Source: Chrysomallon squamiferum (taxonomy: Eukaryota > Animalia > Mollusca). Taken from it: a stretch of 64,000 bases of DNA. Every line of letters starts with the position of its first letter. The first letter of the stretch is position 1. The notes under the pieces were generated by a model. It ran no database searches. It saw only the letters and a program-made list of their open reading frames with translations, and was not told the DNA's origin. Positions 1 through 64,000 of the stretch are shown piece by piece. The DNA is taken from the NCBI GenBank assembly GCA_012295275.1, contig CM022673.1, forward strand, positions 23,994,001 through 24,058,000. The letters are read 5' to 3'. The translations under genes were made by a program, and so were the position numbers.

Positions 1-58
1 GACTGAAAACAAAAGAGAATTTTGTTTTCAAAAGTAAACTTTTAAGTTCTGTGATACA

Positions 59-1576
59 ATGGCAAGCAGAAGACAGTTTCAGTACTGCAAGGTGATCATC
101 GCCACATCGATGGTGTGGGTGATGCTGGATGTGTTTCTGCTCATGTACTTCACTGACTGCACACAGATGTCTGACTGCAGGAGGAAAACAGAACAGTCTG
201 GAGATCTGCAACAACCACAGAAACAAAAAATAGGTTTTCTACAGAAGATCCTGCCTAAAGGTTTTTATTATCCACTTTTCAATTATTGTGTTAAATTTAA
301 AAACAAAAAAATAATAATAATTTTTAACAATCACACTTAATATTTGTGACTGATTTGTTTTCATTACTAATAATTTATGTTAGTTTAGTTAGTGTAGATT
401 TTTTAAAATAACCCACAGTTAAAAATAACTTGAGATAATTATCTTGAGAAAAGTTAACAATTTAATGACCAGTTTACAAACATTTTTCTTTATCAGGTTT
501 TGTAATACTTATATACAGAATATACTGACATAAATGAACAATCAATTTAATTATCAGTGTAGTACTGTTATCGTGACAACGAAGATGCTTAATATTTGTA
601 CAGCAAGATGTAACCGATATTAAAATAACTACACACTGTACATAGAGAAAGACATCTGAAATACTCTACAAATATGTACATGAAAGAATTCAGGTGGTGT
701 TGTATATATATGTGAAACTCTACTTGTGTGACTCAGTTCAACTGATTTTAGTATTTTCAGAGTATGGAACACTTCAGACTGTATTTTAAAACACTGCACT
801 GCAAAGAGTGTTTAATTTAAAGTTCCAGAATTAATGGATTTCTTCCATTACTTTGCAATATTCTGTGCTGTTTTATTGATGGGTGTGTCTCTTAAATACA
901 CCAGTAATTACACAGTGTTGGCTTTCTAACTGAAAACACCTGTGCAAATGAGGCACAGGTGAAAAATATTAATAACAACATCTCATTTAGTTCATGGGGA
1001 GACACACAGAAAAATTAAATAGACAGAGAACTCTGTTTACAATATTTCAGATTTTTTTAATATATACATAGTGTGCACACACTTTAAAATGATTGATTCA
1101 TCTTAATATTAACACTAAATGCCATTGCTGTTGTCATGGTAACACTCAGTATTGCATTGATAATAAATGCATTGTTCATTTATGTGACTATAACCTATCA
1201 GATAAAGAAAAAAAAGTCTATAAACTGGTTGTTTACATATTTTATATATATGTATGTTTAGAGAGAGAAGGGGAAAGAAAGATACTGAATGAGTGAAACT
1301 ACTATTTGTTTGTATGTATATATGTATAAACATATATAAACACATTTTTATTGCTATACATAAATATAGAAACAGCCTTTCCAATATTGATTTTAGATGT
1401 GAAATAATAACAGGGACAATGTGACTCATGCAATATTAGCATATACAAAAATCATTTCTTGTGTTTGTAAGAAATTTTAGTTTTAATTTTAGAAATAAAA
1501 ATGTGTCAATGTGTGTCCCTAAATATGTTTATACATACATACATACATACATACATACAGGCAGTTTCACTCATTT

Positions 1577-1647
<71 letters not shown>

Positions 1648-3099
1648 TGTTTACCCTGACCATCATCAGTCATCATGTCTTTTCTCTCACTCATTATGAA
1701 TTTGCTTATGTGTATTAAAACTGTCCATTCTGATATCTATTTTTCTTTTTTAAATTAAGACACATTTATTTTTGTATTTCTAAGTGTATGTGCATGTATA
1801 TGTATATGTCTCTGTGAATATATGTGTGTATGTGTATGAGTTTGTGCATGTATGTGTTTGTGACTATATGAATGTATATGGTTGTATGTGTTTGTGTGTG
1901 TGTGTGTGTGTGTTTCAACTGTACATATTTGTAGTATTTTCATTTTGTGTTTAGGTCTGTTGCCACAGCTAACACCAAATGGCCCAGGGGAGATGGGCAA
2001 AGCTGTCCAGGTACCAAAGGAAAGAGAACAAGAGGCAAAGGAAAAGTTTAAAATAAATCAGTTCAACTTGGTGGCAAGTGATATGGTATCCCTCAACAGA
2101 TCTCTGCCTGATTACAGGATGGATGGGTATGTGTGTGTTTTGTGTAGAAAACTTGAAGTAAAACGTGCTATTCAGTTTGTTATTTTATTTTTATACAGAA
2201 AACGTGTGGTAAAGGTAATAGGATCTTCATTTATCATCACTTCAGGACACTGTGGGTTTTTTAAATCAACTTTTTCAAAGTAATTATAATATTTTAATAA
2301 TAATGTGATAGAGGAGAGAAAACAAATTCCAAAACATGCATATGTCTCTAACTGATCTTATATATGTGTGTGTGAGTGTGTATGTGTGTGTGTGTGTGTG
2401 TGTGTGTTTTGTAGACAAAATTTGAAATATTACTTTTTATATTAATATAGGTCAAAAATAAAATCTCTGCCACAGTTGTCACTTTATTTATTTTTTTATT
2501 AATGCATTTAGCTTAATTTTGCTCATATTGTTTGACAGAGACGATAGTCAAAAAAATATACATCTATACTGTCTGAACTAAATTAGTTTATATGTATTGA
2601 TGTAGGCTAAAATGAAAACTGACGTAGAATGAAAATACAGTATGTAGACTAAAATTACAATCTGCTGTTGACAGGTGTAAGAAGAGGAAACTTCCACCTG
2701 TTGAAGATCTGGCCAAAACCAGCATCATCATCGTCTTTCACAACGAAGCGTGGTCAACGCTGCTGCGCACAGTACACAGCATCATCAACCGCACACCACA
2801 ACCTTTGTTAGAAGAAATCATCCTTGTTGACGATGCCAGCGAGAAAGGTTAGTTTATTTATTAAAGTAGCAGTTTACTGATTGTTTGTGATAAATTGTCT
2901 GTTAACATCAGTTGTTGATTTATATTTGTTTATTAATCAAACCAGTGTTAAGTTCATGCATGTGTTAGCAACCAATGTAAACATGTTTCTGTATTACCTG
3001 CAGTTACTGTCAGAAAATTAACTGAGTGTCTTAAAATAGTTGTTAAGGGTAAATGCAGACATTGTTTCTTAAAATTGTTATTAACAACATTATGTATCT

Positions 3100-3133
<34 letters not shown>

Positions 3134-3795
3134 TTTATATTATTATTTTTATTGTTAACAAATGCATAGATGGTGTGTGAAAGAAAAACAAGTGCAGTAA
3201 TCGAAAACAAACAAAAAATTTCATATTATTATAAACAATAATATTACACAAAACTTTAATTTCTTTGACACTTTTTTTTTTTTTTTTTTTTTTTTTTTCA
3301 TTTAACATACCAATTTTTCTCCTTTGAAATGCAGTTTACTCCATGAGTTACTTATTGTCTTTGTATCTTAAATGCTACCTTTTTTTTTTTTTTTTTTTTG
3401 AATTTCCTCTGACCCTCACTCTCTGTTGTTAATTTACACATGTTAATCTGCCAATAAAAGAAAATGGTTTACACAAAAGGTGCAGTCACCTTCCTGGAAA
3501 ATTGACTTCTTCTGTCAATTGTTTTTTTAATTTTTTTATTTTTTTTATTTTTGTGTGTGTGGTCACAACAAACAAAGATTAGCCCAGATTGGTATAAAAT
3601 GTTGACAAATTGTGTTTTGTTTTGAAACAGCCCCGGAAGGTCATTCAGTCAGATCAAACATTGTTTATTGATTTTTACAGATCAGGATGCAAATTTTGGT
3701 AAAAAAAAAACAGTTTTCTTGCATCATCAATAATTTTCTTTAACTTGGTTTTAGTTCTTCCATTATTATTTTAGCAAGCTAATACCACTGAGCAC

Positions 3796-3835
<40 letters not shown>

Positions 3836-6800
3836 TATTATTGTCATCCTTATTATTATTATTATTATTGTCATCCTTATCATTATTATTATTGTTGTTG
3901 TTTATTTGTGGGTTTGTAAGAGAAATATTTATTTCAACATCTCTGCACAATAATATTATAAAAATTTCTATTTTGTGTGTTTTGGGGTGTTGGTATTCTA
4001 TTCACATATATATATATTTAAAAAATAAACATTTAAACATTTAAAAAAAATATATATATATTCACATGTATATGTAAATATATATATTTTAAAAATCTAC
4101 ATATAATAAAAATCATAATAACTAAATGCTTTATTCTGGAGCTCATGTTGGAACAGGATTAATTTAGAATTATGTCATATTAATCACTGAACTGTAATTG
4201 AAAATTATTCGTGATGTTTATAAAGACCTGATGTTATGTTGTGTTTATGTGGGACTGGTCAGTGGCAAATGTCCCTAAAATAATTCTTGTAAATTTATAT
4301 AACTATATTAATATTAGTGATTAAATAAATAATAACAATAGTAAAAATAATTAACAGAAAACAAATATTAATAATAACAAAAAAGAAAAAGCCAGTGGAA
4401 TTCCACACATGTTGCAAATGAAATATTTTATTGAATGTTAATAACTTGTAACATGTTTGTGTGTAGTTACACACATTTTATTAAAGAGAGATGGGAACTG
4501 TTAACATGTGGTCAGTAAAACTAGTAATACTGTGTTTGTAATGTCTGTTAATACTATTTTCACAATCACTGTTAATTTCTGCACAAATACACTATTAACA
4601 TTATTTTGCTATATGTTAATTTGCACATAAATATACTTTAAAATTTTCAACAAAAAAAAAGTAAAATTAAGAAAAAGAAATTACAGTCAGTATTAATTTG
4701 AATATACTATTAACTTTTAACATTTTTATCATCAGAATTTGCAGACAAAGAAATATTTTGGCAAAATGTGTTCTACTGCTTCACAGTCAACTGTGAATGT
4801 TTAAACTTTTTTCTTTTCTTTCCCAACAAAAGACAGAAATGCAGGCTGTTTAACTTACTGCTTACTTATAGAATACTTACACATTCAGTAATAATTTAAA
4901 ACATAATACTGATACATCTTTTTTACTTGTAAATAATTAGTAATCATGTTTTTGATGATTTTTTAAAAGTATGCTGAGTAGTAGTAACTAATTTGTTACG
5001 AATGTAATAGAATATGCAGTAGTTTCATTCTTTATTATTTTCCTTCAGATTTTTGTATTTTATTATAACTGCTTCTTTTGTTGTTATTTCTTTATTTTAT
5101 ATGATCAATATTATAATAACGATTATTTATTTATTTACTAATGTTTGTTTATTCATGAAAAAACAATATATGCAGTATGTTTATTAATTTATGTAACATA
5201 TTATTGTCACATGTAAATTTAACTTTAATTTTGCTGTAACTGAAATGTGACACTTAGAGAGTGGTAGTGTCTGGTTGACAGACAATGAAACTTTGTTGTT
5301 ACAGAACATCTGGGAAGGAAGCTGGATGACTACGTGTCTAAACTACCTCGCAGAGTGAGAATCATCCGCCTCAAAAAGAGAACTGGTTTGATACGAGCTC
5401 GACTCATAGGTAAACTTACACACTGTTAATCAAATAGCCACATCACATCACACAGTTAGCCACAACACATCAAAACCAGCTGCATCATATCACAAAACCA
5501 GCCACATCACATCACATCACATCACAATACACAACTTGCCACATCACATCACACAACCAGCCACATCACATCACACAACTTGCCACATCACAATACACAA
5601 CCAGCCACATCACATCACACAACTTGCCACATCACAATACACAACCAGCCACATCACATCACACAACTTGCCACATCACAATACACAACCAGTCACATCA
5701 CATCACACAACTTGCCACATCACAATACACAACCAGCCACATCACATCACATTGTAATAAACCTGCGCTGAATAAATGCAGAGCTTGGTATATATTTGAT
5801 AGGTCAAACTCCTCCGATACCTGACATCTCTACTTAGATATATATTTTTTTCATCCTCCTTACAAGCTTTTTGTTCTGTCTTTGAATAGCAGAGAGATAT
5901 ACAACAGTTTTACTTAATTGTGATGTAGAACAATTATAATTCATTGTGTCATAGAACAATTACACTTCATTGTTTTGTCTCATAATGATTACACTTCTGA
6001 TCTTTTATCACATACAACAATTATACTTCAGTTTTATCACATACAACAATTATACTTCAGTCTTATCACATACAAGTTATACTTCAGTTTTGTCACATAC
6101 AACAATTATACAATTCAATTTTATCACATACAGCAATTATACTTCAGTTTTATCACATACAGCAATTATACTTCAATTTTATCACATGCAACAATTATAC
6201 TTCAGTTTTATCACATACAGCAATTATACTTCAGAGTGTGTAACTGGCACTTCTGAAAAATCTAAAATAAAAGAAAATAAAAATATAAATACAAATACAA
6301 AAATCTGAGAACTGTTTTTGTACAGCAAGAGATAGATATGCACATTACAATAATGTTGTTTGTTCAGTTTATTGACTATTTGACGACTGCATGTATATTG
6401 CAGCAGATAATTAAGATTTTGATATAAAAGGGAACGATTTAATAATAACAGTTGTACTGCAGTTTTATCAGCATATTTTACTGACACCTGTTACCTCAAA
6501 TTATATAACTTTCTGAATTGTGTTGATTTTTTAAAGTGAAATACTGATATTTAGTATTTTTATTTTATTTTTATCTTTATCTATTAATGCTTATATTGAA
6601 GGGAATTTATCATTATATATTTTATTTTTTTATTTATTTTTTTTATTATATATTTATGTTATGTTATGTTATATTATATTATAGATTAGGTTTGTTTTTA
6701 TTTGTTTATTATTATTTTTACATATTTTACTAATTACTATATATATATATATATATATATATAGAAAGATTGAAGAATACTATTACATAAATAATGAAAT

Positions 6801-9800
6801 TAAATTTTTCAGGAGCAAAGGAAGCTACAGGCAAAGTGTTGACATTTCTTGATGCTCACTGTGAATGCACAGAGGGCTGGCTGGAACCACTGTTAACAGA
6901 GATTCACAAAGACAGGTATAACACATTGTGTGTAATGTATAACACAGTAACACACAAAGTGTATAACACTGTGTAACATATCACACACACAGTATATAGC
7001 ACATTTATATCATACAGTGTATAACGCATTTATATCTCATACACTATATATAACACATTTTTAAAAAACTATGTATAATATATTGTAATATACAGACTAA
7101 TTATTTATTTGTATCACACAGAATTTATATTATATTTAGTATCACACACACTGTGTATAATATTCTTTGTATCACACAATGTATATTATATTTAATATTA
7201 TACAGACTGTATAATACATTTAATTTAGTATCACACAAGCCATGTATAAATTATAATAAACTTTGTATATCATGAATTTGTTCAATACACTTTTTGTCAT
7301 AAGATAGATATAAAATACACATTTTTATATTTAACTTACATCTTTTATTAATTCATGTTAATTAAATATACATTATTAAAATTTAGTTTATGTTAATTAA
7401 ATATTCAGTTTTTGTTAATTTAAATTACAGTTTTTATTAATTTAAGTAACGTTTTGTTTTTTTATATTAATTTATATTAATTTAAATTACAGTTTTTATT
7501 AATTTAAGTAACCTTTTTTTTTGTTTTTATATTAATTTAAAATTAAAGATATAATTTTTAATTAATTTGTATTAATTAATTATTTTTTGTTAATGAAGTT
7601 GCCTGTTTTGTTTGCAGGACGTCTGTGGTGTGTCCAATAATTGACGTCATCAGTGACGACACATTTGAGTACATCACTGGTTCAGACATGACTTGGGGCG
7701 GATTCAACTGGAAACTCAATTTCCGCTGGTATCCTGTCCCCCAGAGAGAACTAGAGAGACGGGGTGGGGACAGAAGTCTACCTACCAGGTAAATATTTGT
7801 ATATTCTGTGTTTTAAATAAACAGTCGAAATTTCAATTTTTTAATTTTTTTTTAAATTTTTAATTTTTTAATTTTTGGTTTATTTTACAAATGTTTATCC
7901 ATAGTTGTTTGCTGGGGTTTTTTTGTATGTATGAATATGTTGTATACATATTTTTTTTTTGTTACTTAATATTTATACATAATACATAGATTTGTGGTTT
8001 TTGGATGTAATCACTGCATAGATTTGTCTAATCTATATGTAAGATGATTGTTTGTGTCTCTCTATGTTGTGTGTGTGAGAAAAACAAGTATTAACACAAT
8101 TCACATTTATATATATATATATATATATACCATTTTGTTACACAGGACACCTACAATGGCAGGAGGTCTGTTTGCTATAGACAGGGATTACTTCTATGAG
8201 ATTGGTTCCTATGATGAGGGGATGGATATATGGGGTGGAGAGAACTTGGAAATGTCTTTCAGAGTAGGTGTCATCATTGTCGTTTTATTTTTGTTTTGTT
8301 TAATTATTTTTTTTATTATTTATAATAATGTTCTGGATATGTTCTAATATATATTCATAACACTCGATTTTATTTTATTTTATTTAAATAATTGTATAGT
8401 AGTATTTTAACATTTTACAGAACTTACAGAAAAATGCTGATAATGATGTTTTGTTGTAAACATATACACAGATAGATGTTGTAATAATACAGTGTATGTG
8501 TAAACTGTTCTGAAGGTCTGGATGTGTGGAGGTAAGATTTTCATTGTGACATGTTCAAGAGTGGGCCATGTCTTCAGGAAAACGTCGCCATACACATGGC
8601 CTGGTGGGGTGGCACGCATCATCAACCACAACACTCAGCGCATTGTAGAAGTGTGGATGGATGAATACAAAGAATTCTTTTATAAAATAAATCCAGGTGA
8701 ATCATTTAAATATTAATTATACACATGTGTGTGTGTGTGTGTGTTCAGTTCAGAAAAATTAGTAATTGTAACAAACAAATAAAATGTTTTAAAAATTTTA
8801 AAAAACCATTCTTCAAAATAAATTTAAGAATTAAAATAATCACTTTTGTTTCATTTTAATTAAACATAAACTTTGTTTTCAATTTTCTTTTTACTTTATA
8901 TCAAATGTCTAATAGTAAATGTATTTTGAATTTAACATAAAGCAGAATTTTAAATTTTTTATTTCTTTTGAATTAATTACACCTTAAGCATTATTTTTAA
9001 TTTCATTCTGAGCTGGTTAAAATTAAATATTTTATTAAATTGCTCTTTTCAATTTTGTGTTTTATAATTTTGTATTAAAAGTAAATTGTGTGTTTACAGG
9101 TGTGAAGAACACAGTGTATGGAGATGTGACAGAAAGAAAAGAATTCAGAAAACGTCTGAAATGTAAAAGTTTCCGTTGGTACTTAGAAAACATTTATCCT
9201 GAGTCCCAGCTTCCAGTGGACTACTTCTCTTTAGGGGAGGTAAGATTTGTGTAGTTTTATTTTAACTTGATTAGTCTGCTTGTTCACATTCCTCTTTCCT
9301 CTGTCAGTGATCCATGATAGTGAAAGCAGGATCTTGAAGTATTTGTGATTACAAAACTCCATATTGTCAGTGTTTTAATGTTCATAAAACATTATGAATG
9401 TCGTAAGATTGTGAATAATATTATAATACTTTAAAAATGCATCTACTCTCTGCAAATTGACATATTGTATTTTCAGATTAGGAACAAAGAAACCAATCTG
9501 TGTATTGACACTATGGGTCGTAAAAGTGGAGAGAAGGTGGGAATGGTGGGCTGTCATGGTATGGGAGGTAACCAGGTACGTTATTTTTATCTGATATCAA
9601 AAATAACATTGTAAGGATTAGTGTAGTGATAAAAACAAATAATTTAGATGCGATTTTGTGAAATATTGCTAAATATGAAAAATTAAGAGAAAACTTAAAT
9701 TCATGTTATTAAACAGCTAAACTTGATTTTATTAGTTTGAAAGCATTGTGCTGTATTTATTATTATTATTATCCATTCATTTTGGAATTCTTGATTAACA

Positions 9801-12503
9801 ATGACATTTTCAGATCACATCTGTTGCTATATTTCTATATCAGACATAAATTATATTGATATATAAAAAAAATATGAAAACTGATTAATTTGTAGTCAGA
9901 GTGAGATTACTTAACATTCTAGATTACTTACTGAATATAGTAAAATTGCATGATATTTGTTAAGTAAAGTTAGTATAAACTCCATTACTTATTTATTTAT
10001 TTTTAAATGTGTTATTATGTATGATTTGAAGATTCATGTGTTTAAATTTTTGTTCTATGTTTTGATTATCAGATCTTCTTAAAGACCTCGATGTTATTTA
10101 ACAACTTTGTTTTTTTACAGATTGTTTTAACAGCTGACATCTGCTCAAGTAACTAACACCTAAACACCTAATTACATAAATATATGTATTTCTTTGTTTT
10201 CTATCACATTCTAGTCTGGAGTACCAAAGGCTCTGGCAGATGGTGTCATACAATACTGTATAAAAGATATCAGAAACAGCAGCAGGTTCTCAGTACACAT
10301 GACTGTTAACTTGTAATTGTTGTTGTTTTTGTTATTAAAATATGTTTGGTAAATGTTCTCAGGTGCATTGTTACCTTGCCTCGTTCGTTTCAGGTGTTTT
10401 CTTACACCAGAAAGAAAGCTGTACAAACTGATGACTTATGTTTGGACATTTCCTCAGTGAATGGCCCTGTTAAACTTTATCAGTGCCATGGGTTAGGAGG
10501 CAACCAAAAATTTGAATATAATAAGGAGGTATTGGATCAGTTGTAAAAAGGGTTTAACATTAAACTATCTGCCAAGAAATCACCTGTGTGTTTTTAATCT
10601 AAAGTGTGTTAAACAAAACTAATTGAACTGACACAAATTTCTCCTTGTCAGAAATATATTCCTAACTTTTTAATACTTTTGTGTCTTCATCTTTCTGCTT
10701 GCTTGCCACATTAAAACGTCTTGTTGCTAATATCTCCTTCATGGCCTGAAATTAAAATAAACTTTTATTAAAAGTAAAATGTGAAGTAAACTTTTACACG
10801 TATTATTTTAAAAATGTAAATAAATTTACTGTGATGTACTTTGTTCTTGGCAGTCAGTTACTGATGTTAACTTGAAAAAAACAGGCTGTTTTATGTTTGT
10901 TTGTTTGTTTGTTTGTTTGTTTTGTTTTGTTTTGTTTTTTCACCAAGCAGAACAAAGCATGGGAAAATATATATTATATATAGTTGAGTTACTTCTATAT
11001 GTATTTTGAAAAGGGTGATGGATGTACAAAGTCTGTAACCATGGTAACATGTTTTTAAATATAGTGAGGGATATTACATTTAGGTAAACAGATTATCAGA
11101 AAATATCAATAATATAAAGAATACTGAAATAAATACCAGAGAAAACCTAAAACTAGTGAAATCTTTAAAAAACTAATTTCTATTGCATAGTTATTATTTA
11201 TAGTCTCTAACAGCTAAATTAAATTGCTTACCTCTCTTTTAATAAAATTACAGAACCATGCATGCTGGCTAATAATGGGTTTTGTATCTTGTCCTTTAAT
11301 GATAACCTACTTTTTTCTGATCTGCAGTATTTGAAATAAGGTGGGAGACTTTGGGATGTTGTCAGTTTAAAGGGAGACTAGTCTGATACATAGACACCTT
11401 CATTTATTTATTTGACATTCAAAGGGAAATTACTCTTGTTGGGATGTCAGTGGAACTCTCCTGCTTTGTTCTAGTTCTGTGATGTGAAAAACCAAATCAT
11501 CACAGAAAACATTTAATGTTGAAGTTTATTATTTTCTTTCAGAATAGTTATTTGAGATCTGGCTTGGCATACCTGCATGATCGGTTTTCTAATTTAGATT
11601 CTGTTATGCTGGTTGATTTGATTTTTGTTTTTAAATTTTACTTTGGCACCTTGCATCAGGTTTTTGCGTTTACTAAGAAGAAGTTGATAATGACTGATGA
11701 CAATTTGTGTGTAGAGGCTCACAGTGGAGCTGTCTGGTTCACTAACTGTGATAACAGCTTAGGAAGGCTAGAGTGGGATTTTGATTTCCAGGTAGAAATA
11801 GTTCTCAGTAAAACTGACGAAATAAATACTCTAAATTTTGATCATCAAGATATACACTGATCATTACACACTGATACACCTTCATGTTTTGTCAAACAAG
11901 CATTTTCTGATGACTTTCAAAATGAAAAAATGTATTCACCAGTAAATAAAATAAAAATACAACAGTGTCACTGTTAGTGTTTACATTCAAATATTACAGA
12001 TCTCAGATAGTTTATCCAAATATCTGCCAAATTATTATCACCATTATTATTTTGTTTTTATTTAAACATTGGCCTTTACTGAACAGACTAGTGGAATTTC
12101 TGCTGGGGAAATTTTGTATATTTTTAACAACACTACAGCTGATTTGAATTGTTTTTGTTTATCATATATTTTGATCATCCAAACTGGAGGTACATAATTT
12201 TTGAAAAAGGTCTGCCTGTCTATCCATTTAAATCATGATTTTTGATGACAGATTTAAGTAACAGATAATATTTCCACTATAAAGTCATCAGAAAATACAC
12301 ATACATAATACAACCCTTACGTGATAAATAACTGTGTGTATCAGTGTTATTTTGATCACCAAGTAAATAAGTAAATATGCAATAAGTATTTATTACTTGT
12401 TAAATATACACAAAGAAAATTAATTAATTTCATATCAACTTACTGAGTTTGTTATAAATAAATGATAATAATAACTGTTACATTTCAGTTTATTTAATTT
12501 TGT

Positions 12504-12562
<59 letters not shown>

Positions 12563-13377
12563 AATATAATTTTCTGTGACTCAAACAGCTTCTGGTAACA
12601 GGTGCCTCTGGTTTATTTTTTCTTTCTTTTTATTTTATTTTATTTTTTTTTCTTATTTATTTGTTGTTGTTTGTTATTTTTTTTTTTTTTTTTTATTGTT
12701 ATTATTATTTTTTTTTTTTTTTTTTGTTATAAAATTGTTAAATTTTTTTTTTTTTTTTTTTGGCATGTTTACTGCATGTTAATTTCTTAATCTGTTGTTT
12801 TCTTTTCTGCTTTGTCTCAGTGTCTGTCTCTTTGTCCCTGTTTGCATCATAAATATTAGCCAGCTTGATATTGCATGGTAACAACTGAAATAAATTGTGA
12901 TGGGAATATGCATAAAAATAGAATATAAAAAATAATAACAATTACTTCTCTTAACTTTTTCTTTTTTTTTTTAATTTGAAGATTATAAAGATATTAAAAA
13001 TACTTAATTTAAAAAATAATAAATAACAATAATAAAATTAATTAAATATGTTATAAATTAAAAAAATGAATCGTGCAAATATATAAGCCATGTGATTGAT
13101 TTCAAGTTTAGGCAGCTACATTACAATAATAATATTAATAAATAAATAAATTAAAAAAAACAAAAAAAAAACAAGTAAATGGTTTTCATCCAGTATTAAT
13201 GTTTAATTTCTTAATAATAATCAGTTTTATTCTCTTATCTTCCCTGCTTCTTACCATAACATTTTACAAAGCAAAGAAAAAAAAAAATTATAAAAAAATT
13301 AAAAGTAATAATTTGTTTCAAAATCATTGTTGCTTGGTGTAATTTCATTTAAATTTAAATTTTTATATTATTTACTG

Positions 13378-13419
<42 letters not shown>

Positions 13420-14234
13420 GTTTTGGGGACTGTTTAAGCAGTTATGATAGAACATCAACCGAAAATAAGGAAATCTACAATTCTATTCATTAAAGTTTTA
13501 AATAACAGCAGTAACGTTTGCATTATAATCACATACTTTAAATATAATCATCTTATAATTATTGTAATATATAAAATGTTAATTATACATTTAAATATCT
13601 GATAACTGGTTATAAAGTGTAAGAAGTTGATTATGAATGTTTAACATTTCAGTCTCTGGTTCTGAAGCATGTCAACACAGGGTTGTGTCTAGGAAAACCT
13701 TTACCCACCGATAAAGAAATTCCATCTTTAGGTAAACAAAGTTTTCTTTATGTTAAAACTTGATTTGTACTGGGAACTCAGATTTTAGCTCAGAAATAAA
13801 CTTGAAGAACAAAACTGTGAGAATTGTTCAGTTAAAAACTAAACCATGCTCAAGTCAGTTGTTGTGACTGGCTTACAAAAGTACATGGTATGTGCTGCCA
13901 TGTTTATGGGAATATGGATTTGTAAAAATACTTGCTGATGGGTAAAAAGATTATCTCATTCTGTTCTATGAATAGTCTTCCTCTAATATGGTACCATAAA
14001 GCAAAAAAATAGTAATGAAAAAAACTTATAATAATTTTTAATGAAAATAACTTATAATAACTTTTAATATTAACATTTTCGCAAACATATCTCTTGTGTA
14101 AAATCATAATTAAAGAATGTACATAGCTGGTTTCTTTTCTGTAATGTAAAAGTGACAACTGATTTCTTGCAGGGCCATGTAAGGGAGATGCAGGTCAGCA
14201 GTGGATTCTCTCTGACATGAAGTGGAACAACTGA
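59..14234 (+). CDS. GALNT1: Polypeptide N-acetylgalactosaminyltransferase, GALNT1/GALNT13 (PGANT5-like) subfamily. Exons: 59-260, 1955-2126, 2675-2847, 5305-5409, 6813-6915, 7618-7788, 8146-8263, 8516-8696, 9100-9239, 9477-9575, [10394-10528 or 11660-11791], 13653-13731, 14173-14234; ~579 aa
   Basis: Type II signal-anchor ([20 protein letters not shown]), [37 protein letters not shown], metal-binding FLDAHCE (DxH), [35 protein letters not shown], and a ricin lectin with CIDTMG...CHGMGGNQ. All introns are GT-AG with consistent phases; TGA at 14232-14234. GALNT1 vs GALNT13 cannot be resolved (vertebrate paralogs). Confidence 0.95.
1579..1643. repeat. (TC)n microsatellite, next to a (TACA)n tract
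   Basis: Directly visible dinucleotide run. Confidence 0.95.
5497..5752. repeat. Minisatellite, ~44-bp unit (CACATCACATCACACAACTTGCCACATCACAATACACAACCAGC)
   Basis: About 5-6 tandem copies; explains the three overlapping H/T/Q-rich ORFs. Confidence 0.9.
5930..6235. repeat. Minisatellite, ~29-bp unit (CAATTATACTTCAGTTTTATCACATACAG)
   Basis: About 10 degenerate tandem copies in GALNT intron 4. Confidence 0.9.
10394..10528 (+). CDS. GALNT lectin beta-subdomain exon, variant A ([45 protein letters not shown])
   Basis: tttcag acceptor, GAG/gtattg donor, 135 nt, phase 0-0; canonical CLD...CHG.GGNQ ricin motif. Confidence 0.9.
11660..11791 (+). CDS. GALNT lectin beta-subdomain exon, variant B ([44 protein letters not shown])
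   Basis: catcag acceptor, CAG/gtagaa donor, 132 nt, phase 0-0; aligns with variant A (VF..T.KK...TDD.LC....G.V....C.......W) and keeps both cysteines. Confidence 0.8.
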
Positions 14235-14289
14235 GCACATCGTGTCATCATGAAATCTGTAATGTACACTTTAGTCCGTGTGGGTTCAC

Positions 14290-14540
14290 TTTCTCAGAAA
14301 TGTCATCCTGGTTTCTGAGAAATTTAGCCCATAAACGTTTTATAGAAATATATTTAGATTTGGGATTCTGAGAAAATCTGGGTCTGGGATTCCGAGAAAA
14401 TATTGGATTTGGAATTTAGCAAGTTATGTGAATTAGTTTTTAGTATAATTATTTGGTATGATAAAGTGAGAAATATGCTGACTTGATTTCTGAGAAATGG
14501 GAATCAGAGAAATGTGTCGGAAGAGGGATTCTGAGAAATA
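14290..14540. repeat. Degenerate GGGATTCTGAGAAAT repeat in the GALNT 3' UTR, containing six TTCnnnGAA motifs
   Basis: TTCTCAGAA at 14291; TTCTGAGAA at 14313, 14366, 14488 and 14529; TTCCGAGAA at 14390. Confidence 0.7.
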
Positions 14541-17500
14541 TGCATTGTGAGGAATTCTGTGATTTATTTCTGTGATTCTCTTTGACAATCTTTAAAGCCA
14601 CAAGTCTGAAAGAAATTTAAAATACACTGTTAATTTTACTAGCATGAAAATACTGTGATGTGTAGCTATATGTATAAACAGTATAATTATAAAATTGTTA
14701 AATTTTGTATAATGTACATAAAAGATTTGAAATTAGTTCCATCATTTACATTTGTTTGATATTCGTTCAGTAATTAAAATAATTAGATTTTCCATTGAAT
14801 TTGAACCAAAAAGAAATGTAATTAGAAGGTACTATAAAAAGATTAACGATATAATATTAAAAAATATATTAACTGAATAACTGTGGCTTTGAAATACTTA
14901 GTATATTTTTCTATATTGGAAACATTTATGTTGATCTCTTGAAACAATTGACAAAAATACTGTAAATTTAAAACATCTTGTTTTTATCTAAGATTGTTAA
15001 TTGTCTATTTAAAATGGTATACACCTTTTCATAGCTAACTGACAATTATTTATTTTATATGTTTACACACACACTTTCATCTAGATTGTTTTATTATAAT
15101 TATTTTTATTATTTTTATTATTATTTAATTGTTATCATCATCATTATTATTATTATTTTATTATTATTATTATTATTATTATTATATTGTTGATTATTAT
15201 TGTTTATTTCTAATCACACACACACATACAGACACGTATATATTACAGAAATCTGAAGTTTCTCTATTGTTTTGTCATGTTAACAGCTATGAATTAAGAA
15301 ATCATAGTGCTTTGCTAATTGTCTTGTTTGAACTTGTGATATTATTGAAAACAAGAAATTTTTCTCTTTTTAGACAAGTTATTTAGAATATATATTTTTT
15401 TTTTTTTTTTTTAAACAAATAAGAAGAGATGAATTTCATTACAGTCACTGATTTACAAGAGTTTTGTTAAATACACATATTTATTTATTTATTATATACT
15501 ATTAATACTATTAATATATTTTTTTTTATTACTGTTATTTAACACATTTTGTTATTTATTTTTAGTGTTGGACTTATTATACTTTTATAAATCAGGAACA
15601 TTATTTATATGGGGAAAATAGTTTTTACCAGGTTCTGCTTATGTTTCATTATATTTCTTTTTTCTTTTCTTTTTTTTTTTCTTTTCAACTTCAGAATTGA
15701 AGTTACTGTTGTCATATGTGTGGAATCTGATGTGAAACGGTGAAATTTTTCTCTTTGTTTTCACACAAATTTCCTTTTGTGAAATCTGTAGAATCTGAAA
15801 CAGTGAATGTGTTTGTTTTTTCGTACAAAGTGCCTAATGTTAAATATACCTCAGTGTTTATCTCAGTTGTAATGTATATATATATATGTTGTAATTCACT
15901 GAGATTAGAGTGTGATCTGAAAACAGAACACAGAAATCAAATCATCCACTTGGTCACATTTATCTAATCAACTTCACTCTGAGAAATATTTTGTCATTTA
16001 AAAATTTAAAAATAAATTTTTATAAACCGATCAAGAAAACGGAAACACAAATTTGTGTTGTTTTCTGGAAAATCAGCCTAGGTAGGTTGAAGTGTTTTAT
16101 TAGCAACAAAAGCCAGTGAGTATAAAATACTGATAGAAACAGAAAATTAACAGAATTATGTTTTTATATTTTATGACATTATTTTCAACTTTTCTATCAG
16201 AAAATGAAAATAAATGCATGTTATTAATAAATACATGTGTACCAAAGATGATAAATTAAACATGTCATTGTAAATTGTTGTGGTTTACAAAATAATTTAT
16301 ATTAGTTGTTGGTGGTAGGTACCAATGTGTAGTAACAACAGTATTTGATTAATAAAGATGTAATTGTCTTGTAACTGTGAGATAGATAACAAGCACTTAG
16401 TGGAAGAGAATTATGTTACTAATCAAAATTTTGTGGGTGTGTGAATTAATGTAAAGCTTTCTTATGTATATTTGATCTTAATATGCAAATGATGTGAGAT
16501 CAGTGAAATTCACATGTATGTTCGTTTTTTTTAAACAATCACTAATATTAATTATTTGAAGTTTTGTTTTCATATTAATTTATTTTTAATTTATTTAAAA
16601 ACAACATTTGCATGTTTCATGATAATATTGTTATTTATGGTTAATATAGTCAAATAAAATAATAATACAACTGTTATTGATTTAATGGCATCTCCATGAA
16701 AACATATCTACAAATTTTGTCAACATTTAATTATAAGAAAATAATTATTGATAGTACCACATGAAAGAAATACTATTTATTTTGTATATTTTAATATTAA
16801 TGAGACTAATATTTGTTGTACATATAAATCGTGACCCCAGTTTACAAAACCTAGCTTACAAACCACTCAAAGTTTCACCTTGCTTGTTATATCAAGAGTT
16901 AATGGCAGAGAAATGAGTCGTTGTACATTTTGTTAAACATTTACTGAAAATGAAACCTTGTTATTGTAACAGAAAGTCTTAACAATCTGGGAGACAGGAC
17001 CTTAATTTACAAAATCTCTCAGTTTAAAACTTGCAGTGCACAACATTTCTTTTATCCGAGAAAATTTATAATATCCCACTTACTCAGTGTTTTTCCCCTT
17101 CTGAATCTAAAAGTGAAATGATGTCGCCAAATTATATTACATGACAGTTGAGTGGACTGGGAATTTAACACCTTTCAGCTGTGTTATACAGTCATTGACA
17201 GTATGTCTATGTTACCTCAGAGTTACCCAGTGTTTGTGACTGTTGGCATTTTAAAAAAAGAAGAAAAAGGTTCAGATATTTGTAAGAACTTTGTGAATGA
17301 TTTGTTCTGATACTGAAAAAGCATTTGTGTATCAATATAAAATCCTTTATTAGATCAGTAACATGTAAATATAATATACCTGCTACTTAATAAGCTTGTA
17401 GAAAAAGAGAAAAAAACCAACATATTTTCAAACATTATTATATTAACTTTTATGTATTTATTGTAACACTCAGAATTCCAGTCTCATCATATTTGTATTT

Positions 17501-18439
17501 TCATAACAGTAAACATAGTATTTATTTACTCAACTGCTTTATTAAGCACATTTAGGCTTTACTGGCTGAGATCTTGCTTTTTCAATCATTATAATTTTTA
17601 TATATGATGGCTTATATTTGTTTTCATTCAGTATTTCCAAACTTAATAAAAAAAATAATAAGAATAATTATAATACAAAAGAATAATATTAATTTAATTA
17701 TCTTTCTTTACCAAAGAATTTTCATTTATGCTCAGCAATATTTAAAGTGATTCAGTATGTTTTTTTATTTTTATTTATTATTATTTCAAAAGTATGAGAA
17801 GGTTAAACAGTGTACACATATAATCTTAAGATGAATTATTATTATTATAAAATGCCTTAAGTATAATAGAATAATTTATCTTATTTTTGACTATTACATC
17901 TGATTATTTTTATGTTTGTATATAATGCATATTATTGCTAGGTTTACAGAAGTGAATATTTAAAACAACAAAGTTCAGTTTATAAACAGATATACTGTAT
18001 AAACTTTATAAATAACTACATAATTTTTTGTTGTTGTTTTTTGTCTTTTAAAGAGTGGTATTATTTGTATACGAGCATTCAGTGCAGCAGGGGAAAAATA
18101 TCTAGCATTTGACTATTAAAAATGAAACAAGTAAGATTTGTTGTTCTTTTTTTTAACTTTTGATAATATGACATTATTGACAAACTTTCCTTTATTTATT
18201 TATATAATCAGTTTTCTTTAAAGGACTAAAGATTGTGAGACTACAATTAAATAGTAACATTCAAGTCTAGACAACACATACAAGTTGTTCTTTGCAAGTC
18301 TTGAATCTAGAGTCATCCTTTACTTAATTAAATTTTATTTTCAAGCCTTTCACATTTACTGCATTTTGTGAATGTCATAATACCATCAAAAATCAAGAAT
18401 AAAAGAAATACAAGGTGATTATTATTAAATCTTTTTTAT

Positions 18440-18835
18440 TGTTCTCATCTCGGACAATATTAAGATTTGATAATTTAATGAATGTCATAAATATCATGAA
18501 GCTGAAGGTAGAGTTATTGTGGTTGTTTACATCCTTATTAATGAAGATATTGCTCAGAATATAGTTCAGTTAAATACTAATTTACAGGTCACAGCTCATA
18601 AAACTGTTACTCTGTGTTTGGTATATTTATCTCCTTGCAGACATTTTAATTTTAAACCCTTGAATCTTCAGCATCTCTTTCACCAACTTTCAGCACCTTT
18701 TGTAGTGGTGGGAGATTTAAGTGGTCATGACACATACTGGGAATGTGAGAAGGTAAATATTAGAACTAAACAATTAGAAGACTTGATTCTCATAAATGTC
18801 ATTATTTAATGACATACGTATTTTAAGCCTGCAGT
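18440..18835 (+). mobile_element. Decayed non-LTR retrotransposon (LINE, I/Jockey-like group) apurinic endonuclease fragment
   Basis: Translation ILINEDIAQNIVQLNTNLQVTAHKTVTLCLVYLSP...QLSAPFVVVGDLSGHDTYWECEKVNIRTKQLEDLI resembles the EEP endonuclease motifs (xYxPP, GDFNxH..WG, N.RG..LE.LI) of LINE ORF2. The motifs are mutated and the ORF is truncated. Confidence 0.8.
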
Positions 18836-19670
18836 TGTCTCTTTTAAAGTAGGTCCTCCTTTGTGGTAGTGACTTCTTCAAATTTTGTCATTAAGAGGTT
18901 TAATTAAGAGCCTTAAATTTTAGCATTTTTGTATTATATTATAAACAGACTGTTGTTTCATTGTTACCAAACTGTAATTATAATTGTGAAAATGTCACAA
19001 GTTGTGTTGGTTTTTTTATGTGTTATTTTTAATCAGTGTGACTGAATGGTGAAGAATATCTCATTTTTCAATAATGAAATGCAGTCTTGCAGTTTTCTCA
19101 ATTTCCTGTTTTAACTTCTTATAGCACAAAAGTTCTTGTCAGTAGTAATCTGCAAATGGTGTCACAGGGTCATTATATTCATAAGTAATAAAATTTCCAG
19201 CAGAAAGTTTATAAAATTGTAGAAATCGATTTAAAGGTGTTTTAACTCTGTATTGCATGTATTTAGGAGTTTCAGTGTTTTGGTTAACAGTTTTGTAGTA
19301 ACTTTTAAAATTCGGCTCAGTTTCCATCATTAGTGAAAAACAGTATAATAGCTGTTGCTTTGACTTTGTATTAAACTAAATATTAACCTAATTTTAATTT
19401 ATGGCTTTTCATTAAGTTGGTTTCACTCCATGTTTTAAGAAACATTGACAAATACTAACTAAACGCAGTCTTAGACTGTCACTATGTTAGAATGTAAGAC
19501 ATCATCCTGCCTTTCTAAACATTTTATTTCCTCTCATGTCAGACACTTGTTGAAGCTGCATTTGTGATTCTAGAAGAGGAAATAACTCTGTATATAAATA
19601 GCAAACATCTTTCAAAAGTTTATTACTCTGGAAATCAGAACTGTAATGTTTCATACTTTTCTGACCGAAA

Positions 19671-19702
<32 letters not shown>

Positions 19703-20120
19703 GTAAAAAAAAAGATAACTTTCAAGGTATTGCATTTTGTAAAATGTAATATGCTGAAAATTGAAACATACTTTATTTTTAAAATATATCTAAGTTAGTT
19801 TTAAACATAAAAAGTGATGTAGTCATGTTGGAATGAAAGCCAAGAAAAACAAAACCCTGTGTGATTATACACAAACAGAAAATGACAATTTTTTTTTTTT
19901 TTTTTTTTTAAGATACATTAACAATATAGGTGTTTGTGGAAACTAAAGGCACAAATCACACTTAGTTTATATCTAATATAAGTAGCAATTACTTCACTGA
20001 GGTGAAAAATTCTTTCCAACAATGATTACAGATGGGCTCATCATTAACACAAAAACAAAATTAATACTCTAACAAAAATAATTTTAAAAGTGCTTTTTAG
20101 AAGACAATTTCTAATTATAG

Positions 20121-20155
<35 letters not shown>

Positions 20156-20593
20156 CTTAAGAACCAGTATATTTCAGTGGGTATATATAGAAAAGAAAAG
20201 GCAACAGATTACATCTTGAAACATTTTTAATGACATCTTGTTACATTATTTGAAAAAAGACTGCAGATATGAAGAGATGAGTAAGTAAGCTGTTTAGAAT
20301 TACAAATGGGGAGTATGCTGAGAAATGTTTTTTGTTATATGCAACAAAATTCACCATCAACAATACCATGAATAAAAACAGATAAATTTAAAAATTGGGA
20401 ATTTTTTTATAGATCTAAAAACAAGTGCATTTTAACAAGAAGTAGTTAGAACTTTTAATACTGATTCCAGAGATATACATTTAAAAAAACCAAACACTTT
20501 TTATACATAAAATTCTGTACCAAACAATAAAAATTCTCATTTTAAAAACAAATTTGAAATAAAACCATTTTTAAATGTTGCCCTTAAAGACAA

Positions 20594-20638
<45 letters not shown>

Positions 20639-21138
20639 AGGATAAATTTATTCCACATCTTGAAAAATATCTTACTTGTTAGTAAACCTTATGAAATTTG
20701 AAAATGGATGTCTTTTATTCAATAAGGCACAGTCTGTAAATGTATCAGTGAAAATGAAAAACTGCAGTAATTTTAAGACTAATCTTTGACATGTTTATGA
20801 TAATAAAAAACCCACCCAAAACAGACCAGTACAGACATATAGAATCTGAACAGACTAACGCCATAAAAGTTCATCATTTAAGTATAATTATCTAAAAGAG
20901 AAAGAAAAGAAAAAAAATATTATTTGTAAGGATCTAATTATGTGCCTTTCTTTATACATGGATAGGTTTATCTCCAGATAACCACTGAAGTGCATTGTGT
21001 ATTTCATTAAAAAGAAACCGCTAGGTTACTGTAAAAACCTCAGATGTAATAAATGCTGCAACAAAATAAACTGGTAACACCAAGCTTGTGGAAGAACATA
21101 AAATTAACTCAGCTGAAGTTACCTTAATGGACTGCAAA

Positions 21139-21174
<36 letters not shown>

Positions 21175-23220
21175 TATGTACACATGGGTTAATGAATGAA
21201 ATCTGTTTCCAATATATAAACACAAAATTAGACTTCTGATCGTTTCAGGAAATATTATTTACAAAGGCAAAGAAAACAGATTCAAAAACAGTATGTACAA
21301 ATCTGGTGTAGTATCTACATACACAACCATCAGTTACCTGACATTTACTGTTTAGCCAGTACACTCTTTATAGTAAATATTAATAGAAAAGAATCCTGGG
21401 AACATATCCAGTGCTTACTGAATGCTGCTGATGTGGCCAAAAATTGCAATTCTGAAACCTTTGTCAGTATGTATGTTGCAGCATTATGGCCCCAGTGTTA
21501 GTCACGTTTATAAAGACTGCTTGAGTATGATGCAAAAAATAACAAAGTAGCCAAGAATACAAAGACTGACAAAGAATAGATTTAATCAACTTTTGACTTT
21601 CTTAGAAACTGAGAAATGAACATAAAATTGTACTTATTTTAATTACATTATTATTATTTTAAATACAAAATCTGCTTGGTTTTTACTTAGTGAATAATCA
21701 TTAATATGCACATACACAACTATATTGTTTTTGTAAACATTATTACTATCAGTCCTAACAGTTATTAATAATTAAAAATGATAATAATAACAATAATATC
21801 TATATTATATTTTTGTAAAATTTATATTTATAATGATCATAAATATTAAGTGTGTAAAAATTTAATTTAGAAAAAAATATATAGTAATAATATAGGAAAA
21901 ATGTTTCCCAAACTATTTTTAAACAAGAAGTTATATTCATGGCCTTCCAACCATTATTTAACATGAACCCACAATAATGTCAGCTTTATTTTGAATCCAT
22001 TTACTGCTTACATTATTATCTAATAGCATATCTTTAGTTAATGAATAACTCGACCAAACAAAACGTTTCTTTTCAAAACGGAAGATATTAAACAATTGCA
22101 AGGAGCAACAAATGTAGACTTATGAAAAAAAAAATACAAAGGTTTCTAAACAAAGTGATGAAGATAAGTATTTTCCTTTGAGGTAGTAATATCACTGATC
22201 TACATAAAACCACAGGCAACAGAAAATAACTTTTTTCAAACATGATTATGAATACTGAAGAACAAAAGTATCTGAATTAAGCTGGTGATGTTGCTCTAAA
22301 CAATCATGTAGAGAGTGACACTAAGAAACATTTCTTCACTATTTTGAAACATTTCAAAACAAACAGTCCATACCGTAAAACATCTACTGAAAAACAAACT
22401 CAACAACAGAAAGGATGAATGTTTTCAAAAACTAACTTAAACATTTTGTTAAAGATTACAGTAATCTTTTGGTTTGGAAACGCAAGAGAAATTTCTCTCT
22501 ATCTGCCATCTTTACTCCTGAATGCAACATAAGAATAGCAATTGCAGAGAAAAACAAACTTGTGTTGTTCATACTAAAAATGTTCTTGTATGTAAACAAC
22601 ATAATGAATTCAAATTCAAGTTCACACAAAATACTATCTGTTGTGAAATTATTTCTTATTTTTGTGTCTACCTCTGCACAAAGGAGATACTAGCTGTTTT
22701 CCAATGCTGCTGAAACAAGCAAAATTAAGAGAGAACTTTGAATGTCATAAATGAGTTCTGTGCAGACAGTTTTGTTCAGAAGCAGCAAGTTGTAATGTTC
22801 AAAACGTTTCTGACATCTACCACACAAAGTTCAGCAGAAAAAAGAAATAGATGAATTATGTCAGAAGAAGAGAGATGATCAATGAAGCTGGGACCAGTGA
22901 CAATATAATCCACTGTAGTTGTTTTATTTACAATGAATAACATCTTTGCAATGCACATCTCATCAAATAGCACTATAGATGCCAAGTCTTTTTATTTTGT
23001 CTGGAGATTGCAATGTGCTGCATTTCACACCAAACTCAGTCAACCGTTGGGAAAACGTTCTACAAAAAGGTCACGTAAAAGCAAAGTACTGCTTTATCAC
23101 CATCAAGACTATTAATCCTGTGAACACAACGTACACTCGAGTCAACACTGGGCGGAAGGGAACAAGTTCTTCTTGGGTTAAGACCTGCTCAAGTTAACAG
23201 TTATAGTTTTCATTCCAACT

Positions 23221-26200
23221 TCAGCCATCATTCTGACAATATAGTTCTTTCAAAGCTTTCAGCTCTTCTATTAATGTCTTGTTTTGATTCTCTAACACTG
23301 CCACCCTGTTCTCCAGACACCGCACATATTCCTTTTTCTTCAGTCGACACTCCCTGGCTGCCTCCCTGACAATAGAAATAATAAACACTAATTCACTCAT
23401 TCAGATTATTCACTATTTTGTTTTTTATACTATGTAAATGATGTAACAAAGATTATGGAATTTGATTTAAAAATACAGTATATCAAACTTTAAAATATTA
23501 TCCAGTGTAAAGAAAATATACATAGGTAAAGTCAAAGAAAGAATGCACTTCATGAGAAATGTTTTCTTTTTATTATTAACGTATTTTACACAAAAGATGT
23601 AAAATGGAATATTAAAAATGATAAAAATTAAAATAATTCTAATTCATACACACACAGGAACACTTTGCATAGAAGCTGACCTCTTGTGAACTATTCAACT
23701 TAAATGATAAACAAAACCATTTTATGCAGATTATTTGCAGAATGCATTTTTTATTCATTTAAAAAACAAAAATATTTGCACAGATTTTGTTATTTACATA
23801 CAAACAAGTTATACAGTGTGTTCATTTAAAATAATAAAGAACTATAATCTCTATCCTGTCCAACCATTGCTAATTACACTTTTACAAAGAACAGATAGAG
23901 TAGGTACTTGTATTTTTTTATAAATAAGTCATATATCCAAGCATGATGTGTGGTAAGTTATAAAACATAAAGACAGAGATCATGCTTTTGTACATCTATA
24001 AAAAAACTGGGCTGTCTGAATTATATCCATTATGAAGTGGTGATCTTTTCAGCATAGAATAATTTTTAAGAAGTCATTTTTCACTGATACAACTGTGTCT
24101 GATGCTGTAAATTTATAACAGAAAAATGTTTGTTTTATACTTTTTCATAAAGGAAAAGAAAACTGTTTCCAAAAATTTGAGAAAAAAGTCAAATACGGAA
24201 TCTTCTTATTCTGTTTAATAACTGAAAACTTTAATAAATATTTGTAAAAATTGTTGTTATTTATTCATCCTGTTGACAATAAAGTTCTTTTAAAGTTTTC
24301 AGCTCCTGTATTAAAGTTTTGTTCTGATCTTCCAGCATTGCCACTCGATTTTCCAAACACTCAATAAAACGTTTCTTTCTCCCTCGACATTTATGAGCTG
24401 CATCTCTAAAGAAAGAAAAACTCAGATAAAAATTTGTTTACGACTGCCAAAACTGTTTTATATAATATTATTATTATTTAAGCATCAATGAAAAACAGAT
24501 TTTCTATAATACAATTGCTACTTCCTGTCCAGCACTTTAAGACTAAACTATATTTATTAACCTATTTTACAACTGGAATTATTCTGCTTTAACAGTTGAC
24601 AAACTTCTAATCATTTTTTAACTTTAGAATTTGAAAAATCTAACAAGAAAAAAAGGAAAAACAAAGGATTGAACAGATTTGTATAATTCAATTAATTACT
24701 TTTAATTAAATCAGTCATTTCAGTTCCTTACAAATTAATATTTTTATTTCATAGAGTAAAAACAAATTTAGGTGTTGTAGATGTTTCAGAGAAAGGTAAA
24801 GTATAAATATATATATTTACCTTATCACAGAAAACATCAGTGAAAGCTTCTATTGGTCCCAAAAACATGACCGTTTCCTCAATATTCTTGTAATGTTTTC
24901 TTCACATCACAAAATGCAAAGCTAATCTATCAGACAAATTATAATTTACTTCTAAAATAAAAAAGAAATTGTAAACAAATTTCAGAGCAGTAACTGAAAC
25001 AGATTCACATGAGGTCAGCTAAGTGTTCACTGGAGGCCCCTGTCTGTTATTCACGTGTAAGTAACTAACCTGTTTTTCAAAAGTCTCAGTTCTCGTTTCC
25101 TAGATGCTTCTTCTCCGTGGCCACCTGAACTCTGGATAGGACTGCCTGCACCAGCTACGACAACACCCTGAGGAAGTGCACCTGCTGTAGCTATCTGATA
25201 GGCCTGGACACTAGTTCCACCAACAGCCACTGTTAACAAACAAGAATAGATCTCTCGTGACAGCTGTAGTCAAATTTTATCTGATATCATCTTTTAATTA
25301 CTGTCTACCATTTGAATAATGTCTAAAATAATTATTAGTTTATACCATTATGCTAGTTAATTTTTACCAAATATTTAAACTTATTATAGTCTGAGCAATA
25401 TACTGTTATATGAAAATATATCCAAATATCTTAACAGAAAGCAGTAACCAAAGAATATTTTTCTTTTTCTTTTTAAAATGACTTAGAGAGTTAGGAGTTG
25501 AAAGAAAGACTTTATTTAAGTAAGAAAGTAAATTAAAAAGAAAACTGTGGACTCTTTCCAATTACAAAGACTGCCTGAACCTGTCACAGTGTGGAGAACC
25601 TAGCATTAAATAATCTCACCCGTGCCTGGGATATAAAATTGGCCATCTGGCCCTTGAGCATACTGAACAATTGTTGCCCCAGCATTGGTTGTCGCGGTAG
25701 CTGAGTTACTCATTGTCAATGTCTGCAGACCCTGGGACACTGCCACACCTTCAGGATGGGTGGTTATCTGTATAGCTCCTGATGGTAACACTGATTAAAC
25801 ACAAAATTACATTTGAAATAATAATTACACATTGAAGCCAGTGTCAGACAAAATCCACAAACATCATTTCATATAATTAATAAAACACTGTAGTGATATT
25901 TGTTGTTTGTTGTTTTTTTTTCAAAAAGAAAAAAAAAGTGATTATTTTTGAAACTGTAACACCTGTGATAAATTGTTGAAGATTTTTCAGTGATCATCTT
26001 GTAGAACATAAATTCTACTCAGAAGCAACCTGACACTAAGATGTATTTATGTCATCACTACTAACCTGAACTAAGTGAATAATGACAAGTACGGTTATTA
26101 CTATCATACCATGTCTGATTCATTCAAATAACCAAAATAATTATTATTTCTTAACACCTTTTTAAAAATAAAAAATAAAATGCATAAAACACTGATCACA

Positions 26201-27542
26201 TTTACCAAGATTTATTTTACAACAATATTAAAAGCCTGATAATTCGTAAATGAAGGAATAATGAATGACCTGTAGCTTGCTGATAAACTGTGTTTGCAGA
26301 ACTTGTCAGATTCTGTGCTGCTTCGTTGATTTCTCCATCTTGACTCTGACTACTGTTTGATTCTTCATCCATTTTGGAATCAGGGGATGATAGTTCATTA
26401 AAAATTTTCCTATAATTAATTAATTATATTTAAAAATAATGTAAATGTTAAGTAGCAATATTAGTACATAATTTAATAGTTATTACAATATTTGTTCTGT
26501 GATTAATGAGCATAATGTCACTGATTATTTCAGGTAAGTTGATGTACACAAACAAGTCACAGGTTTACAATTAATTTTTCAAAAATGGTTTTGTTATCTT
26601 CATTTTTAATTTCCTACAAACTTTGGTAAAAATATATAAAAACATTTAAAAATGTACCTATATGATGGTCTTCTAGCTAAAATTTCTCTTCTGGTCTTAG
26701 CATCTGCATCACGATCTTCTGAAGTCAGTTCATCATCAACAGTTGCAACCTATTCCAGTACATAGTTAGTTTTAAAATATGAAAATGATGACTTAACTCT
26801 GGAAGTTAAATAATGATGGAAGAAACAGAAATATCACACATATGTATTGTTGATTAAGTAAAAATATACCAAAGACAGTAAAAACAAATAATCTAAAATA
26901 TATTTTGCATAGTTCCAAGTGAATGTTTGGTAAGAACATAAACTTTAAAGTTTGATAACAGTAAAAAAAGGAAGTTTATAAATGAGTAGAACAATTAGCA
27001 GCATTTATACATATCACTGGCTTTCAAGTGTAATTTTTGTTATGCAACCATTTAAGTATGCCTCTCATGTACCTGACCTCTGACCCTGACCGAGTTCTGT
27101 CCAATACAAATATTATTGCCATACTTTAATATTTGTATTAAATGGTGTGGAAAAACAAATAAAACAATCACATGTATTTAATAAATGCTTTTTGTTAAAA
27201 CTACCAGAGAAATATTTGAAACTAAAAATTTAAATGTAATAATTTAGCAAACATTTTCCTCAGGTTTTTATTTTTTTTAGACAAAATTGTATTTTACAAT
27301 TATCATTTCTTTTTTCTTCTTCAGAAATGGGCTGAGATATCTAAGTACAGTAACATACACACCCTCACTACTTGTATCGTCTGTAAATTTCCCAAGTTTC
27401 CTGCAGTTTGAATGACTGATGGCTGATTTGACTGGATTACTGACTGCACCTGTACGGGCTGGTTTGGGATAGAAACCTGTACTACAGACAAGCCGTGAGA
27501 TCCATTTTCAAGCTCTCCTTGAGCCCCACTGCCTTCAGACAT
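23221..27542 (-). CDS. CREB1: cAMP response element-binding protein CREB1. Exons: 27542-27363, 26749-26658, 26409-26270, 25790-25620, 25229-25070, then terminal bZIP exon 23365-23221 (or alternative 24405-24261); ~295 aa
   Basis: Q1 domain (SVVQVSIPNQPVQVQSVIQ), KID with RREILARRPSYRKI (PKA serine), Q2 (GLQTLTM...TIVQYAQGPDGQF), bZIP EEASRKRELRLLKNREAARECR...CLENRVAVLENQNKTLIEELKALKELYC. GT-AG sites and phases are consistent. Confidence 0.97.
24261..24405 (-). CDS. CREB1: Alternative proximal terminal bZIP exon of CREB1 (R-DAAHKCRGRKKRFIECLENRVAMLEDQNKTLIQELKTLKELYCQQDE*)
   Basis: Strong acceptor tttttctttctttag; same 145-nt length and phase as the distal exon; no stops or frameshifts; 32/47 aa identical to the distal exon; AATAAA overlaps the stop codon. 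Confidence 0.85.
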
Positions 27543-29575
27543 CACTGAAACACATAAAATGTCATTTTCACACATTTCCTATAGTTCTATGCCCATATTA
27601 AAATTTATTTTCTGAAATACAGACATTATTTAATAATTTTCAACAAATGAAGTGAAAATGTTACAGAATGAATGTTTATAAATATTTATAATCATGAGAA
27701 AAAAAATAATTAGATTTTTGTACTTCACTAGCTTTTGTTTTGGAATAAGTACAGCCAAGAAATACACACATACACAAATGAAAATAATGTTACAACATTT
27801 AAAGGTACTGCAATGTCTTAGGAATACTGGAGACAAAATATATGCAGGTTTTTTTAAGTGAACTATTTGATTCAATTCCTTCAGCATAAAAATTTAATAA
27901 AAGCTGTTATCCTGTAAGTTTCACAAATATATTTTTTCATAATCCATCATAAAACTGTAGAATTGTTTTGAAAAGGCTTGTACATGGTTATATTGTTACA
28001 ACATAGAAAAATATATCCACTTTCAAACACAATAATTACAAAACTATATTAAGTTTGTGTATAGAAAACAAACATTATTAATATATATATCATATCAATA
28101 TGTAAAGTACATCTAAATCATAAGATTAAACTGTAGTGTCTCTACTATCATTGTAACAAATATTCAAATGACTCCATGAAAAAATATATAAAAAATAAAA
28201 CTTTAAAAATTATACTTCAACATTATAGGTAGAATCCCTGCTATGCCATCAACTATTAAGAAATTTGAATATATAGTTCACAATTGAAACCTATTATAAT
28301 AGAAATGTCAAGGAAAGTGTTTTACATAAATATAATAATTATTAATAAATATTTAATAAAAATCTTTTTCACAAGATTAATATATTTGGGAAACTGCCAA
28401 ATTTCACCTTATATATAAATATATTTTTTTTAAATTTGTTCTTAGATCTTTTCTGCAGTTGTTTCAGTCTGTTATTATTAATACTAGACATTTATAATAT
28501 TTGTAAGTTTAATATTTATGTTCTAAGGCTGATAGATTTAATTTTCCTTAAAGAAAAAATATTGCTAACTTAATTTCAACATCAAATCAATACTAAATAT
28601 GCAATGTTTTAAATTTCAGAAGAATTACTTTCTAAAATTTTGCAAATGCCTATCAATATTAGTTCTTTTTCTCTTGAATATATATTTTTTTTCTTCTGCC
28701 TTATTACCATGGCAACCACACAGACTTCTTTTTAATATGAATATAAAAATATACTGGATGAAATAATTGAAAATTAATCATTAGAATATTAAAAATAAAA
28801 CGTTAAAAATAAAACGATATTACAATTATAAATATTTGAAGAGAAAGAAAATATTAATTCAAAAGAATAATTTCATAAAACTGTAAATTTGATTTATATT
28901 TAAAAATCTGAATAATTTTGTAAGTAAGTTGTAACTGAACAAAATTATGAAATACCCACGTTCTAACAAATATATGCATAACAATCTGCTTTACTTTCGG
29001 GCTTCTTCTTTTTTCTTTCTTTCTTTAATAATACAAATAATACAAATAATAATTAAAAAAAAATTAAAAATTAAAAATTGTAATGCGTAATTTACAACTG
29101 CTCAACAGGATGTTTCAAATTACGTATGTGTATATAAATTCAAACTTGATTTATAAATTATATTACCAAAACGTATACTTCTTCGACACACTTAAATGCT
29201 ATAATTATATGTGTATTTTACACGGTGATGATCTACTGACCTCGATAAACTTACATTTCCATTTTAATTTTATTTCGAATAACTGTTGCTAATAAAGATA
29301 TAAAAATAATATGCATAGTTGTATAAATTGTAAAAATTATTATCGTTCAAACTACTTTTATTAAACGGGGCAATAAGCCAAAAGGGAAACCCCATTAAAA
29401 ACGATACATTTACAATAACAACAATCAGCATAACATGGGCGGAATTCAACAAAATGTCTTTTCAGAAATTATACACATGCACCACATGTATTTTATTTAA
29501 CTGCAAGTTACTTCAAATATTCGAAATACTCATATGTCAAACATGACACCACGTTTGTTTGTTGTGGGTACTTAC

Positions 29576-29650
29576 CAGTTACGTATTTTTCGTCACCAAC
29601 TTTGCCGCAACTGAGTGGATAATTTAGCAGAATACGTAGTGGCCACGTCA
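29576..29650 (-). other. CREB1: Probable 5' non-coding exon of CREB1 (upstream limit uncertain)
   Basis: Consensus donor CTG/gtaagt at 29576/29575 inside a CpG-containing island; the first coding exon begins at an acceptor 2 nt before the ATG. Confidence 0.6.
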
Positions 29651-29795
29651 AAATACACCATCGGCGTCATAGACTTCGACAACAAGCCACCTAACCTAAC
29701 AAGGTCAGTGTATTCTTCCGCGACAGTGACGTTTGTTTAATCTTGATTGGTTAATATTTTCGCAATGACGTCATTAGTCTGGGAGCTGACGCGAA
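29579..29795 (-). promoter_or_regulatory. CREB1 promoter: full CRE, five half-CREs, CCAAT box and C/EBP-like site
   Basis: AATGACGTCATT palindrome at 29764-29775; CGTCA/TGACG at 29591, 29646, 29665, 29727 and 29787; ATTGG at 29746; TTTCGCAAT at 29758. CpG-rich relative to the window. Confidence 0.8.
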
Positions 29796-30427
29796 CTAAT
29801 TACCGTGGAAATGTCGTCTGATGTGGTTCTTGCTTATGGAAATTAAATTATAAGATTAGAGGCTTTTGTTAGATTTAGTTTTGATTTATATTTATGTTTA
29901 TTTTTTAAAAGTTAAATGTGCTTGTCGAGTACGAAATATATTTTCAATATACAAAGGAATTATTTTATACCGTGGAACAAATTGGTACTGCGGCCTAAAG
30001 TGCTCAGACAGCATAGGTGGTTGGTTGGGAAAGAGGGGAGGGTGATATCAGCTTGGGCTTGACTTTTTTTCTTTCCTTCTTTCTTTCTTTCTTTTGTTTG
30101 TTTGCTGTGTTTGGTTTTTTTTTTGGGGGGGGGTCTTCATTTTTGTCTATCGTTTTTTTCTTTTAATAACTGAAACAGATTTATCATTTCTTACATTTAT
30201 TAGCAGAAAAGAAATAAACAAAACAAAACAAAACAAACAAGCAAACAAGTAGATAATAATAAATTAGCAGATGACATAAAGTACGGTAAAGTCAATGAAC
30301 TATGCACACCGGCAGTGCTTCTTATGTCTACACTGTCCCCCATCCTGTCTCGTATCTATGCTTCTAAGACCCCCCCTCCTGTCTCGAATCTACTTTTGAC
30401 TGAATAACTTTAGTTTTTTTAAACGCT

Positions 30428-30480
<53 letters not shown>

Positions 30481-30664
30481 AATGGATCTATTGCTTGTGC
30501 TACTACTACTAAAATAATAATAATAAATAATAAATAAATAATAGTCGTTGGGAAATGGCTGAAAAGAAATAATAGCCAATAAGTAGATACATAACTAAAT
30601 AAGTAAATAAGGTATTCTCAATGAAAATGGGATCTGGCTGTGAAGTGCTTCTGTATCCCAATTA

Positions 30665-30713
<49 letters not shown>

Positions 30714-30808
30714 TAAAAAGTGATATTAAACTATTATTGACAATAAATGAAAACGTCATACCTGTGTCTTACGTAATGTCGCGTCTTCTTTTCTTTTTTT
30801 AAATTTTA

Positions 30809-30867
<59 letters not shown>

Positions 30868-32582
30868 CACATTATTTTTCTAAAGCATTAGATATTCCAC
30901 ACTTTTGTAAGTATGGTCTGAGTGAGCAGATAAATAATAATAAAAAATAAAAAATAAAAAAATAAATAAATAAAATTTTTAAAAAAAGTTAAATAATAAA
31001 ATAAAATAAAATAAAATAAAATAAAATAAAATAAAAATAACAGTATTTAATTAAAAAGGAATGACGTTGCTTATCTACGAGCTTCCAAAATGATTCAATT
31101 TGTTTACATTTACTTATTTGTTCAGTTCACCATCTTTGAATAATGATGATGATAGAAACCAATAAAAGCCAACACCATTCCCTAGAAGGAATTCTCACCT
31201 GTCCCGCAGACATCGGCCAGACCTGTATAGAGTAGTCTGGGGAAAATTCACACCCACTCTGAAACTTTATTTAAAATTATTCCTAAACCGAAAGAATATA
31301 ATTTCTTAAAACTGTCCCATTAGCTGCGTATTAAATTTAATGCATGAATTTATGAAGTATAACTGCAAACTATGGTTGAATGGCTACATCTCTTACGAAA
31401 CTGTTTAAATGGACGAAGATGACACAATATAACATATCTGTAAGTGTGGCTGCATTACATCGCTTAGCTCACTGCTGGGGAATAACTGAGGGCAAGTTAA
31501 AGTCTTACATATTATACATATCTTTACCAAATTCAAGTTAATAGTAGCAAGTTACCACGGAGTGGAAATCGCTAATCCTATGTAATATATTTATAATGTT
31601 TTATTTTTACCGCTGTCTCATCTGTATAAAATAATAATAAAAAAAGAAGAAGAAAAAAAAAAAAGGTGGAAATAAAACGGTATATTTATAAATAGAATCA
31701 GTTTGTTATATCACATGACCAACATTTTAGTGTTCATTGGTGGGCTCAAACCGGGAATTATATGGTCGAATTTGGAAGAATATTTTGTTTGCGAGTTACG
31801 TTTTCATTATTTTGGTAAATGTTTTTATTATATATACTGTTTCCTATCATATATGTTTTAATTGTGGATCTTGCTTATTATATTCAGTATATTTGAGCAA
31901 TGTCGTTTGGATAAAAACAAGATAATTATTTCCAAAACTTGTTTATCCGGAACCCCGTGATTGAGCTACTACTACTACTAGTAATAATACTACTACTAAT
32001 AGTAATACTAATTGTACTACTAATTGTACTTAGTAGTAATATTATATATCATGTATAATAATTAATGTACTGTATTTTGTAATACTAATAATACTAGTAA
32101 TACTAATTAATATCATTACTAGACTTAATCAAAGTTTTATAGATGGAAACACACGTAACACTGAACTCTACACAGAAACTGCAGTATTAAAATACAGTAA
32201 GATCTCTAAGATAGAACTTACTGTATTTTATATTGCAGTTTTTGTGTAAAGATTTAGTGTATAGACATACTGTAATTTTCTTCTTTTTTAAACTTTTTTT
32301 TAAAATTCAGCCAATCATTTTAAAAGTTTTGACATCACATCCACATAATTATGCATACAATGGTACATTATTTTTTAAACAGGTAATAAAAAAGAAAATA
32401 ATACATAAATAATAATAATAATAATAATAATAAGTTTCAAATATCAATTTCAATTTTTGGCATAACTGATTTTACACAACATTTCATAAGACACCGAAAG
32501 CAGCAGTTTATAACAGAAAACCAAAATGTGAACTGTGTCATGTAATAAAATTAAATATTTGACAGATTATTGTGATGGTAGA

Positions 32583-35500
32583 ATGGCTTCATCAGCAACC
32601 AGAGCGAAGGAAAACTGTCCCCCATCAGTGAAGAAAAAGAATTCCAGGTAATTACAAAATACTGAAACTGTAAATGAACTAACTATATAAAGCTAAAAAT
32701 ACTGAAAATGAGTTTCACATTATACATAAAACTATTTTATAGAATCTCTTAGCTTATATAAATAACATTTAAATTAATTTCTTTTGTATTGGACAACATT
32801 GTTAAAACTAAGAAATCATTCAAATCTTTTATTATTATTTTTGTTGTTATTATTATTATTATTATTATTTTAAATTAATTTAATTCTTCACTTACTAGAA
32901 AATATTTTATTTCACAGTAATATTTCAATATTTAATTACTTGTACTGGAAGAATGTTATTGTTAATGATGATGGAAGTTATTGTTATTGTTATTGTTATA
33001 TTTTTCTCAGTAAAATACCACAACCTGCCAAACAAAAGACAAGAAAAGTAAAAGCAGTTCCACATTTCTCAGAATTACATCGTGATTGGAACCGGAAGTT
33101 TGAGATGGGGAAGGCTTGTCATAAAAAAGGCTCAACCATGGTAAGAAAGGACAGTTAATTAATATGTCAGTATAAATACAACAAAAACACCCATAAATCT
33201 ATTATTCATTACAGTATTCTTAGTAACTGAAAATTATATTTGACTAGTGAGGTATTCTAAATGTATTAAATGATAATTACATTGTGTGATGTGTACAAAG
33301 AGAATGTTGTGTGTGTCTGTGTGCTGCATTTCAATTGGTTGTGTGTTGAATGTGTTGTATGTAGTACTTTAAAATAATAAAAAAATGATATCTCCTTTTT
33401 CAGTATAACAACATATATTTACTAGGCTGTATTTGTGGATCATATAAAAATATTCTGTCCTGTACTGTGAATGATATTTTTCCTTTCTGAATTAGAAATA
33501 TTAATATTGTTGCTATTGCTGCTGGAAAAGTAAATATAATTTTTTTCTTTTTAAATTTGTTTTAATAGTGGCATAACAAAATTAATTTGTTGTTATTGCA
33601 GGTACAAGAGTTTGATCTCACTGAGCCAGGTACAAAGTTCTGTACGGTGAAGGATGAGGAGGTTTCCTGTTTTACTCCTGACATGATGTCACTGCACAGC
33701 ATCAAGTCAGGCAGAGGGCTGCAGAAATCCATGACAACTGGGCGAGCCACCATAGCAACATCAAGGTAGCAATCAAACAAGATAAATATGTTCTGATGAC
33801 AAGGAAATACAATTTCCTATGATGATAAGATTGAGGTTTTTTAAAAAAAAAATTATTACCAACAGTACTGTCATCAAAAACAAATTACAGGTAGCTGTTG
33901 ATCATGATGTGTGAAATAAAACCGTGACAAGCAATCAGATTGTTTTTGTGGTAATATTTGAATTTTTATAATTTTATTTTGCAGAGTACAAAGTGAGCTG
34001 AAAAGTCGGCGTCTGTTTTGTGAGTTGCCAAGTCAGAATTCTCAATCAGAGAGACAAGAAACTCGCACAGAGGACCAACAAAACGATGGTACATTAACAA
34101 GTCAAAATACTTAATACAGCCACTTCTACTACACTATTATAATGCTACTACCACTCCTACAACTACTTTTGCGATTGCTGTTGCTACTACTGCTATTATT
34201 ACTAAACTGCTCCTACTGTTATTAGTACCATCACTACTAATACTGCTGTTGTTAGTCATCTCCACTACCTCATATACAGTTAGTAGCAGCAACAACAGTA
34301 AAAATGCAAAAGTGTTGTGTTCTTTATAAAAACTTAATTATAAATATCTGTAATATAAAATAATATGCTTATTTTCTATGATAGAATGCCTAAATAAGAG
34401 AAAATTTGAAATAGAACAGCCATGTTTAAAACGTTATTGAAATTGTTTGAAAGTTCAAGTTTTTGTTTTTATATTTAGGTTTTGAAGTGGACTGGTCAGC
34501 ACTGAAGAGTATTATTAGTGATGAGGGGATAAAAACACCTCAGCCTGCAGTCAGACAGACTTTCACACTGACTGGGTCCACTTCGCTACAAAAGGTTAGT
34601 ACGTTAACACTTCTCTATACCAGGTTAGTACGTTAACACTTCTCTATACCAGGTTAGTACGTTAACACTTCTCTACAAAAGGTTAGTACGTTAACACTTC
34701 TCTTTACCAGGTTAGTATGTTAACACTTCTCTACAAAAGGTTAGTTTGATAACTCTTCTCTACAAAAGGTTAGTTTGATAACTCTTCTCTACAAAAGGAT
34801 AGTTTGTTAACTCTTCTCTACAAAAGGTTAGTATGTTAGCACTTCTGTACAAAAGGTTAGTCTGTTGTCACATGAACACACCCAACCTTTCCAATTAACT
34901 ACTTCACTAGTGAATCTGAAATAATGGTATAAGCAGACATTGCACAGTGATGAAGATTTGATGAAACACAGTAACTAAAGAGGTTATTACACAAACAGAG
35001 AAAGTCAAAATTGTCATTGCTCTAAAACTTTATTAATCAGACAAGTAGCTTTAATCTGATTGACAAAGTGACCCATGCTTCAAAAAAGAATAATACAATT
35101 GATATCACTCTTCTAAATAATGCTTATTTATTTATTTATTGTTTATTTTTATATCTTGTTGCTGTTGTTGTTAATTCAAGGGACCAAGAAACACAATCTA
35201 TTGCTACGGTCAACCCCAAAAGTCATTGTTTGAATCACTGACACAGTACAGAAACCTGCTGAAATCTCGACGTGCTGCTCAGAAAAAACAGTCTGATGAC
35301 AACCAGGAGAATGACCCATCAGCTGACGATGTTGATGTCGCTGTAGATAAATGTCAAGATGTGGACAAGAATAACCAGGGTAAAATGAACTTACTGAAAT
35401 TAGAAACCTGTCTTAGAAGTAGAAACATTTAGTAGCAAGCATGTCTTGGAATACTGAAAAACTGAATTTGAAAACCAATAACAGTAATAATAATAATAAT

Positions 35501-38500
35501 AAATAATAGTAATAATGGTTAAGAAACTTTAAAGTTCATTTTGTTGGAATTTGACTGTTTTATGCTTAAACAGAAATATACCTGTTTTGTCTTTGAAGAA
35601 GTGATATTTATATTTTTAATCTGTCAACTCTGTTCTATATTTTACATGCAGAAATTTTAAACAAACAGTTCTGTTAAATTTCAGTGTGTTCAACATGGAA
35701 GACAACTCCCAGATCTGTCTCGTTTCAAACATCATCGTTTGCGAGAGGGTTAAACAGTGAACCAGTGAGACAGTCGCTGTACACAAACAACATCAACAAA
35801 TCAATTTTAACACCAACTACAGCACAGCGCCATCCAAAACACAGCACAGCAAAATGTTTTCAGGTAAACTTGTTTGCATTTTTCTCTTAGTGATTAAAAC
35901 TGATAGTTTTCAAATAAATAACAATATCATGTTAAATCTTTTCAGTTTGAGTTGTTTCCCTTGTATCAGATTTTCTGTCAGTGTTGTTTTATTCAGTGAC
36001 TTGATGTGTTAATCCTGATTGACTGTTATTACTTGACTTTTGTATGGTGCTTGCATCTGTCAATATCATCACCTCTCAATAGCAGCTAGGTGTGTTCTGT
36101 TTGCACCTTCCCTTACACAGTAAAGTATTTACTATGTAAATCACTGGAGAGAACAGAACCAGGCAGCTTCATCACAGCATAAAATTTATAAAACCTACAA
36201 ATGAACACATAAAACACTTGTATTTGCAGCAGCTGGTTTCCTCTCTAATCGAAAAAAACAATCCGGTCTGTCTGACATCTGATAAAATTTATAAAATATG
36301 TGCCATGTCATTTAATGATGTAACTACTTTTGTTTGGTTTTCAGGCTCAGCGTGTTCCTGTACGAACAACGCCAGGCAACAAGTCTGACTGTCCATCATT
36401 CATAGTAAGTTTTTGTTATTTCATTTTGTTAAAGAGTCATTGATGCACACATAGTGCAGGCTATAGGATTTTAGAAAAGTTAGTTTAGATGGTGGTTTTG
36501 TTATTTTCAGAGAACGCATATTTGGTGATGTAGATGATATTAGAACTAGTCAATACTAAATTCAGTTTATGTGACTGTTAATGAGTTGCTAACTTTTTAT
36601 ATAGAATATCTTCATGTGAAAGAAAAAGAGGAAAAGTAACTATTTAAGAATTATTCTCATTTATTTTTATTCAGAATTCACTGTAAGTCATTCTGACAGA
36701 AGTGAATTCCTATTCTATGCCACATGAAATACAAATTTCTTCTTATAAAACAAGAACTACTGATAATAAAATGTTGTTTTACAAATTTGAAATACTGGCT
36801 CAAACTAGTGTAGTTAATATTGAGATATTTTTTGTTTGTTTTTTAAAGAAAATCCGGAAAACACTGAGATGGGCTGATACTCTAGAAAGTCCAACAACAT
36901 TTCCCATGTCTAAAGAAAAAAAAACTGAAGTAAGTGATTTTTGTACTAAAAAATCCCATATAAATAAATAAAAAATAATAAGTGTTTCAGATGATGTTTA
37001 TCAGTGTCACTGATGTCTTCATGTTGATGTCTGACACCTCTTGTTAATACAAGTATTAATTAGCAAATAGATTCCAGTGATTGTTCATTACATACTTGAT
37101 GAATTTCTGGGTAAAAAAAGAAATGTACAGATAAGACTTGCTTTTTGATTATGGAAGTTTGGTCATGGTAATTTACAGATCTGAAAATAACTGAGAAATT
37201 CAAGAACATATAAATACCTGAGAAAATATGTATTTTCATTATACACAGATTGCAGCTTGATACAAAACACTGCCTTAGGAATACATTAAAGATTTTAAAA
37301 GTGTATTTAATTTCATTGGTTGGTGTGTAACTGAACTATTTTGGATGCACAAAATGAAACAAAATCATTTTATTTCACTTGCATATTGAATGAGAATATC
37401 ATTATTATACATACAAAATAAAAACTGTTCAATAATTGTGGAATTGTCAAAATTAGCTTGATAATCATGTTTTAATTGTTCTGGGTTTACAGAAATACTT
37501 GAAATGTTAATTTTTATAAATATTTTGTTTTATTTTCAGTTTTGTAGAAATATTTTTCTTGACAATAATCAGTGCTGTCATTAAGTGTAAAAGGTAGAAA
37601 ATAAATCAGTGAACACAAAGTGTAAAAATGTCAGATTCAGATAATCATTTGTTTCAGTCAGTTTTTAGAATTAACATGAAGTGAATGTTTTACTGTTTTA
37701 ATAATACTCCAGACTGTGGTAGGAAGAGTATAAAATGTTTATACATGTCAAGAAAAAGTATAGTTCAAAGCAAAAAGATTAAATATTTATTAGGAGTTAT
37801 ATCCCTTTGAATGCTAAGCTGGAAATAAGTTCACTTCCTTTGCAGATTTCTGTTCCTACTTTTAACCTTTCTGATAAAAGTTATTATAAAACATTTACAA
37901 AGTTTTCAACATAATTTGAAACCCATATAGTTAATATTCGTTTCTTTTCCCTCCTTGTGCCTGTACATATACACAAACCTTACATGGGAATTTAGTCTGT
38001 CAGTGTGAATGTGTGTGTGTGTGTTTATCTATCTACATGTCATAGGTAAAGTAATGTGTGTGAGAACTGTGTACTACATGTCGTAGGTAATGTGTGTGAG
38101 AACTGTGTACTACATGTCATAGGTAAAGTAATGTGTGTGAGAACTGTATACTACATGTCATAGGTAAAGTAATGTGTGTGAGAACTGTGTACTACATGTC
38201 ATAGGTAATGTGTGTGAGAACTGTGTACTACATGTCATTGGTAAAGTAGTGTGTGAGAACTGTACTACATGTCATAGGTAAAGTAATGTGTGTGAGAACT
38301 GTGTACTACATGTCATAGGTAATGTGTGTGAGAACTGTATCTACATGTCATAGGTAAAGTAATGTGTATGAGAACTGTGTACTACATGTCATAGGTAAAG
38401 TAATGTGTGTGAGAACTGTACTACATGTCATAGGTAAAGTAATGTGTGTGAGAACTGTACTACATGTCATGGGTACAGTAATGTGTGTGAGAACTGTACT

Positions 38501-39932
38501 ATATGTCATGGGTACAGTAATGTGTGTGAGAACTGTGTACTACATGTCATAGGTAAAGTAATGTGTGTGAGAACTGTGTACTACATGTCATAGGTAAAGT
38601 AATGTGTGTGAGAACTGTGTACTACATGTCATAGGTAAAGTAATGTGTGTGAGAACTGTGTACTACATGTGATAGGTAAAGTAATGTGTATGAGAACTGT
38701 ACTACATGACATAGGTAAAGTACTGTGTATGAGAACTGTACTACATGACATAGGTAAAGTAATGTGTATGAGAACTGTACTACATGACATAGGTAAAGTA
38801 CTGTGTATGAGAACTGTACTACATGACATAGGTGAAGTAATGTGTATGAGAACTGTGTACTACATGTCAGGTAAAGTAATGTGTGTGAGAACTGTGTACT
38901 ACATGTCATAGGTAAAGTAATGTGTATGAGAACTGTGTACTATGTGTTATAGGTAAAGTAATGTGTATGAGAACTGTGTACTATGTGTTATAGGTAAATT
39001 AATGTATGTGAGAACTATACTATGTGTCATAGGTAAAGTAATGTGTATGAGAACTGTGTACTACATATCATTGGTAAAGTAATGTGTGTGAGAACTGTGT
39101 ACTACATATCATTGGTAAAGTAATGTGTGTGAGAACTGTGTACTACATGTCATTGGTAAAGTAATGTGTGTGAGAACTGTACTACATGTCATAGGTAAAG
39201 TAATGTGTGCAAGAACTGTATATCATGTGTGCATCAAATTAGGTCAGGTGAGATCATGAGAGATCAATTAGAAATGTTTATGAAAATTTTGTATATTGTA
39301 CATCAAATTGGATGCACTAACTTGCATTATAGTTTATGTGTTTATGGTGATGATAATAATAGTAATAATAGTAGTAATAATAATTTATGAAAAGGATTAG
39401 AAGTGCATGGTAGTGGTACTTACACTTATTAAATCATAAAACTGTGGTTGTAATTGTAATAAGAAGTAAGTAGTGCTACTAAACAGTAGTAGAACTATAG
39501 TAGAAGACATAGTAGTAGAAGTATAGTAGAAGACATAGTAGCAGAAGTATAGTAGAAATTATTATTAGTAATATATATGTTTCTGATATATTATGACAAG
39601 TAAGCTGTACAGTGGTGTGTTTTTGAGAAATCTGTCTTACTTGTGTTGTGTGATGAAACAGACTACCTGAACTGTTCTAACTTGCTGAGCCAGCACATTC
39701 TCAGTGTTACCTAAACTGTAGCACATGTTATCAGGTGAAACACACAAACACACATCTCACAAAAAATAAATAAAAGTTTGGGATAATGACACAGGCAGAC
39801 ATCCTGCATCTTCAACTTTTGAACGGAAACAAAGCTAGGAACATTTTTTCTGAATTCTTCCTGAATTAAAGAAGGCTTTTTTAATGTGTAAATAATGATG
39901 GCTTCATTATTTGATGAAGAAATAGTTCTGAC

Positions 39933-39964
<32 letters not shown>

Positions 39965-42900
39965 GATTAATAGTCTTCAGGTGAAAATATTGATATTTCT
40001 TAGTAAAAAGAAAACCTAAAATGATGGTGCTGTCAAGAAACAGTTTTGTTCACAGTTTACTGATAGAAAATTCTCATTTACAAACAGAGCACCTCTCACA
40101 TCAAACTGCTTTGTACCTAGCTCCATTTTTACCAATTTGTCCTTCATTTTGTTATCATTCCTAATAACAGAACATTCCCATTTCCTTACCCTCTTAGCTC
40201 TGTTGAAAATGTATTTCCTACTATGTTTCCTCTTTTTTATTTTCCCTGGGTCTCATATTGTGGGGAAGAAAAAGATTAAAAAAAGACAAAGAAACAATGT
40301 AAATCTACTTTTGGTAAAAGAAAAATAATGACAGCTGCATCATGTTAAGAAAATATGAATACATTTTCTAGACTCTCAGTGTTCCTCATTTTCTAGGACT
40401 GAAAAAAAAAAGAAAAAAAAAAAAATAAAAAACAGTTGAGTAAATCTTTGTGTGACAACATGGAAGTGACAGATGAACCATTGTACACAGTTCCTTCCCT
40501 CATTTCCCCTCACCCAGCTTTCTAAATACATGAGATGAAGAGAATGGTAAACATAGTCTGAGAACAACACAAGTAATGATGGTTGTGTCAGGTGAAGAGA
40601 TTCTCTGATTATTAACATCCCCCGTCTTCAGTTTTACCTTGCTGAACTGAGAAGTGAGTCTACCTGTGGCAATGCGGAAGTACTGGTACGTGTCAGGTGA
40701 GGAGTCTGTGGTGAAAACTGATACTTCCTACAGCGAGAGTTTCCCACGAGCAGCCTGGCTGATTCACCTCAACACAATGTCAGACATGTTGGAACTGACT
40801 CTGTGTTTTCACCTCGCCAGTTCTCCTCCGTCAGTTTGATGTTGTCAAGTGGGAACAGGTGCAAAAACATCACACTATTAATATGATTTGAAAACTCCTA
40901 CTTAAGTTTAACAATCATTTACACGAAGGAATGAACATGTGTTTGATGATATAATCAACAGAGTTTTACAGTTGTAGCAGTGTTTTGTAACAGCTGGTGT
41001 GAAAAAAAGAAATATGTTTTATATTCATTTTATTGTTCTTGCACCTACTATGATGTTATTTACCTCATAAAAAGTACTCTGAAGAGAGCTGTTCACTTCT
41101 AAACTTTTAACCTACAAACAGCTTCTAAATATAACTTTTTTTTTTTCTAAACACAAATTAAAATGCAACATATGTGTTGTTAATGATTTGTTTTTATTTA
41201 CGGTTTTTAATACACAAAATCTTGATGAGTATTTCAGTCAGAAATCACAGTAAATAATATCTGATAAAATTCAGTTTATAACAATAACAATAAAAATAAA
41301 AAATAACAATTATTTCAGTTAGTTGTAATAATACTACATTCACAGTAGTGACATAAATACAGCATAATACAAAGTAGTTACAAAAGAATTTCCAAAAAAT
41401 TTATTTTTTGTTTTAAAAACATATCTACACTCTTACACAAAAACATTATTATAAACATGTGAAAAGTTGTTGGATTGGAGTATTTTCAATACACCTTGTA
41501 GTGATAGTAGTTGTAGGAATATGGGTAGTAGTAGTCATGAGAGTGCTGGTGCTAGTACAGTAGTATAATAATGCTAGTAATAGTAGTAGGAGTAGTAGTA
41601 GGATGACTAATATAACAGCAGCAGTAGTAGTAGTAGTGGTATTGGTAGCATGTGACTCTGTGTCAGTTCATGAAAAGTAACAGAATTATTTCTCCTGGTG
41701 GACTCTGCATGTTTTTACCTGTTCCAGTTATACTACTGTTTATCTGCAGTTTATTTCTGTAGAAAGCTGCATGTTAAAGATTTTTATTTTTCTCAGATAG
41801 GAATAGAACAGTCCATAGCACTGTTGTAAAACTAATGTGTGTGTGTGTGTGTAGTTATGTGTCTGTGAGTGTGTATGTTTTTGTATGTTTACTCATGTGT
41901 CTGTGTCAGTGTATGTGTATGTGTGTTTCTGTGTATATGTTTACACCTTTGTGACTGTGTCTTTTTGTGAGTGTGTGAGAGTGTGTGTATGTTTATGCCT
42001 GTATGTGTGTTTTTATGTGTTTATGTATATGTGTGGTGTGTTTATGTTCATATGAGTATGTTTTTGTGTAAGAGTGGTTGTGTGTGTGTGTGTGTGTGTG
42101 TGTGAATATAAATGAGAGTATGTGTTTTTCTCTCTGTGTACTACATAAAAGTATATAGTTGAAATAAACTTGTAATGGAATAGAAATGGTATATGTAAAA
42201 AGATATGTCACTTATGTGAGAACTCTTTAAAAGTATATGGCTAAAATAAACTTGTACTGGTGTAGAAATGGTATATGTAAAAAGTATATGTATGCAGTGT
42301 ATAAAAGTATATGGCAGAAATATATTTGAACAGGAATAGAAATGGTATATGTAAAAAGTATATGTATGAGTGTATAAAAGTATATGGCAGAAATATATTT
42401 GAACAGGAATAGAAATGGTATATGTAAAAAGTATAAGTGTATAAAAGTATATGGCAGAAATATATTTGAACAGGAATAGAAATGGTATATGTAAAAAGTA
42501 TATGTATGCAGTGTATAAAAGTATATGGCAGAAATATATTTGAACAGGAATAGAAATGGTATATGTAAAAAGTATATGTATGCAGTGTATAAAAGTATAT
42601 GGCAGAAATATATTTGAACAGGAATAGAAATGATATATGTAAAAAGTATATGTATGCAGTGTATAAAAAGTATGCATTTAAATATTTGAACATGGAAATG
42701 GTATATGAAAAAGTATATGTATGCAGTGTATAAAAATATGGTAATATATTTGAACAGGAATAGAAATGATATGTGTAAAAAAGTATGTGTAGTGTATAAA
42801 AGTATATGGTTGAAATATATTTGAACAGGAATAGAAATGATACATGTAAAAAGTATATGTATGCAGTGTATAAAAAGTATGGCGTATGGCATTTGAACAG

Positions 42901-44438
42901 GAATAGAAATGATATGTAAAAAAGCATGTGTGTAGCATTTAAAAGTATATGGTTGAAATAAACTTGCACAATGGTGTAAAAAGCATATGGTTGAAATAAA
43001 CTTGTACAGTGTAAAAATGTTATATGTAATAGTATATGTGTGTAGTGTATAAAAGTATATGGCAGAAATATATTTGTACAGGAATAGAAATGGTATATGT
43101 ACAAAGTATATGTGTGTACTGTTTAGAAGTATATGGTTGAAATACACTAGTACTGGAGTCAAAATGGTATATGTAAAAATTATATGTGTAGCATATAAAA
43201 GTATATGTGTAATATATAAAAGTATATGGTTGAAATACATACTACTGGAGTAGAAATGGTATATATAAAAAGTATATGTGTGTAGTATATAAAAGTATAT
43301 GTGTAATATATAAAAGTATATGGTTGAAATACATAGTACTGGTGTAGAAATGGTATATGTAAAAAGTGTCGGTGTGCACAGTTTAAAAGTGTATGGTTGA
43401 AATACACTGGAACTGGAGTAGAAATGGTTCTGACTCACATAAATGTTTGATGTTGAGATAAAATCTTTGTTCATGTTTATGGAGAACAGTGTTTAATGAA
43501 GTCGTGTGCAGTGTAAACAGTCAGTGACTTGTAAACTCAGGTAGCTCTGGTTAATGTTACAGTGTTGAGTAATGCGTGAGAGAAATAAATTCTTTTTACT
43601 AACTTCAGCAATACTGGTTTTTATACTGCTGTTTTACTGTTACTGTTTTCAGAAACTGAAAGCATATTTCAAGATTTTATATTCATTCCTTTTGGATTTT
43701 TTGTTTTATTGCTTTTTTTAAATTTATTTATTCATTTGTTTGTTTATTGTTTGTTTTTTTTCTGATAGAGATTTGGTCTCTTGGTTTACTTAATGTATAT
43801 AATTTATTTACTTTTGTAGTTTAAATGATTACAGATACTAGTTTATCGTTAAAAACAAGAAATCACTATTTCTACAATTGGAATAGTTTTAATCTAACAG
43901 TTTTGCCCAAAGTTTCAGAAATAAAATGTTGGTTTTCCTTGCAAATCCATACTTAAGTCAGACTTAATATGTGTAAAAATGTTTGTCAGTTTAATAATTT
44001 ACGTTGTCATCAGACATATTACTACCACTGTGATCATATCATTCATAGTGTTGACAGGTTACTACCGCTGATCATATCATTCATAGTGTTGACAGGTTAC
44101 TACCACTGTGATCCTATCATTCATAAATTGACATATTACTATCTTTGAGATCATATCATTCTCAGTGTTGACATGTTACTATACTACAATGTGTGTGTGT
44201 GTTACCATATTACAGTGTGTAAGTAAGTTACTATATTACAGTGTGTGTATTACCATATTACAGTGTGTAAAGTATAAATTACTATATCACAGTGTACATA
44301 TAGGTTACAGATGGAAGGCAGTGTCTGTGTGTTACTCTATTATTGTGTGTGTATACATGTGTTTATTACAATATAAATATATATTACAGTTAGAAACCAG
44401 TGTGAGTGTGTATAAATATATATTACAGATAGAAGGAA

Positions 44439-44470
<32 letters not shown>

Positions 44471-47400
44471 TTCTATATCAGTGTATATGAATGTATTACA
44501 GTGTATATTACAGATAGAAAGAAGTGTGTGTTTATATGTGTTACTATATCAGTGTTTATGAATGTATTACAGTGTATATTACAGATAGAAAGAAGTTTGT
44601 ATTTATATGTGTTACTATATCAGTGTATTACAGTGTATATTACAGACAGAAAGAAGTTTGTATTTATATGTGTTACTATATCAGTGTTTATGAATGTATT
44701 ACAGTGTATATTACAGACAGAAAGAAGTTTGTATTTATATGTGTTACTATATCAGTGTTTATGAATGTATTACAGTGTATATTACAGATAGAAAGAAGTT
44801 TGTATTTATATGTGTTACTATATCAGTGTTTATGAATGTATTACAGTGTATATTACAGACAGAAAGAAGTGTGTATGTATGTATTACTATATCACAGTGT
44901 ATATTACAGATAGAAAGAAGTGTTGTTTATATGTGTTACTATATCAGTGTATTACAGTGTATATTACAGATAGAAAGAAGTTTGTATTTATATGTGTTAC
45001 TATATCAGTGTATTACAGTGTATATTACAGATAGAAAGAAGTTTGTATTTATATGTGTTATTATATCAGTGTATTACAGTGTATATTACAGATAGAAAGA
45101 AGTGTGTATTTATGTATTACTATATCACAGTGTATATTACAGATAGAAAGAAAGTGTATGTATGTATCACTATATCACAGTGTATATGTATGTATTACAG
45201 TGTATATTACAGATAGAAAGAAAGTGTATGTATGTATTACTATATCACAGTGTGTGTTTATGTGTGTTACTATATCACTGTATTGCAGACAGAGTGTGTT
45301 GGACAAAGTGATGGTAGCAGGCTGCAGTTCTGTGATGATTCATCTCACTCAGTGAGTCATCCTCCGATTCCTTCACAACAACACACAGAACACCACAGCA
45401 CCACCACACAGAGGCATGCTGCACAACACCGCTGCTGTCACAGTGCTGCCAGTGACAGCCATGATGTTGTACACATCCTGACTGCAGTAGGTGATAACTG
45501 CTGCCATAGCAATGACACTGGAACATCACAGATTGAGGTAAATTTGTAAAAAAGTTTGTTTTTTTCACTTGTGTTAATTTCACATTGTATTGTTTGATAT
45601 TCGTCATTATTTAACAATAGATGGGGATATATATATATATATATATAAGCAAAATGAAAAATGAAAAAAAACATTAAAGTCAAAAAATATTTACAAACGA
45701 AGAAAAAGTTTCTGATATTTATTAACAGATATCAAGAAAAAAAAATCAATTAAAAAGACCCAAATAACATTACTGTTAATAAATAAATAAAACTAAAAAA
45801 ATTACTAAAAAAATGAAATGAATTAAATGACTGTAGAAAATAAAGAAATAAAAGTGACATATTTTTTAATTTTTTTTTTAAAATTAATAATGGTAGATTC
45901 TTTAGATTTGTGTCAACTTAAATTGAGAAAATAAATAAATTAATTATTAATTGTAATGATAACAAGAATAGTAAAGTAACAAGATTTGTTTTTATTCATT
46001 ATATTCATGATTAAATTTAGTGTTAATTCTCATTTCCTTTTCAATTCATTTATCAGGGTAAACATGTTACTATAATTAACAAAGATGCGAGTGTTTCAAG
46101 GTGCTACATGACATGACGGCTTCACGTGCTTTTCCCATTAATTCAGATATGCCCTGACATTTTCTCTTAATATTCAGCAGTTGTTAATGAAAACAGAAAT
46201 TACTTGATGCAAATTTTCTAAGTAAAATTATTCACTGTTAAAACCTCTTAGTGTAGTGTTTGTGAAGAAACACATTGACTGACATTGTTTGTTCATGTTT
46301 GAAATTATGATATCTAAATATCATTTAAAAAAATAAATTAATAAATAAATAACCCCACAAAAGCCCCCATCTTTTATCTATTATTTTTTTTTAATTATTA
46401 TTATTATTATTTTATAATATAAATTAGTTTTTCACTATCAGTTGGACTGTCAGTTTTCATTAAGACATTTATGTTAATCACATTTATAATACTTTTTTTA
46501 AATACTTCCTCACTCTTGTTACATCCCATCAGCCTGTAATGTTTGTATAAATGAGGGGTGTGGGGTCTTGCAGGGCGGAGATGGTGTGTGTGTCTTTCTG
46601 TTCTTTGTTTCGCTGGGAAAGGTCGACTTGTTTTCTCTGTGGTTATCTTAATTGTGATAACGCAGACGTGGGTAAATATGACTACAGTGTGTTTGTTGTG
46701 TACACAATCTTCATCACACACTCGGAATATTAATTTGTATAAAGAGTTGATAAGTTTGTGTGAGAATATGAGAAAATGTTCATTTAGTTATAAAGAAAAC
46801 TTAGCTGAAACTGGATACATTATGAACTGATGTTGTTTTTTTTTTTTTTTTATATCAACAGTTTATTATTTTATTTTATTTTTTTTATTTTTTTTTTTTT
46901 TTCAACTTTGCTGAATCAAGAAGATTTTTTTTTTTTTTTTTTTTTTAAAGGAAACTAATTGTTGCTGATAAATACATAATTTTTTTTATTTGCATCTTAA
47001 TTGTTCTCTTAGGATTGTATGGCATTTCTTTGAACTTGAGAAAAATGTTGTTAGTATGTCTGAAACTAATTTCTCCTCTAACTAAACATTTTTTTTTTTA
47101 AAAAAAATTCCATTTATGCGTAAAATGAATATTTACACTTAACAAATATTTGAAAAATAATAATTAAATGTAGGTTACTGATGTTTAATTTGGTTTATAA
47201 AATAAAAATGAGAACACTTAAACTTTCAACATTATCTTTGTTATTTGAAAATTGAGTAAATATTAAATTAGGTGTTTGCTTTTTTTTTTTTGAAAATGTT
47301 AAAATGTCAAATTAAATATGTTATAGATACATAGGCATAATCAATTTACAGTAATAGTGAAGGGGAAAAAAAATTCTGTTCACATGTTAAAATAATTTAT

Positions 47401-47583
47401 ATTATTTTTTACAAGTTGTATTATAAGTATTAAACTTTTTTGATTGTATTGTATTTTAAACTTGGTTTGTTTTGTTTAACAAATGATTTTGTAAATAGTT
47501 TTATTCAAAGATTGGAAATGTTTTTATATTTTAAAATGGTATATTCGATTATTTAACTTTATATAGTGTATTTAATAAATAAG

Positions 47584-47619
<36 letters not shown>

Positions 47620-49679
47620 TTAGTTCTGTATATTGTAAATACTGAACTATTTTTTATTTTTTATTTAATGATTATATATGTATGTTGTGTGTTTCCTGTG
47701 TGGTATTTAATGAACTGTTTATTTTACTGTGTTTTGTAAACTGTTTGTTGTTTTGTGTTGAAGGTTGTGGATGATCAGAAGAGAGCACTACAAGGTGAAA
47801 TGCTGCAGCTGTCGATGGCGATGGAAGACGAGAGCAAACTACAACTTGATAATCATCAATCATCTCATCATCCCACCCAACATCTGCCTCGACCCACCAC
47901 CACCTCCATCTCCCACCCACCCCATCACACAGTAATCTTAGAAACTCATCTAGTGTCAGATGTCACATCCCCGCACCATCAACATCAACATCAACATCAC
48001 CAACACCATCACGACGAAAGTAGTAATCAGTCATTGCTTCCATTCACGAGAAACGTCACACCCCAGCCTAACCTTGATCTTCCACCTGAGATAAAAGTGT
48101 CACGTCAAGGACAGAATGAACAGAGGAAAGATTCAACTGAAGTTCTGACCATTGCACAGCAACTAGAGGCAGCCAGACAGAAACGGGAGGAACTGACACA
48201 GATCATACTGCAGCTCGAGCAGCAGCTACAACAATGTTCTGTTGATGAGCAGGCTGCTGTAGCTGACCACGTCGCTGGTTTGTCAGCTGAATGTAACAAC
48301 AATGATCTCAAACACATTCCCTCACAATGTGCACCCTGCAGGCAGGAACTGGACATTGTTAACGACAACTACTGCAGCGTGTCTGCAGCAGCACTGGACA
48401 GACGAGTGGACCGTCATGCTGGACGTGACGGCAAGGATTCACTGAACACGTCAACGTCAGAGTCTTCAAATCAAACGGGAGTAAAGTTGAAGCGAAGAGA
48501 CAGTTTGTTTAAAACTCCACAGAAACCAAAACGTATTGCCAAGACCAGCACTGATGTCAACTTGACACATCCTCCTGTCACTTGTGATGATGTGGGCATG
48601 ACAGCGTCACACAAAAGTGATGTGGATGCTGCGCAGGATGCAGATCCCCACAGAACATTGTCTCCCAGTGAAGTGAGGACTCGAGACGTGTCTAAGAACA
48701 GACTAACTCATTCTTTACAAACGAACAGACAGACGGATAAACAGAATTGTGCACGGGCTGTTAATATTATATTTCCCAAACCGACAGTTCCCCGCGGCAC
48801 AGAGCTGAAGAGTTCCTGTCATGTTCTGAACCTGTCACCTCCAATCTGGACACCACTGGCCCTGAAAGAAGCAGCAAGTCTGACAAGTAACCCAAGCAAA
48901 TCCAACAACAACAACAACAATAACAACAACAACAACAGTAACAGCAATAGTGGAGTTAGTGAGGAAGGCAAAGTGGGTTCTCTGTCGCTGAGAGCTAACT
49001 TGAGGAGTACAAGATGTCTGGGGACAGACAGCCACATGGATGCGTTGCTGGACGACGAAGTTGTGTTCTTCTCTTCTAGACATCGGTCACTGTTCTGCGA
49101 GGTGGGGGACCCCCGCGACTGTCCCGACCCAGTAGCCATCACACTGTCCACTGGGGATGACACGGTCAGTAGTTTGTACTGTATGTATTCTTAATTTCAG
49201 GTTAACTCGCATGTATGTGTGACATATTTAAAAGTGGTGTGACATATATAGGATATTTTGGAGTATTTATGCATGAATGACTTTGAATGAGAAAGTGGAT
49301 GGTGGTGTTGTGCTGTTACATAAGGATAGATATGTGATGTGTTGATAGATAAGGATAGATTATATAGGGAAAGATATGTATTGATAATATAAGGATAGAT
49401 ATGTGATGTGTTGTATCTCATGAACCTTCAAATATAAATATTGCCCCTTTCTCTCCTCCAGATTTAATCATTTTCATTTGTAGTGTAAACATCCAACTCT
49501 TCTCAACTGAAGTGTTTCTACTGGCATGTTCAGAATGTGTCTGTGTCCCTCTTTCTGTGCACAGAGGCAGAGTGTAGCAGACTAAGTTTGTTGTGTTTTT
49601 ATTTCAGCACATTGTGCCCAACCTTGAAGATGGAATTCACAACAGTCCTCTGGAGGGATCAGCTTTCTCGCGGTACTGA
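32583..49679 (+). CDS. TROAP: Tastin / trophinin-associated protein (TROAP)-like. Exons: 32583-32647, 33011-33140, 33602-33765, 33985-34088, 34479-34594, 35181-35379, 35685-35863, 36345-36404, 36849-36929, 45289-45537, 47764-49164, 49608-49679; ~939 aa
   Basis: All exons join in frame with GT-AG sites. FEVDWSALKSIISDEGIKT matches the recalled TROAP motif FVADPAALATILSGEGVKS. The C-terminal HMDALLDDEVVFFSSR...CPDPVAITLSTGDDTHIVP matches the recalled TROAP C-terminus FHEARLDDECAFYTSR...CTNPVATLLEWQDALCFIP. N-terminal SKIP. Extra exons in the 8-kb intron cannot be excluded. Confidence 0.75.
34580..34862 (+). repeat. 28-29-bp tandem repeat (~10 copies) spanning a TROAP 5' splice site
   Basis: Unit ACTTCTCTACAAAAG/GTTAGTACGTTAAC; the first copy is the real exon end at 34594. 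Confidence 0.9.
38033..39220. repeat. Minisatellite, 35-41-bp unit (CTACATGTCATAGGTAAAGTAATGTGTGTGAGAACTGTGTA), ~30 copies
   Basis: Head-to-tail copies without spacers. Confidence 0.95.
42140..43430. repeat. Minisatellite, ~74-bp unit (AAAAGTATATGGCAGAAATATATTTGAACAGGAATAGAAATGGTATATGT...)
   Basis: Period of 73-74 bp measured between copies; explains the long low-complexity minus-strand ORFs. Confidence 0.9.
44020..44170. repeat. Short ~40-bp tandem repeat (TTACTACCACTGTGATCATATCATTCATAGTGTTGACAGG), 3-4 copies
   Basis: Directly visible. Confidence 0.8.
44400..45290. repeat. Minisatellite, ~50-68-bp unit (TATTACAGATAGAAAGAAGTTTGTATTTATATGTGTTACTATATCAGTG...) running into a TROAP acceptor
   Basis: About 13 degenerate copies ending at tattgcag/ACAGAG (45288/45289). 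Confidence 0.9.
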
Positions 49680-49689
49680 CCCTACATCG

Positions 49690-49789
49690 TGTTACAGTAA
49701 GACGATGTAGTTACATACAGTGTAACAGTCACTGCATGGTGTTACAGTAAGATGATGTAGTTACGTACAGTGTGGCAGTCACTGCATGG
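49690..49789. repeat. 50-bp direct duplication just after the TROAP stop codon
   Basis: GTTACAGTAAGAYGATGTAGTTACRTACAGTGTRRCAGTCACTGCATGG occurs twice. Confidence 0.85.
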
Positions 49790-49950
49790 CAGGTAGTGTG
49801 TGTGTGTGTGCGACGTTTGTGTTGCTGTGGTTGGTCAGAATTTGAGTGAACAGCTGTTTCGAGTAATAATTAAAAGAAATGTTTTCTTGACACTAGATTT
49901 TTTTTTTTTTTTTTTTTGTTTACAAAAACTTGACATACCTTGGGTTTTTC

Positions 49951-49985
<35 letters not shown>

Positions 49986-52029
49986 TTCTTAAAGAAAAGA
50001 AAAGATAAAGTTTGATAAAGTTTATGTGTTTTGTCAAATTTCGTGAGATTTTATAATTCTAATGTACATGTTTTTTTGTTTTTCTTCTTATTTTCATATT
50101 TTTATTGTGATTTTGATTTTTGATTTTTGGAAGAAATGGGAAAGCAGGTGAACAAACTGATCATTGTAAATATGTAAATTAGTTTTCACAATTCATGTAA
50201 TCATTTGAGAAATTGCAGATGTGCACTAAAAACATTTTTATTTTGGGCAGCTTTTATCCACTGTTTTTCTCCATGACAAGTGAATTAAAATATTTGTTGT
50301 CCTGCAAGAAGTAATTTTATTTATTTTATTTTTTTTTTTTTTTAAACTTTTATAAAATTTTGATAGCAAAGGTTTTTGAAAAGATTTTATTTTTCTTTCC
50401 AGTAATACAAAAAATGTGTTTATTTGTTACATCATTTATAACTGAGTAGCAGTCTTACATAGTGGCTTCCTTATAAATTCTAATATTAATCTTTATAGCA
50501 GTAAATATTTGTTACACATTCAGCAGGAAGGTTTCCCAAAGGAAACATTTCTGAATTAATTTAAGTTACTGAAAAGTAAAAGTGAATATATATATATATA
50601 TATATAAAATGATTAACATTATAGAGTTTATTTTGATTTTTATCCTGCTGAACAAAACTAAGTATGATTCTGTGATATTTGAATATGCAGCTTTTTTTTA
50701 TATGCAATTTACAGAACTGAAATTTTAGGCAGTTCAGTTTTACCAAAGATTTAGATAGCAGTTTAAGAAACAGTTATAAACGGTTTAATCTGATGTCTTT
50801 ACTAATCTGAGTATAGAAAAAAATATATAAAATAAAACTAATCTTTTAAATTAATAAAAAGAAATTGAAATTTTAAATAATTATCATTATTTTTTTTTTA
50901 CCTGACAAATAGTGTTACATGTTTGTATAAAGGATATACTAGGTGTGAGTAAGGTGTGAGTATGAGTGAGTATCACTGCCAGACACACAGCAAATGCCGT
51001 GTACTTAACTAAATGGCTGTTTTACCTTTATTTCATACTTTTTTTATTACATCTATAAATATGTATATACAGAGAGAAAAACAACAAAAAAATGACATGG
51101 ATTTCCAGACATTGCTACTTCTGAATTTAAATCAAGAACATTTTTTTTTTTTTTTTATCTGGGGTTTTTATTGGCAGAAAATATAAATTTTGGAGGTTTT
51201 AATTTTTTTAATTTTTTTTTTTTTTTTTTTGGTAAGGGGGTTTGATAAGCTGATGTTTTACACAACAAGTGTGTGTTATAAATATTCTGTGATATCTGAC
51301 AAGTGTTCTAATCAGAATGTTCTTTTTATTCATCTCTTTGTTAAACCTGCAGCTCAGTTGAGACTTACAGAAGCTTTATACAGTTACACAGATCTGTTAG
51401 TAATGGCTTGTATATAATAACATTCTGCATTTCACATTACGACTGTTATTACTGTGATCGATTAAATGTTTAATACACTGTTATATTAATATAACACATT
51501 GTATTACATGTTTCAACACATACTAGTGTTACATACTGTATTATAGGTTTTCATACAAATTAATATTACATTTTCATTGCAATAATATATGTTGTATATG
51601 TCTATAGAAAATTAACAAATCATGTCTTTCCATGCAAGTTTGGTTATTTAATTATGTATCAAAAAATTATAAAATTAAGTTAATTTAGATTTGTAGCAGA
51701 CAAGAAACAAACTTCTGAAATGTTTAATCTCTCCTTTTGATTTAAAAGATGAATATAGATGTTAGTATGTAGCTACTCTGTACATTGTAGTGTTAATCAT
51801 TTTTAATATTTATCCATTATTTATTCATTCATTTTGGTGCAACATTTGTATTCAAAAATAAATGTATTTTGTTTTCTTCTTTTTCTAGTTTGTCAAGGTT
51901 TAACAGATAAAAAATTGATTTGTTTATTTTCAGTTACTATATAATCTCAAAGGCATTGATGTGTATCAACTGTAAAGGTATGACTGTAAGACAGTGACAG
52001 AATTATTATTGTAAACATATCTTTAAAAC

Positions 52030-52910
52030 CATAATACTGACACTGGCAGTAAAACACTAAAACTGTCACTGACTGTGAATCACTAAAACTGACAGTAACT
52101 GTAAAACATTAATACTGATACTGGCTGTAAAGACACTAAAACCAACATTGATACAGTAAAATACTAAAACTGACACTGGCTGTAAAAATACTAAAACTGA
52201 CACTGGCTGTAAAAATACTAAAACTGACACTGGCTGTAAACACTAAAACTGACATTGATACAGTATAATACTAAAACTGACACTGTAAAACACTAAAACC
52301 AACATTGATACTGTAAAATACTAAAACCGACAATGACCATAAAACATTAAAACGGACACTGACATGAAATACCAAAACTGACAGGGACTGTAAAACACTA
52401 AAACTGACATCAACATGAAATATCAAAACTGACATTGATACAGTAAAATACTAAAAACTAATTGGACTGTAAAACACTAAAACTGACATCAACATGAAAT
52501 ATCAAAACTGACATTGATACAGTAAAATACTAAAAACTAATTGGACTGTAAAACACTAAAACTGACATTGATACAGTAAAAGATTAAAATTGACACTGAC
52601 TGTAAAATATTAAAACTGACACTGGCTTGAAACACTAAAACTGACATTGATACAGTAAAATACTAAAACTGACAGTGACCATAAAACACTAAAATGGACA
52701 TTGACATGAAATACCAAAACTGACATTGATACAGGAAAATACTAAAACTGACAGGGACTGTAAAACACTAAAACTGACATCAACATGAAATATCAAAACT
52801 GACATTGATACAGGAAAATACTAAAACTGACATCAACATGAAATACTAAAACTGACAGTGACTATAAAACACTAAAACTGTTATACTAAAATATTGAAAC
52901 TGACACTGTA
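52030..52910. repeat. Degenerate ~26-30-bp minisatellite (CTGTAAAACACTAAAACTGACATTGATA)
   Basis: About 30 copies with the core ACTAAAACTGACA. Confidence 0.9.
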
Positions 52911-55737
52911 AGATACCAGCTTTAAAACAAACAAATTCTTGATGCTAACTGAAAGCCAAAGTTGACAAAAAGAGATCAATATGAGAACTGGATGACTCAT
53001 GCTGTACAAATCAATAGTTTACTTGATTACATCATACACAAGACAAGTCAAAAATACTCTCTCAGTCTCATTGGTCAGAACACCTTTCTGAGAAATCATT
53101 TAATTCTCTACACTTAGCAGTATTCACCAGAATCTTCAGTAATTATCAGTTTACTGACCTTTTTTTTTTTTTTATTTTATTTTTTATTTATTTTTTAAAA
53201 ATTTTATATGCTTAATTTTATTTAAAAAAAAAAAAAAAAATAATTTAAAAACAAAAGATTTTTTTTTGCTTCTTTTTTTTTTTTTTTTTTAAATTAAATT
53301 AATATGGTTAAACTTTGATTTTATGTTTACTTATCATTTTAAAAAATACATAAAAATTACTTTAGATTTAATTATCCCTTTTCAAGCCCTTTGTCTAATT
53401 CATTCAAATTACTGTATTGTTTGTGAAATGATTGAGTTGGCTTGACCAAGTTTTATTAATAATCAGTGTCTTAATTTGTGTCTACGCGTGTTTTATATAA
53501 CACTATAATTGCATTATACTAGATAAAATATTACTTACATCATTGTACCATTTTTTTCTCTCCCTGCTTATTTATTAACAAATGTGTATAAAGATTCTTA
53601 TTATTATTGCTACTACTACTGCTACTACTATTAGTAACTACTACTGATGTTATTGTTGTTTAAATACCATTTATTATTATTATATAACATAGGTCAAAAA
53701 AAAAAAAAAAATTAAGTTTTTTGTATGTAAAAGGTGTAACATTTTCCGTTTGTGAACTATGCACTGTAAAACTTCAAGTAAGGATGTACACTGTACAGTA
53801 ACATTGTTGTTCACAATGTGATACACTGTTCAACATACTGTTAACATGTATTCAATAGTTTAACAAGTCTTAACAATGTTATATTGTTTGTTAAAGGTTT
53901 ACAACTGAAAGTGGTCTTGATAGCTATCATTTCATTTATTTTTGTGTTTTCTTAATTTTTTTTTCTTTTTTTTGGATGTTTAATGTAACCTTTTCTGTAC
54001 TGGGTAGGTTTTAAATAAGTGGCTGCTTTGAGACTTATTGCCCATAACCAGTACCATAGACATTTTCTGTGTTTTTTTGTTTTTTTTCACAGTAACGCCA
54101 AAATGCCAATAAAGTAAATTATAAATTTATTGTTTGCTTTTATTTGTTTTTATTTAATTCCTTATCTATTGCAAAGAAAACAGAAACAACAACAATAATA
54201 ATAATAACAGTATTTCAGGACATCTCTGTATATTCCACTAAATTTCACTACATCTGTTATTTTAATTAATCTCATTGAAGGAAAAACAGTGTTTTGTTCA
54301 TTCTGTATTAACAAGCTTGAACTCATTTTCAGGAAATGTTAACTAACAAGGTGATATTTTTATCATTTTAAACAAAAATCATACCAGAAGGTTTGAAAAT
54401 TTAAAAAATTTTAGAAATATAGTACGAAACCCAAAGTACAAGGAGACAGTTTTATTTATGGAGTACATTAGATACATAAAATGTTTTACATCAACTTCTG
54501 TTATTAAAAACAATTTGAGCAATATTTATAAACCATATTTATTATTAATAACTTATCCATGGACATCGTTATTTTCCCTAATGGTTGAAAAACCAGTATT
54601 TTCAGAAAATATTAAATCTTCATAAACCTTCACACTTCTTGCAAATGAAATTTTATAAATTAAATAGGAGTAAAATAAAGAAATTACAGTCAAACTTAAT
54701 ATTTTCCTCTTTGAAATAAATCTTAAATTTCAAATAAAAATAATGTTTAATCAGTAACAATAATTCATATTTCCATCAGGACTTGTTAAATATTTTTAAA
54801 ATGTAATAGAATCTGTATACAAATTGTTATACCTGTTTATTGGAATTTGTAGCATTATTTTCCTGTGTATAAAATTTTTATCTTTGATATTCTCTAATAA
54901 ACTTATTTACACTTCTTAGTATATAATTAATATAATTCTGTTTTCAGATAAAATGAACTGTATTTTTAATTTATTTTACTGGTTCAAATTTCAGGTAATT
55001 TTTAATCTGCTTAGAACATTACACATTTTTATTTAAATATAAATTAATAAAATGCATCTATACAATAATTTACAAAACAGTGTGTTTTTTTCTTCTGAAA
55101 ATAAATATGGACTGAAGCATTTTGACTTGAGATATGTATGGAGATCTGATTTCAAATAGTTTCTTATTGTAATATGATCTTATAAAATAAGTTTTGTAAA
55201 AATGAGACTAAATTCATTACTGAATGTGACATATGTACAATAAAAAGTCTTCAGAGAATAAATAAATTTTTACATATTTCACAATATACACATCATATCT
55301 GTCTCTTTCTGTAAGGCAAAGATTCATGGACTTGGACACTAAAATAAAATAAAAAATTAAAAATGAGAAACCTTATTAAATACCAGGTTTATATATATCA
55401 CTGTATTTAAACAAAAAATAGAAAAAAAAAATAATTATTATTATAATGATGCATAACATATCAAATACAAATGGAAACATGCATGGATGCACACACATAT
55501 TAAATGAAATATTCAAATTAGTTTTAATTGTAAATGTATTTAAAATTACATGTTTACTGGTATTATTAGTTAGACTTGGAAAAAGTATATAAAAACCTAT
55601 TGTTACTGGACAAAGATAATGATACTGATTGTTTCATCTTAAATTTTTTGGGTGGAAACTGAACTGTTTTATATATAAAAACACCAAAAAAAATAACAGT
55701 AGAACAATATAAAAAGGATTAGAGTTTCACCTGGAAA

Positions 55738-58700
55738 CTAAAGGGTCAGGAATTTGGGCAGACTGTATTTTTGTATAGCTGTTTTGTCGACGTTTCGTTC
55801 AGAAGACAGCAGTTCATTGATGCGTTCTCTTGGCATGCTGTCCACAGACACATGTTTACCACTGAAAACCTGAAACACAAACCACAAAATTCATACATTT
55901 ACAAATTGAAAAATAATAATAAAGCATTCAGAGGGTTTCCAATGTTTAAATTAAGACATTTACAAGTGAAAACAAACAACAAAATTCAGATAAACTAAAG
56001 TAAAGTAAAATGAAATTCTCACATATATCTTACTTGTTTATCTGGAAAAGCATAACAAAATGAAGAAAATTTACAGTGTTGTTGTTTTTTTGTTTTTTTA
56101 AATATATTACAAGGTAATGAACATTTTATTTTTTCTTAACATGTATTAAAAAGTTATGACAAATTAACTTACAGTGGTGTGAAGTCCAGGAATGTCAGTA
56201 TTGTGAAAATTATCTCTGAAAAAACCCAAATGAAAAAAATATATATACATTTTCTTAATACAGACACTGATCTGTGGTTTTACACGATATTTCAACATTT
56301 CAGTCCTGCAGGTGAAGGCTGAGATGTTCTGACATCTTAGAAATTAAATTTAATGCAAAAACAAAGAGATAAATAAAATAATCTTTATTTGAAAAAAAAA
56401 AAAAAAAAAAACAAACAACTTGACAATAACAAAAAAAGAATATATATACATATACATATTTATATAAATAATAATAATAATAATAATAATGATTACCGAA
56501 ATTAAATTTGTAACATGAAAATAAAATATATTTACAACATAATATTCATCATTTAAGGAATAAACTATCATTAACTTTGAAACCAAACCAGTTTTAAACC
56601 TTGCATAATAAATAAATAAATCCTACAGAGTAAAATGGAATAAGAGATAAAAGCAGATGTAATTTAAAACAGATTTATGTCATACTTACACTTCTCTGTA
56701 GTTTGTCTGAACTCGAGATGCATCAATGGAAATTTCCTGTCTCTCTTTAGCAGCCTGTTAAAACACAGGTAAACATTAACATGCATTGTGCAAGTGTTAA
56801 TATTTATTAACATACTCAAGCTTAGATATTAATATTTATAAACATGCCTAGTACAGATATTAATATTTATTAATATACTAAGCAGAGATATGAATATTTA
56901 TATTAATTAGCATACATATTACAGATATGAATATTTATATTTATTAACAAACTTATAAATTAATTTTTGAAATTATTAATATACTTAACAAACATTTCTA
57001 ATTTTCAATATATTTAATATAAATAAGACTATTTAGAATGATGATTATACTTGGGATAAATATTACCAATTATTAACATAAAAATTTGTAATTTATAATA
57101 TGCATAATATGAATATGAATATGAATATTTACAATGATTAATAAACTTACTAAAGATGTGTATATTCATAACTGCTAATAATTTTAATAAAAAACATGTA
57201 TATTTATAATTATTCATAAACATATTACAATGAACATGAATGTTTATAATTATTATTTTTCTTAATTCATATGTTACAGAGATGAAACAGTTTTACCTAG
57301 AAAGAATGAACTGACAGTTCAGTTAATGAAATTAAATAAACACATAACAATGCAATTTGCATTTATCAGCACTTAAAATACTTCACCACTTAGTGTCAAA
57401 ATAGACATACTTTTAGAACCCTGAAGTTTGAAGTTCTAGACACAAAGTCAGTGAAGTCAAGTAGAGCTTTCTCCTTCTGTCTGTGATTTTCTCGTATCTG
57501 AAAAATATGTAAAATATTATATAACAGCCCATTCTTAACAATTGTGATATATATATTTTTATTATTATTATTTTTTATATTATTACTATTATTTTTTTTT
57601 ATTTGTTGTTTTTATTATTATTATTATTTATATATAAATATTATTATTATTTTTTATTTATATTATTATCATTATTATCATTATTATTATTATTATTATT
57701 ATTATCATCATCATCATTATTATATTATTATGATTAATCATTATCACTGTTTTTAATTATTTACCTCTGCGTAAAACTCCTGTTCGTCCATCATGTCTTG
57801 GTGTTTCTGAGCCTCCAACAACTCAATCTGAGTTCCACCCACAATCTGAGCCCTCTCCTGAATAGCGTGAGAGATCGCCTCCATTGCTTCTAGATCGGGA
57901 GAAACTGGACGTACCTGCTCCACTTCTAACTCTTTGATTGTTTCTGTCCACACTTCACCAACCTTAATGTCCAGGTATCTCTCAATGAGGGCCAGTGTCA
58001 CGTGATCCTCAACATTCAGTCCAGGCAGCTCACTGAAGCCAGTCTTACAGAAAATGGCATAGATTTTGGCTCGCTTGTTCTCCAGTACATCAACAATCGC
58101 CTGACTTTTACACTTTGCAGGAAGGGGGATAACTCCCATTTCCTGCTGCATACGTCCCATCAGAGGGTATTTGGCATCTAGGAAAACAGTTTGTTAGTAA
58201 ACAAAAACGTAACTTTTCCAATAACATAATTAACAAAAAGTTTACAAATTCTTGTTTTTAAGGTAATTATTTCTGAATTCAATCCTGGAAGACCACTGCT
58301 TTATGATAAAAATAAAATTTAAAGAGTTATGTGTTTAATCTGGTGTTACTTGTAAATTTGCTCTGTTTGAGTATTTCAACACCCTCCAGTTTCTCTGTGA
58401 GTTATTATTAAAACTTCCATACCAACTAAGGAGCCATATTCATCTCTCCTTGCTCCTATTTCTTTCTCCTCGTTCCTCCAGATCTCACAGAAGAGGTGGA
58501 CGGCGGTGGAGTTGTCTTTGCCCTGCCAGGTGAGAACATGGCTGACAGTTTTGGAATTCTCACACAGATCAAGCAGACAACCGAGGATGACGTTATGCAT
58601 GTTTCTTGGACACACCTGAAAGAGACACTCAGAAACTTTACTAACAGTAGACTTATGTTGACCACAATCTAGACTTATTTCTTACTCTAGACCATAGGTT

Positions 58701-60773
58701 TTCAAACTGGGGGTCTTTTTTCTGGGGGTTGTGGGATTGTTCTTGAGCGAGGGTGTGTTTTAGCCTTTTTCAATTTGACTTGGAAGGAGCAATAAATAAA
58801 AACGTGTATACAGGTTTGGGACCCATCATAGTGAATATATATTTCTTTTGTACATGTTTTCTGAAAAACTTGGTATTTTGATAAAAATATTCAACATGGT
58901 AATTAAAAGACTTAGTAGGAGTTACCTCTAATAGATCTATTAGCAGGAAAACTCCTTCTCTCTCAAGGAAATAATCTTCAGTTATGTAGCATCCAACAAC
59001 AGCACACCTGCAGGAAAACAAAAGATAAATTAACTGGAAACACAAACCCAGTCATAAATAACTTTTAAAATTTAATTTTTAAATATTTAGATTTATCTAA
59101 ATAATTATGATCAAAAATATATATATAAATAAAAAAAATAAAAAAATTAAAAAAATTAAACAAATATAAAAATACTAAATATTTAAACATTAAACATTAA
59201 TAACTTTTATTATACACAATTACAGATTTATTCAGAGTGCTCTATAAATTTATTCAAAGTAACAAGAGTTATCTCACCATGCACAGTCAATGGCTGCCAG
59301 GAGGAGCCGGTGATGTCCCAGGCCACTGTTGAGAAGTTTGGTGTCCATTCTGAGATACTGTACAACAATGTCTACACCCTGGTTACCAAATAACTCCTGT
59401 ACAAATACACAAACACATTTACAACAATGTCTACACCCTGGTTACCAAATAACTCCTGTACAAATACACAAACACATTTACAACAATGTCTACACCATGG
59501 TTACCAAATAACTCCTGTACAAATACACAAACACATTTACAACAATGTCTACACCCTGGTTACCAAATAACTCCTGTACAAATACACAAACACATTTACA
59601 ACAATGTCAACACCCTGGTTACCAAATAACTCCTGTACAAATATACAAACACATTTACAACAATGTCTACACCCTGGTTATCAAATAACTCTTGTACAAA
59701 TATATAAATACATTTACTGCACAGTCTACACCGTGGTTACCAAATAACTCCTGTACAGATATATAAATAATTGTAATGAAGTGGCAAAATAAAACTGTAA
59801 AATTTGATTTGAAAAAACTGAATATATCTTTATAAGAAAGTAAAATAGCATATGACCAATCATAAAACTTTTAATGAAAACACATTTACAACAATGTCTA
59901 AAACAACTGTTGAAAATAATTTAAACAATCACTTTCAAACCATGTTTATAGAAACACAAAGTGTCTAAATGGTTAAAATAACTCCTGTAGAAATACAAAT
60001 GCTGTGTTATTTACAACATTGTCTAGGTTAAATTCTAACTTGTATCAAGTCTAAAACTTGCTGATTGATATAAACTGAGTCAAGTATGAACCAGTTCATG
60101 TTTTACAAAGACTTTAAATTGCAAACAAATGATCAACCACTTGCCTTTCTGTGCATGTCACCATCACACAGTGATGACAAAATAAACAAGATGTCTGACT
60201 GCATTTCAATGTCTACACTATCCTCCATTTTGCTTTCACCAAATGCTGTTGTCAAAATACCTGAAACAATAAATAATTAAATAAATAAATGAAATAAAAA
60301 ACACACTGGAAAAAAGAATAATAAACTATACTATGACAGCAACCTGTATTTCATTATATAAATTTGAAACTAATATAATTTTCTACTTTTTAACCATTTT
60401 AACATATTGTTGTTTCCTTGGATGTATGAGAATACTGATCATGAATATATTTTTTAAAAGCTTTGTTCTATTTTTTTTTATTTGTTATTTCTTCTGAAGT
60501 ACTAAAACGATATAAATTTATTTTGACACAGTTTTAAGATGACGTGTAAATACAAACAAGGTAAGTACCAATCAGCTGATTGATGGCCCCCTGGTCAGCG
60601 AGGTCCTGCAAGGCCATCATGTCATCAGTGGACACTATGCGCCTCATCAAACGTAGACAGTACCGCATCTGAGCTTTCTTACTGCCTCGCCCTCCACTGC
60701 CATGGAAACTGTTACCATGACCCTTGAATTTTGCTGTTTTTAAAAGAAACAAAAACATGAAAACAACTACAAA

Positions 60774-60828
<55 letters not shown>

Positions 60829-61167
60829 TATTATGAAATATTTGCAGTGTACAATGCACAAAAGTAGAAAACAAACCACAAAGTCACTTGTAAACAGACA
60901 ATAATGTTAACACATTAGTGTAATGAATTATTTAAATGTAAAATAGAAACAGTTGCATACTCATAGAGATAAATGATTGCAAATATACAGATGAATCTAC
61001 CTGCATTGAAATATAATATAAACTTATAGATGTAAAATATACATGGACTGACACACCACTCTGGAAGTAGTAGTATCAAGGTACTGACAGAAACACACAC
61101 ACACACACAGACACACACACTCATAAACTCACTCATACACACACAGACACACATACACACACACATT

Positions 61168-61226
<59 letters not shown>

Positions 61227-61339
61227 ACATACACACACAGACACACACACAACACCCACACATACACACACAAACTAATGTATATGACATACCTGGACTG
61301 ACAAACCACTCTAAAAGCAGGAGTATCCAGGTACTGACA

Positions 61340-61384
<45 letters not shown>

Positions 61385-61480
61385 ACATACACACACACAC
61401 AGACACACGCACAAACTAATGTATATAACATACCTGGACTGACACACCACTCTAGAAGCAGGAGTATCTGGGTACTGACA

Positions 61481-61545
<65 letters not shown>

Positions 61546-61671
61546 ATATGTATAACATACCTGGACTGACACACCACTCTAGAAGCAGGAGTATCTGGGT
61601 ACTGACAGTCACACACGCATATACCTGGACTGACACACCACTCTAGAAACAGGAGTATCCAGGTACTGACA

Positions 61672-61720
<49 letters not shown>

Positions 61721-63465
61721 AAACTAACATATATAACACACCTGGACTGACACACCACTCTAGAAGCAGGAGTATCCGGGTACTGCCCTGACAGATCATG
61801 TAGTCTTCCATCATGAGGGGACACAGGGTGCACAGACAGGAGATGGCATGCAGCTGGATCTCCTCGAACTGGGCGTGGGTCCAGTCCCTGGGCCCAGGGT
61901 TCTCGTCATTTGCTCTCACATAGGAAAACAGAGCCAGGAGCAGATGACCATCTGACAGAATCTGCAACAGGCAAGTAAGTAAATAAGTAAGTAGGTAAGT
62001 AAGTTAGTTAGTAAGTAAATAAAGTATATTATCTGTGTTAGAAATTAAGTAAAAATAAAAACTTTGATTAAGCATTATTTTTTTTCATGGTAAGAAATGT
62101 CTTCTTTACCAAATTTGCCATTTTGCATTGATTTAGTAACACTTTTTTTTTTATTATTTGTTTATTTATGTATTTTTTTCTTTGAAAGTATCTAACTTGT
62201 ATGATATAAATTATGTGTTAATTTGTGAGATAATTCTGTAAACAGTGTAAAAATACTTGTGTCTCACAGGAATCACAGAGCTGTCCTTGCTGAGGGCAAC
62301 AAGCAGACTAAAGAGAAGTTTCTTCATTTCAAAATCTTCATGGTTCGTAGACAGCTTTAAATGTTTTACCAGGATGTTGTGACTTTTCACTGAAACCAAA
62401 CACATTTATAATGATAATATACAATTTTTCCTACATTAGGATGCTATATACATTACATTTTTCCAATTACATGATGTTTGTATATTGGCCTTTTATTAAT
62501 TATTTGTCTTATTAATGAATATATACTAGCTATCAACTTAAAACATTTTAATATTAATAAATATAAAGTGACAGATATGTTTTTGGTTGTTTGTTTTTTT
62601 AATGTTCTCACCCAGGTTTGATAACAGAAAGGACACCTGATACTGAATGAAATTCCAGTGTAATAATTCCATCAACACACACGCATGCAAGCATGCACAC
62701 ACACAAACACACACACACACACACACACAAACAAACTGTTCTTTACAGAAGCAAATTACCATTGGGTCACAGCAAACTCCTAAGAGATGCTGTACAGATA
62801 CTTGAATAAAGTGACAATTTTACCAACATAAAATGTAGCAAATATTTAGTTACTGCTCCTCTCTGAGTTTACATCTACCAGTCAGAGTAATAAAATAAAC
62901 TTACCTTCCTGAAATGTGGCAAACACAACAAGCTGTTTGCTGAACCCAGTCTCAATGAATGGGGTGCCAGGACACTTGGCTGCTATCAGAGTGGCAATGA
63001 CAAGTAAGTCATTTCTCAGCTGTCTGTCATAGTGACTGAACCCCTGTCCCAGCTCAAACAGAAACGCATCTCGAATCTGACTGTACACATATAAATAAAT
63101 AAATAAATATACAAACAAACAAATCCATTGATTCATTCATTAACAAAGTTGTTAGTGATATTCAAAATACTACAAATACTTGATTATAATACATATTGGT
63201 TTATTGTTGTTAAATATGTCATAAGAATGATAATAATAATAGTGATAAATCTAAAACCATTATCTAATATTATATAAGTGATATTTTTAAGTTTCACTCT
63301 ACCTTTATTTTTTTTGTCTATGTTTTTAATTTAATATTATTATTATTATTATTAGTCTTATACTGCATTTAAAAATAAAAACAAATAAATAAATAAATAA
63401 ATAAATAAATAAATTACATAAGATAATTCCAGAACCTAAAATACTGTTTTCTGAGCAATAAAGCA

Positions 63466-63500
<35 letters not shown>

Positions 63501-63686
63501 AAAATCACCTAATACAGGTCATGTTGTTAAGCTGCTGAGCTAAGTGGGCTGTGTCTCCGTTTTCCATCAAGTTCCAGATGATATCCACGGATCTAAACAA
63601 AACTTCTCCAGTTGGATCTGGATCCATGAATCGACAACAGATGTGTTTGGCTCCATCAGCTCGTAACATCTGATCACAGTTTTTGG
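55738..63686 (-). CDS. CFAP69: Cilia- and flagella-associated protein 69 (ARM-like), 3' portion; 5' end lies beyond the window. Exons: 63686-63509, 63080-62905, 62389-62268, 61961-61742, 60733-60569, 60260-60145, 59396-59278, 59007-58926, 58615-58423, 58177-57765, 57497-57411, 56754-56690, 56215-56173, 55869-55738
   Basis: Motifs DPDPTGEVLFRSVDIIWNL, GFSHYDRQLRNDLLVI, EDFEMKKLLF, WTHAQFEEIQLHA, GHGNSFHGSGGRGSKKAQMRYCLR, HRKELFG..GVDI, EDYFLEREGVFLLIDLL and VGEVWTE match CFAP69 as recalled. Phases are consistent; TAG at 55740-55738. Confidence 0.92.
58693..58830. mobile_element. Possible degenerate hAT/Charlie-type MITE
   Basis: Left end CATAGGTTTTCAAACTGGGGGTC follows TCTAGA; a right-end-like GTTTGGGACCCAT lies at ~58814. 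Both resemble hAT-Charlie termini and target preference. No clean TSD. Confidence 0.35.
59362..59760 (-). repeat. 59-bp tandem repeat (~7 copies) spanning a CFAP69 3' splice site
   Basis: The unit contains the intron end ttgtacag plus the first ~35 nt of exon 59396-59278. Confidence 0.9.
61040..61785 (-). repeat. Compound repeat: five copies of a CFAP69 exon 3' end plus donor, separated by (GT)n tracts
   Basis: TACCYRGATACTCCTGCTTCTAGAGTGGTGTGTCAGTCCAG/gt recurs, ending at 61625, 61561, 61434, 61293 and 61043. Confidence 0.9.
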
Positions 63687-64000
63687 CTGATAAAGTAAAG
63701 TAAAACATATTTATATAAAATCAAATATCTTGAAAGAATATAATGGAAGAAATAAACAGGTTATTTCATATGTTTGTTATTTATTTATTTATTTTTTAAA
63801 CCACTGATTACTATTATAACTCAAAATCAAATATTGTATTAATGATTATCATTTCTTCTGATATTTTGGCCTAATCACCCCAAAAAAAGATGAACATATG
63901 AATTTGTTTTTGTTATTTAGCAAAATATTAAATCCAAAGAATGTAAGAAGAGCTTCTTAAAAAGTGCAAAAGAAAATTACGTGAATTTTTGGAAAATCTC

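Follow-up and report, generated by a model that had tools for sequence, protein, structure and literature searches.

Why does the CREB1 gene of Chrysomallon squamiferum encode the end of its bZIP domain twice, and what has become of the copy that changed? Among the animal sequences compared, this latter half of the CREB bZIP hardly varies (Y307, for instance, in 58/58). In this gene it is supplied by either of two alternative last exons, and the proximal one differs from the distal one at 15 of 47 residues, nine of these differences lying within the first 15 residues. A changed copy, an unchanged twin and a canonical orthologue amount to a ready-made experiment on the divergence of a DNA-binding exon. 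What is striking is the lineage-specific burst in one copy of a near-frozen domain, the plan itself being known from CREM; the divergence concerns one lineage, and its functional consequences are predicted.

The gene and its two last exons

The window, by which is meant the whole 64,000-nucleotide stretch analysed, carries CREB1 on its minus strand, with five shared coding exons running from 27544 to 25070 and then the two last exons (Table 1). The gene encodes a bZIP factor of the CREB1/CREM/ATF1 family, with an upstream KID containing a PKA site and a C-terminal bZIP: Pfam pKID is matched, bZIP_1 is matched above cut-off by both last exons (proximal, 48.4 bits; distal, 53.8 bits), and the gene corresponds exon by exon to the CREB of the vent snail Gigantopelta aegis. 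The solved CREB is matched by both exons as well (E 1.8e-16 and 1.4e-21, respectively). Each last exon measures 145 nt from AG acceptor to stop, is intact and keeps the reading frame of shared exon 25229-25070, behind one common phase-2 donor. The original prediction had described such a tandem pair, and it was confirmed at 24405-24261 and 23365-23221 of the minus strand; the translations and the counts of differences given with it were reproduced, and the human CREB341 numbering, which is also used here, agrees with PDB 5zko. Q1, KID, Q2 and the first half of the basic region are identical for the two forms. A third copy of the bZIP exon was not found within the 64-kb window.

Table 1. Features of CREB1 in the window (positions in the window)
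Feature	Position	Strand	Evidence
3' end of the non-coding first CREB1 exon	29576..29605	-	matches loose ends of X1/X2 RNA contigs at 27545
First coding exon, Q1 region, ATG 27542	27363..27544	-	RNA joints; 6/60 aa differ from G. aegis (P0047)
KID exon, to PKA-site motif	26658..26749	-	Pfam pKID E 2.8e-9; 5/30 aa differ from G. aegis
Shared coding exon, remainder of KID plus linker	26271..26409	-	RNA contigs; G. aegis alignment
Shared coding exon, Q2 region	25620..25790	-	RNA joints 25229>25620, 25790>26270; 98% identity to G. aegis
Shared exon, first half of basic region, phase-2 donor	25070..25229	-	X4 contig 20 ends exactly at 25070
Proximal last exon, coding, residues 295-341, divergent copy	24261..24405	-	X4 contig 18 starts exactly at 24405
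Likely 3' UTR of the proximal isoform	23750..24260	-	X4 contig 18 to 23778; AATAAA 23755; hint only
Distal last exon, coding	23221..23365	-	0/47 differences from P0047; X4 contig 17 starts at 23364
3' UTR of the distal isoform, minimum extent	21849..23220	-	X4 contig 17; partial cover by X1, X2 contigs

Several other features of the region may be mentioned. A possible GC donor lies 6 bases above the GT donor of the Q2 exon (25620-25626, minus strand); its use would account for the two-residue-shorter isoforms of G. aegis (X3) and Haliotis. A perfect CRE (TGACGTCA) is located at 29766-29773, ~160 bases above the outermost matched stretch of the first CREB1 exon; the window contains 2 perfect CREs against 0.21 expected, and the site at 29766-29773 fits CREB autoregulation. 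On the plus strand, 47740-49194 forms an open frame of 484 residues with a coiled-coil-like stretch and low-complexity parts, in which no Pfam family scored above cut-off; it probably belongs, as a large exon, to a gene whose transcription runs away from the CREB1 promoter. The neighbours, at 38-12000 (+) and about 56000-64000 (-), are a glycosyltransferase-2 plus Glyco_transf_7C gene (GalNAc-transferase-like) and a CFAP69 gene.

Age of the exon pair and divergence of the proximal copy

G. aegis is the nearest named relative, with 98% identity over one exon and differences at 15 of the 243 shared residues. When 30 of 82 clusters were looked up for alternative ends, equal-length isoforms with two alternative 47-residue bZIP ends were found in three of them: G. 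aegis (XP_041366143.1 / XP_041366144.1, X1 versus X2/X3, 6 residues different), Haliotis (XP_046345692.1 / XP_046345695.1 and kin, 4 residues) and Littorina saxatilis (XP_070211725.1 / XP_070211726.1, X1 versus X2, 2 residues). These pairs are automatic RefSeq gene models; the Haliotis cluster includes rubra and rufescens by name and asinina by neighbouring accession numbers, and the front part of the paired isoforms is identical in G. aegis and in Haliotis. The model of Mya arenaria contains the exon twice, with the same peptide, and that of Solemya velum contains the start of the exon twice, either of which may be an artefact of assembly or annotation. One type of end was present in the Patella, chiton, scallop, oyster, mussel, cephalopod, Aplysia, pulmonate, Pomacea, Babylonia and nemertean clusters, where copies coding the same peptide would be invisible in protein models.

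The presence of a second exon in relatives had been proposed as a check, and the models of G. aegis, Haliotis and Littorina supply it. The same models speak against an arrangement special to this genome. No published description of two bZIP exons in mollusc CREB1 was found in a literature search made mostly outside the subscription journals. The layout seems, then, to be already implicit in RefSeq for several gastropods and yet apparently undescribed. Consequently, CREB studies in abalone, periwinkle and perhaps other molluscs need to reckon with two C-termini.

Metagenome contigs were also searched. In the best 80 of 316 loci, no locus (0/80) had two same-strand copies of the exon, and one (L042) had an inverted partial copy; many of these loci are short or spliced transcripts, seemingly not from gastropods, and they are uninformative on molluscs. 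Many of the contigs (L002-L080), apparently from worm-hosted metagenomes, carry between them at least three distinct types of CREB last exon on separate contigs; these types share the same phase-2 basic-region intron and appear to represent paralogous genes, not exons in tandem.

The duplication of the last exon appears to be old, since the silent codons of the two copies differ at 15 of their 32 identical residues, no similarity was found between the proximal and distal flanks, as expected of an old duplication, and both copies occur in G. aegis. A tree of 20 exon rows and 47 columns, which took in no CREM rows, leaves 11 of its 15 inner branches open and does not separate one origin from several.

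The end coded by G. aegis isoform X1 is taken as the putative orthologue of the proximal exon because it has the same initial D and the same last four residues and is the nearest row (74%); its basic region is canonical. Relative to it, the proximal exon has eight changes in the basic region and fork (R298H, E299K, R302G, K303R, D306R, Y307F, V308I and K309E) and four in the zipper (V317M, N320D, E327Q and A331T), the latter at outward positions. The distal exon, by comparison, codes for a protein identical to that of G. aegis isoform X2, so the contrast is one of 12/47 changes against 0/47 (Fisher p 2e-4); against the 15/243 changes in the shared exons, it is equally marked (p 2e-4). In the exon tree, the end branch of the proximal copy has a length of 0.96, versus a median of 0.026. 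The changes are also clustered, with 8 of the 12 within the first 15 residues (p 0.005).

The new residues are themselves unusual. Ten of the 12 are absent from 27 distinct homologous exons, and in 58 further distinct sequences, taken from the best 150 of 497 representatives, H298, K299, R306, F307, E309, D320 and Q327 do not occur and G302 occurs once. Y307 is invariant in both sets (27/27 and 58/58), and H298, K299, R306, F307 and E309 are in neither. No protein with the divergent exon was found among 55 longer candidates (46 matches, all at 70-76%), in the short candidates (2/2) or in the best 150 of the 497 representatives, where nothing exceeded 76%. By comparison of these sequences, the divergence of the proximal copy is recent, one-sided and lineage-specific, given that the matching copy in G. 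aegis is canonical. The idea that the two exons have served since long ago as a switch of specificity is not supported by this.

Position 302 was surveyed in further molluscs (rows P0047, P0069, P0087, P0121 and P0128). At this position (23343-23341 in the window), L is found in the distal exon, in G. aegis X2 and in Mytilus, I in Patella and in one of the Littorina copies, and H in unionid mussels. The affinity-setting R302 thus seems to have been replaced repeatedly in molluscs, and two gastropod lineages show the replacement in a single copy of the pair. Position 298 also varies among other molluscs.

Constraint on the divergent copy and its use in transcripts

Is the proximal exon simply decaying? 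Within the zipper (310-337), none of the 16 a, d, e and g positions has changed, versus 4 of the 12 b, c and f positions (p 0.024, or p 0.10 with 307-309 added). The original prediction of a nearly unchanged zipper needs a refinement at the four outward positions. As regards the CREB-type zipper core and inter-helix pairs (R314, E319, Q321, N322 and Y307-E312), the proximal exon has 16/16 a/d/e/g positions of 310-337 as in CREB but F in place of Y307; the role of the Y307-E312 bond was reportedly described by Schumacher in 2000. In the basic region, A296, A297, C300, R301, K304 and K305 are unchanged, and all of the base-reading residues are retained. All but K305 of these six had been listed beforehand as kept, which was borne out; the accompanying list of changes was right about Y307F and the charge swaps at 299, 306 and 309 and omitted R298H, R302G and K303R.

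PMC11514473 gives E295, E299, R302, E306 and K309 as solvent-exposed side chains of the basic-region part in 1DH3, and four of these five are exactly the sites of the three charge swaps and the glycine change. Overall, changes are present at 8 of 16 exposed positions and at 4 of 27 positions in the interface (one-sided p 0.017); the 4 in the interface are all conservative (BLOSUM62 of at least 0). Neutral decay was simulated with 20,000 runs from the codons of each exon, the extant codons being used as the start because the ancestral ones are not known. A stop came first in 63-64% of the runs and 12 changes were reached stop-free in 36-37%, so the open frame is in itself weak evidence; both constraint patterns appeared in 0.3% of the stop-free runs, these patterns and the exposed/interface test having been chosen after the changes were seen.

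Another interaction might have been lost with the changes, namely that with CRTC. Twelve CREB residues are listed as CRTC2 contacts in PMC11963146, citing Song 2018, and by sequence 11 of these 12 are kept in the proximal exon, with only Y307 different. The loss of the CRTC surface was accordingly rejected as a candidate, and the CRTC docking surface on the bZIP may be regarded as retained. As far as can be judged from its residues, then, the pattern of change in the proximal exon is not that of simple decay, and the divergent copy is still constrained. A pseudo-exon would accumulate changes regardless of structure and would lack spliced use, which is not what was found.

As regards spliced use, contigs from three of the four listed RNA runs (one study) and from one run of unrecorded kind were placed on 21500-27700. 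In run X4, the contig of the upstream exons stops exactly at the donor 25070. Contig 18 starts exactly at 24405 and contig 17 at 23364, with overhangs of 30 and 31 nt, respectively; intron cover is absent from the bin above 24405. The depth reported for the bin 25019-25225 is 24.7, which fits only the placement of both overhangs on the shared exon (computed depth 24.75, versus 23.86, 22.67 or 21.78 with one overhang or neither). It is therefore likely, from the contig overhangs of this one run, that the junctions 25070>24405 and 25070>23365 are both used. Transcripts splicing into 24405 had been proposed as a check on the exon pair, and the contig that begins there with its overhang points to them through a deduced junction. 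The spliced proximal form is represented by one contig, in one of the three RNA runs examined. In runs X1 and X2, every contig over the proximal exon continues into the intron, as pre-mRNA or DNA would, and contigs of these runs cover further introns too. In X4, contig depth is 6.1 for the proximal exon versus 13.9 for the distal exon, depth being a poor measure.

Run X5 provides one contig that spans both last exons in one piece, which counts against mis-assembly; its only difference inside the proximal exon, among the 40 of 71 differences that are listed, is a silent one at 24369. As to the 3' end, the proximal contig of X4 stops at 23778, near the AATAAA at 23755, and cover beyond it is scant (a depth of 0.13 in the bin 23363-23569, between the end of this contig and the distal exon). 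This is a weak hint that the proximal last exon has its own poly(A) site, contigs being unable to show ends. A second AATAAA overlaps the stop of the proximal exon at 24265.

The intron behind the shared donor is itself covered in part. The X1 and X2 contigs read past the donor (24748-25069, minus strand), and the cover in X4, 24769-24964, ends above the AATAAA located at 24748. A form without the zipper, stopping five residues past the donor, could be the source, or else pre-mRNA or DNA. RefSeq isoforms of Octopus (P0056) and Mytilus (P0178) terminate at this point, and tails other than bZIP occur at this point in Aplysia (NP_001243366), G. aegis isoform X4 and Elysia chlorotica; the tail of G. 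aegis X4 found no match in the 64-kb window.

Possible functions of the proximal form and comparison with known systems

The explanation that we favour, and to which we give about an even chance, is that the proximal form is a weaker-binding, still dimerising CREB isoform that would tune CRE output. As the activation domains are the same, the choice of exon would affect no more than the zipper and the latter half of the DNA-binding helix. Since the zipper core is intact, the proximal form is predicted to form homodimers as well as heterodimers with the distal one. A faster off-rate from the CRE is predicted from G302, which is helix-breaking and sits in the middle of the basic helix, and from H298 and E309, so that the same motif would be bound for a shorter time. 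Heterodimers with the distal form would then leave the CRE sooner, and transcription driven by cAMP would be damped or tuned, in a milder version of the dominant-negative principle of KCREB. The recruitment of CRTC and CBP is predicted to persist, and the KKKE SUMO motif at 303-306 would be lost through D306R. A tuning or dominant-negative partner had been among the possibilities offered in the original prediction, and, as partly dominant-negative, it is also the best reading here.

R302G is probably the most consequential of the changes. In PMC11514473, the R302A substitution in human CREB raises koff from the CRE 25-fold, and R302G is too destabilised for kon to be measured; on the strength of this effect, weaker CRE binding is predicted for the proximal form, in which the contact residues are kept. 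According to the same paper, alanine substitutions at mid-basic-region sites other than R302 stabilise the complex, and for this reason E299K and D306R may offset R302G. R302G also alters RRKKK, given as a nuclear signal in PMC11333461. Net charge is unchanged (+4 over 295-309 and -1 over 310-337), and D295-K299 and R306-E309 have arisen as new pairs, so the changes may partly cancel out, towards normal binding. A further point against a weak binder is that the distal form is also without R302, having L302.

A second, somewhat unlikely explanation is relaxed constraint: the proximal form would be minor and dispensable, selection would do no more than stop it from being harmful, its tolerant surface would drift, and it would behave approximately as ordinary CREB. 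The location of the changes on exposed sites, with four distributed over the outward side of the zipper, fits such drift; the clustering of eight changes in the first 15 residues counts against it. The retained net charge and the lower depth of the proximal contig in X4, for what this measure is worth, are consistent with relaxation, as is a GC3 of 0.28 in the proximal exon versus 0.49 in the distal one, the former being nearer to the 29% GC of the window. It has, however, to accommodate the replacement of the otherwise invariant Y307, the five residues that occur in none of the homologous sequences, and a matching copy in G. aegis that has stayed canonical.

Another explanation, which we consider unlikely, is an adaptive re-tooling of the fork region (298-309) by positive selection that confers a new preference for DNA spacing or shape, or a new partner surface, so that exon choice would switch target genes; this was the main idea of the original prediction. 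The clustering in this segment would be accounted for, as would the charge swaps, which come in pairs and restore salt bridges of the i,i+3 and i,i+4 type. Starting from the residue of G. aegis, if that was ancestral, D306R takes two base substitutions, and K299, R303 and I308 are Jun residues in the alignment with 1s9k_E. However, the base-reading residues and K304 are all kept, and E299, R302, E306 and K309 face the solvent in 1DH3 rather than reading bases, according to PMC11514473. The Jun/Fos-likeness seen in the original prediction was not supported: against Jun, the score of the proximal exon is 18.3 bits, a gain of only 1.8 bits over the 16.5 of the distal exon, and against CREB it is 61.7 bits. 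With a zipper core that is purely CREB, Jun or Fos partners are unlikely. A Jun/Fos-like reading was rejected on these scores, and a Jun- or AP-1-like switch in specificity is unsupported. A broader version, which we likewise hold to be doubtful, would have an old CREM-like switch in mollusc CREB1, hidden where the copies code for the same peptide, with one copy re-tooled here by positive selection towards new binding kinetics or target preference and with the dimer and CRTC surfaces intact. Finally, a pseudo-exon or assembly artefact, in the form of a decaying duplicate or a mis-assembled haplotype, draws on the ease of keeping a frame open and on the unspliced cover in X1 and X2, but it is very improbable and already largely refuted by the X5 contig across both exons and its silent in-exon difference, the spliced fork in X4, the rarity of the interface pattern in neutral runs and the annotated orthologous exon in G. 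aegis.

How does a weaker-binding, dimerising CREB made by exon choice compare with known systems? In vertebrate CREM, DBD I or DBD II is spliced in alternatively, according to PMC8986308 and PMC4787626. The snail gene resembles CREM and ICER in that one donor serves either of two duplicated bZIP halves at the 3' end, the junctions here being deduced from one run, and the choice between two bZIP ends is thus not confined to vertebrate CREM. Of the CREM-like switch with altered specificity that had been put forward, the alternative exons on a CREM-like plan therefore remain and the AP-1-like specificity does not. There are also differences from CREM. The pair in record P0229, two tandem bZIP halves that are presumably CREM I and II, differs at 2 of 13 positions in 295-309, versus 9 of 15 for the pair in the window (p 0.024); the CREM-type copies diverged in the zipper, whereas the snail CREB1 copies diverged in the basic and fork region. 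Moreover, the gene here is a gastropod CREB1, and its proximal exon may, on a weak hint, have its own poly(A) site. The pairs of G. aegis, Haliotis and Littorina have the same layout, with 6, 4 and 2 differences, respectively, versus 15 here.

Isoforms of CREB1 are familiar from other gastropods. Those of Aplysia (CREB1a/b/c) are said to have been described by Bartsch in 1998. For Lymnaea, PMC3105992 describes CREB1 isoforms whose bZIP mediates heterodimerisation and which are believed to adjust output, with a repressor from which the P-box is absent and in which the bZIP is kept. The snail forms resemble these in being isoforms of one gene; unlike them, they have the front half whole and exchange the bZIP itself. 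The engineered dominant-negative KCREB (R301L) does not bind the CRE as a homodimer or as a heterodimer, according to PMC11773003. The proximal form would be like KCREB in combining an intact zipper with a basic region predicted to be impaired; however, R301 is kept here and it is the neighbouring R302 that has changed, so that a weakening of binding rather than its loss would be expected.
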